Part shown: in pieces, positions 1 to 64,000 of the stretch
Position numbering within the stretch: the stretch's first letter is position 1
How the letters are laid out: each line of letters starts with the position of its first letter
Origin: Marsupella aquatica
Lineage: Eukaryota; Plantae; Marchantiophyta
Direction of reading: 5' to 3'
Assembly (NCBI GenBank): GCA_973895155.1
Contig: OZ316898.1
Coordinates: forward strand, 18,549,292-18,613,291
DNA: 64,000 nucleotides
Notes under the pieces: model-generated
Databases searched by the model: none
Seen by the model: the letters and a program-made list of their open reading frames with translations, nothing else
Told to the model about the DNA's origin: nothing
Made by a program: the position numbers and the translations under genes

Positions 1-660
1 TCCCGATCGACTGAGGATGCTTGCCGTAAGTTCTAATCCAGAAGTGAATGGCAGCAGTTGCAACGTACACCGACCCTTCACGTTGCATTTGCAAGAATGA
101 CATGATTACTTGCAATGTTATGATCGTAAGTAGAAACGAAGCGATCACTGACAATTCGATCCATCTAGGTAGGGGCACAAGCCAGCTGACAAGGTTCTAC
201 GAGATCAACTTTATATGGACTACAGTATATCACATATGATTTACTTAAGTTCTAGATTAAGCTAAACAAAATTAAAGCTTGTTGGAATCCCGTTGAAGAA
301 CGGTTGGTTGGTAAACTGTCTTGATCGAAATAGATACATCGAACCGTTTATAAACTAAATCTCATGCACAGGTACATGTTGTCTATATCGACGGTTTCAG
401 CTGAGAGTGCTCGAGCGGCCACACGGCTCTCCCGTGAAGTCATCTTTCTCGCTGGGTATAGAGTGAAGCTTTTGGATACAAACCACTGTATCTACCAGGC
501 AATCTGAGCGCAAACATCGTTGAACTTCGGGATGGAACATCGTTGAACTTCGTCTTGGTCACTTCTTTGATGATCAGGAAGTCATTGAGATATCTTTGAA
601 TGGTCCTGTAGGAAGTCAACAGAAAACTGATCTGGAAGGAGGTGTGAGTCTGTACAAAAG
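1..660. repeat. Segmental-duplication block, paralog of 44390-45075 (diverged third copy at about 15130-15400)
   Basis: Near-identical sequence from CCCGATCGACTGAGGATG to GGAAGGAGGTGTGAGTCTGTA at 44390-45075; the GGTCCTGTAGGAAGTCAACAGAAAA block recurs near 15245. Confidence 0.9.
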
Positions 661-1690
661 CCCAGTCTAGATGACGAGTGAAAATGTTTTGATCGAGCTC
701 GTTCAGCATTATGGTAAAAGCTAAAATTATTGAGGAGGGAGTGGGATAGGGAATCCAATATGTTGCAACTCCTGTTTTTATCTATTTTATCAAAATTTTC
801 CAACTTTTCCTCAGACTATTCACTTTTTGCTTGAATTTTACCATGATTTTCTGAAAACCTCCAATGGCTAACATGGACCTCTTCAGCCAGCTCTCATAAT
901 TACCATCAATTTCACACCTTGGTTTTCCAAAAATGTTACAAAACCAGGCTCACTGAAGTCACAAACACTAAAACATCTGAAATCACAAATGCTGACATCA
1001 TCTCAATTGAAGTTTATAAAAATATAATATCAATGCTCATTTTCCCCAAAACATTTTCAAGTGGGGGCACCCCAACATGGGTGATGTGTTCATCTAGCAT
1101 AATACACACACTATGTTATCTTTCTTTGACATGTTTCATGAATGAGTTTAGGGTTTGATTTAGAGCAATGTAATTTTACATTTTGCCCAAAATTTGCTTA
1201 CCTAGATGGATATGAAGTTCAATAAGCAGCCTTGAGTAACTGGTTTTCCCCCATTCATTGAATATCTCAATATTATAGAAAACAGGGCCATGGCCAAATG
1301 TACCAATGAAAAGCCGAACTGGTTTTCCCCCATTTTTTTAATTCATTGAATATCTCAACATTATAGAATATATGGCCACAGCCAAATGTACCAAAAGCCT
1401 TGTTAAGTATAGAGTCTGCCAATGACCACCTGTTGGTTCAATATATAGAGTTATTTGAACACTTTGAAGATAAGGCCATCCCATTTGCACATCTAGCAAA
1501 ACAAATTAACGCTATCAAATATGGGTCACAATTGACACAATATGTAGCATTGAGAACTTTTTTTTGACAGAAGATCAGTTATACCCAAAAAAATAAGGGG
1601 CCATGACACGCCCCTTGGTCACATATTGCCAAGATTAGACCTTGATTAGATTTTGCAATTTTCTCTTCAATTTCAACTGTACGTACTCTC

Positions 1691-2171
1691 TGTTAGGTAT
1701 TTACTCCAGGTCTAGGGTTACGACATGTAACCGTAGTTAGACTAATCATAGTAGGAGACGTGGTTAGATTAACTAGGATGCACACTATATGCTAAACGGT
1801 GTTTGCTTGGATAAGTGGAACTTAGGCTCATTGTTATGGAGCCACTTGAGAGAGATGAGGAGAGCTTACACTGTGGAGACTTGGTATAGCTGACAGGCTT
1901 AGAGTTCAATAAAGCTCTCTTGTGTGTTCCCGTGGGTGTAGCCTCGAGGAAGTGAACCACGTATCTCTTGTGTCAACTACTTGCACGTTGGATGTGTCAT
2001 GTGCTTATCATTGCAATTGTTGTCTATGCTCAACACTCTCTTTTGATTAGCTTTGGGGTTCTATCTCAATTACTCATTCATAGAATTAGGCATTCTCAAG
2101 TGATTTGGCCAGCTCTTGTTCGTGAGTGCAACATCAATCCCTAGTGCGGTCCATTTGGTGAAGTATCAACA
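1691..2171 (+). mobile_element. Possible solo LTR
   Basis: TGTT...AACA termini, about 480 bp, internal AATAAA followed by a GT-rich tract; no matching TSD found. Confidence 0.35.
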
Positions 2172-2384
2172 TCATTCTGCTACGTACAATTCAGATTTCC
2201 TTATCAATTTTTGGTGGCAATTTCCCTTGATCAGCTTTGGAGCGTTCCTATGTATTTTGGTGAGCTTTGATGGCCATTTGTTTTCAATGTGCTTTGGGGT
2301 ACTATGCATTTTGCATTCCGACATCTTTGAGAGTTGTAACGGCTTAGTTTCCACTAGTGAAAGGATCTTCACTCTACCGACTTG

Positions 2385-3440
2385 TTGCTGTCCAGGCCCT
2401 TTCTCCCACCACGCTAGCTCCACTTGGTGAGGCCACCTTGAGTGCTCTTCATGATCTCCATCCACATCCCTATGGCCAACTTCCCTTATTTGTGGAGGAT
2501 TTTGAGCCTGAGGAGGTTCTTCAGTTTAGTAGGAAATATTTCACCTTAGTTTGCCTTACTCCACGCTCCACGTTGTGTTGCTAAGGGCCCCTCTGGCTAT
2601 GTTTTTGAACATTTTTGTGACTTATTCCCCCCTGAAGACTGACCAGTCAAGTAGTCGCAAAACTTGACTCCCTTCACACTTAGTTCCGGCGTCACTGACT
2701 CCAACGCTGAGCTCCCTTATGGTCCAGGCCCGGATAGGCCATTCGGGGAGGACTTAGCATGGGGAGACTTATGGGCAATGAGACGTGGAACTGGCGAAGG
2801 CAAGGCGCCAAGCTGGTGACACGCAGAAAAGACTTAGACTAGCTGAGAGTTGGTCGGGTCAGGGGAAAAGGGCCGGGTTCAAGGTCGACCGTTCAGACCC
2901 CCGGATAGATTTTGAGTTCTGAGGGCTTGAGTGAGAGCTCCTCTTGGGCCCAAGGCCAATGGATTTGACGCCATGGGCAACGGACGCTTGGGGTGTGAGT
3001 TAGGGCAGTTAGGGTATTGCAGCAGGGCACTTGCCTCCTCCGGTCTCTCGCATTCTAAGCGCATTGCAATTACTAACCATATATGGCTAAGTCATCCCCG
3101 GGAGTTTGGCCCATTGCCATTGGAGAGGTTTTTCTTCATATTGTGTCTCGCACACTCACATCACAATATCGATCACTATCAGATCATCTCTCTCCACATC
3201 AGTTTGTAGTCTGTGACATTGATTTCCTGAAGGTTGTGAGACTGTTATTGTGGGTACATCTGAGCTACCTTGGATCTCAACCCTGATTGGTTTGTCCTAG
3301 AGGACGGTGGATGTCTCCAATGTTTTCAACACGGTCTCAAGGGTGGCCATTTTTAATGCTTTCAGAGCAACGGATCCAAACATCCAATCCCTTATCATGT
3401 TTGTCCATTATTTTTATGGTTTGGAGCCCCCCTTCTTTAT
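2385..3440 (+). pseudogene. Degenerate CRE-like (early-branching) non-LTR retrotransposon RT fragment
   Basis: Fragments LAPLGEATLSALHDLHP, GVWPIAIGEVFLHIVSR..QF, DVSNVFNTVSR..FYG resemble the CRE/SLACS-type RT pattern GxRPIAVGE..QFGV..DxxNAFN; paralog at 56090-57000. Confidence 0.65.
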
Positions 3441-4760
3441 AGTCATTAAGCTAACATAAGAACCCGGGAGGAACCCTAGGCCTCATTCTTAACCAATACG
3501 TGGAGGACGTGCGAACGCTGGAAGGGTAATTTTTATTCATTTTGAACTAATAATTATAATTATTCCCGGTAATAAGGGAGTTTTTAATAGTAAAATGGAA
3601 ATAACAAGGGGTAAACAGGAAAAAGGTCTGATTGTAGGGGGTCCACTTCTTCTACACGGAGTGAGGGCCCAGGGGGAGGAAGCACCAAATCCACATGGAT
3701 ACTCTACAAGTTGCTTTAGCCCCAGCTCCTTTCCTCCCCACTTTCTCTTTTTCTTCCTCATTTTTTAGGTTTAAGTCTTGGGGGTTTCACTTTCACAAAA
3801 ATGGCACATCACGTGCGACGAAATATAGGGTCATTTTATTGGTTCAAAGAGACGACTTAAGAATTTTTTGAGAAAAACAATAGGATCTTTTAAATCAAAT
3901 TTTAAGACTTATAAGAACATTAGGGTCCTTATAACTTAATTTTTGGAACATTCCAAGAATATTCCCATTTTGTAGTGGTTAAATGTTTTTAAAAATTCTT
4001 ACATTTTAGGGGGTCTGAGGCCAAAAAATTCACAGGTGATGGGGAGACATCCATATAGTGAGACCCACGAGGTTTAAGTTTGCTTTAATTTCTTTACGGA
4101 CCCCACTAGAGGTCCCTTCCAAACTTCCTGGCACCACAATGCGTCACGTCATCGAGATGCGCTGCAAACAGGTACATATTGGTTTACAAAACAAAATTTG
4201 CTTCAACATTCGTGTTTGTGGCATGATTTTGGTAAAATCAAGGACGCCATGCCGTAAAACTTGATGTAAAGTTGTTTTAAAAGTGACCGTTTTATTTTCT
4301 CTAGGTAACAAAATGTTTAAGTAATCATAGACTCGTAACCGACTAACCCACCCTCTGGTTCAATTAAGTAATTAATTAAGTAATTAATTAAGTATATATC
4401 CTGCACTCACTTGTACTCTGGATCACACAGAGGGTATCCTAACAACTTCTCTTCGAACTCCTTTATGTTTTGTTGAGCCCTAGGCGAGAAAGCACTCAAG
4501 TCAATGGCCACAACAACCATTCAATTTAAAACGGATGGGGTCCACGAACTAAGTTTTCTGGTTAGGTGTTTATTTTTTAAAATTTTGGTTCACTTCATTC
4601 TCCAAAACTTTGGGAAATACAATTTGGGCAGAGATTTGGAAAAATAATCTTTTGTGGAAAAGCAATAAAAGTGAACAAAAAATCTGAAATAGTCCCCTTC
4701 ACTTTACACAAAAGGTAAAACAAATAAAAGGGAAACAAAAACTCTTAATATAGTCACCTG

Positions 4761-5530
4761 TCAAGCTCTCCTGATCGCTCTTACCAGCGCCTCATGGAGA
4801 CATGTCTCATGGTCTACGACTGCATGAATGGCGGAATTCAGATCTTCAGCCACGGACTGGAAAGGGGTGGAAGTCGATCGTGCGTGTGCGCCTGCTGCAC
4901 ACTCAAGTTCGTCTCCGTATTCTCAGCGTTGCAGAATCTAATCCTGATTACTATTCTGTTGACGACGATGGAGTCCCTATCAACCAGGAAGATTTAGTAG
5001 CCACTCTCTGTGGCTTTTCGATTGCTGTCATCCTTGCCTTGGAGCAGATCGACATGAATCTGTCCCCCAAAGAGGTGTTTGCATACCTCCACCTATGGCG
5101 TCTGGTTGGGCATTACATGGGAATCCTTCCGGAAAACAATCCACTCACCTCTTGCGAAGATGCTCGAGCTTCGATGGAGTCTGTCCTCCGTCACCTACTT
5201 ACTCGTCCTACTAACACATCTGCAGACTTGGCTAATTCCGTTCTTCGAGCTGTGGCCGAGAAGCCACCCAAGGCAATCCTTCTCATTTCATTCCGCGAGT
5301 GTCCGTGCCCTCTTGGGTGAGGATCTCAGTAATGCTCTCCAGATTGAATCTTCCGGCTTGTACAAGAGGATCATGATTAAGCTCTTGTTCGCCACCTTCC
5401 GGTTGCCTCCCACGCCGTGGTGGACGCGAGTTGTCCAGGTGTGGCAAGCTTGGTTTTTTTAAAACACAGTTACCAGGATTGAGTTGAACTTCAACATGAA
5501 AGTGGTCCCCAACTTGGCAGAGGAGGATGA
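4761..5530 (+). pseudogene. Truncated MpaB/Lcp-type (DUF2236) oxygenase, copy 1
   Basis: Nearly identical to exon 2 of the copy at 61201-62086, but lacks exon 1 and the start of exon 2, has frameshifts near 4842 and 5270, and a premature TAA at 5460. Confidence 0.9.
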
Positions 5531-6600
5531 ACCTGCATCATGTTCAAGGTATTGACGGGGGTATTGAATCTTCAATTTGTTCATACTGAAATCATTGTTA
5601 TATTTATCAAATTGAACGTCATTCAAGCGGGCATTCAAGTTGGGATTTCCAATTAGTTGTCTATAATCCACGTATTTGATAAAACTCCACCATTCGCAGC
5701 TTTTACACTGAATTCACCTTCGATGCAATGGGCCTCGTTGTCCTTGTTGTACGCTTTATTTATGAGTCGTTCCGTTTTGTGGTTTCACTTTCCGACTTCC
5801 ATTCGCTCCCCTTGAATTTTTGTGACAGCGTCTCACTCAATAGTTAGAGCTGTACCTCTTGAAATCTAATCAGACGATGACATGCTGGCTGATCCTAACA
5901 GGAAAATAGTCTAATTTGTTAACAATCGAATCTCCTCTTTCCCTGATCTGTACTTCCAGTATCAACCTCCATTATCTGAACTTCATATCCGTTTCATCGG
6001 TGTTGCTGTTCGCTCAATGGGTGATAGTGCCAATATATCTGTCGGTGCATTAGCTGGACGCATCCGAGTTATTGCAGACAGTCCTCAATTTGGCGCAAAA
6101 GTATTTTGACTCGGAGTCCAGCCATGAATAGAAGCTGTGCACATCAGTGTCACTTATTCGATAGTACCTACTAGTGCGATAATTAGCGTCGAAAGTCCGT
6201 TTCTTAATATACATGGCTCGGGAAGCACCAGTATCTGAAGTACAGTATGTAACGAGGTGGATTTGCGTCTCAGAAGTTGCTGTTGATTGTGTCCGAAGCG
6301 ACTTCATTCATTCGCGAATGGAATCGATAGCGTGAAAGGGTGCTGGAGTTCTTTGTCATTCGAGCAACAGTTTTGAAGTTTAACACCAGTGCACCAGCTC
6401 GGCTATTCCTGTTTCACAGCCTTTACCGAGATGAACGGTCTCCACCTTGATGGAGCCTTTAATTTCTTTGAAAGCAATTTGTGGATAACCATATAGGACG
6501 AACTTAGTGGAATTGTAGATAGAGTACAAATATCTGCGATGGATGGTGCACCTCAACTCTCATTAGCTGTAATCCCAGTAGTAATAGTAAAGCTGACCAT
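5530..6600. repeat. Duplicated 3' flank of the oxygenase gene (paralog of 41690-42750; start also at 63640-63760)
   Basis: Shared blocks, e.g. TATTGACGGGGGTATT, TTTTGACTCGGAGTCCAGCC, CACATCAGTGTCACTTATTCGA. Confidence 0.85.
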
Positions 6601-6873
6601 TTTAGAGGGCCTTTTAGAAAGCCTAACTAAACTACGTACAAGTCTCTTGCAAAATTAGAGAGTTGTCGTGACTATTTAGGCCAATCACTTGTGTTTTGTC
6701 ATAATGTCCGTAAAAACTATTAGACCATTAGGATGCTTGTAGAGCATCCTGGGAGACATGGTCCGATGTATGTTTAAATTATTTTTGGAAAATTATGTTG
6801 TTGTCAATGTGAAAGGTTAGCTATGTTGTTGGGAAAGCGATGAAGGAAGGGTAAACACTAAATCTACCGAGCA

Positions 6874-8922
6874 ATGAGTAGAGATCCAAAATTCAAAGAA
6901 ATGACCACGGACACGGCGATGGAGATCCAGCCGGCAGAGTACACTCTTGGCGATGTCAGGATGACATCGAGGGTACAGGGGTCTCTGGCGGATGAAGCAC
7001 ACAATAGCTTGAAAGGAGACACAGTCAGACAAGCTGAAAAGGGCAGGACTGGCAACGTCAGTGCAACAGCTATGAGGGTGGTCACTGAGAAGTCAGGAAG
7101 GAATAAAGAAACTGAAGAAATTGCATGGGGAAACAAGATTTCGCAGCAGGTGGAGGCCACACAAGTGAATGGAATGCACAATGGGAAAGCGCAGCTAAAG
7201 ATGCACAGGGCAGAACCAAGCAGTGAGAGCAGACCTGGCAATACCTCGGGGTCAGGGACCAAGAGGGCACAGGCTGAACAGAGCAAGCTGAACCTCGGGT
7301 CTCCACCCTCTGACAAAATCAAGACAGTGATTGAAAACAATGGAAGCCAACAAACAGTAGATTGCGATAGAATGCTCACACACAATGGGCAGCTGACCAA
7401 CAAAAGTGTCTTGAATGGTGTTCACGAGGAGTCAAAAGAAAACCAGAAAAAGACAGGGAATTTTGGTTTCTTGGACCCAGCATGGGACCCAGCAGAAGGG
7501 GATGACACGGAGGGATACCTCAATGGGGGGGACAGTGATGAAGAGGAGGACGAAAACCCCTACGACCACAATCTGGACAAAGAAGCAGGGATGCATGTGT
7601 CAAACGAAGATCTTCGTGCTCAACTAGCACATCTGCCACAAGTCCCAAACAAGCCATCGCCAGGAATGAGGTCAGAAACTCTAGTAGTAGACAAGAATAT
7701 CGTTGCAAGCCGCATTATGCATTTACAAAATCGTGGGATTATCATGTACACCGTTGACTTCAATCCTTCAAGAGACTATTTTGAAGAATGGGCACATGAA
7801 GTAATAGGCCACAGAATGGGGATCGCACTAGAGCAAATCAAGGTTCTGTCCAGGTACACATTTCTGATTGTTGTGTCCACCCCTGAGGAGCAAACCTCTA
7901 TCCTTCTGGAACCATATCTTAGCATGGGTAGGAAGATGGTGATTGCTATGCCGTGGACACCTGATTTTGATGCCAAAGCCATGAAATCTACTAGAGCGCC
8001 AGTGTGGGTCGATCTGCCGCTGCTTAACCCGGCTTTTGAGTACTACGCAAACCAGATGTTAGCAAAAGTGGGGAAAGTACTCTATGCACAGACTGCACAT
8101 GGTAGAAGTAAATTTTCACATATTCGGGGTTGTGTGCTTTGCAACCTAAACGCTGATCTTGTAGAGTACATAGACATGAATATCCCAGGGGTTGGCCACT
8201 ACCGGGTGGATGTAATTTATCGCACTCTACCAGATGCCTGCTTTGCCTGCAAGCAAAGAGGTCACATAGCCAGATACTGTCCTAACAAGCCAAATGTGGG
8301 AAAAAGCAATGGGGACCGGGCAAACGGAATTTCAAATCTAGAATCCACAGGGAAACAGGGGAAAGTGCCAGTCCAGGTAGACAAAGAAGGCTTCACTATA
8401 GTCAAAACTCGGGCCCCACACAAAGGTGATAGGAATAAAGGGGAAACAGCCACCACACAAGACCGGAGCAGCAATCCCTTTGATGCTTTAGCACAGCTGG
8501 ATGACATCGAAGATGGAGAAATTGTACCTGAGCAAATCACAAATGTGGCCCAAAAAGAGGAAGCCAATACTGAAAAGAGCACAAGGGAATCAAAGGAAAA
8601 CAACACAAAACAAATTGAGCCTGCTGAGAGCAACGGGAACGGTGAGGAGGAAGCACCAACAGCCATTCACAGCACCAACCTAATGAATAGTGCCTCGTTG
8701 GAGGCTAACGCTATGGAGCCTACCAAGGCAGGGGAGGGAGCAGAACCAATGGAGACTGACAGCAACAAAAGCACAAGGAAAGCGGTGCCTTCACCTACAA
8801 ATGCTTGGGGTACTGGGGCCAGTGTCTCTCCCTCCAAAACAGGGACGCCAGCACGACAACAAACCAAGAAAACTAAGAAGAGCAATCAAACAGCAGTGAT
8901 TCCAACCTTTGCGAGCGACTGA
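6874..8922 (+). CDS. LINE ORF1 (DUF4283-like region plus CCHC zinc knuckle); probably once extended in frame to 9165
   Basis: PWTPDF..PVWVDLP motif and CFACKQRGHIARYC (CX2CX4HX4C); ORF 8926-9165 is in the same frame after one TGA and its stop overlaps the ORF2 ATG. Confidence 0.85.
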   Translation: MSRDPKFKEMTTDTAMEIQPAEYTLGDVRMTSRVQGSLADEAHNSLKGDTVRQAEKGRTGNVSATAMRVVTEKSGRNKETEEIAWGNKISQQVEATQVNGMHNGKAQLKMHRAEPSSESRPGNTSGSGTKRAQAEQSKLNLGSPPSDKIKTVIENNGSQQTVDCDRMLTHNGQLTNKSVLNGVHEESKENQKKTGNFGFLDPAWDPAEGDDTEGYLNGGDSDEEEDENPYDHNLDKEAGMHVSNEDLRAQLAHLPQVPNKPSPGMRSETLVVDKNIVASRIMHLQNRGIIMYTVDFNPSRDYFEEWAHEVIGHRMGIALEQIKVLSRYTFLIVVSTPEEQTSILLEPYLSMGRKMVIAMPWTPDFDAKAMKSTRAPVWVDLPLLNPAFEYYANQMLAKVGKVLYAQTAHGRSKFSHIRGCVLCNLNADLVEYIDMNIPGVGHYRVDVIYRTLPDACFACKQRGHIARYCPNKPNVGKSNGDRANGISNLESTGKQGKVPVQVDKEGFTIVKTRAPHKGDRNKGETATTQDRSSNPFDALAQLDDIEDGEIVPEQITNVAQKEEANTEKSTRESKENNTKQIEPAESNGNGEEEAPTAIHSTNLMNSASLEANAMEPTKAGEGAEPMETDSNKSTRKAVPSPTNAWGTGASVSPSKTGTPARQQTKKTKKSNQTAVIPTFASD

Positions 8923-9161
8923 AGAATGGCAGAATTTCTCCCAGAAGAAATTCCATATCATGTGAGTGACAGAAGTGGTGGGACTGAACCAAGGATGCTC
9001 CGCTTTGACCAAGCTCAACCCAACAACAGTAACGGAGGGGGTCGGGACCAACGGAAGGGTGGCAAAGAGAAGAACACAAATGAACAGGGGAACAAGACAA
9101 CAACGGAAGAGAAGGGAACAGGCCCGAACAGAAGTACTGTCACACAAAAAAAAACTGCTTT

Positions 9162-12100
9162 ATGATGACTGACGAACTTACTGTGAGTCAATGGAATGTT
9201 AGGGGACTCAACGACCCGCTGAAGCTGAAGCAGATTGATGGCTGGATAAAAAAAAACAAACAAGAGACGTCGATCTTGTGCCTACAAGAGCTGAAAATTA
9301 AAAAGGATAGGGCAATTTTCCAACTGGGAGTCTTGGCACCGACCGCGACGAAGTTGGTGGATTGTGATGAGAACGGGAAAGTGGGCGCAGCGCTGATTTA
9401 TACCAAATAATCACCAAATCTTGGACCATGGGAGTAAGGGGGACGGGACCTTTGTGTGGGCAAGCATTCTGACCACCAAAGGGGAAGTGAGTATTGGTTC
9501 GGTGTACGCCCCTAATGAACGGAGGGAAAGGTGTGCAATGTGGAAGTGGCTTCGGAAGCACTTAAAAGTGTCAAATCGGATCCTGGGTGGCGACTGGAAC
9601 ATGATTGAGTTGTGGGACAACGCTGTGGGCCCTAACTCGCTACTCCATGGATCGGAAGCTAGGGCATAGAATAAACTCTCAGACCATCTGGATCTTGTTG
9701 ACAATTACCTTTGCGCAGGCACCAGGAAGGGCCCGCATTTCTCTAGGCAAGCTAATTATGCTGGTCGGCTTGATCAATCTAGATTGGATAGAAACTACAG
9801 TAGCAGTAGAAATCAGTGGTGCGAGTATATAAGATTATGTACTCATGACGGACGGGAAACTCTCTCAGATCACATACCTGTTTCCATGACCTTTGTTCTG
9901 CAACAGAAGATGCAATCTGGACCCGGGAAAAAATCTACATACTTTAAGATGCATCCGGAGTACGTGGACTCACCAACTCTGGAAGGTGAGATGAAAACAA
10001 TCTGGCAAGCACAGATGAGTGATAATTGTGACCCCCGGGTTAATTGGGACCTGGCGTGGGGCGCAGTCAAGAAGCTCCATCAAGCGGAAAAAAGGAGAAG
10101 GAACAACAGCAGATCTCAGGAGCATCCAGGTAACGAATTGCAGGAGGCTAGGATTGGGCTAGGATTGCTGCAGGGAACAATCCGTCTAGGGCGAATCCAG
10201 ACGAACTTAGGCAGATTGAAGACAAGACCAGGAAGGTGGCGAAGGATGATGCAATCAAGCCCGGGTACGTATAATCGGCAGGGGTCTACATTTTTATATG
10301 GACCAAAAAGTTGGCTATACAAAATAATAAATTTTCAAAAAACCTGGGTTTTCCACTTTTTAAAAATTCCAAGTCATGTAAAAGGCTTGGTTTTCTTCCT
10401 TTTCCATATGAAATTTAAAAATATTCCTACACATGCTGGAATTTTTATTAAAATATTTTTAAAATTTTAATAAAAATCCTGAAAAGCTGGCTAGTTTGGC
10501 TGTAGACCCCTGTATTAAAAAAACTCATATAATTTGGTTTTGATCAACTTTTAATACATCAAAACATGTTTGGTTTTCTTTTAAGTTACATTTTTGGATT
10601 CCTTAAGTTGAGAGGTACAAGATTTTAGTAGACTAAAATAAAATCTAAGATGGTCAATTGGATATATGACCATTATAAGGAATTAAAAACTTACCTTATA
10701 AAAAGAGGAGTTGCATACCTGGGCAATCAAGCTGAGGTGTAGAAGCAGAATTAGGTGGCTGAAATTGGGTGAAGCTCCAACCAAATACTTCTTCAACCAA
10801 CTCAAAGCAAAACAAGCCAAGGAAAGCATCAAACAACTTTGCCTGCAGAGCGGGGAAATCTGTGAAGATGAAGAGGTGATTCTCCAAGAAATCTCCTCCT
10901 TTTACAAGCAACTATACTCGAAAGACCCGCAAGTGGATACACATCAAATGCAAAAAGATGAGGTATTGCAGCTTATCTCCAAAAAAGTAACTCAGGAGGA
11001 GAACTCTATGATCACCGAGATTCCAGGAGCGGAAGAAATCGAAAAAATTGTTACTAACATGCCAAAAGAAAAAGCACCTGGAATTGACGGAGTGACCATA
11101 GAAATGCTACAGAAGGGATGGGAATACATGAAGCAGCCTTGCATTGATATGATCCAAGCCTATTGGGAGGATGGCAAGCTATCGTCCAAGGCATCTGCCG
11201 GGGTGATCAAACTCATCCCAAAGAACAACAATACCTTGGACCTGAGTAACTGGAGGCCACTGACCATGCTGACCCTGACCGAAAAGATCGTGGCCAAACT
11301 CCTGGCAAACAGAATTAAGAAGGTGGCAGGAAAATTAGTTGATCCACAACAAACCGGTTTCCTCGAAGGAAGAGACATTCTGGATAACTTATTGACGTTC
11401 AAGATTGGACATGAGTTGGCAACCATCAAGCAGATGCCAACCATTTTCCTCAAACTTGACTTCACTAAAGCTTACGATCGAGTTGCTCACTCTTTTCTAT
11501 GGTCGGTGCTGACAGCGATGAACTTTGACCACAAGGTTATCTCGCTCATTAAAGGACTGGTGGAAGGAGCACAATCAAAAGTGCATATTAATGGTAGGTT
11601 CACAGAACCCATTGCTCTGGGTAGGGGTGTCAGACAAGGGTGTCCAGTGTCTTCACTGCTGTTCCCGCTCACTACCCAACCTCTGATGTCCTTAATCAAG
11701 GAAAAGATCAGCGAGGGACAACTGCAAGGGCTGAAACTTCATGACAACAATCATCTGTGCCATCAGCTGTTTGCTGATGACACTGGCCTGTTCCTCACTG
11801 CAACAGAAAGGAATTTTCAGATTGCTCGCGCCACGATCCAGAAGTATGAGGACATCTCGAGAGCCCTGCTAAACCTTCAGAAGTAAAAAATTATTCCTCT
11901 CTATCTAATTGACGGCAGCTACCCCAGCTGGCTACATAGCACAGGTTGCAGTATTGCCAAGCAGGGAGAGATTATTGAATATCTTGGATGCCCGATCGGC
12001 TACAAGATCCGCCCTTCTCATGCGGCTAGCTTTATGCTGGGAAAGCTGAGAAAGCGACTATGCCACTGGACCAATAGAAATCTTTCTATGACTGGCAGGG

Positions 12101-13172
12101 CGGTCCTGCTGAAACATGTTCTGAGGGCTATCCCCACGTATCATCTCATGTCGATGGAGCTGCACAAGACTGGTTACCAGGAGTTGGAGAAAGTCTGCAG
12201 GCGCTTCCATTAATCGGGGAATTAAAAAGATATCAGACCTTTTCTCCCCCATGGACGGCTGGCTGGATAGCGACACCCTCTGCAATCGCATACGGAGCAA
12301 TAGACACTGTGGTTTTGATGCTTTTTTTTTTTTTTTTTTTCAACAGGTTCTATGACATGTTGAGAAGAAGTAATGGCCTCTTTGAAGGCAATCTGCACCA
12401 ATGCGAAAGCTGACAGTGGACTTGGAAAGGGAAGAATCATGGATGGAGATTTCCAAATAAGGTCTGGACCCAATGTTCCCCGAAGTCTAACCTTGACGTG
12501 ACCAAGATTAACAGGAGATGGGGACAGCTGAAGACCAGGGCACAATGGAATCAACTATGGAAGAGCCTGTGGGGGGGATGGACATTTCCGAAAGTGAGAT
12601 TTCTGATTTGGAGGTTGCTTAACCATGGTTTTTTCACCAACGGTAGGGGAAGCCACTGGAAGGTGAGTGATGGGGTATGTGCGAGATGCAAGCTCTATTT
12701 TGAGCACACGGAACACCTTTTTTTCAGCTGCAGAATGGTGACCGAGCGGTGGCAAGAGGTGTACAATGCCCTGCAGGAGACTCCAGCTCTTAAGTTTCCT
12801 AACCACAATTTGTTTACCGCAATTTCTTATGCGGTCAGGACACACAAACGGAAACCTGGGCCACTTATCATTCTGATGGAACTATGCAATAGCATATGGA
12901 AAGAACGAAACGCAGCAACATATTCACAATTCCTTGGGCGTCTCCCTGGATGGGTGACCCTGCGACAGTCTGAAATTCACCTCAGGGCCTTGTACGGGGG
13001 ATGCACCACTCCTAGGAAAAGCAAGCAAGTTAGGAAAGCCTTGGACCAGATTCAGCTTGTGCTAAAGCCATGGGAGCTGACTGAGAGTCCAGTTGCCTTA
13101 GATCTCTCTATAACGCCAGATCGGGATGGAGCACAAACATTTGCAAGGCACATCACATGGGATGAAGTATAG
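9162..13172 (+). pseudogene. LINE ORF2 (endonuclease, reverse transcriptase, zf-RVT), disrupted
   Basis: WNVRGLN, LCLQE, VYAPN, GGDWN, SDH (APE); KAPGIDG, NWRPLTML, KLDFTKAYD, GVRQGCP, LFADD (RT, 10711-11886); CARC..EHTEHLFFSC (12498-13172). Confidence 0.92.
10260..10723. mobile_element. hAT-like MITE inserted in LINE ORF2
   Basis: 8-bp TSD CAATCAAG (10252-10259 and 10724-10731); imperfect TIRs CCCGGGTACGTA / TGCATACCTGGG; inverted second copy at 58579-59040. Confidence 0.85.
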
Positions 13173-13499
13173 GCCCATTAACATTTGTGTGATGGAAGAC
13201 TTTCAAAGTTTTGTGGAAGAACACATAGGGCATGTTTTATTGGAGGGTCAACTTTAAAGAACACATAGACGGTCTATTTAATTATAAAAAATATTTTCTT
13301 TAAAGTGTTTAGGGTTTTTTTTAATAAAAATGACAACATTTAAAGAAAGAAAGAGTTTTGCAAAAAACTATTTTTCACTTATAAGCTAGGGGGATGAAAC
13401 ACTCATTCAAACCTTGCACGATATATATAACCCTTCATATAGTGACCCCAACAAGGGATAAGGGAGGAATGAACTTTATTAATCTCATCCATTTTGTAT

Positions 13500-14702
13500 T
13501 CAGCAAAATACTTGATGGGCCCCTCTAGGTAAAGATATTCCTCACTAGCCCCTAACTTTTCAAATATATTAGCCTTAGTGTGCCCCTCCTCCCTCTAACC
13601 CTTTCTCAGGACCTGTCATATTCTTTTTAATTAGTTTCCAAATTTACAATTGTAACATAACAGTACAATTATCTACTTCATTCCACCAAATATAATATCT
13701 AGAAGTAACTTTCAGTGTACTCTTGTTTAAAGTAAGTATATATATAACATGTGTACAAAGTATGTAGCCCCTGTCACTTGACGGCCCCTCTAGCTGGCTA
13801 TAAAGTATGTACAAAGTATGTAGCCCCTGTCACTTGATGGGGCCCCTTCAGCTGGTTGTAACATATGTACAAAGTACTTAGCCCCTGTACAAAGTATTCA
13901 GTGGAAGTCTCAGCCCTGTCAGAATGGCAACCATCACAAAATTCAAGGCATGCAAGTACTTGAATGGTGCTCTTAACAAAACTTGTGTCTTAACATCATA
14001 TCCAAAGTACTATGTGAAACATACAAGTGAATGGATTCCTAGCTCATGGAAGAAGCACTTGGCAGATCCCAAAAAAGACAGAGAAGTTGGTTTTGGTCAA
14101 TTAACAAGATTTTTGCATCCACATCCAGAGGATGGTAGTAAAGGGGATCATCGACTGGAAGGGTACGTGAAAAGAGCACTGGCATCTTGCATATAACCTT
14201 TTGCAGCCTGATCCACACTTGTTCCCAATATAAACATAAGTGGTGTGATCCTAACCAAAAGGCATTGCGTAAATTGTTGTTATGTTTAAGTGGCATTGTG
14301 TAAATTGCCTGAAATACTCTACCTGGGTGCTAGTGACATGTAAAAAAAAATATCACAAAAATGACACCAAGGAAATGCTCACGTCTAAGGTCAGGAATAT
14401 TTTCAAAAATGTTTTTGGCAAAGTAGTATCATCAAGTGACAGGGGCTAAATACTTAGTACATAAATTATATACATATTTTCAAACAAGAGTACACTGAAT
14501 TGCTTCTAGACAGTACATCTGATGGACTGACATAGCTAGATAGTTGAATGTACAATATGTTACAATTGAAAAATGGAAAAAATAATATGACAGGTCCTGA
14601 GTAAGGGTTAGAGGGACAAGGGGCCCCATTAAGTATCTCTGAAAAGTGAAAGGCTCGTTAGGAATAACTTTACCTAGAGGGCCCCATCAAGTATTTTGCT
14701 GA
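13500..14702. mobile_element. Non-autonomous DNA transposon with about 280-bp imperfect TIRs
   Basis: TCAGCAAAATACTTGATGGG.. at 13500 is inverted at ..CCCCATCAAGTATTTTGCTGA 14702; 8-bp TSD TTTTGTAT (13492-13499 and 14703-14710); internal tandem GTACAAAGTATGTAGCCCCTGTCACTTGA. Confidence 0.85.
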
Positions 14703-16107
14703 TTTTGTATCTCTCTCCCTTAGTTTCTTGGGAGAGGGGGTGAAAATTGGTGGATGATAACTTTTAATGGGATGATGTTTTTAGTTGTGTTTTCTGAATG
14801 TTAGTGAAGAACAAATCCTTAGTTTCTCAGGTGGAGTACCACCCAACATCAAGCCAATATTGACTCTGACCTGACCTGTCAATTTCAATCCTTGCCTAGC
14901 CTGTTACTCCACTGTCGAAAATCTTCTTGGAAGAAAGAACTCACTGTGTAAGTATGAACTCAACTTTGTTAGCTACAGCAGGTGTCTGGAAATTAATGGA
15001 GCTCCTCAAGGAATGCCATGCTGATCATCGCACATGTTGTAGACGGGTGGAGTAAGTTGCTCTTCATGGGCCTTGCCATGCTCCGAATCTCTCTAGCACA
15101 ACCTGTCATCATTCTCGCTGGGTATATATATATAGGAGTGAAGCTTTGGGTACAAAACTGCGCAATTATCCGACTGCAAACTCTCAGTAGGATATTTCGA
15201 CGGATATTTCAGGGGGACTCATTGAGATATCTTTGAAATTTCATGGTCCTGTAGGAAGTCAACAGAAAATTGATCTGTCCTGGAGCTGTCTATACAAAAT
15301 CTCCGTCCCTGAAAATGGTGTGATAGAGGTCGTTGAGCATGATTATGTCTAAAGATAAAATTATAGCTGAAGGAGTGGGGCTGAACCCCGGGCTGAACTT
15401 ATAGACAGTGAGAGACTTAATTGTGGAAACCTGAACTTTCTGATTGGCTGGAAGTGAGAAAGAGAGGGAACGAGAGAATCGCCATTATGCTGGTCACAAC
15501 TCCTTGTGTCCTGGTTCTCCTATTTCTTGTAGTCATATTTACAAACTCTATCAGCGGAATGCTCGCTTCACTGCAATTGCCAAGAAATACCCCAACAAGG
15601 ATCTACTGGCCCCGCTACTGGCCTGAGTAAAGTCCCTAGCAAGCACAAATACTCTGTTAATGATCCTTCATCTCCAACACTAACATTCTCTCTAGGGCGA
15701 GATGGTAGTCCCATGTTAAGGTTCAGACGGTGCCGTTCTCTAGTTCACTCCCCATGTCACACTTATGACGAGTCCAGTTTTGTTCATGGTTTGGTGATTA
15801 GATGTGCGTACAATCTGGAATAGGGCAAAACCATCGGTTCAAAAGAATTCTCCGCTTCAAAAAAGTCTCTTGCCAACATTGACCAGCATCTCCGTGTTGA
15901 GCAAATCTTTCGTCCGGAATTCCAATGGCAACAGGTGGATTTCTCTAGGCGTTAGAAACACAGTGATGGACCAAACGAGAAGTGTGACCACACTCCTCAT
16001 TTTGCCAGCGGCGAAAAAAGTTTCTAAGGCAAAAAAGCCTTGGATACGGAATTAGTATTCCCACTAAAAACTAGTTTTTCAAATTGAAAAAATGGGAAAA
16101 ATCGACA

Positions 16108-16860
16108 CGAATACGAAGATGGGATACGGCGTATCCCATTTCGGATCCAACCGCGGAATTCCCAACAAAAAAAAAAATGCAGTAAAAGTGCCGATATTGG
16201 TTTACCCGACAAGAATATTCCAAAATGATTCTTCTCAACGGTAACATTTAACCGACTGCGATGCAACTACAGTCAAATACTAACCACGGTCAGTGAGAAA
16301 ACTATAAATAGGAGATCACCGCTTGAGAATTTTACGCTCATTTTTTCTCGCTCTGTATACTCTTACTCTCGATGAATGCACACCGTCTATACAAACTCGT
16401 ATTCCCCGAAAATCAGTTTTGACGAACAGGTGAGAATCTTCCTGAAAATGGCGAGGACGAATCCCAAATGGGATACGGCGTATCCCGTTTGGGATTCAAC
16501 CCTCAAATTTCAAGTTTTCATTTCACATTAGCTAAAAAAGGAGGTTGGATGCAAAGTGGGATACGGGGTATCCCATGTCGCATCCAACCTCCAAATATGA
16601 AGTATCGTAGACTCCAAATATCAAAACCTCAACGTTGAATGCGAAATGGGATACAACGTATCCCATTTGGGATTCACTCTTCAAATGTCCAGTTTGATTT
16701 CTCTTTAGCTAAAAAAGGAGGTTGGATGCAAAGTGGGATACGGGGTATCCCATGTCGCATCCAACCTGCGAAAATGAAGCATCTTAGACTCCAAATGTCA
16801 AAACCTCAACGTTGAATGCGAAATGGGATACGACGTATCCCGTTTGGGATTCACTCTTCA
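16108..16860. repeat. Array of 6 palindromes, GTTGRATGCRAARTGGGATAC-N3-GTATCCCAYYTCGCATYCAAC
   Basis: Copies at about 16108, 16459, 16544, 16634, 16720, 16811; the last five have an 85-90 bp period. Confidence 0.9.
16303..16435 (+). promoter_or_regulatory. TATA promoter, short 5' exon and splice donor inside the element A terminus
   Basis: TATAAATAGGAG at 16303 and CAG/GTGAG at 16427-16434; same TATAAATAGGAG at 18388; inverted counterpart at 55421-55552. Confidence 0.55.
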
Positions 16861-17562
16861 AATGTCCAGTTTTGATTGCCCATGTGGTATTTACCTAGAG
16901 TTTATTTGAATGATGGGAAAAACCTTATGGATTATTGATTGTTTCGCAGGCAAAGTTCAACTAAACTATATGCACTGAAGCTCTTGCTGCCTTTCAGTGA
17001 TCGACACCCACTCAAGCTTAAGCTTTCCTTGAAAAACAAAGTTTTCTCTTGTGAGTCTAATGGCGGTCCAGAATCAAAACCTTGAGAAACATGCTCGTCG
17101 ATTGTATAAGCGATTAGTTGCACTCAAAGTTCTTCGTCCTGGATTAGGCGCGCTATGGACGGGAGGCGTGGATCCACATGATAGTTTGAATCCACTCCGA
17201 ATAGAGTTTTGTGAAAAAAATGAGGACGGAGTTCTGATTCGGTCGAGGATATGTTTGAGTGGTTGTCTGCACTCTGTTAATTCTTCTTGTAACTATTGTT
17301 GTGATGCCCAAAACAAATATCATTGAATGGCATATTTTTGTTGTCGGATTTGGAACAAAGATCCTTGGGTTAACTTATCGCGTTAAATTTTCTTGATTAG
17401 TGTGTAAGTGTTTAGGTGAACGTTCTTGGGTCAAACATTTTGTGAATATATTTTTCTTTTGATCAAAGAAATAAAATCAGTTTTTCCATCACTGTTTTGT
17501 AGGTTGCTGAGAAAGAGCTCACCATCTCATTTATTACTCTAGGTATCCACTCTTATTTTGGA

Positions 17563-18250
17563 ATGGCAGTCACTGAGAACCCTGTCTTTACAAGGTTAGC
17601 GATGTCATTCGACAAAGAGAAGAAACAAATTCAACAAAAAGGTGGCCAAAGGGAATCCGGATTGCTTTTGGATGGACTTCCTGACGAGATTGTTGAAACG
17701 TTCATTTGGCCCATTTTGAAAGTTTGTTGTATAGAGGATGAGTTTGATTCCTCCAAGAACCAAGCTGATGAAAGATTGATGCGATTAAAAACCATGGTGT
17801 GGCTTGGATGCACCTCCAAGAAATGGAACCAGCTCGTAATTTGTACACGAGTCTGGGGTATTCTTAGACTAGCAAAAAGCCAGCTTGAGGAAGTAAATGA
17901 AATGCTGACAAGCATTCCTGATGGAAAACCCCTTCAGAATGTTCATATTGAAGCTTTTGTTAGGATGGAAACACCGAATCTTCCTCCAATCGATTTCTTA
18001 GGTTTATTTTCAAGGTCTGACCTAAATTGATTTCAAGAAGACTAGCACAATCTTGAGAAAGATGAGCAAGCGAGGCTCTTGGAAATGTATGGGGAAGCTT
18101 CTAGTCTGGTTTAGAGCCATCTTGAATAGGCTCTTTGTAAAGACTCTTTTTAAGAATATCAACTTAGTTTATTTTGTGGCACAATTCCGAATGAATAAAG
18201 AGTTTTATGATTACCCTTGCATCAACCCGATTCGCTACGCGTAAAATCTA
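17563..18250 (+). pseudogene. F-box-like cargo gene of element A
   Basis: LLDGLPDEIVETFIWPIL...LGCTSKKWNQLV resembles an F-box with an insertion; in-frame stops follow 18030. Confidence 0.5.
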
Positions 18251-18563
18251 TTTGGTTGAATACAAGGACTTGGGGATATGCCTTATCTCTAGTCCCATCA
18301 AGAGAAAAAAGTATACATAGACATCTGGACTCCAACACATTATCGCCTGTGGAAACCTTATCGCCTGTGGATACGAAGGTGATAAAGTATAAATAGGAGT
18401 GCCTGGTCAGAAAAATTACTCTCATTTCTTTTTCTTCTCAACTTTGTTTGCCTCCGCGTTTTTCTCGGGCCGCAACATCTCTATAGCTTTTCGTATTTGC
18501 TCAAATCGAAACCAAAAAATAGGTAAAAACTGAAGAAACTCTCCCCTCCTCGTTTGGTTAATT

Positions 18564-19040
18564 GTTGAATCCTGAGAGGGATACACCGTATCCCCCTTTG
18601 TATTCAACTCTATTATTTGGCCTTCTTTTCAATGTTGAATACAAGATGGGATACCGCGTATCCCATCTCGCATTGAACACCCTCTTTTTAGTCTTCCATC
18701 CGAACCTCCTCGCTCTTTCTTGACTTTGAATACGAACTAGGATACCTCGTACCCCAATTCGCATTCAACTCCCTCCTTTTTGTGCTTTGCATCAGACTCG
18801 AGGCAATTGTTGAGGTTGGATGCGAAGTGGGATACCGCGTATCCCATTTCGCATTCAAGTCCCTCTTTTTGGTTAATTGCATCAGACTCTGGACATTTGT
18901 TGTTGTTGGATGCGAAGTGGGATACCGCGTATCCCATTTCGCATTCAACTCCCTCTTTTTCGTTCTTTGCATCAGACTTGGCAATTGTTGATGTTGGATG
19001 CGAAGTGGGATACCGCGTATCCCATCTCGCATTCAACTAC
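18564..19040. repeat. Array of 6 GGGATAC-N3-GTATCCC palindromes in a putative 5'-UTR intron (18523-19076)
   Basis: Copies at about 18564, 18634, 18727, 18815, 18905, 18993; flanked by AG/GTAAAA donor and TTTTTCAG acceptor just before ATG 19081. Confidence 0.88.
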
Positions 19041-19080
19041 CTTTGGTCTGGTTCTAAGTGTGTCAATCTTTTTCAGGATC

Positions 19081-21900
19081 ATGTCAAACAAATCAAAGTC
19101 GTCTGGTTCGACCCAGTCTTCACGGACATCCATCGTCGATGAGATTTGGAAGAAAGACCTTTTCACGGAGGAGAAACTCGTGAGGAATAGGTGGTACTTT
19201 AGGGATGCTCGGGCGATGGATATTCACAGAGCCTATGAAGGTCCAGCGGTGTGGTTGGTTATAGTTAAGGGTAAAGACCATTGCCATTATGGATTAGTCG
19301 TGGACACCGGGGAGGCGGATATCACCGACTCAAAAACAAAACAGCTGAAGAAGATTCCAATGTACCTTTGCATTCTTCCGAACAATGCCTTCACTGTTGT
19401 TGTCCTCAACTACGAGAAACTTGATCGGGTCTCGATGAACACATTTCCTGATGACCCGATCTGCCAGCTAATTTCGGAAGTGCCGGATATTGAGGACTTT
19501 TCTTATTGGTGTTTGAAATTTGTCTTGAAGTCTTGGAAGGTTGTTGAGGATTTTACAAAGGTAGCGTATAGGTCCGTTGTTGGAGCCGACTTTGGCGTCA
19601 AAGAGCGGCCTTTGAAGTTGAAAGTGACGAAGCCTACCGATCCGGCTTTGAAGTCAGGGGAGATGTCTGGAACACCTCGACAAAGAAGAAATCTGCCACA
19701 GTTTCTTTTAAGGAACCGGCAAAGAGAAAGCTTGTAGATCAACTCTCCGGGGAAGGTTCTAAAGTAGCGGTGTCAGGAGAAGCTATTGTCAAGAAGAAAT
19801 TGGATCGACGTGACATCCAGAAGCGCGCGCCTTCTGCACCAGGAAGTGTTGTCTCATCTTTGGTCCTACCAATTTCACAGACACCTTCTCAGATTCCTTC
19901 AACTTCGTCAGGTGGGCCTTCTTTATCATCTAGGGGAGCTGTTAAAGAAAAGAAAAATGATTCAACAGATATCACCACAGCTTTGCAGCGGGAAGAGACA
20001 CTTGTGGTTTGTGAAGAAGTGTCTCGGTTGATGGAGACTAAGCGAGTTCAGAAGACAACAATTATTCTGAAAACAACTAACCTGCTTCTTGTTGACGATA
20101 TTGACGACGAGAACTCAACGTTGGTTCGAACAGTCGATCGGTTGCATGTGGAGAACATCAAGACTTTGATGAAAATGAATCCGACAAATTTCACGATGCC
20201 ATTTGTCTTGTTTGTGATCCCCGAAGACTGCCCGACAATGACAGACTAGGACCCAGAAAAGGCAACAAGCTGGAGATATCGAGTGATTGGAGGTAATCAC
20301 GGTGCTCGGGCTAAGAGAGAATTGTATCAGGCTTATGGGAGAGAGATCTTCAATGAACTCCAAGCTTGGGTGTATGCTGGTCTCACAAGGGAGGACATTC
20401 ATAAACTTAGCATCCAACATAATATTGATCAGGAGTACAGGAAAAAAATGAACAACATTGATCAAATCCGAACAATGCATAAGATTTTCATTGCTAGAGG
20501 AATGGCAAAAACCAAGGAGACTAGAGAAGCATGTGCGATGGAGGTTTGCCTCGACGGGTTTTTTCCGGGGGACGCCACAAGCCTGAAGAAGCATGAGCCT
20601 CTCTTCCAAATTGCGTTTAGGCCGGGTAAGGTCTGGGAACTCCAAGACCAGATCTTTGAGATGTGGAACAAGTTGGAGATCAAAGGGCAGAATAAGCAGA
20701 AGTCACCGATCAAGAAACTCAAGAAAGGAAAGGGAAAAGCGCAGTCAATTCCAAAAGCTTTGAATAAGCTTGTAGGGGGCCTTACCTTGACACCTTGGAG
20801 AGCAATCCAAGGAATTGAACACGACCAATTTTTAGAGTCCCTTCTTCTCCGAGTGAAGGACCGGATGATCTCTTTGGAGCAAATGGCAAAAGAAGCCGAG
20901 AGTTACAAGAAACTTGTGAAAATCAGCAAGATTTTTGTTCAGTTGTCAGGGCAGCCAGACTGGGCGACTTGCAAACGAATGTTTCTGAAAGAAACAGAAT
21001 CTGCCAAGCTTGAAAGATGGAGTGGGAAATTGTCCGATGTGGTATGTTCTCCCCTTCCACTGATTGGACTTTAATATTTGTTTCGCCATGTTCGGAGGTT
21101 TTCTTCGTGGATTTCTTGTTGGAATGCGAAGTGGGATACGGGGTATCCCATCTCGGATTCACTTGTGCTTATTTGATGTTGGTGATGTTTCAATGTGGTT
21201 TTTTCTTGGTTGAATGCGAAGTGGGATACGCGGTATCCCATCTCGTATCACTTGTGGTTATTTGACGTTTGTGATTTTCAATGTGGTTTTTGCTTGGTTG
21301 AATTCGAAGTGGGATACGCGGTATCCCATCTCGTATTCAATGTGGTTATTTGACGTTTGTGATGTTTCAATGTGGTTTTTTCTTGGTCAAATGCGAAGTG
21401 GGATACGGGGTATCCCATCTCAGATTCACTTGTGGTTATTTGATGGTGGTGATGTTTGACTGTGGTTTTTGCTTGGTTGAATACGAACTAGGATACGGAG
21501 TATCCCATGTCACATTCGTCATCCAGATTTGATTGTTTGAATTCCTAAATGGTTATCTCCCCATTGTCTTTCCTCCAAACAAGTTTGCGTTTGCAGTTGA
21601 AAGCTTTTTCGAAGAAGAAAGACAAGGATGTAATTGGTGCCGATGCGGTTAAAGCCTACGGAGGAGCTGACTTCGAGTGTTATTCCCCTGGGGTTTAAGA
21701 ATTACGTTCAAGAAGCGATTGAGAACTACAACCGTTGTCGTGGGATTGAAACGGTTGAAGCAGAGTCGAGTGACCATCGATGGAAAAATGCTGACATAAA
21801 TTTTATCAGATATACATTGCATTGTGGAGATGTCAGGGCGCTGGATAAGTTTGTAGAGAAAAGGAATTACACACTTGCAATTGCAGACATTCCTTATGGA
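19081..21900 (+). pseudogene. ParB/Srx-like domain fused to N-terminal part of a beta-class N6A/N4C DNA methyltransferase (element A)
   Basis: LVRTVDRLHVENIK..YRVIGGNHGARA..AWVYAGLT (ParB-like); after intron 21042-21596, YTLHCGDV..YTLAIADIPYG (motif IV, DPPY-like); frameshifts and a TAG at 20247; cut off immediately after DIPYG by element C. Confidence 0.7.
21118..21520. repeat. Array of 5 GGGATAC-N3-GTATCCC palindromes inside the intron of the ParB-MTase gene
   Basis: Copies at about 21118, 21208, 21297, 21386, 21476 (89-90 bp period) between donor GTATGT 21042 and acceptor TTGCAG 21596. Confidence 0.9.
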
Positions 21901-22715
21901 TCACCCTATTCATTAAAACTGGAATTTCTCTAGTCCAGAAGTTGACCTTCAAATTTCTTATTTTACCCCCAAATGTTCTATAACTTGTTCCCCAAAAGCA
22001 TATATTTTAGTGGCCAAATATACACTTTTTGAGGTCTAAAATTACAATTCTAATGCCCAAATTATTAATTAAATAATTCAGTTATCAATTATTAATACTT
22101 ATTAATTAAAAGACAATAAAGTGTTCTTATTATATACAATATAAACAATGAAAAAATAGAATAAGATAATATAATAAATTCAAATGACCCGTGATAACCA
22201 AGTTACACAAACAAGGAAGGTAAACCAGTGATGTATTATAAAAGTAAAAAACCTATTTTTACAGGGTCGAGACCACGTCTGCCCCAATGCAGGCTCTAGA
22301 TGGTTTTGACCGGTTGTTGAATGTATATCAATTACTATGTAAAAATCTATGTCGAGATTATCTCGACCCACATGTAGGGTCCACATAATTTTGGCCCGTT
22401 GTTGAATCTATATCTCTAGCTATTCCCTTTGTATAGGGTCGAGACCCAAATAACCTTTTTCTGAGAACATATCTACAAGTAAAAGAGGATCAACAGCATC
22501 TAGACTCAAATGGATAGTACGCATAGCTTCACTTATTTTTTAGTAAGAATATGTATATCTACAACTCACATTGTAACTGTTCAGTGTAGGGTCGAGATAA
22601 TCTAGACCCAAATCTCATGCTCCTCCACCCCGCAGAATTCATTTGAGCAAGTAAATCTAGACCCTGACGGGTCATATTTCATATCGCGATTGCAGAAATC
22701 GAGAGGCTTCCTATT

Positions 22716-23678
22716 CTAGAACTTCGTGGTGAGGTCCCTACACCTCAAGACTTCCGAAACAAATCCCCGATGATTGTCTCTGTAGGGTCTTGTGTACTGA
22801 TATCCAATTAACGTCTTTGCAAGGTCGTTGATCGTCTCCTCCGTCAATTCCTCCATTGGTGGTAATTGTTGCACTTCATTCTTGACATCCCAAGGAATTT
22901 CGTCCGCTATGACATCCAAGACTATATGGATAACCAAATGAACCCATACCATACTACCCCACCGCTCCGTCAACAACGCATAAATGGCAGCCTGTTGATC
23001 TCTGTCCGCTAAAATATTTATCATAGACCACTTTGGATGATTGATAAAAAGGTAGTGCTGAAGATTGAAGGCATGATACAATTTCCTGAGCATAGGCCAT
23101 AGTATTTCTGGAAAGAATGTATCATCCGTGGAGTGATGCGAAAATGAGGAAGGAAACAACCCACAATTCTCTGGATTCGCAAATGCCTTCATTGGAGTGT
23201 CATCAAGAAGGAGTGTATTAGTTTCGTCGTATAATCCACCATAACGTTTCCAAACCACCCTCAAATCCTTCAAATGAATATTTGCCTTCCCATCGGTAAT
23301 GTCAGGCCTCTGAATTCCAGTATCGAATGTATCTTCTTGTGTGAGAATAAACTTGAATTGCTCTCGCTCTTCTTGACTGAAGATCAAATGAATCATTTCA
23401 TCCGTCCCGGGTTTCCTTGCACAAGTCCAAATGGCAACATCAAATAACAAAAAAGCTGCGATTAAGAACTCGTGAAGATGGGGTCACTCACCATACATAA
23501 AGTTAAACCCTCCACGTCTCCCCCAGTGGACACCCTTGACACTTGTTGCACTATGGCGCGGTCCGGAACTTGGCGTTTTGGCAGAATCCCAACACATTTT
23601 GTTGAGGTCAAGAATCAATAGCTTCCGTCTGATCGGACCGTGAAGTGGAGGCAAGGGTCTGCAAAGAAGGAACACCAA
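22716..23678 (-). pseudogene. FCP1/NIF-family (HAD) CTD-phosphatase-like cargo gene
   Basis: RKLLILDLN..; E*PHLHEFL (in-frame TGA replacing R of RPHL); FDVAIWT; KDLRVVW..NTLLLDDTPMKAFANPEN. Confidence 0.8.
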
Positions 23679-23980
23679 TGTTAGAATTGTGGGAGATAAA
23701 ACAAAGGAATGCTCGAGACGATCTCGAGCATCACAAGTGAATGAACAACAGTCAACGTCATACCTATTGTTGGTTGAAGGTCAGTAGTTGAAGAAATCTC
23801 AGGACATCTTTGGAGATTATTGTTGACACACTCCACAACTGGTAAGGGCCCGCCTATTTCTGTGAAGGTAGACATAAAAATTTAGACGGCTGAATTTCAG
23901 GACTGTTCAAACTAACTTGGGTTTCAACCTCACGTGCTGAAAGACCCAAATTCATCTAGAAGGTTATCTCCTAGTTGGTT

Positions 23981-26900
23981 TTAGATGTCCAAATTTATCC
24001 CTCCGGGAAGGGTCTCAACAAGAGCTGGCTCAGACCAAACTGGCACTAATTTGAACTTATCCTTCATATACTTTCTAGATCGAATAATCTTCTCAGACTG
24101 CTCTATACTGACTTGTTGACCTTTTGACGGTCCATCAGTCCAAACATAATGAGTAGCACTTGCTTTGAGTGATTTGTAACTAGTTCTACCAATTTCAGTC
24201 CCCGGTTTCCTAACAAAAGGGAGAATTACGGGGCTTCTAGTAGAAGAATCTGTGAAAACAAGCTTATTCTCTGAAGCGCAAAATATTTGGTCCAAGGGAG
24301 AGGACGATGCACCTGCCTCGTCCTGAGGGGGAGTATGGCAGCCACTAGCTTTCTTAGTAGAGAAAATCTCATCCAATTGAGGAGGGCTTGGAATTGGTTG
24401 GCTAATTGCATCCTGCAAGGTGGATTCCCAGCCAACATCCAAGGTTGAAGACTGTTGTTCACATTGTGCATCCCCAAGGTCACCCGATGAAGGAACACCT
24501 GGAACGTCGAGATCATCTCGAGCATCATTTCCAAATTCAGGCAGTATTTCACCCTCCTCTTTCATGTAGCTTGTGATTTTCGGGCCCTCCGTTTTGCGAT
24601 GCTCTAAATTCTCCGCAAATACTTCCTCATAAACACTGGCTTCCACCGGAGCTATGTCTAAGGCCGCCTCTTCTATTACAACAAGGGGACCGGCAGTAAT
24701 TTCCTCAGATGGTAACGGCTCCTTGGGTGGCACATATAAAACCTGTTTGTTGTCATGAAGGAGCTGAGCAAAGGCTTCTGTGAATTCCATCTCTTGAGCT
24801 GTGTCCAAATACACAAAACAATCACGACCAAGAATGACACAAGCTTTCAATGTCTGTCCTCCAGAGAAGAAATCCAACACTGTATGACCTGGGCACGAGA
24901 AATAATCAACAAGATGCTTTGTCATTCGCAAAGGCTTTGCTCTCGGATTTACAAAGCCACCACGCCGACCGACCATCTCATAAGATGGGGCCATCTTCTC
25001 CAAAACTTTGACATCAATAGTGGATTCATCGAGCTTGTCTTTCCCCTTTGATTGGTCTTTGTTGTTCCCAGTAGGGGCCTTCAAAGGCAAGACTGTGAAG
25101 TCTCTGTCCCACTTCTCACTGTAGTTCCAGAACGCATAAAAGTCATCAAAGAAAATTTGGGACCAGTCTGGTTCCTCTTCACAACAAATTCCCCCAAAGA
25201 TGATTGAGTCTCGGGCTCCAATGAGAAAATCTCCCTCCTCCTTGGGCAGCTGATCACGGTAGTAGCTCTCATACTCCAGCTTTGTGTGGACTTTCTTCTC
25301 ACGACAAATCTTTTCAAAGGCACTCTGAATCTGGCCTATCAATGGGCCTTGACGGACAAAAAAGATTACTAAGAGCTCTGTCGAGTTCACCATCTGCAAA
25401 CAATACTCCAGCAAGACAAAAATTTTGGCATCTGTCCACTGCCGTTGTCGAAGATGACCAAAATCGACAATGGAGAGTGGGCACGTCCTTTGCACCGAGT
25501 CAACAATCTCAGGTTTCATTGTCCTCATCAAATTATCGCTAAAAAATGTGCGATAAGGAGTATCCTCCATTGAAGGCAACCCGCCAAATACCTTGCAATA
25601 TATCTGCTCAAGCCTAACAATGAGACTTTGCGGAAATGGGTCTTTTGGCCTATTTCTTTTTAGGAGGTTGGAAATCCAAACCTCTTCAGCAAGTTGTCTA
25701 AGTTTCGGCAACTCACCACGATCCATAAATGCAAGCAAAAATTGAGTTAGCTCAAACCAAGTGAGTGAATTGGCAAACCAATTCGGATACTTCAAAACGA
25801 AGTACTCCACAATTTTTGCCCTCAGCTTGGTCATGACTTTGAAAGTATGAGCCGTATCACTCATTGATTGAACATCAGATTTGTTGGCTGGGTCTTTCTT
25901 CAATAAAACCTTCTGTTGTTGAACGGTAGTAAAAACTTTTAGAATGTCGTCACTACTCAGGTCTCCTTCAAAGCATCTAAACAATGCCGGCGTAATAATT
26001 TTTGTTATCCGGGATTTCCCATTTATTTTTGAACCTAACTCCCCTAGACCATCCGGAAGAAGACACTTGACCCAATCGATGCACATTTGTCTCCAAGTTT
26101 GGAAGAGGTTCTCATCCAAAAACAGCAACCAAAAAATATTCCTCAGATCGGATTTTCCAGTCGTTATTTTGGCAAGGGCCATAAAATCCTGATCCAAATA
26201 GTACAAAGAAAATCTGAGGCTCGAGACGATCTCGAGGTAGAATTAAGGAACTATGGTAAAATTTATGGGAGAATACATGAAGATAAATCAAATACAGAAA
26301 CTTGACCTCGAGGCTCGAGACAATCTTGAGCTAGAAGTGGATTTGAGTTTGAATTTACCTGGAACTTTTGATGATCATACTCCATGGTCTTATTAACAAC
26401 ATTTGCCCTTTGTGAGTGTTGAGCAAGTATTGTTCTTGGAGTTCTGTCCGAAAGAATTCGTGACTTTCGATATTGCAGACTCTTCGCGACCTCCTTCAAC
26501 TTTGCATGGCTCTTAGCCCAACCTATGATCCAAACATTTGCCTTTGCCGAGTGTTGTCCACTGATTGCAAGGAACTGCACCTTCTTATTCTTAACACCCC
26601 ACTCAAACTCCTTTTGATCCTCAGTAGTATTCTCATAATGGAGCAACTACAAACTCTCTCTTGAATACGGAATTAAATCAGCCACAGCTGGTACCATTCC
26701 AGGGTTTCTAACCATGGATTTTGCGACCTCCATGGCATGGTCTTTATTGAACATCCTATATACCAAAACTGCAGACAGCGAATCTATACTAGTGACAGGA
26801 ATGTCAAAAGTTTCATTCATGCCAAATGTGTAATACTCCTCAATCTCCTTAAGAACTTCGGCTCCTTCCTTAACGCTATTTTCTCCCGGAGCATCTCCTG

Positions 26901-27858
26901 GAGTGCCATCATCATCGGTATGTGCATTCACACCCGAGGAAGATGCCGGAATGATATCTACCTTGGGCGGCGCGGACTTTTTTTGAGGTGGAGCCTTCTT
27001 CGCTTTGCTTTTGGGTTTCTCAACCCTCTTCCTCTTTTGAGACACCTTTGCTTCCTTTTTGTCCAAACCTGACGTCTTGTCTCCCGCAGCTATAGATTTC
27101 AATTTACCTATTTGTCTCCGATGAGACAACACCCACTTTTTACAAGCATCCTCGTCAAATTCTTCGGCTCCAAACACAAAATCAGGGGATATGGATTCAA
27201 ACTCCCCCAATTTGGATTCCGACATTAGTCTCAAACCCTTCCACGTGAAAGGAGTCGTGAATGCATCATCACGATCAAACCCATACTTTCGACAATAAAG
27301 GAATCCAAAAATTATGTCCGCTCCAGATATAGGAGTATCTTCTAGCAAATTACTTGTAGTAAAACCCTCGGGGAAGAATCCTATTGATATCACGCTCAGT
27401 TGTTTCCTGGCTGCACGTTCGATGTTAAGATTGCAAGAGTAGTTTTTGGCGTGAAGTCTAATTAGAGCCCACTTCCCTGTCTCATGATTCTCCACCGTCA
27501 AAACCATGTCCTTACCGTTACTCGTTACAATAGAAACAATAGGCCCTAGAAGGCTGCACACTAGAGGATCAACTGATGGAGACCTCGTCTTCACACAAAT
27601 AATAGTTCCTTCCATGTCTTCAGTTTCAGCAAGCTCAATGGCCCAACAGAATCCAAATAAACCCTGTCCAGGGCAGGAAACCTCGATTGCATGTTCATCT
27701 TTGACTACCAAATTAGGCGATCCCAATTTCGCACCTGGTACAGCCAAAATATAGCAATTGTCAGAAACATGTACTACAAAACCAAGAAACAAATAGGTGG
27801 CTCGAGATGATCTCGATCTTCCTTTTAAGTTTAATAGTCTGACATGTTCCAATACCAT
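23981..27858 (-). pseudogene. ParB/Srx-like domain fused to beta-class N6A/N4C DNA methyltransferase domain (element C)
   Basis: FDIPVTSI..LVYRMFNKDHAMEVAKSM..FLAISGQHSAKA (ParB-like); VNPRAKPLRMTKHLVDYFSCPGHTVLDFFSGGQTLKACVILGRDC matches the HPTxKP..LDPFxGSGTT..GR end of beta MTases; in-frame stop at 26647; likely intron at about 26215-26359. Confidence 0.72.
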
Positions 27859-30251
27859 TTCATCCTTGGAATTTAAAAAGAGATTTCAAACCCAAGAAAT
27901 CTAAAAAGATAACACAATAGTTAGGAAACACAATAGGGTCGAGATGATCTCGAGCCACCATCTGTTTAAAAGATCTCGATCCTCATATATATCAGTTGAG
28001 GTTTTATTCCATTGCATATCATGAACCAGTCAAATTTAACAAACAACATTTTCATGAATGATCCAATGTCACCTATTCGACCACATTCAAAACTTCTAAC
28101 TCAGTGGTTTGTCATCTTCACAAATGAGTTGGAGGACTAAGAAAGTGGTCCAAAAGGCAAGCTTGGATCACAATGAAAAGGATATTAGTAATTGACGACA
28201 TGGAGTCCTTCCAACTGGAAGAAATTGGCCAAGGGATACGAATGACCATAAAGGAAGATGGTGAGGGATATATTTGGCTCGAGATGATCTCGAGCCTAAC
28301 ATGTCAAACGAGTGATCCGAATATCATATTCAACAATGAACATCATATTCAATCAATGATTAAAATCCACTTTCTCCATTGACTTCTGATACCCACAAAC
28401 CCGTTCAGATGTCAATAATCAGAACGAGTTGGAGGGTACAGAAGTCCCTGGAGGAAGGAAATTTTAGATTTTTTGGATATGATGTTTCACTTTTGAAGGA
28501 TAAGGGTTTCCAACTTGAAGAAATCTCACTAGGTCACATGCAGGAATTGCATATTGGCTCGAGACGATCTCGAGCCTCATGCCACTTACATCAAATGCAA
28601 AATCAATTGATAGATCACAACTTTTGAAGCAAAGTATTGTAGAAAACATCAATAGGCTTGAGATGATCTTGAGCCTCAACTGCATCCAAGGAATCCAGAA
28701 ACAAGTGGACCAATTGAAGCTCGAGACGATCTTGAGTTAAACCTAAACAGAACAGAGATGATGAATTACGTTTAATGGTGCGATGGATCTGATGCGCTGA
28801 GTCTAGATGGGTCTGAAGCTCTTCGCCAACGGTTGCAAGGTTGTACTCAACGAAGTCCTCCTTGGAGAAATCTACAACAATTCACATGGCTGGTGAAGAG
28901 AGGAACGTACTACGGGCTGAGAACGTAAAAACAAATCTCGAGCCTAAACAGAATATCTTGACCCTATCGAAGCTCGAGCTTAAACACAAAATCTTGACCC
29001 TATAAAATCTCGAGGAAAAAACCTAATCTCGACCCTCTACAATCTCGAGGCTAATACAAGGATCTCGAGGCAAGAGCGCAAAACAATCTAGAGGCAAGGA
29101 GGCAAGGGATGCGAGGAGGCGAAGAGGCGAGGAGGCGAATGTGAAAATGGGGAATTCAAAACCCCTGAAGCCACTATAAGCCCCTCGGGGGTCGGCCTTG
29201 GCCGTGCCAAGCGTGCCAGGGCTCGTCCAGGTTCAGGCAGGCTGCCACGCAACCTGCTGGGTGCGTACAGTCATTATTACGATCACACGTGTTGTCATTA
29301 TTGTTATCCGTACTTCAGCCCTGCCGTGAGTTTAGCCGTGACACAAGTTCAACAAAGCTGTCTTATTGGCCTTTTTGTCTGTCAGGGTTTTATATATTGC
29401 TTCTCTTTGGTCTGTAGCGGGTCATTCTTCTCATTTCGTTTCATTGCTCGCTCGTTTCTCCCTCTGCCTCTCTCTCCCTCTCCCTCTCTTTGGCTCTAGA
29501 TTTCTGCTCTGATCTCTTTCTGTTGTTCTTTTCAAGGGTTGTGGACTCTACGTTTGTGTTTAGGATATTTCGAGAAATTCTCATTTTAAGCCCTGAAGGA
29601 GGTCTAAAATAATTGAGCTCCTATCTTTTAGAAAACCAAACCTTTTCAGCTTATACTAGTGTTGGTCAAAATCCATTTGGAAGCCTTTTCCCTCTATTTG
29701 ATGGCCTTTTAGAAGCTATTTCTTAGTGTCTGGAAGTAAACTGGGAGCCTACTTTCTTAATTGCACCAAATCATTCCTCTAGATCATCTAGAGCCATTTA
29801 TATGTTCTTATTTTGGGTGGCTTATTATTCATAATAATTTCTTTGTCAAATACAATGTCCTTTTTGGCTTGAGATCATCTCGAGTCATAAGTTTGATCCT
29901 CAAACTTATTCACTTTTGCCTTCTTTCTAATGGTGCATTTGGTTTTCCTTCTTATAATTGAGTTTGTAGAGAGTCGGAGGTATAGAATCTGAATTCGCTA
30001 TTCAGTGAGATTTCATATTTTACCTCGAGATCGTCTCGAGCTAAATACTTCTTAATTTTTACATATTGGAGTTTTTTGTCCCTCTTCTACCTCGAGATCG
30101 TCTCGAGGTAGAAGAGTTTCTTATTTTCTCTATCACACAATTTTGTGGGATAAACTTCAACACTTGGGTTTTTTGGTTTGTTTTTGTAGTCACTTTACCT
30201 CGAGATCATGTTGAGGTAACTACATCCAACAGTTTGGACCACGTTTTCAAA

Positions 30252-32939
30252 ATGAGGATTTTCTTTCGAGGGGACAAGGTTTGCCTCGTAATCGACGGAG
30301 TGGAAGTTTCTTGCGGGACCGTCCTCAAGGTTGACCCGGGTGACTCAGTGCGTAATGTTGATTTGGGAAGTAATCGTATAGGAGTTCTCATTGAGAAGTG
30401 CTATGAGGGATCATGGGAAATTCCTTACCCTTTGCTGCCGACCAGGACCCTATTTGATGCTGTCGACTCCTGCATTATTTGGGATGCTTCTTTTGCATAT
30501 TTGAAGTCATAGTCAACTCCAGCGACAACACAAATGGATGCCTCTTGTTCTACAAAGGATACGGTTCCCGGTTTTGTACCAGACAAATCTTCGGTGGGAA
30601 GTTTTGGAGACTCGATTATATCTGGCGATGAAGTTGAGCTTTGGATCGGCAATCAGATTGTGGCTCGTGGATTTGTGTTCAAGACGAATCCCAATGAGAC
30701 CTGTCAGACACAATGAAAGACTTGGCACTTCTAGGATTAGTGTGAAAATATGTGAAGTTTTTCAAGGGAGAGGTTACCCTTTCCTCACAATGGAGCCGAT
30801 ACCGTTCAGGAAGCATTGGACACTTTTGTATTCTGGAATTTAAAGGATGTTACTCGGAGGAGTTCTTCCCAGGATATGCTAAACGACCTGTCCACACGGG
30901 ATGTTTTTTCAAATTATAATTTCAAGGATTATAGTTTGCGTTCTAATTGGATGACCGAGGAGGTGGAATTGTATGCTGAGGATAATCGGACCAAAGTGGG
31001 GGTTGGCATCATCACAGTTCCTTTCGAGTCAGGTGCAATTGATGATGATGTTCTTGGACCAGATCACATTGGGGTTGCTGTCACACGCGTGATTGACCCT
31101 CTATTTTTCCCAAATATCTCCCCAGGAGTGCCTGGTCTTGTTAGGTGGGCCGTCCGTTCACTTCTACTGATATCAAGGGGTATTTTTCTTCTGGATCTCA
31201 TTGAAGAGGTTTCTCCAAAACCAATTATTGATGGTCGAGATCATCTAGAGGTAGATATGAAAGGTGACACTGAGTTTTTGAAGCGCCCGTATAATTTCAT
31301 CAAGAGAACGAAGGTCAACCCAGATGGAAAAAGGAAGAAGCACTTGGAGTCTCGGGCAATACTGAAAATCACAAAGGAGGAAATCTGGAGACCTCCTTGA
31401 AGGATTATATTGGGCTGCAATGAGACCAATTTTTCAATCTCTTTTGGACTTTGAAGCATTTCTTGCAGGTTACTTAGAACCCAAAAAAGTCTCAATTGCT
31501 AGATTTCAAGGAGCTGAAGATGACCAAGACTACTTTGGTGTTGATCCCAAGGCTACGTCTACCTCTTTCAAACCATTGCCAAGGCACCTGATTTGCAAAT
31601 GGATAATTCAGGGAAAGATAACAAAAACCAGTACATGATGACATTTTGCAGTGAGCTTGTTAGTAGAGGGGTTTTTGAACCAGTGCAGATGTCGTTTCTC
31701 ATGGTTGGTCACACCCATGAGGATGTTGATGCATTGTTTTCAAAAGTATCCAACCAAGTGAAGTACAAGGAGGTTTCTACCCTCTTGGGGTTGATGGCTG
31801 AGGTTTGGGAGTGTGAAAGCATTCATCCTGTCCCGTGATGGTTGATCCAAGAGGTTGCAGCTTACAAAGAGTTTTTGAAAACTTTCAAGGTAAAAGACAT
31901 AGAGGGTCACTCAAAACCAGTGGCATTTTTTTTCTCTATGAGAGATAATGTTCCAATATATCAATACAAAGCACATGTGAAACAACCTTGGTACCCTCCA
32001 ACCGGAAGGTCCATTTGGAGAACTGATTCCAGCACCAATGCTCTCATTTTACCAGAAGGTCAACCATTTGCAAAACCCATCTCTGGGGATGTACGAGGCA
32101 AGGTTGAAGAAATCATCCCATTCCTTAATCGTTACATTGAGTTTTTGAAGAAGAGTTGTAAGGATGAGACCTCTACAGCATATCGTGAGCGGTTTCCTTT
32201 GGTGAAATATTGGGAGATGGTGGTGCAAGTATTATCTGGGGAGATTACAATTGAAGGGGAGGCAGAAATACAGTTAGCATTGACATATGAATTCTGGCCA
32301 AAAACCAACCACGGAACTGGTTACAAGGTTAATAGTACAAGAACTTCTGAACCATTGGGGGAGCCTAGTAGTAGTACACAGAATCCACAAATGGTGGAGC
32401 TTCAGAATGAGTACCTGGAAGAGATGGAGGATCAAGCTGCAACATTTGTTGGCGCTCGACACGAGCGAGAACTTGCACGTTGGATTCCTCTGCAGGACAT
32501 TCAAGAGGGTCACTTTGTATTTCTCCGTCCAGAGGATGAATGGGAAAAGAAGAATGGGAAAGAACGTTTCTGGTTGGTGAGAGCTTTGGGTGTTGTGGAC
32601 CCAAACCATGAAGTTCCTTCAGGAGACTTGCAATGCAATGAGAATTCTCCTACTAGTACACGGTATGCTCCTATGTTCCAAGTGCAATGGTGGAGGCCTA
32701 AACATGGTAAGCATGATGCACCGGATCATGTGCGCTATTCACATTGCTTTCAGACCACTAAGACTTGGGAGGTGGATCCTGGGTTTGACAGTGCCACTGA
32801 ATGTTGGCAATTTGCTAATTCTGCTATGTATGGATTCAAGTCACGCTCTAGAGAAGAAAATATAATTGATAGAGGTTTGACCATTCCCAAGAATGTTTTG
32901 AAAATACTCAAAACCTACATGGAAGGGATTGTTGAGTAA
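30252..32939 (+). pseudogene. Transposase gene of element C: three Tnp1/EnSpm-like repeats plus Sola-like (DUF7869-type) DDD core
   Basis: Three V.xG.V..DP...LG...I.V..W repeats (30252-31170); QMDNSGKDNKN..FLMVGHTHEDVDALFS (31593-31838); stops, frameshifts and a probable internal deletion near 31390. Confidence 0.7.
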
Positions 32940-33829
32940 GTCAAATGTTTTTTAGTAGTCACTCTGTCAGAGTGAGGGAGTCTATGTCATTTAGTTTGGA
33001 ATTAGACATGTCAGAGTGAGGGAGTCTATGTCAATTAGTTTGGAATCAGACATGTCTTTAGTACTTACTGTTGGTTAGTACTAAGTAGTATATATATCTA
33101 TTTAAGTAACTAATTTTATTATAATATTTTGGGATACTAGTTTGATTAGGTGGAGGTAATTGGACTTGGATACCTTTATAATTGCTTTAATTAATTATTA
33201 TATCAATACAGACTATATATTACATGAAGTCTTAATATCCATGATAGGATGTGAGTGCCTCTTAGTACTGTCTAGTAGTAAACCTTAGTTTCAACTCGAG
33301 TTGCTTAGAATGTAACAAATTACTTGTCTGAATGGATAGTAAGCCAGGTATCATTCAAATTTAATATATTAAATGCTCTCAATTAGTAACTAAGTAGAAG
33401 GTTAATTTAGCTAGCTAAGGGTAGAGATCATATTGAAGCTTTACTAGTTATATGGGTAGAGATCATATTATTTGAAGCTTTACTAGTTATATGGGTAGAG
33501 ATCATATTGAAGCTTTACTAGACACTTATATTCTATTAGTCAAATTGAATCAATGTAAGTAAGTTCTACTTCTTATCCAACATATTTTACATTATTATCA
33601 CCCAAATGTTTTTCTTTAGAATCCAAATTAATATTTCATTTTCTCCTATGTACAATCTTGATCCCCCAAATGTACAACATCTGGTGCCCAAATGTACAAC
33701 TCTCACTGCCCAAATGTACAATTCTTGTGCCCAAATATATATTTGTTGGTGCCTAAATGTCCAAAGATCAAAGAATTTTTCAGTTTTAATGAATAGACTG
33801 ATACTTACCCTAGATTTTCTGTAGGGCGG

Positions 33830-35821
33830 GAAGGATGGCCTTACTCAGTTGCCATATTGCCTAATGGGGACCTCTATGGTTTTGGTGATCAAGACCAACC
33901 TCACAATGGGAAAAAGTTGATTAACCCACTAGATCGAGTGTCCTCAATAATGGCACTTGGAGACCAACATGCTTCTCTGTTTCATGTTTGTAATGTGTAC
34001 AATCATTATCCAATTCATCAACATGGATTGAATTGGGATGATGTGAACAAATCTGACCATCAGAATTGGGCTGGGCCTCAGAGGATAGCATCAGACAAGG
34101 TGCGTGAATGTTTAACAGATCTACATGCAAGAACTGATATGTTGTATGAATGAAGCTTGGGGACCGAGTTGTATTTGCAGATATGTGCAGATTATATTGA
34201 CATTTTCTACTCCCAGAGACATGATCTGAGGACTAGAGTCAAACTGGCAGGCAAAGTTTCTTGGTTCTTTCGACTGTGGAGGTTGTGGTTAAGGTATGGT
34301 GATCATGCTGTAGGTGGAAATGTTGCTTCACATACAGAGAAAAATATGATTTCAATCCAAGCTTTTCATGATGTTAATATGTCTTGCCAATTCATTGTGT
34401 TGCTTGTATGTGCATTTCGTGATAAATTTTCTCACTTGTGTATTCCATTTCATGAGTTGGGTTCTGATTGTTGTGAGATATTTTTCAGCAAGGTAGGTGG
34501 AATGAGTGGCCATGAGAGGAATTATGATTTTGGCTCTTTGTTGGATAGTGCTGTTGGGTTGAATCGTCTTGCTGGATTAGAATGTGGACCAGAGGGCTTG
34601 AAAGTAGATCGATCACATAAGAAGCAAGATCATGTGTGGGCCAAGCTTCATCCTTTACTTGAAGGTGAAGATGCACCTAATCTTTTTGATTACTCTGAAG
34701 TGCAAACTAATGAGTTGGTGGTTGCAGCCTTGAAAGAAGGATTTGAAGAAGCAAAAGAGTGCCTTAGAAGGTTGCAAATGTCTCCCCGAAGTGATCTGTC
34801 AGCATCAAGAAAGCGGTGGTGGACTCACCCTTGGCATGTGGAAGTTGAAACATGGCCAGATTCAGCTGTCATAGCAGAGGCAGTTGTTGTTGACGATTCT
34901 GAAGACCATGTAGAGCACAGATCTCCAATTGGACCTCGTCCAGAAGGAGAGTTTCATGAATTTGAAGACCCTGAGGAAGATCTGAATCGAATTGATGCAT
35001 GGTTGACAGATGAGCTAACCATTCCTGATGATGTTTTGCAGGATGGGGGTGAGTTAGATGTACCAGAACCTCATTCTGTAGAGGTAGATACTTTGGGGCA
35101 TGAGGTTCGTCATGTGTTGTCTTCTGTTGTGGCTGATCTTACAGAGTCTATTCAGAGCCCTCTACAAGAAAAGAGGAAGGTGTTGCCTACAGTCACCTAT
35201 GAGGGCAGAACAATTTACAAATCTACTTTGGTGAGTCAACTAGTGGGTAACCCTCATTTGTCCAAGGATAGGCTCACAAGGGTGAAACAAGTGGCATATT
35301 ATAATCTTGGTAAGAGGAAACAATGTGATCCAAATACTGTGACCTGTTTTGTTGATGTTGGGAGTGATTGTGGAGTAGCATTTGAAAGTGCTAATGTTGC
35401 AGGCCCTTCTACAAGATCAAAGAAGGGGAAAGGTAAGGGAAGAGGTAAAGCTAGGACTCAAGAACCAGAAGTGCAAGCCAAGAAAGAATTTTGGCTTGGT
35501 CGGATTATGATGATGAGACAGAAAGTTAAGGGACAATGGACTAGAGTGAGATCTGCTATTGATTTGCTTGACAGGCCTACACCTCCTCATGGACACATAG
35601 GGAGTATTTGTCAGTTTTTATTTAATTGGTATAAGCCAACAAGCTCAAGCAAGGTTGAATTCACTTATGATACTAGTGATTTACAATGGATTGATATAGA
35701 AATGGTGATGACTAATGTTACTTTGACCATGAAACAAGGGATTGGCTTAGTGTATGTGTTAGATCGAGTTGACAAACAAGCTTTGGATACTTATATAGAG
35801 ACCATGTCTAGAGTTGAATGA
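33830..35821 (+). pseudogene. P-element-superfamily-like transposase, 5'-truncated
   Basis: DQDQPHNGKKLINPL (DxxH..K..N), DHQNW, GTELYL, GSDCCEIFFSKVGG (xDxxExFF); one in-frame TGA at 34151. Confidence 0.65.
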
Positions 35822-38800
35822 TGTCCATGTATCCATAGTCATGGTAGTGGTTTAAGTAGGTACAGGGGATAGGTTAGGGAATAGGTTAGGGGGTGGCATA
35901 TTTGGATACTTGAGCTTCTTGCTCAATCAGGGGTTCAATTCCCCTCTGCCACATACACTCATTTAGATTGTTAACTCAATTTCCTTTTGGTGCACCTCCC
36001 TTTCACATGAGACAAGCATAGGAGATTGCAAATATGAACAACTCATATTGTATATTGCTGAAGCTCCTACTAGAATTGAGATTCTTAGTGGAAGCATCAA
36101 CACTATATACTATAAGTTTTTTATGATGAGACATCATGGATGCCAAAGGAGCATAGGAGGGCTTGACTAAGACTCGAATAATCTTGACAAACACTCAAAA
36201 AAGGTGCGCATTTGAAAGAACTTTTCTTTTCTTAGTAAGGTATGTTTAAATGAAGGCAAAACTTTACTTAACCTTTTTTAGGGGTCAAAATTTAAGGATT
36301 TGGAATTCTTCTAAGTATGATAGGGAGGGAGAAAAAAATATTTTACTTAATAAGTTAGGGTCACAAGGGACCAAAACGTCGAGGGTGGTATGGGGACCTC
36401 TATATACTGAGGCCCCCGAGGATTCAAAGTGAGGCAAACATGGTATCTCGCATATTACTCGCGGTTGGCCTTTAATCACTCCGCTAGGGTTCTGACACTT
36501 GATGTTGCCACACTTGTTTCTTGTACCAAAGGGTCCGGACATTTGGTTGTGGCACCTCAGAAACTTCAGTCCCCTCTTGTGCACTATTGTTGGGGGCGTC
36601 TTGCATTTCTGGCTTCCCTTTTTTTGGGCATATAGCTTGCAATCAACTTCCAATCTCTGCCCCGGGGTTCTCATATTCTTGAGGAAAATGCTTTAATTTG
36701 CTATTGGTGTTACATGTTGAAACATGCCCTTAAAGGTATGTTTTGGCTAGATATCAGTCAAATACAGTCCAAAGCTTAAACTGAGCAAAATTTTGTAAAT
36801 AGTCACATTGATGTTTTTGTATAGTGTATTCTTCTCTATAAAACACCAGAAGTTTGAAGAGAAAAATCACAAAGTACATTTAGGCCTGGAAAAATTAATA
36901 TGGCCACCCTCTTCTCCATGAAACACGAAGGTCTGGAAAACTTAAAATGGCCATCCCTGAATATGTGGAAGCAAGTAAAATACCTCTTTGGCTACGAGAA
37001 TCAGCAAGCCAGTGCTGCTACAATTCACACGTCGTCACTCTCCCAGGAGCAACTTTACGCCCACCGCCATGTAGGTCTTTCTTTGATCCTTCCGGAAAAG
37101 GACTGAGTAAATAGTAGCGGAATATTGTCTGATATTTGCCCGGTGGGTTGCCCGGTCACCCGATGGTACCCCGGCCACCTGCCCAAAAATTCAGAATTCA
37201 AATTTTTGGCCTCCACCAATGAGATTGTTTGGATTGTTTTTATCATTTTTCTCCCTCATTTTTATCATTTGATGATCTGGTTATTTCTGAGACATAGATC
37301 TAAAAAAGATCTGCATTTTGAGCTGTAGATTGGCTCATTTGATGAACGGACAAAAATAATCGGGCTCCTGATTGAAGAGCTACAGAAGGGCGCGCGTCAA
37401 CATGTTTTTAGCAGACAATCAAGATTGTGTTCCATTCTTTTTGAGTTTGTAAGCAGACAATCCCCCCAGAATTGGCGAGATTGCATATATTATAGTACTT
37501 GATGCCAAGTAGAAAATATCTCTAGCATGCAAAGGGAGACAGAGAAAAAACATTACTGGGTGTGAAAGATGTCAAACAAAAAATATGTCAAGAACAAAAT
37601 GTGTTGATAAAAAAGAAGTCGTGCATAAAACATGTTGAAAAAAGAAGAGATCAAAGAGAGGCCACAAAAACTACCCTCACAAAAAACAAAGAGAAAAATG
37701 AATAGCCTGGCCCCCTGTTAAGAAATCTAACTAACCAGAGAAAATCATTCCCCACCAAAAACAAATACTTAGAAAGTCTATTTGTGACCTTGGGGACAAT
37801 TTGGATATATTAAATATCCTCCTCGTATACTTTGGATAAAATTTATTGACACATCTTTCCTCTAAATGCAGAATAGAATTGTGATCTCATTCTCACTCTT
37901 GCGATCTTAAAATTTTATATTCTCTCCGCACTGATTTCCTTGACTTTGTATTATAAGTGACTTAGTATCTAGGATGTATTTTTGTTTCCCTTACCTTGTT
38001 TTTATACCATACATGTCTTTGTATCTCACACCTTTTTATTATCTCCAAGTGTGGTACCCCATTGCCAACACACATGCTTACCTCACTATCCACTTGACAT
38101 TTTTAATGCACTAACTTGTGCTCCCTCCTATTCCTTGGTACATGTCACTGACAACCTTCCCTATCCCATTGGACCCCATCCTCACATTCCTAGTACTTGC
38201 TCTGAACCACTTTTTTTTAATCCAATGACACTCAAAAGTAACATCCTCATCCCAAGGCATGCGAGTCATCCCCACATCCCTATACCACCATGACACTTTA
38301 TTTTTGTCATCTAATGGTCTACAAAAAATGTAAAATGATCCATTGGCAGGGAATCATTCCCGCCCATTGCACTTTTCATAAACGAACGAAAACCAAAAAG
38401 AGTGGCATTGAGTATTATAGTGTTAGATATTATTCTACTTTTGAACTAAAAACTTGATGTTTGTGGTTTTTCACTCTAACTCTATTGTTTTTGGTTCACT
38501 CTAAAAATGATATAAAATTCCTTTTTTTGCAAATTTTATATTGCACGAAGTCAGATGGCAATACTATATAACACACAGCTATGCCCCTTTTAATAGAAGG
38601 CGTATATTTAAACGTGTGCTCTGACGTTGGTCAAAGTGCAAACAGTTAATGTGCCTATATTTAAACATGTGCTCTGAGATTCGTCCAAGTGGAAACAGTT
38701 AATTGTGAATATATTAACAGACACGTTTAACCTCCTGCTGCCACGTCAGCTGATCCATCTCAATTGGAATACTTTTTGTTACAGTATGCTTATGTGTACA

Positions 38801-39278
38801 CGATACTGATTGTCACAGTATGTCTACAATCTGGAGTTCAACTTGCAGACACTCCCAAGTGGTGTGAATTCAACTTGCACCTCTATCCAACAAGCACCTC
38901 GTGGGTTCGGCAGAGGCCATGTGAATGTTTCAACCTTGCGGTTCAAAACTGAGCTGAGCTACTGTATGTAGGCTCTATCTTTTACACGTTCTTCACATGC
39001 AAGCTTTACCTGAATGTCAACCTCAGAGGAACTGAGCTGATCAGTCCTGCTCAACTTGCCTGATTCCACGGATATGAGGGTTTACATGAACTCTGAGTCG
39101 AGGGGAAAGTTTCTTCTGTCTGTGATACGCAAACAATATACATCTGAAATGCAGAAAGGGAGATTTTCTAAGACCGTAGAAGGAAGTGAGATGCGTAACA
39201 TCTCCAAAGTAGCATTGGCATACTAACTTCTTGGACCGACAAACGAAGAACGACATCCATCATCCTCATGTTTCAGAC

Positions 39279-41692
39279 ATGACGACAATCAGTGTAAATT
39301 CGAAGAATCGCCGAAGATGTAGCAAGGAGCCAATGAAGCATGGTCAAACGGTGAGGAGCCCAGGATTATGTTTGGCAACGCCCGATGGATCATGCCCTCT
39401 GATGGGCGGTAGCTTAGAAGGTTTAGAATCAGAGAGATCATCCGAGGAAATCAGTTTTTGGAATCCCAAAGTTGGCGATCGGTTGGCAGTATGGAATCAC
39501 GAGGTTGTGTTTAATGAGCGTCACAAAACCCCGACGCAGCTAGAACCTCTTCGCCGAGTTGGGGATCCCCTTGCTGACGGGTGCGTGGCAGCCCTTGGCA
39601 GCAAAACTGGAGCAGACGCCTTCTTGGTCCTTGAGCAGTACCTGTCCAGACCAATTTGTGAACAGGAAGCAGACGCGCCCAGGCAATTCCAAGACAGTGT
39701 GCTAAAAGTTCCAGATTGGGTTGATTGGACGATCATCAAGCAGGGCCAACAGCTGTACTGGTAAGTACGGCTTCTTTCCAGTTCATGATGTTAATCATTG
39801 TTTTCAGTAGTCGTTGCAAATTCCTAAATGAATGCGCTATCGATCTGTACGTGCAAACTCGATCATGGATCAATCGAATATCTGCGAATTCAACCTGTAT
39901 AAGCTGAGTAAATATGTAGATGGATATATAAAGAACCTGCAATATTTGCACGTGATAGGTGCTTATAATGTGATGTATTATAATGGAAATTCACTGGTAT
40001 CAATTTGACTCGCTAGAGGCACATATCAGACCTGAAGGGAAGAATCACATCTATTAGAACAAAGCCAGCTGATTCGTTGAGCATCATCGTTAAACCACAG
40101 ACCCAGTCTACCGACCGCTACATGCAGTTTCTCAAACTGTATACAAGTCCTCCACGAATGAGTCCATCGTCTGCCTTTATGTCTGTGAGGGCCTAGTTGC
40201 TTGTAGACGTCTCTTCTTCATGTTGTTTCATCAGCCCAGAAATTTTTTACTTGAGGTAACTAATGGAGGTAGAGAAAGAGAATGATGTCCATAGTAGATA
40301 GGTCACGTTAAGACCTGCACTGATGATGAGAAACTTCAAGCACCAGCTTGTGGTTCTCGATCAATTATAGAATTGTCTCTGTTAATTTATCTCCAAAAGA
40401 GTGTGAAACAGGTTTCAGTCGGTCCACGGAACTCATTCTGAAAGCCCAAAATGAATTGAGATTCGTAGCAGGGTACGTGCGTAGAACAAAGCCTATAGCT
40501 GTCATGACCAAAATCGCCAGAAATAGGGGCGAGTTTGAGGCTAGGGTAAACAGCTTAAAGGTCGGTGAACCGAATTAAAACTGATTGGGACTCGGTTGTA
40601 GCTAGTAATTATCGATTCATGAATGATATAACAATTAGTGGATACGCAGTGAACTGTCCAGAGATAAATACAGATCGAGAGTTCAATCATCTGAAAGTCT
40701 ACAATAGAATGAATTCCTGGAGAACAGGAGGGGGAGTAACAGCCCTTTGTTATATCAGGCAGTGATTTGGAATGCTTTCTTGATGGCCGCATCTTGACAG
40801 GGGTCACATGCTTGTTTCTTTCAGGAAGTATGCGAACCCCATCCAATACGTTCTCTTCCATGCCTCTCTGGTTGGTGGATTTGGTGCTCCACGAATAGCT
40901 CGAACGCTCCAATGCACCAACTATCTATCAAGCTCTCCTGATCGCTCTTACCAGCGCCTCATGGAGACATGTCTCATGGTCTACGACTGCATGAATGGCG
41001 GAATTCAGACTCTTCAGCCACGGACTGGAAAGGGGTGGAAGTCGATCGTGCGTGTGCGCCTGCTGCACACTCAAGTTCGTCTCCGTATTCTCAGCGTTGC
41101 AGAATCTCATCCTGATTACTATTCTGTTGAAGACGATGGAGTCCCTATAAACCAGGAAGATTTAGTCGGCACTCTTTGTGCCTTTTCGATTGCTGTCATC
41201 GGTGCCTTGGAGAAGATCGGCATCCATCTGTCCACCAAAGAGGTGTTTGCGTACCTCCACCTATGGCGTCTGGTTGGGCATTACATGGGAATCCTTCCGG
41301 AAAACAATCCACTCACCTCTTGCGAAGATGCTCGTGCTTCGTTCGAGTCCGTCGTCCGCCACCTACTTACTCATCCTGATAACACATCAGCAAACTTGGC
41401 AAATTGCCTTCTTCGAGCTGTGGCTGCGAAGCCACCTGTGAGGCAATCCTTTGCATTTCATTCCGCGAGTGTTCGTGCCCTGCTGGGTGAGGATCTCAGT
41501 AATGCTCTCCAGATTGACGCTTCCGGGTTGTACAATAGGATCATGATTAAGTTCTTGTTCGCCTTCTTCAGGTTGCCTCCCACACCGTGGTGGACGCAAG
41601 TTGTCCAGGCATGGCATACTTGGTTTCTTAAGGACACAGCTACCAGGATTGACTTGAATTTCAGCATGAAAGTGGTACCCCATTATGTCTGA
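39279..41692 (+). CDS. MpaB/Lcp (rubber oxygenase catalytic domain, DUF2236) heme oxygenase, copy 2; exons 39279-39760 and 40825-41692, 449 aa
   Basis: GT-AG intron joins ..QQLYW/KYANP in frame; LRRVGDPLAD, VPDWVDW, RLMET, RVRLLHTQVR, GVPINQEDL, YLHLWRLVGHYMGI. Confidence 0.9.
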
Positions 41693-44600
41693 GGAGGATG
41701 TTTATATGTAATGTTTAGGGTACATATTGACGGGGGTATTATTGAATCTCCAATTTGTTTATAATGAAATCATTATTATATTTATCGCATTGAACGTCAT
41801 CAAGGGGGCATTAATTCGAATGGGGAATCCTAATTGGAAATCTATGATCCATGCAATTGATCAAATCTACTATTGACAGGTTTAAGACCAATTTCAGCCT
41901 TGACGCAATGAACCTCAATCTCCTTGTTGTACGCTTTATCTAATATATCGTTTTGTGGTTTTAACTTTACGACTAGCTTCCATTCGTTCCCGTTGAATTA
42001 TTCGCTCCCGTTGAATTCCAGTAGATCCTTAGTGGAAATTTGTCTAATGTGTGGACAATCGAATCTCTGTGTTTCCTCACACCTCCAGTGTCTGAACTTC
42101 CTATCCGTTTGATCAGTGTTGCTGCTCCCTCAACGGGTGAGAGTGCTAATATTTCTGTCTGTGCAGTGCTATCTGGACCGCATCTGAGCTATCTCCGACA
42201 GTCCTCAAATTATTTTTGACTCGGAGTCCAGCCCTGAATATAAGTCGTACTTGCACATCAGTGTCACTTATTCGAGAGTACATAGTGCGTTAGTTAGTGT
42301 CGAAAGTCAATGTCTTCATATTAAATGACTTGGAAACTTAAGAACCTGGCAAGGTATTCCAAATACAGTATCTAATGACGTAGACTCGTATTTCAAAAAA
42401 AAGTTGTTGATTGTTTCCGAAGCGACTTAATTCATAAGTGAATGAAATTAAACATTGCTTGAAACGGTGCTGGAATACTGTCATTGGAGTGACATAATTG
42501 AACTTAATTTAACACCAGTTGACCAGCTCGGTTGGGTCAACTGGTGCACAACACTTACATAGGTGCACGTTTTCCGCCATCAGCTTTTAATTTTGAATTG
42601 ATAGCAACCGTGGATAGTCCTTGTGAGAGGCTGTCAGCTTTCCAATGAACCATGTGCGACCGACTTAGCAGAATTGCAGAAAGAGTACATATATTACCCG
42701 CGATGGAAGAGGATTTGCCGCTCAGCTGTCATTACAGTTAGTTTGGGATCAAGGGAATGACAAATGGTCACGGAGGGTTCAATCAGTAGTGCTTACTTAC
42801 GCATACATAAGGCCTTTCCAATTACTTGCAGCAGGCACGTGAGGGTTTACTGCTTGTCAAAGGGTTCATGTAACTGTTTGTGCTACTTACTTAAGTTCTC
42901 TTCAGAGCACCGTCCTCACGCCCAATTGGGATCAGAGCACTCTCTGGTCAATCGTTCGTGTTTATTGCCCAGGTAAACAGCTAGTGACTGTAGCTACTGC
43001 ATGTATTTATACAGTAGAGTTAGAATTTTTTCTCGCTCAATAGAATGGCTCCATAGCAATTGTCAACCAGCATATATTGCAGCAGTGTGAACATCAGAGA
43101 ACATTAGACAGCGGCATGCCGTCTGGGAAAACGTCTCATCTCCTTTAATGAGCACCGATCCTGTACAGTCAAGTCAAGAAAATATATGCAATCGAAGACC
43201 GTACCTCTTTGATCGCATTCTGTCCCTGGGCAATAGGCCAATATTCTAGGTGAAAGTCTTATCATTGCTGAACTTTTGAACATGACAGTATACAGAGCAT
43301 AATGCCGAAAACACAAAGCTCCAAATGAGGAGACAAGGTTCTCACTGATTGGGCCTCATGGATTAAGCCTCGATCACATTCCCAAAATTTGTGCGAATTG
43401 ATAATTTCTTGATCTATGAATTCCAGTATTTTTATAGTTTTGGGGATGTGCCGAGGGATGTGCTAGAGGAGAAGGTAAGCTACACTTCCATGAAAGTGAC
43501 AGTGAATGTTTGGCCATTTTTCTTGAGTTTTTCATCACAAATATATTGCTGAGGGGTGGTTCCAATCGATTAATTTTCGTTGCGATAAAATCAGATATTT
43601 GGGTTTGTTTGTTTTTACAGCTCCTCCTCTAGTTGCCTTGCAGGTGCATGACTAAAATTTAGTTCTGGCCTCGTAATCATCAAGCTAGTTATAAACCACT
43701 TCATGGGAGCACTTTGTCCATGATCAGGGTGGTCCATCCTGGCTTCATTGTCGGTTATCACAGATTCTGAATGACTGGGTGAATGATACATGTATCCCAA
43801 GAGGTCTAGTTGTTGGTCTAGTTGATCGAACCTCATTGGAAGCTGTTCCAAAATCCCTCGAAGCACATGCAACCACGTTAGTTCTAAGCACATAGAAATC
43901 ACTCTGGCTCAAAATGAGTCTGCTGATTGCTCCTTGTCTAATACATCCTCTTCAAGTGCATCAAACAGAACCTTACAAGAGTGGGCCCATAAGCTGTGAA
44001 TGGTGAAAGTTTGAGAGAATCAAGAGTGGTGAAAGACATTCAAAGTGTATTTTGGCTCTATTAAGCTCTCTTTATTATATAGGAGACTGAAATGACTCCA
44101 GCAATCATTCCATCCAAACCCTGGAATTTTCTTGAAGTGATCCCTCTCCTTTCGGATCACTATCGGGGGTGTTGCGAAGCTACGGACCATTTATTGATTG
44201 AAGGACCAGTTGTGTATTATTTTAGGGAAAGATTTAATTTGGATTTCTTACCAGGCAAGTTATAGCTCAGCCGACAGATAATTTTTGAAATCAGAATATT
44301 TTCGCCTTGTGGTCTCATAGTTGTCCAGCTCTTGACTGGGATATTCCTTGGCGAACGGGGCTTCTATTGGGTAACCATACAGACCGACTTCCCGATCGAC
44401 TGAGGATGTTTGCCGTAAGTTCTAATCCAAAAGTGAATGCCAGCAGTTGCAACGTACACCAACCCTTCACGTTGCATTTGCGAGAATGTCATGATTACTC
44501 GCAATGTGATAGGTGATCCTAAGTGGAAACGAATCGATCACCGACAATTCGATCCATCTAGGTAGGGGCACAAGCTAGCTGACAAGGTTCTACAAGATCA

Positions 44601-45809
44601 ACTTTATATGGACTACAGTATATTACATAAGATTTACTCGAGCTCTAGATTAAGCTAAACAAAATTAAAGCTTGTTTAAATCCAGTTGAAGAACGGCTGG
44701 TTGGTAAACTGCCTTGATCGAATAGATACATCGAACCCTTTATAAACTAAATCTCATGCACACATGTTGTCCATATCGACGGTTTCAGCTGAGAGTGCTT
44801 GAGCGGCCACACGGCTCTCCCATTAAGTCATCTTTCTCGTTGGGTATAGAGTGAAGCTTTTGGATACAAACCACTGTACGTACCAAGCAATCCGAGTGCA
44901 AACATCGTTGAACTTCGGGATGGCACATCATTGCACTTCGAGATGGAACATCGTTTACGTTGAACTTCGTCTTGGTCACTTCTTTGATGATCAGGAATTC
45001 ATTGAATAGGATATTTTTGAATGGTCGTGTAGGAAGTCAACAGAAAATTGATCTGGAAGGGAGGTGTGAGTCTGTAAAAACATATGATGATGGTTTTTTT
45101 TTTGGTTTTTATGAGCAACAAGCCCTATGCCAGTGCTTTGCAGTGTGCAAGGAGGGCAGGTCCATAGCGATTGGCCAGGGGCAGCGGGAAGCAAATACGT
45201 GATAGGGGTATATATTTCTCTCATCAATGGTGAGCAAAAATAGCTAATCAAATCCAACGGCTGTGGATCTTTCCCGCCCATAAGCTTTTTGGTATGGTGA
45301 CGAACGACAAAAAAAGGCGGGATCCCTTATTATAGTTGTAGATTAGGCCTAGCTTGGACTCATCCTTTAAGGCTTCTTGTTTCCTGTCAATGATGTTGGT
45401 CCTGGAGGGTTCGAGCATGGGAGGGGAGGTGAGTGCAAGGCACATAAGCAAAGGCAACAGGGCATTGAAGGGTCAAGGAATAAGTCCACGCTTGATCTTG
45501 TGGTGCTACGGCTTGATCTTGTGGTGCTACGGTGAAGGATAATTGCTTTCTTTGTTTCCCCTCCCCCATTTTATCTTGAATTCCCTCCTCCACCCCCTAT
45601 TGCTCCCTTTCTCCCATGCTTTGGTGACACCACCCTCTTATTGTAATCTTTGTGTAGCCTCAAGGGGGCGTGTCATGGAGGGAGGAGGCACGGATGGCAA
45701 GCTAACTAAGACGTAAAGGTGTAGTCGCGGAACTCAACTACCTTAACACTTAGCTCCGGCGTCAATGACTCCGACACTGTCCGGGTGACCGTGTTTTCTG
45801 GTAAGAGCA

Positions 45810-47175
45810 TGTTGGCTCTTATGAAGTCAACCTTGCATGCCCATAAGTTCTACACTAAAACCAAAATGATAACTCTTGTAAGAAGGGTGGTGGGTATTAA
45901 GAAAGGTTCAGGTGAAGCTAATATACTATTAAATCATACTTCACCATACTTGCAGATCAACACATCTCGAAAACTAATTTTTCTACGACATACAATCCTA
46001 ATATCTCCAAGAGAAAATGAGATAGGAATGTCATCTGGACTCCTATTTAGATCCATGATTTCAATAAATGACAAAGATAATGCACTCCCACTCCTCTCGA
46101 TAAGACACTACTGGGTATACTATTGGCTCATTAGAACTCATAACAGCAGCTGCAAATTGAGCTCCAAAGTGATAAGTTAAATGTTGCCTCATGGATGGCT
46201 TGTCTAAAAGATGGACTCTAACCAAAAATGGGTTACGAAGGGGAAGATTAGGGATATCTCTCCCTCCTGGATTCATAATGACTCTCTTGTTCCTTTACTA
46301 TCCGGGCCAAAGGATGCCCCACCCCTAAGTTCCCAAAGAGATCTTGTTCCCTAAGGTCCCATCTATAAGTCTACCACTCATTCCTTTGCTATCCGGACCA
46401 AAGGATGCCCCACTACTATGTACATAAGGCAAAGAATAGAAGAAAAAGATGAGAGAAGAAAAGAGGATCGCTTCGACGCGGAAATTATCAAAATGTGGGA
46501 ATGAGGAGAGAGTGCCCCTCACCACTTTATTTATATTGAATCCAAGAGGGCATGGATTACGCCCAAACGCTTGGATGAAAGCCAAGTGGCACACATCCAA
46601 CGTAGGAATGTGTGCTAGTACTATTGCAATCAAAACAAATTACACATGCAAGTAAAATGACTAACACATGCACCTAAAACAATTTGTGCATGCATGCACC
46701 TTGTGGCTTGCATATTTGCTCACCTTGCATGCGCATAAAACAACTAATGCATGCGCATAAAACAACTAATGCATGCGCATAAAACAACTAATGCATGCAA
46801 ATAAAACAATTTGTGCATGCACCTTGTGGCTTGCACATTTGCTCATTTTGCATGCGCATAAACAACTAATGCATACGCATAAAACAACTAATGCATGCAA
46901 ATAAAATAATTTTCATGCATCTAAAACAATTTGTGCATGCACCTTGTGGCTTGCACATTTGTTCACCTTGCATGCACGTAAAACAAAGTCTAATGCATGC
47001 AAATAAAACAACTTGTGCATGCATCTTGTGGTTTGCATAGTTGCTTACCTTGCATGCACATAAGTAATAGTCAAACTATTTAGTTATCCCGTAACAAAAT
47101 ATAAACCTAACCTATATACTAAATAATATACTTAGTGATAATTATTTCATCATGAATAATTGAATTATCATGACA
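45810..47175 (-). repeat. Putative 3' LTR of the Gypsy element, containing TGCATGCGCATAAAACAACTAA tandem repeats (46670-47060)
   Basis: Minus-strand PPT-like GGTAGGGGTGATA (47188-47176) followed by TGTCA; distal end ..CCAACA at 45810 is tentative. Confidence 0.55.
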
Positions 47176-47494
47176 TATCACCCCTACCAAACCTGTGCAA
47201 CCTCCGGATGCACCACACCTATAGATCACGATAATCTTCATCCTCATCCAAAGCTTCAAAGTCATCTGGTTCAAACTCTTCCTCTTCTGTCATAAAGTGA
47301 GTTCGCCGCTTGAACAATTTCACTCACTTTCCTGCATAGGGAGTGCGATGGATTGCTCCATCCAGTTCTCTAACCAAGTAGGTTGCATTAGGATTGACTT
47401 TTTCAACAACAAACGGTCCTCTCCAATGACGTGCAAACTTCTTTAAGGTAGAATGTTGTTGCTCAAGACCTCCTTCATAGATCAACACCCAATC

Positions 47495-50400
47495 TCAACT
47501 CTGGATTGGAATTGGCCTCAAACGATGAGTCTTATCAAATCGCTCCTTATTCTTCTCACGAGCCTTCTTTAGCCTTAGTAAAGCCTCCTCAATTTTCTCC
47601 TTGGTCTGGCTAAAGTGCTCAATCCTTTGTTCCAATAATTTCTCTCGAGTGATGTCATCTTCCCAATCAATTGTTCTCCAGCTTTGAACATTCTCTTCAA
47701 TCTGCATCAAAGATAAATGTCCACAGACCAATTCGGCAGGTGCAAATCCTGTTGTTGAAGTGCATGTCATCCGATCTGCTAAAAGAGCAAACGGTAGAAG
47801 GTTTGGCCACATTGATGCTTTTCCTTGGCAAGACTTTACCAAGGCATTTACAATTGATGGGTGTCCTCGCTCAATCTTCCCATTGCCTTCCGGGTTGTAG
47901 GCAGTAGTAAGTTTGAGCTTGATGTTGAATCGATCAAAAAAATCTGCAGCCTCATCCGAATTGAGTTCTCCTCTATCTGCTCTCATTTGCACAAAATAAC
48001 CATGACGTGCAATGATATCTTCAAGTACAAACCTGCATACTGCTTCAGTAATATTAGAGGTCAAAGCCCTTCCTTCCACATAAGAAGATAAATCTTCTCT
48101 TGCAAAGACAAGGTACTTTGCACCTCTAACTCCCAATGGCATGTGCACCACATCTATTGCCCACTGAAAATGTAATGATAAAGGACTAGTAGGATTAAGC
48201 CCATCTCTAAATCGAACTTTAGAGTAGTATTGGCAAGTCTCACAAGACCCAACATATGATTTCACATCCACATACATGCCTGACCACCAATACCATCTCT
48301 GAATCCGCTCATAAGTAGCTCTAACTCCTCGATGTCTTGCTTCAACTGTATCATGAGAGTCCCACAAGACCTTTTTTTTCTTCTCTTCAGTATCAAGGAC
48401 TCTACATGGAACATGTCCTTTCTTCAAAGATCTTCTCCATAAGACACCATCCTTCAGCATGAACTTGTAAGCCTTCTTCCGTAATCGCTGAAACTCATCA
48501 TCTATCAATTCAAAAGACCTTTGAAGAGTACTAAGGTACCTTCCAATCAAAAGCAACTGTCCAGAATATAGCTCCTCCTGCAACTGTAAAACCTCAAATT
48601 CTCCACTCATAACTTGAACTGCTTCTATCTCAGTATGATCATATCGAGCTCTTGACAGCATATCAGCTACAGGGTTATCTTTTCCAGCAATGTGCCGAAG
48701 CTCAGGATTGATCATTCTGATAAAAGCTATCCAACGTAGCATAGCAATATCTGGAGTATCACAATTAGCAATCATCCATAAAAGTGGTAAACAATCTGTC
48801 TCAAGAATTACTTGTGCTCCAATCAAGTAGACCTTTTCTTGACACAAAGCTGTTCTTGCACCCCATAATTCTCGTTTGATTTGAGGATAATGTATTTGTC
48901 TTGCTGAGAAGACCTTAGCCCCAAACCTTGATGCAAATCTCCTTCCCTCTTCATCATCTTGTCCTACTGCCCATCCAGCAGCATCAGGACTTGAATCGAC
49001 AGTAACAATGATTGGCCTCCCATCATAGCATAAGGGACGTAGAACAAGGGGGCTAAGTAATGCCTCCTTTAATCTTTGCATAGCCTCTTTGTGTGCCTCA
49101 GTCCAAACAAATTGCACATTCTTCCTTAGTAATCCATACAAAGGATCAGCAATATGTGCAAAGTGTGGAATCCAAACCCTGTAAAACAAGCAAGCACCAA
49201 GAAATCTTCGCACCTCTGAAGATGTTCTACAATCTTTCATCTGATTGATTGCATCCACCTTTCCTTCATTTGGCCTCCTCCCTTCAACTCCACAAATCTG
49301 TCCCACAATCAAGACTTCACGGAGTCCAAATGAAGATTTTTCTCCAGAAAGAGTGAGCCCAACCTCAATCAGTCTCTTCAAGATCGCCTTCACATCCTGA
49401 ATGTGCTCCCATACAAACTGTCGCAACCCATCTTCTCGTACAGTCTCATCCTTCTTTGTCTCCAAGCACCCCTTGATTGGCATATCATCAAAGAATGGTT
49501 GAGTCTTCTCTGGAATAAAATGATGTAGTACCTTATTCATGGCATTCTACATGTGTGCCACTGAATTGGTTGCTCCTTGAGGCAAAGTACACATGCGAAG
49601 TAGCCCCAAAGGTGTCCTCATTGTAGTGATATCCCTGCTACTTTGAGCCAACTGAAACTGATCATAGCCTGAATAGAGGTCACCACATGAATAGATGGCT
49701 CTACCGGCAAACTCTTCTGCAAACTCATCAACTATAGGTCCTATTCCAGTGTTGCGAATAGTAACCTTGTTGGGGGGTTGCATATCCTGAATAAATCTAA
49801 GTTTACCATTTTTCTTGCGAATGGTAAACCAACAATTAGAATAAGGTGCATTTGCTCTTTCCAAGATCATAGTAGAAAGTTTCTCCTTCAATAGATCAAT
49901 AAGTTTAGGCAACAAACCCTTTGGCACCGGAATAGGTTTCAAGTCCCAAGGAATATGAGGGACAGTGAAAATCACCATAGGAGTAACAACACTAGGATCC
50001 ACACATCTCATCTCTTTAGGATAAAAGGCAAAAGCCTTACCATGTCCACCAATCATTTGTCGAAACTTCTCTCTTTCTCTCCTTGTCAACAGCCCATCAT
50101 CGCCAATCCTTAGTTGATTAAGGGTCTCCTCTGTGAATTTATGGCCAATCTTAGTCCGATCTCTAAGACTGGTCTCCTTCCTTGCCTTCTCTAGAACCTC
50201 CTTAGCATCCAAAGGCAAAGGAAGTGCCGCTGGTCTCACTTTCTTGTCCACCATTTTGTACTTGGTGTTGACCTCAACAAATTGAGATAACTCACCATAC
50301 AACTCATGACTGATTTCCATAAAAGTTCTCCCCTCTGAAAGACTTTCAATTACTTCTTCCAAAGAGACTACCACTCCTTCTTCATCTAGAAGGCCTTCAA

Positions 50401-52944
50401 TCTCCTCACATTCCTCTAGCAATCCATGTATTTGCATAGTATCCTCAATCCTCGCAATTTTCTTTTTGAATTTTCTAGTAGTTTCACACACTTTCACATA
50501 AGAAATTCGACAATGCAAGCTTTCACCTTCAAATGAGCTTGCCAACAAGCTATTCACATTCCAAGCCATCAGCGGGTCATCAGAGACGGCGCCCCGCCAT
50601 CCCGCATTGTTTAACGAGACACCTTTCAGAAATCCTCATTTCCTTCCTTGGATTCAGGTCCTCTCAACTCCTTTCGGTTCCTCCAATGTCCAGGTTTCAC
50701 CACAGAAAACTGGATAATCCGCAAATCATCTCAACTTCTCACCTTTGCCATATGAGTACCATTTGGCAAAACCTTGTATTCCAATCGAGCTTGAGTAATA
50801 TAGGGCTACCCTAAGATCAAGTCATAGGGTAAGCTATCATGCACAAAGATGTTAGTTGGCTCAATCACATTGCCAACCTTCACTGAAACTCCCGGACATC
50901 CTCCCCAAAGTGTATTCTTTGAACGATTAATTGAGTTCACAGACCACTGGGTATCACAATCAACCATCCATTGCCCAAGATCATAGACGCTTCTTGACAT
51001 TAGATTTACCTCTGATCCAGTGTCAATCAATGCTCGGGCTTTACCCTCCATCCCCACAAGCTCCACTTCCACCACTGAGCAAGTTCTTGCCCAAAATGGT
51101 TCCAAGATGGACTCCTTGCCATCTCCCAATTCAAGATTCTTCATGGTAGAGGCACACATGACCCACACACTTTGTGAAGCCTTGAGTACCTCCTCTTGAC
51201 TGATTTTTGCCACTTCTTGTGACTTATCATATTTTTCTCCCATTAATGGTTCCCATCTTCCCAAGTCCAATAGCTTAGCTTCTGACATCTTTGGTTCAGA
51301 AACTTCCTCCTTTGAAGACTCTGGCATCTGTGGTCCAGAAACTTCATCATTTGAAAACCCTAGCATCTGTGGTCTAGGGATCTTCTCCTTTGAAGACCTT
51401 GGCATCTGTGGTCCAGGGATCTCCTCTTTTGAAAACCCTAGCATCTGTGGTCCAGGGATCTTCTCAACATTCACTTGATACACTTGACACTCTGTATTAG
51501 CTCTTGAAAATGAACCTTCTCCATCCTCTCCAACTTCAGAATAAAACTCTGCTCCCAATGCATGAGGTCCTTCTTTATAAAATCTTTTTCGCTTCACCTT
51601 TGCAAGTAAAGCATCTTGAGCTTTGGAGTTCATGCAAGCAAAAAACTCCTCATTGGTGACTCCACTCACTGTGGCTTTCCAAAACTTGTCAGCAACCTGG
51701 TCATACTCTATGTGTTGCTCCACATCCCTTCCAAGTATCCAACCAGGTCCCTTCTTTTCTGCCTTCTCCTTTTTTGCTACTTCCAACTCCTTTGAAGGGG
51801 TTGAAGTAGACTCTTTTGGTGTGCTTACTCTGTCCTCAAATCGAACACTCCTTCTCATTGGCACATCAAATGATGGCCTAGGAGCAGAAGGTCCAGAATC
51901 CACTTTCTGTTTTCCTTTAGCACGTTCTTCTAAATGCTCCACAGACTTTCTCTTCTCCTCCACCATAGAATCCCATAGAGACCCTACTTCTGCAGTAAAA
52001 GCAGAGATAAGAACAGGATCATTCCAACCTGATTTCCTTCTTACAAACTCTGCCAGTCTTTTCTTCTCTGTCTCTGAGGATCCTACTGACGAAGGATCCC
52101 CAAACACAGTGTAGACATCTGCTTCATGCTCATCCTTGTCCCCATAAGCTGCAGAAATGGCTGAGTTATGATGTTCAGCCATTCTCTTCTCCACTAGTAC
52201 CTTCATGCCACCTTCGTTGGCATTGACTGGAATAAGTTCACCCGAATCATGGTAGGCAAGCTTTCTTATGCCTTCATGCTCAACAAACTTAACCATTCTC
52301 TCTTTTAGAGCAGCAGACAGCTCAACACACTCTCTTCTAGAGTGCTCTTTGCTATCACACCAGATGCAATTCCAGCTTCTTGGTCCTCCAGTATAACTTC
52401 CTGCTCCTCCACTACCTCTTGATGGTGGTCTCGATGTGTTGCTTCCAATTTATCCCAAAGCTTGGGTGGTAAGAATGGTAAGATTCTTCATGAGTTCAGA
52501 CAACTCATCCATCTTGTCCACACTCTTCTCACCCCTACCGATTGTTGATTCTATCTTCTCCACTCTCCTCATAGAAGTCACAGGTGCTACTGTGTCCAGA
52601 ACACCTTCATGACTGAGTTTCTTCCTTCTGTGCGTTTGACTGACTCTTAGCACAGCAGTCTCAACCTCCTCCCAAGTTGGCTGATTAGCCCCACAACTTG
52701 GATTCATTAGTTCAAAAGCAAGCTCTAACTCATCCTGAAGCTTCTCATCAGCAGCTCGGATGAGTAGAGTAGCCTTCTGGACCTTGATAACTTCTGAGCC
52801 TATCTCAGGAAGTTGATTGAACTTCTTGACAAACTCCCTTATCAACTCTTGAGGTCCCAACTTCTTACTTCTGTCAGTCACCCAATCAAGGAAAGATGCT
52901 TGGGTGACCCTATCTGGATCTTCCAGCTTAAATTCTTCTTTCAT
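47495..52944 (-). pseudogene. Gypsy gag-pol, split by stops and frameshifts into four ORFs
   Basis: ORFs 52450-52944, 50806-52296, 49547-50569, 47495-49540 carry consecutive gag-pol domains. Confidence 0.92.
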
Positions 52945-52959
52945 TCTCAGCTCAAAAAT

Positions 52960-55900
52960 ATTCCATGCCTTTTAGTAATGCCTAAAACAATGAGGGAAAA
53001 ATCTGAAATGCCTAAAACAATGATTTCCAGTCCTCTCTCTGAAAGCTTAATCAAGACGTCTCAAAACACACAAACAAACAAAAAAACGCCGATCGCCAAT
53101 CACGTAGTGCACAACAAAATGGGATACCGCGTATCTCACTTTGCATTCATTCAAAGAAAATCAATCAAAAACATGCTAAGTCAACCGTTTGGCAGACACA
53201 TTTACCAGAAAGGGTAAACCAAATTTAAATATCTACTAAGCGTAAAAGCACCTTCCACAAAATATTTCCTCCAAACCACAGTTGATCCTCATAGTCAGTT
53301 AAGTTAACCCAAGCGCATATTGGGTCCGGAACACAATTTGAATACAAAGTTAGATCCAAGTATCCAAGCTGGTATTCAACCTCAAAATACTCAATCGCCA
53401 CACCGCACGCCTAGAAATTGAGGTTTGAATACCAATAGGAATCCACGGATCCCATTTTTCTAAACAGGACCAAAAACAACCCTCTCAAAACCACATGTCA
53501 ATACCAAATGGGATCCATGGATCAACTTTAAAAATGATGTGTTAACTACTACAAACAACTTGATATTGGGCTTTGAATACCATATGAGATCCACGGATCC
53601 CATGTGGTCGTCACCCCCCAAATTAGCACTTCCTATATCCATTCCCATAATATTTTGGGTCAAATACCAACATGGGTCATGTTTTTTAAATACGTACGGA
53701 CAACTCAAAGGACTCCATGTGGACACATTTCCAAAACTATACAAGCACGAGCTCACACATAAAAGTTTTTCTTCACTTTTGTGAACTCATTCAAGGGACT
53801 CGATGAGTGAGGTATAACAGAAATTGAGGATGAATACCAAATGGGATCCACCTGTCAAAATTTGCCCTTGCCACACCTTACATCTTGATATTGAGGTTTG
53901 AATACCAACACGGATCTATTGATCCCATTTGGTATTCACCCGCCAAAATTTGCCCTTGCCACACCTCACACCTCAATATTGAGGTTTGAATACCAACACG
54001 GATCCATGAGTCTCATTTGCCAATCCAACTCCAAAATAATTTTAATATTTTTCCTTGCTCATCACAACTCCAATCACATCCATTTTTTACTCTTTCAAAA
54101 TATGTTGGACCAATCAATGGACCTACCCAAAAATGGAGGCAAATTTATGCCAAGTGGGTTTGTGGATCCCACCTCAAATTCAAAGTCCCAGATTAGCCCT
54201 CGGCCATAAGCCACTCATCCATTTTCACATTTGAATACAAATTTGGATCCCATTTGGTCTTTGTAAAGTTCTTGATTTGTAAAATAACATGCTCTTATAC
54301 CAAATATGGGATCCATGGATCCCACTTAGTATTCAAACAAGTTTTTATGACTATTTCCTTTCTAGATTTATGAAATAACATGTTTGAATTCAAAATGGAA
54401 TACCAAGTATCCTACTTGGTATTCCTCTTAAAGTTTTCACTCATTTGTTTATTTTTTGAGAAATGCAATAGGATTTTTTGCAAGATTTTTTCTTTTTCTA
54501 CTTTTGTAGCGCTGAGTGAAGCGGCTAAAGCATCTCAAGCTCTTTTTTCTAACGATATCAATTATAAGGAATATGGATAAATACCCACAAAGATATGACT
54601 TCCAAAGCGTGAGAGGACCGAGTACAAACCTAATTTTCTCTAATTTTGTAATTTCACCCCACAACTTCATTTTGTCATATCTTAGTCAATCTTTCATCAT
54701 TTTGTACTCTTTATAAACCAATTTAATGTGCTATGATGAAATCTTTTCATTTCACTATTTGAATTTGATTGAGTTACACATAGAAACATATCAATTCTTG
54801 TCACAACTAGTGATGAAGATGTTACGTATAAATTTGGATCATTTCAAGACTCTCAGTAAGCTAGATAGGGTCTTTGGATTGATTTTGAAAAAATGATTAA
54901 AAGCTTAGGGGCTCAAAGTTAAAAATGACCCGATATCTCACTAGTTTGGGATTTAATTTCTCAATTTATGACTTATGCGTTCCAAAAGCCTTGTATCCTT
55001 GGATTAAATCCGAAGTGGGATATGTGGTATCCCATTTTGTATTCAACTCGTGCACTTATGGCTTGTGCAATTTCATTTTTCATTTGGTCCGTCAGTGTGT
55101 TTATTGTGAGATTGTCGATGGGATATGTGGTATCCCACTTCACATTCAACCTATGCCTTTCAAACCTAATGTGAGAGATATTCTTTTTTAATCGTAAAAT
55201 GCGTGTGATTCACCGGTTGAATCTGAAGTGGGATACGCAGTATCTCATTTTGCATTCAACCTTGAATATCCTGCATTTCGCACCTAAATGCTTCATATTC
55301 AACCTCATTTTCTCATGTTTATGACACCCAAACTGGATTTTTGAAGATTGAATCCCAAATTGGATACGGCGTATCCCATTTGGGATTCGTCCTCATCATT
55401 TCCAAAAAGATATATCATTCTCACCTGTTCTTCTAGTCTGATTTGAGGGGATACGAATTTGCATAGAGAGTGTGGATTGTTAGGGAGCAAAAGGATACGG
55501 GAGCGAGAAGAAATGAGCGGAAATATTTGACTCGGGGCTCTCCTATTTATAGTTTCCCCACAACCATGGTCAGCTTCTGACCGCAATTTCATCGCAGTCG
55601 GTTGAAAGTTACCGTTAAAAAGAATTTTCTAAGAATATTCTTGACGGGTAAACTGACCTTGCCCCTTTTACTGCGTTTGCTTCTTCTTCTTTTTTTGGAA
55701 AACCGCGGTGGGATCTAAAATGGGATATGCCGTATCCTTGCTTTGCATTCAAGTCATTTTTTATCATTTTTTAAAATCTCAAATCTGGGTTTTTAGAGGG
55801 AATACCAACTCCGTATCCAATAAAATCTCAAATCTGGGTTTTTAGAGGGAATACCAACTCCGTATCCAATAAAATCTCAAATCTGGGTTTTTAGAGGGAA

Positions 55901-56048
55901 TACCAACTCCATATCCAATAAAATCTCAAATCTGGGTTTTTAGAGGGAATACCAACTCAGTATCCAATACGTTTTTGCCTTAGAAATTTTTCCCGCCGCG
56001 AGAAAAATGAGAAGTGTGGTCACACTTCTTGTTTGGTCCGTCACTATG
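52960..56048 (-). mobile_element. Terminal fragment of an element-A-family transposon, inverted relative to 15959
   Basis: Ends ..GTGTGGTCACACTTCTTGTTTGGTCCGTCACTATG (reverse complement CATAGTGACGGACCAAAC..); GGGATAC-N3-GTATCCC palindromes at about 53115 and 55003-55751; GGGATCC-N3-GGATCCC variants at 53337-54424. Confidence 0.8.
55772..55967. repeat. 49-bp tandem repeat x4 inside the transposon terminus
   Basis: TAAAATCTCAAATCTGGGTTTTTAGAGGGAATACCAACTCCGTATCCAA at 55772, 55821, 55870, 55919; a single equivalent occurs at the 15959 end. Confidence 0.95.
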
Positions 56049-56089
56049 TTCCTAGTCATGGTACGTGGTCATGTGGGTCATTGGGAGAT

Positions 56090-57330
56090 TGCCTCATGTA
56101 TACATTGTTTTTTGAGAGGAGATTGGGAGAAGCTTCAAGAAGAGTACTAGCTTTATCTGAGCCCGCTCCTTTGTCTGACCCGACCAGCTCGCCACTCCAC
56201 TCCTCTTGAGCATATGCGCCTTTGCCAAGTTTGTCATTTAGCTAGCCCAGGCTGGAGAATATTGTTGCATTGTGCAGGCCCTAGCCTTTCTCCCACCACG
56301 CTAGCTCCCCTTGGTGAGGCCACCTTGAGTGCCCTTCATGATCTCCATCCACATCCCTGTGGCCATCTTCCCTTATTTGTGGAGGATTTTGAGCCGGAGG
56401 AGGTTCTTTAGTTTAGTAGGAAACATTTCACCTCTGCCTTACTCCACGCTCCATGTTGTGTACATTGCTAAGGAACCTCTGGCTATGTTTTTGAGCATTT
56501 CCATTCAGACTTATTCCCTCCTTGAAGACCCTCAATCAGGGTTTTCAGTTTTCTTTTCATTTTGCCGGTGTAGTGCAGTAGGGCGCTTGCCTCCCCCAAT
56601 TTATCGCATTTTGAGCGCATTGCAATTACTAGTCATTTATGGCTAAGTCATCCTCAGGAGTTTGGCCCATTGCCATTCATTTGGAGAGGTTTTTCTTCAT
56701 CTTGTGTCTCACACTCACATCACAGTTTTATTCTCCACTATCAGATCATCTGAGCTCTCCACATCAGTGTTGTTGTGGGTATCCCGGGTATCCGAGCTAC
56801 CTTGGATCTCAACCCTGATTCATTTGGTTTGTCCTATAGGACATTGGATGTCTCCAATGTTTTCAGCACGGTCTCACGGGCGACCATTTTTTGTGCTTTG
56901 AGAGCAGCGAATCCAAACATCCAGTCCCTTATCCTGGTTGTCCATTGTTTTTATGGTTTAGAACCCTCCCCCCCCCCCCCCCCCCCCCCTTCTTTATAGT
57001 CACGCTGACGTAAGAAACCCAAGGGAAGCACCAAATCCACACAGATGCTCTACAAGCTTTCCCAGCTCCTTTGCTCCCCACTTTCTCTTTTTCTTCCTCA
57101 TTTTTTACGTTTAAGTTGCTTTTCTTTTTTCTGGTTAGGTGTTTTGTCCAAAACTTTGGGAAAATAATACAATTTTTGGCAAAGATTTGGAAAAGTAACC
57201 TTTTGTGGAAAAGCACATAAAAGTGAACAAAAAATCTGAAATAGTCACCTTCACTATAATCACTTTCGATCCACAAAAGGTAAAACAAATCATATGGAAA
57301 CAAAAACTCTCAAAATAGTCACCTATACTT
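56090..57330 (+). pseudogene. CRE-like RT fragment plus flank, paralog of 2385-4760
   Basis: LSPTTLAPLGEATLSALHDLHPHP, GIRATLDLNPD..DVSNVFSTVSR; shared downstream AT-rich block ending in ATAGTCACCT. Confidence 0.7.
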
Positions 57331-58578
57331 TAATTTTTATTTATATATATATAACGCCATCCGGGAGACATGGTCTCATGTATGTTTAAATTGTTTTGGG
57401 AACCCCCACCCCCTCTCTTGCTTTTTCCTATTTTTTAGTCCCTTGCCACTCCCTTTCTCCTCCTTTTCTTCCCTTGCCAGGGACAGTCAAAGAGAAGAAA
57501 AACAATTAAACAAAAACAAGGGAGTGAAAAGCAAAAGTACCCACTTTTTCATTATAAATTCTCATATTCTATGAAAAAATCCAAAAAGTGTATCATGCCC
57601 CAACCGATTCTCCTCCCAACTTACCCACTTTCACAAAAAGACACATTTAAGGTACTCTCATTGTACTTTGTTTTTTCCTTATTTGTAAATTTTGGTGGAA
57701 GCTTCATTTTAGGTGTGTCACATAAGAATCATCACATATACCATTCAATTTGTACTTTGTTTTTTCCTTACTAGCCCCAACTTATCCTTTCTTTGAACGT
57801 GAATAGCCTAGAGTACAATAAAGTGTCATCTTACTACAATAATACCTTATTCCACCAAAAGTGGTGGTCTTTTACAAAATCACTTATGGAGGGAACATTC
57901 CATGACCAGTGGAGTTACAATCTCTTTTATCCCAGCCTTTCATTAGGCAAAAAATAATTTCCCTTTTGGTGGTCTTTTACAAAATCACTTATGGAGGGAA
58001 CGTTCCATATATTACCAGTGGAGTTACAATCTCTTTTATCCTAGCCTTTCATTAGTCAACAAATAATCTCCCTAACCCAAAGCAAACAAGACAAAACATT
58101 TTGGTATGCACAATGGGGATGAGGACGTATGCTCTACGTGAGACAGTGCCATGTGTTGTCATTGGAATGGGGGCACTTGGGACACCATTATGAGGGGATA
58201 GAGACTAGGTGACATAGAGTTCAAAGTAGGGAGGAGAATTAATGATGCACCCATGGGTGAAGGGATGAATAGTATCATACTCTCCCATAAGTACAAGATA
58301 GGGGATGAGACACGTTGGAGCAAAGAAAGGCAGAAATAAAGAAAAGAAATAAATAATAAAGCAATATAAGGGGAAAAAGAGGAGAAAAGGGGCACCCTTG
58401 GTTTTTTTTAAGGGGGGGGGGGGGAGGGGCAAGAAGGGAGAGGTCGCTCAAGCTACAGGGGAAGATGAGGCCATGAGGAGGAGGAGGGAGGTAGAGGCTT
58501 CACTCCATAAGCCTAGGCCCCAATTCTAGCTTCTAGGGTCGCACTTTGTAACTAAGTAAGATTTATAAATTTTGGTGG

Positions 58579-59040
58579 CCCAGTATGCAACTCCCATTTT
58601 TATAAGGCAAGTGTATAATTCCTTATAATGATTTTATATTCAATTAACCATATGAAGTTTCATTTTGGTCTACACAAATCTTGTACCTCTTAACTCAAGG
58701 AATTAAAAGATGTACCTTTAAAAAAAATTGAACTTGTTTTGATATCATGGAAAAATTTAATCAAACCAAAATATATGCCTTTTTTAATTCTGGGATCTAC
58801 AGCCAAACTAGCCAGCTTTTGGGATTTTTTTTTAAATTCTAAAAATGTTTTTAATAAAAATTACAACAAGTTTAAGAATATTTTTAACTTTATGTGGAAA
58901 AATAAGAAAACCAAACCTGTATACAACTTTTTAAAAGTGAAAAACCCAAGTTTTGAAATTTTAATTTTTCTTAAAGCTAACTTTTTAGTCCATATAAAAA
59001 TGTAGACACCTGTTTGTTATACAAGAGTTGCGTACCCTGC
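58579..59040. mobile_element. hAT-like MITE, second copy (inverted relative to 10260-10723)
   Basis: 8-bp TSD TTTGGTGG (58571-58578 and 59041-59048); TIRs CCCAGTATGCAACTC / GAGTTGCGTACCCTGC; empty-site paralog near 57686-57745. Confidence 0.9.
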
Positions 59041-59777
59041 TTTGGTGGAAGCTTCATTTTAGGTGATGTCACATAAAATCATCACATATACCATGTATGA
59101 TCAAAAGTTATGATACAAGGTTGCCCTCCAAAAAATGCAATGGTGATCATTCAATTTTGAGGTACTCTTTTGAGTGGAAAATATGAAAACCTGATAAAGT
59201 GGAAGAAATAATACAAAAGTAAATTTTGTCTGGTGTGGTTTACCCAAAAAGAAGAAAAAAGCAGGAACCAATGGTGACCCTTCATCAAAATATTAGTTTT
59301 TATGTCATCCAAATTTATAAATAATTGTGTACCCAAGCTGCAGTCACGTGATTCGAATGCAGAGATTAAAAAACCTGAGAGAGCAAATGGTCTAAACAAG
59401 GACTAAAACGTCATGCTCAGACCAAGATCACTCAACCAGGTTTTAGATTGACCGTTTGGACTCATTTCACTCACCTATAGAATAAATAGAGCTTAGAGCC
59501 AAAATACATTCTCAATGTCTAGAGTCTCTCAAACTTGTTGGTTGCTTTTGCTTTCTCCATTCACAATATGGGGGCATATGAACTCTGAGTAGAGGGGATA
59601 GTTTCTTCTGTCTGTGATACATCTGAATATATATACATCTGAAGGAATACAGAGGGTAGATTTTCCAAGACCGCAGAAGAGAGTGAGATGTGTAACATCT
59701 CCAAAGTAGCACTGGCATACTAACTCCTTCGACCCGACAAACGAAGAATGACATCCATCGCACTCATGTTTCAGAAG

Positions 59778-62086
59778 ATGACGACAATCAATGTAAATTC
59801 GAAGAATCGCCTAATGTGTAGCAGAGAGCCAATGAAGCATGATCAAACGGTGAGGGTCCCAGGATCACGTTTGGCAACGCCCGATGGATCATGCCCTCTG
59901 AAGAGCGGTACCTTACAAGGTGTAGAATCAGAGAGATCATCCGAGAAAACTGATTTTTGGAATCGCAAAGTTGGCGCTCGGTTTGCAGTATGGAATCAGG
60001 AGGTTGCGTTTAATGAGCGTCACAACACCTCGACGCAGCTAGAACCTCTTCGCCGAGTTGGGGATCCCCTTGCTGACGGGTGCGTGGCAGCCCTTGGCAG
60101 CAAACCTGGAGAAGACGCCTTCTTGATCCTTGAGCAGTACCTGTCCAGACCAATTTGTGAACAGGAAGCAGACGCGCCCAGGCAATTCCAAGACAGCGTG
60201 CTGAAAGTTCCAGATTGGGTTGATTGGAACATCATCAAGCAGGGCCAACAGCTGTACTGGTATGTCCGGGTTCTTCCTTTTTTGGTTCTGGCCTGTTACT
60301 CCCAGTTTTACTTTTCACATGAGGAAAGTGGTCTGTTCAAGATTTGTTTTTTAATAAATGACATCCCTGGGCAAACTCGATCATGGATCAATAATATGTG
60401 CAAGGAATGTGTCCATCGTGTGCTCTTATGTCTGTGAGGGCCTCGTCACTTATAGACATCTCGTCTTCGTGTGGATCGACTGTCTTAGCTTTTCTGCCAG
60501 ACCGTCAGCCCAGAGAAAATTTACTTGAGTAAAATGATTGAGTTAAAGAAAAGAATGATGTCCAAATATAGCTCAGGCGTTCCCAGATTTTAAGGTTTCT
60601 CTTCGCTTCCTCCTTGTCTTCACCTTTCAACGTGAGTCCGTGGCGGTTTGGTGGTACTCCACGATGTAGAGGAGCTACCGTTTTCCAACTCTATGGCCTG
60701 AGTAGTTATCGGGCCGTAATAGATGAGTGGAGGCCCCTGTGACACTCCGCGTAGTCTGCGCAGACGTCTCAAAGCCGGGCTCTCTCTCTATCTCCAAGAG
60801 AAGAAAATGAAACAGGCTTCAGTCGGTCACACGGAACTAAACTTCTGAAAGCTCAAAATGAAATGAGCTTCGTAGCACAGGTACGCACCTAGAACAAAAC
60901 CTATAGCTGTCATGACCAAACCTATAACTAGAAATGGGGGCGATTTCAAGGGTAAACAGCTCAAAGGTCAAACTGATTAGGACTCGGTTGTAACAAATAT
61001 CTTGAATGATATAACAATAAGCGGACACGCAGTGAACTTTCCAGAGATATATACAGATCGAGAGTTCAATCATCAAGTCTACAATAGGAGTTCCTGGACC
61101 TAGGAGGGTGAGTAAAAGCACTTTGTAATATCAGGCAGTGATTCGGAATGCTTTCTTGATGGCCGCATCTTGACAGGGGTTACATGCTTGTTTCTTTCAG
61201 GAAGTATGCGAACCCCATTCTATTCGTTCTTTTCCATGCCTCTCTGGTTGGTGGATTTGGTGCTCCGCGAATAGCTCGAACGCTCCAATGCACCAACTAT
61301 CTATCAAGCTCTCCTGATCGCTCTTACCAGCGCCTCATGGAGACATGTCTCATGGTCTACGACTGCATGAATGGTGGAATTCAGACTCTTCAGCCACGGA
61401 CTGGAAAGGGGTGGAAGTCGATCGTGCGTGTGCGCCTGCTGCACACTCAAGTTCGTCTCCGTATTCTCAGGGTTGCAGAATCTAATCCTGATTACTATTC
61501 TGTTGACGACGATGGAGTCCCTATCAACCAGGAAGATTTAGTAGCCACTCTCTGTGGCTTTTCGATTGCTGTCATCCTTGCCTTGGAGCAGATCGACATG
61601 AATCTGTCCCTCAAAGAGGTGTTTGCATACCTCCACCTATGGCGTCTAATTGGACATTACATGGGAATCCTTCCGGAAAACAATCCACTCACCTCTTGCG
61701 AAGATGCTCGAGCTTCGTTGGAGTCTGTCCTCCGTCACCTACTTACTCATCCTAATAACACATCTGCAAACTTGGCAAATTCCGTTCTTCGAGCTGTGGC
61801 CGAGAAGCCACCTCTGAGGCAATCCTTTTCATTTCATTCCGCGAGTGTCCGTGCCCTCTTGGGTGAGGATCTCAGTAATGCTCTCCAGATTGAATCTTCC
61901 AGCTTGTACAATAGGATCATGATTAAGCTCTTGTTCGCCTACTTCAGGTTGCCTTCCACACCGTGGTGGACGCGAGTTATCCAGGCATCCCATGCTTGGT
62001 TTTTTGAGAACACAGCTACCAAGATTGAGTTGAATTTCAACATGAAAGTGGTACCCAACATGATGTCTAAGGAGGACGTGTGTTAA
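59778..62086 (+). CDS. MpaB/Lcp (DUF2236) heme oxygenase, copy 3; exons 59778-60259 and 61201-62086, 455 aa
   Basis: Same 482-nt exon 1 and phase-2 GT-AG intron as copy 2; all motifs intact. Confidence 0.9.
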
Positions 62087-62181
62087 CTTCTATAATAAAG
62101 GGTGGCCCCACTTTTTGAAGTCGTCTTCATTCAAATTTGGTAAGGCATCTTGAGTGAAACAAAATGGAACGGGAAAAAGAG

Positions 62182-62429
62182 AAAGGAATAATCTGAAGAA
62201 TATAATTATATTTGGTGTGAACACGCTTATCCAAGCAAAAAACAGTCAAAGTCTTTCCCATTGTCTTCCATGCTAGATCCTCCCTCTACCATCCATGCTA
62301 TGCAAGACCGAGAAAGGAATAGTCTGAAGAATATAATTATATTTGGTGTGAACACGCTTATCCAAGCAAAAAACAGTCAAGGTCTTTCCCATTGTCTTCC
62401 ATGCTAGATCCTCCCTCTACTATCCATGC
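62182..62429. repeat. Tandem duplication, 131-bp period
   Basis: AAAGGAATA.TCTGAAGAATATAATTATATTTGGTGTGAACACGC... at 62182 and 62313. Confidence 0.9.
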
Positions 62430-62929
62430 CATACTATGCTCTATGGCATATCATCCATGCATAGGAAGTGAGAGTAGTTTAATGACAAATATTACAAAAT
62501 CAGCAAAATATTGTCCAATCTAATCAACGAGACAAAGAGAAGACAAGAAAAATAGTGAAAAAGAAGGAGGGGTGTGGGGTTGGTAGGAGGGTATTAAGAT
62601 TTAAAAACAAAAAATAATAATTGTCATTTTGTTGTACTTTGGTGGTGGTTGTCCCCTCTCTTTTGTGTCATGACATCTTTCACTTGTTTTTTGGCAATAA
62701 GATGTTTAGAACAAAGATGTCATTTGCACCATGATATTTCTTCAACTACATCTTTAGCACAACGACATTTATTATGCATTGATGTCTTTTGCCAAACGAT
62801 ATCATTTAGTAAACTACATCTTTTGCGCAACGACATATTGTACTTAATGACATGGTTCGAGCAACCACATATTTTACTTAACAACATCTTTTATTCAATA
62901 TCTTTTGAGTAATGCACAGGGATTCTCAA

Positions 62930-63560
62930 CTTGACATATTATCTTTTTCTCACTGTCCTGCAGTTGACATCTTTATTTCACCACATCTTTCCCTCAAAAC
63001 CCTAAATAAACATATTTTCTCTACAAGACATCCTTTTCTCATCTTTACATCTTTTTCTCATCCCAACATCACTTTTTCTCATTGACATCTTTTTCCACCT
63101 ATATATCTGACCTTTTTTCTCACCTTCACAACATCTTCCCCTCACCCTCGACATCTTTTCTCTCCTCGATATCTTTTTCTCACCTTCACATTTTTATCTC
63201 ACCACAACATCTTCCCCTCACCCTCGACATCTTTTCTCTCATCGACATTTTTTTTCTCACCTTGACATCTTTTTCACTTCATGCATCTTTTCTCACCATG
63301 TCATCTTTTGTGCAACTTTTCTCTGTTAATGACATCTTGGACACCATGACATCAGGCAACATGAAGTCTCTTTCCTATTTAAGGACATCTTGGGTCCTAC
63401 AACATTTGTTTTTTTAACAATATCTTGGCTAGACTATACCTCTTTTCTTAATGACACCTTGGGCGAGAGAACATCTTTTTTCTTAATAACATCTTGGGCA
63501 ACACAACATTTTTTTCTTAACTATACCTTGAGCAATACATCATCTTTTTTGTTCCTGACA
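62930..63560. repeat. Degenerate GACATCTTTTTCTC repeat tract within an insertion in the 3' flank of copy 3
   Basis: Many ACATCTTT(T)C units; the conserved 3' flank resumes only at about 63640. Confidence 0.6.
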
Positions 63561-64000
63561 TCTGAGTGTTGTGCAACGCGCAATATTGAGCTAGCATATA
63601 ATGGTTTAAGGTATCTATTGACAGGAGTATTGAGGCGGGGTCTGAGTAGGATATACTTGTAATTATCATGTTTAAGGTATTGACGGGGGTATTGAATCTC
63701 CAATTTGTTAATACTGAGTCATTGTTATATTTATCACATCGAACATGAACCAAGTTGGGAAGCTAGATTTCTCTATCTATGCTTCTCAGCCACTAAAGGC
63801 TCCATTTTTTTCTCCATCCACTATTCTGTAACCTCACCACGGTCCGTACGTCGGATGCAAAATCCAAAGGCCTAACTTCTCGTGCCAAATTGCCGAAAAA
63901 AAATGGGATGCCCTCCACTGTTACATCACATAGTCCCCTTGTTTTATTCTCCATCCATTGATCTGTACGTCGGATGCAAAATCCAAAGGCCTAACTTCTC

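Follow-up and report, generated by a model that had tools for sequence, protein, structure and literature searches.

Lineage-specific palindromes beside ParB-like/methylase fusion genes in decayed liverwort DNA transposons, a putative self-recognition device

Described systems and the liverwort locus

The Plavaka gene PAG3 of the red alga Bostrychia encodes a ParB-like domain joined to a 2OG oxygenase and adjoins tandem inverted-repeat arrays, and its protein is proposed to bind and modify its own element (Petroll 2025, bioRxiv 10.1101/2025.02.11.637652). The Ectocarpus transposon Sola1-1_Ec32 encodes an accessory protein of 1104 aa with ParB-like and N4C/N6A DNA methylase domains, for which the authors suggest self-binding and self-modification (Dinatale 2025, PMC12477816). 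The idea of self-recognition is not new, and what an earlier note on the present DNA termed a candidate new system was already in print for algal transposons.

The window (the whole 64-kb stretch of Marsupella aquatica DNA that was analysed) contains two adjacent elements, here called A and C. Like PAG3, their accessory genes fuse a ParB-like domain to a nucleic-acid-modifying fold within a giant DNA transposon and have inverted-repeat arrays beside them; PAG3 is accompanied by SET and methylase genes, and a related Riccia locus (L002) has a SET gene too. Unlike PAG3, they have a beta-class amino-methylase fold (with NIF) as effector in place of the 2OG oxygenase, and they reside in a land plant on a carrier of the DUF7869 type (and CACTA) instead of Plavaka. 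The liverwort sites are also spread over several introns and gaps, with conservation between species measured here. Sola1-1_Ec32 has, by its description, the same domain pair, is likewise large (21.5 kb against 11.9 kb for element C) and carries its accessory gene on the strand opposite the transposase, as does element C, whereas palindrome arrays are not reported in the passage devoted to it.

With bacterial and phage ParB-methylase fusions and with ParB, Noc and KorB, the liverwort proteins share the ParB N-domain fold and an HTH-like domain in the same order, the fusion to an N6_N4 methylase, and clustered palindromic sites as seen with parS, NBS and OB. However, the liverwort gene is eukaryotic and contains introns, its ParB-like region is recognised neither by Pfam ParBc nor by PDB sequence profiles, and the CTP-binding GERRxR arginine patch is absent, being replaced by SGQHSAKA or GGNHGARA, which makes clamp-and-slide spreading doubtful and leaves the CTP-clamp analogy drawn previously unsupported. 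The likeness to Arabidopsis VANDAL elements would be conceptual, in that a transposon accessory protein (VANC) finds copies of its own element by non-coding motifs specific to the family, but VANC motifs are short direct repeats rather than palindromes and sit on a Mutator element. The permuted motif order, IV before I, is that of M.RsrI-type N6-adenine methylases and presumably of the Marchantia protein MpDN4MT1, and the C family profile matches M.RsrI over the motif I region (5.7e-8); these enzymes differ in motif IV, which is DPPY or TSPPY as opposed to DIPY/DVPY in the A lineage and absent in the C lineage.

Two decayed elements and their accessory genes

The region appears to hold decayed copies from two deeply separated branches of one group of liverwort DNA transposons, whose transposase is of the DUF7869 type. 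In each branch the accessory fusion gene beside the transposase would encode an N-terminal domain with no assigned fold, then a ParB/Srx-like module, then a beta-class amino-methylase fold, followed in the C branch by a NIF/FCP1-like module. The features are as follows.

15953..21903 (+): element A, a truncated A-lineage DNA transposon of which the left part is present; start set by inverted homology (15953-16517 against 56054-55330, 76-85% identical), end by the element C TIR and by other genomic copies, which have loose ends at 21901
19082..21901 (+): A-lineage ParB-like/methylase pseudogene, in the next three pieces
up to 19737 (+): N-terminal ORF
19770-20249 and 20283-21074 (+): two ParB-like ORFs, with in-frame TAG 20247-20249
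21634-21901 (+): methylase exon, ending at motif IV DIPY (21886-21897)
21904..33796 (unstranded): element C, 11.9-kb DUF7869-type DNA transposon; 19-bp TIRs 21906-21924 and 33778-33796, CTATTCATTAAAACTG
22716..23450 (-): NIF/FCP1-like phosphatase ORF of element C, Pfam NIF E 2.4e-8
23981..26206 (-): methylase-like ORF of the C lineage (741 aa), with motif I (VLDFFSGG) at ~24857-24880 and D-F-G-H at the motif IV position (25454-25465)
26263..27858 (-): N-terminal and ParB-like part of the C lineage, sharing the frame of the methylase ORF; in-frame stops 26647-26649 and 26263-26265
30066..32939 (+): element C transposase in several ORF pieces; DUF7869 domain 31593-31838, Pfam E 2.1e-29
53121..56054 (-): second A-like terminal fragment, inverted, with the same terminus and a TATA box at 55540-55551; 5-7 degenerate A-type palindromes (53121-55722); absent from the earlier list

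Both accessory genes of the window are pseudogenes and both element copies are dead. The stop in the A gene is private to this copy, other genomic copies reading G at 20248 (Trp), and the gene is cut off at 21901 directly after motif IV, past which the other copies run on as ..YGFNAPGSENDE. The C accessory gene is a single frame with two in-frame stops. Through this decay the order noted previously, with a module of the ParB/Srx superfamily ahead of a beta-class amino-methylase fold, can be read in both elements, and besides DIPY all quoted peptides are present: GGNHGARA at 20289-20312(+) (as VIGGNHGARA, directly 3' of an in-frame stop), SGQHSAKA in the ParB-like part of element C at 26539-26562(-), and NPRAKP with VLDFFSGG at ~24857-24950(-). 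The description of the two elements as dissimilar is overstated, as relatives of A (L011 and L012) have the same DUF7869 transposase type as element C. The Calypogeia fissa locus L003 has the gene set of element C, and in the Riccia protein P0010 the NIF/FCP1-like module is fused to the methylase-like protein.

The ParB assignment holds by structure only, on predicted models. The C-family model (pLDDT 91.6) superimposes on residues 37-132 of Myxococcus ParB with Z 10.1 and an rmsd of 2.3 Å over 95 residues, its top 29 structure matches all belong to the ParB/Srx superfamily, and the region of P0006 homologous to the ParB-like part of element C is predicted to fold as a ParB N-domain. In the A family the N-domain model is of low confidence, and residues 126-282 match the HTH domain of ParB/Noc/Spo0J/KorB collinearly with Z 6.7, a value within the range of common helical arrangements. 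Homology between the A and C ParB regions is not demonstrable. The beta-class amino-methylase fold of the accessory proteins is real.

Palindromic sites and their conservation

Element A contains the motif GGGATAC-N3-GTATCCC in 16 matches with <=1 mismatch (16121-21506) and 17 with <=2 (0.00 expected), and element C contains CTCGAGA-N3-TCTCGAG in 12 and 17 matches, respectively, all within 22351-31234 (0 expected). This agrees with the roughly 17 copies of its own 17-bp palindrome previously counted in each element, and a motif search of the 64-kb window finds host genes, LINE and Gypsy element free of both motifs, again as reported. The full A palindrome is longer, extending over ~45 bp (GTTGAATGCGAAGT-GGGATAC-NNN-GTATCCC-AT.TCGCATTCAAC), and its sites are grouped in three ~90-bp tandem arrays (16459-16877, 18632-19042, 21115-21508) plus singles.

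16121..16877 (unstranded): A array 1, 6 sites, 177/90-bp repeat; 3' of TATA box 16303-16314 and GT donor ~16420
18578..19042 (unstranded): A array 2, 6 sites; putative 5'-UTR intron between TATA 18388-18399 and ATG 19082
21115..21508 (unstranded): A array 3, 5 sites; intron separating ParB-like from methylase exons
27801..30199 (unstranded): main C cluster, 11 of the 17 sites, between the divergent accessory and transposase genes
22351; 23712 (between methylase and NIF); 24506 (within coding sequence); 26220 and 26314 (near the ParB/methylase junction); 31234: remaining C sites, those at 22351 and 31234 being weaker (2 mismatches)

In the relative P0094 (L006) the ParB-like and methylase exons are joined without the array-3 stretch, and in L004 and L011 the equivalent position is occupied by palindromes of another sequence. 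The C palindrome recurs in L003 with 26 matches at <=2 mismatches (0.07 expected). Relative to the genes these fall where the window has them: upstream, between the ParB and methylase parts, once within coding DNA, and between methylase and NIF. Coding DNA alone aligns between the two loci (71-74%), and the flanks of the palindromes cannot be aligned. Other loci have other palindromes: CACGCGC-N3-GCGCGTG in L010, GCGA[T/G]AC-N2-GTCTCGC in L004 and L005, CGATAC-CG-GTATCG in L011 (17 core copies, in every non-coding gap), and TACGATT-N6-AATCGTA in Riccia L002, a CACTA setting with Transposase_21 (20 matches against 1.7 expected), where one cluster lies immediately 5' of the ParB-methylase-NIF gene. 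Sequence comparison thus supports the view that relatives keep the palindrome positions around the gene and change the palindrome sequence between lineages. The sites are element-specific to this extent, but those of the A lineage share the half-site G[GC]GATAC and are not fully private.

Candidate readers of the palindromes

From the observed sites, folds, architecture and conservation we infer who reads the palindromes and to what effect. Each lineage scatters a palindrome of fixed geometry through its own non-coding DNA, in promoter-proximal 5' introns, in the ParB/methylase gap, 3' of the accessory gene, and near the promoter of the transposase. The palindromes would be cis sites for a dimeric DNA-binding protein of the element, most likely the ParB-like accessory protein, by which the element would identify copies of itself and adjust their transcription or chromatin state through anti-silencing or autoregulation. 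A layout common to elements of other species suggests such a device, and we consider decayed transposon branches with putative self-recognition of this kind, taken as a whole, the probable explanation on balance. Identity in the ParB core follows site identity, being 47-53% between window C and L003 (same site), ~40% with L010 and 32-42% with L002 (different sites), in a sample of loci that is small and phylogenetically confounded. Such co-variation cannot separate the ParB-like protein from the transposase, because in window C, L003 and L011 the DUF7869 transposase occurs together with the sites and its conservation equals or exceeds that of the ParB core.

Binding by the transposase or another element protein (a TnpA-like factor), with internal or subterminal sites serving transposition or promoter control and the ParB-methylase gene as unrelated cargo, is a serious if unlikely alternative. 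CACTA elements carry subterminal TnpA-binding repeats, the element C transposase is 63% identical to L003:1752-3350 where the site is identical, in L011 and Riccia L002 sites also lie beside the promoters and introns of transposase genes, and L003:3762-5267 has a weak TNP1/EN/SPM match (E 0.003). However, the strong C sites (<=1 mismatch) are internal and grouped about the accessory gene, the distance to the nearest of them being 1.8 kb for the left TIR and 3.7 kb for the right TIR; the layout is the same with a different transposase type in Riccia, and a palindrome implies a symmetric dimer, fitting ParB-type HTH proteins.

It is rather improbable that the fusion is an active enzyme writing 6mA/4mC at or near cognate palindromes and so marking or shielding its own element, as the earlier note had it. 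Liverworts do use a prokaryote-type N4C methylase (bioRxiv 10.1101/2021.02.12.428880), and the A-lineage methylase may still be active, judging by its retention of D-[IV]-P-Y and motif I, homologues above the Pfam N6_N4_Mtase threshold (33.8 bits) and 50-81% identity among ~30 relatives; DIPY/DVPY is itself non-canonical, however, and the A copy of the window is truncated. The element C ORF matches N6_N4_Mtase with E 1.3e-5, under the gathering score, and the nine aligned C-lineage sequences match only the motif-I end of the model, all nine having D-F-[GS]-R, D-F-G-H, DLAR or DLTH at the motif IV position. Without motif IV, self-methylation is unlikely in the C lineage. The NIF part has LLILDLNKMCWDS in its upstream exon (~23530-23600) where DxDxT is expected, and the C-lineage methylase and phosphatase folds, lacking canonical catalytic motifs, are probably binding or scaffold modules.

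There is little to recommend the palindromes as nucleic-acid structures with no dedicated reader, either intron RNA hairpins feeding small-RNA pathways or DNA cruciforms affecting replication or recombination. Many sites lie in predicted transcribed introns and the full A site is able to form a ~20 bp stem, but conservation is much higher in the 7-bp core than in the outer stem, and untranscribed intergenic DNA has sites as well, with either orientation relative to genes represented. Mismatches have no strand bias (in A, G.T 23 vs A.C 27) and no excess of G.U-compatible changes on the sense strand (15 vs 11 others in C, 20 vs 26 in L003), which by sequence fits double-stranded DNA sites better than RNA hairpins. 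That the arrays are neutral tandem satellites expanded by chance inside the elements is hardly credible: in A and L003 the sites are part of tandem units of 35, 74 and 90 bp, but the 17-bp C core is kept between species although repeat period and flanks differ, the C sites of the window are dispersed rather than tandem, and site positions recur in lineages with different site sequences.

Two decayed transposons and their palindromes

Element A, a truncated DNA transposon, and element C, an 11.9-kb transposon of the DUF7869 type, lie side by side in the window, and both copies are dead. Their features and the retroelements that flank them are as follows.

15953-21903 (+): element A, decayed copy
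16459-16877, 18632-19042 and 21115-21508: three tandem arrays in A, unit of about 90 bp
19082-19737 (+): N-terminal ORF of the A accessory gene
19770-21074 (+): ParB-like ORF of A, interrupted by an in-frame TAG at 20247-20249
21075-21633 (+): predicted intron of A between the ParB-like ORF and the methylase exon, carrying the third array
21634-21901 (+): methylase exon of A, terminating right after I-A-D-I-P-Y-G
21904-33796: element C, with 19-bp terminal inverted repeats (TIRs) at 21906-21924 and 33778-33796
27858-23981 (-): accessory frame of C, with in-frame stops at 26647-26649 and 26263-26265
23450-22716 (-): NIF/FCP1-like ORF of C, following the accessory frame
Within C (+): fragmented transposase, DUF7869 domain (E 2.1e-29), divergent from the accessory gene
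6874-13172 (+): LINE-like element with DUF4283/zf-CCHC, RVT_1 and zf-RVT
47495-52296 (-): Gypsy-type element with RT, RNase H and integrase

The earlier note held that each element carries a palindrome of its own, and this is confirmed far above chance. GGGATAC-N3-GTATCCC has 16 matches at up to one mismatch in A (16121-21506), and CTCGAGA-N3-TCTCGAG has 12 at up to one mismatch (23712-30107) and 17 at up to two (22351-31234) in C, with none for either motif in shuffled sequence. The flanking Gypsy and LINE region is likewise confirmed, and neither palindrome occurs in either retroelement. GGGATCC-N3-GGATCCC has no match in the window at up to one mismatch.

The A site is the centre of a palindrome of about 45 bp in which the outer arms, GTTGAAT..ATTCAAC, have been retained as well. 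TATAAATAGGAG boxes stand at 16303 and at 18388; behind each come a little non-coding DNA, a GT donor and an array of palindromes. The second of these TATA/palindrome modules closes at an AG directly before the ATG at 19082, its predicted intron having a donor at ~18522 and an acceptor at ~19076. The first module precedes the first gene of A, a 155-aa ORF at 17563-18030 (+) which has no Pfam match and contains a stretch, LPDEIVETFIWPIL, that by eye is a candidate F-box-like motif. In homologues of A (about 50% identity) the ParB-like region is unbroken and has Trp at the position of the stop, and in P0094, a homologous protein from locus L006, the ParB-like and methylase exons are directly joined. 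Contigs of other genomic copies of A have G at 20248 and extend beyond 21901 as ..YGFNAPGSENDE, matching the A-lineage locus L004, which implies that the nonsense mutation is private to this copy and that the element was truncated at the start of C. The 3' half of its methylase is absent from the whole window by profile, tblastn and DNA pattern searches.

Eleven of the 17 C sites fall within the 2.4 kb that separates the accessory gene from the transposase; the remainder lie in the methylase-NIF gap and around the ParB/methylase junction, with one in coding sequence and one in the transposase region, and no strong site is close to a TIR. In most imperfect C sites the change is CG>TG or CG>CA, as is typical of CpG decay.

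A further five to seven A-type sites, all degenerate, lie at 53121-55722. They are assigned to another A-like end in inverted orientation, since the stretch 15953-16517 has an inverted match at 56054-55330 with 76-85% identity. A single 40-kb element spanning 15953-56054 is less likely, as no target-site duplication is visible and the ends are separated by a host-type MPAB_Lcp_cat gene; the ends are therefore read as two insertions. The second region also holds a variant site, TGGGATCCATGGATCCCA, with a gap of 2 at 54307-54324 and a partial copy at 53512, in which both arms are altered symmetrically relative to GGGATAC. A near-terminal palindrome, GAGAAGTGTGACCACACT(C/T)C, is present at both A-type termini (15975-15996 and 56011-56032); it differs from the sites inside the element and may serve for recognition of the terminus.

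The window contains three MPAB_Lcp_cat oxygenase ORFs on the plus strand (4802-5320, 40808-41692 and 61184-62086; E 7.5e-14 to 1.3e-19), which look like scattered members of one host gene family, with the transposons having inserted between them. Directly to the right of element C, ORFs of 98 and 554 aa (33857-35821, +) have no Pfam match, and their Atlas features resemble the C-terminal regions of P-element/THAP9-type transposases (score 0.84, named clusters). They are probably another transposon fragment; a continuation of element A was rejected.

Folds of the accessory proteins

The window proteins were searched as separate exons or stop-separated pieces. The proposed ParB fold finds its support in structure for the C family, and not in ParBc or PDB sequence profiles. 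Pfam ParBc matches none of the window ORFs, the homologous proteins P0006 and P0010 or the 42 members of alignment A3, and PDB sequence searches with P0010 and the profiles A3 and A4 gave no ParB match and nothing significant for A3 or A4. The C-family region of P0006 has just 76 relatives among 1.84 billion representatives. An AF2 model of the C family (L001:687-1370, from an alignment of 42 relatives) reached a pLDDT of 91.6, and its best Foldseek matches are all Noc, ParB, PadC, Srx or KorB (best E 4.9e-3). With VIA-align it superimposes on residues 37-132 of Myxococcus ParB over 95 residues (Z 10.1, rmsd 2.3 Å), and the top 29 rows are all ParB, Noc, PadC, KorB, Srx or SbnI. The C family is thus predicted to possess an N-terminal ParB/Srx fold.

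The A-family model is not informative for the N-domain, where its pLDDT is below 60 (59 overall). Its residues 126-282 are collinear with the helix-turn-helix (HTH) of ParB, Noc, Spo0J and KorB (about 131-233) at Z 5.7-6.7, which is weak since Z is below 8 on a helical domain, and the eight best structural rows are all of the ParB family; a likeness to the ParB HTH DNA-binding domain is suggestive only. An ESM Atlas search with the A ParB-like ORF was uninformative (scores up to 0.89), BLASTP of the A against the C ParB pieces gave no match, and hhalign of the A pieces against the C-family profile was not significant (E 0.07-0.18), the register being plausible. The GERRxR arginine patch responsible for CTP binding and clamp closure is absent in both families. 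Its position is occupied by I-S-G-Q-H-S-A-x-A in the C family, where G113, Q114, H115 and S116 are nearly invariant, and by G-G-N-H-G-A-R-A in the A family. SGQHSAKA and GGNHGARA are reminiscent of the variants DGQHR in DndB and GGCHR in Srx.

The methyltransferase domain that had been claimed for both elements stands with respect to its fold, its motif I and its permuted order, and fails at motif IV, which is lacking in C and borderline in A. The C methylase (VNPRAKP...VLDFFSGG) matches Pfam N6_N4_Mtase at E 1.3e-5, its 25.7 bits falling just short of the gathering score of 26.7. In the window ORF and in eight of the nine scanned relatives carrying the region the match is limited to the motif-I end, and P0006 had no Pfam match; the C-lineage family profile aligns with M.RsrI at 5.7e-8. 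Motif I (FxGxG) and the preceding (N/H)PxxKP of beta-class amino-methylases are present. The canonical motif IV, (D/N/S)PP(Y/F/W), is absent from all nine aligned C-lineage sequences, which have D-F-G-H (window) or D-F-[GS]-R, DLAR or DLTH (eight relatives) at its position. The A lineage has a near-canonical D-I-P-Y or D-V-P-Y, and a Pfam methylase domain is found in all of about 30 A-lineage relatives (50-81% identity). In L004 the domain scores 33.8 bits, above the gathering score, and its V-A-D-V-P-Y-G region is 53% identical to the A exon of the window, a copy whose motif-I half is missing. Motif IV precedes motif I in both lineages (VADVPYG at residues ~85-91 and CCGTGS at ~250 in L004; D248 before D445-G450 in C), and the methylase ends of A and C align weakly, with 27.5% identity (E 3.6e-4).

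The NIF fold is recognised by Pfam at E 2.4e-8 in the window and 4.9e-14 in the C-lineage locus L003, and in the Riccia protein P0010 the phosphatase-like part and the methylase-like protein form one fusion. The catalytic DxDxT of HAD phosphatases is absent in the window, L003, L010 (also C-lineage) and P0010, its position being located as follows.

Window, ~23530-23600 (-): D-L-N-K
L003, ~13700: D-L-N-K
L010, ~4950: D-C-N-G
P0010: D-V-E-G

Because DxDxT is replaced, the NIF module is the second enzyme-like fold of the gene set without a canonical catalytic motif.

Related loci and their sites

The relatives found by searches are all liverwort or metagenomic, and the related loci are few, with phylogeny as a confounder. 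L003, from Calypogeia fissa, is an element of the same type as C, with a transposase that is 63% identical, an N-terminal/ParB-like ORF that is 32% identical (ParB core 47-53%) and a NIF ORF downstream; the DNA alignable between the two is coding only. L003 nevertheless contains 26 CTCGAGA-N3-TCTCGAG sites at up to two mismatches against 0.07 expected, and they occupy the same places as in element C of the window.

Directly upstream of the gene: 35-bp array
ParB/methylase gap: three sites
Coding sequence: one site
Methylase/NIF gap: 74-bp array

In L010, whose ParB core is about 40% identical, the palindrome is CACGCGC-N3-GCGCGTG, also of 7-3-7 geometry, located upstream of the gene as well as between its ParB and methylase parts. 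The A-lineage loci L004 and L005 carry GCGA[T/G]AC-N2-GTCTCGC both upstream and downstream of the gene and also within its ParB/methylase gap, and L011 has 17 core copies of CGATAC-CG-GTATCG distributed over every non-coding gap of 9.4 kb. The notion of element-specific palindromes therefore needs qualification: the A and C lineages differ, but A-lineage sites have the half-site G[GC]GATAC in common while flanks and spacing vary. L011 and L012 encode a DUF7869 transposase downstream of the accessory gene and convergent with it, which makes A and C deep branches of one transposase type. As in C, the accessory gene of L003, L011 and L012 lies inside a DNA transposon beside its transposase.

In the Riccia sorocarpa locus L002 a ParB-methylase-NIF gene is found among Transposase_21 (CACTA) and SET genes. 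TACGATT-N6-AATCGTA has 20 matches there against 1.7 expected and clusters upstream of each gene, with one cluster (9197-9289) immediately before the ParB-methylase-NIF fusion gene. The SET-domain gene (4422-6339, -) adjoins the fusion gene and also has the local palindrome upstream (6779-6880).

A candidate reader of the palindromes

The palindromes were called as terminators by a bacterial promoter/terminator scan that is irrelevant for a eukaryote, and a reading as RNA hairpins is disfavoured by mismatches without wobble strand bias. Conservation of the sites without that of their flanks, their fixed positions with lineage-specific sequence and their two-fold symmetry without strand-biased wobble instead point to double-stranded DNA sites for an element-encoded symmetric dimer. 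Judged by co-occurrence and co-variation, the best candidate for this dimer would be the ParB-like accessory protein, because a ParB N-domain is predicted in it and a ParB-type HTH domain may follow, because the sites reach their highest density near the gene that encodes it and because the same design is seen again with a transposase of another type. The transposase is a weaker contender, which co-varies with the sites in the DUF7869 lineages just as the accessory protein does.

The earlier note proposed that the fusion protein marks (4mC/6mA) or shields its own element. In the C lineage a role as reader or scaffold, for instance in autoregulation, in anti-silencing or through recruitment to chromatin or Pol II, is favoured because both the methylase and the phosphatase folds lack catalytic motifs; self-methylation is a candidate activity in the A lineage only.

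ParB-like accessory proteins of eukaryotic transposons are already published, and so is the proposal that such proteins attach to neighbouring arrays of inverted repeats and alter the element that encodes them; examples are red-algal Plavaka PAG3 (bioRxiv 10.1101/2025.02.11.637652) and the ParB-like and N4C/N6A methylase protein of Ectocarpus Sola1-1_Ec32 (PMC12477816). Fusions of ParB-HTH with Dam had been noted before that in chlorophytes and chytrids (PMC4738411). The literature search found no liverwort report of such a module, and the liverwort case is a variant of the idea already published for algae. The SET gene beside ParB-methylase-NIF in L002 recalls the SET, methylase and ParB accessory genes of red-algal Plavaka. 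New relative to what was read of the algal reports are the conservation of sites between species despite diverged flanking DNA, the existence of several site variants, each specific to a lineage, at constant positions relative to the gene, and the methylase and CTD-phosphatase-like folds which both lack canonical catalytic motifs; taken together, these argue more for a role as reader or scaffold than for simple self-methylation.

If the ParB-like protein reads its own palindromes, it would represent a second independent case of sequence-specific self-recognition by transposons, after VANDAL/VANC, and a self-recognition device built from bacterial or phage parts whose range extends from red and brown algae as far as land plants. 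Concrete candidate pairs of protein and cognate site are available from the liverwort loci. A wider scheme, which we consider rather unlikely, is that a portable module of ParB-like reader, effector fold and lineage-specific palindrome is common to several transposon superfamilies of liverworts, that the A-lineage methylase, which still looks canonical, would write a mark other than 5mC (6mA/4mC) at the sites of its element and so evade or redirect silencing by the host, and that this kind of cargo may have given rise to host enzymes, the liverwort N4C methylase for example.

In runs X1-X4, from two coded organisms, contig depth summed over copies amounts to hundreds or thousands (window 18000-23800), and the A and C families are therefore both high-copy in those genomes.
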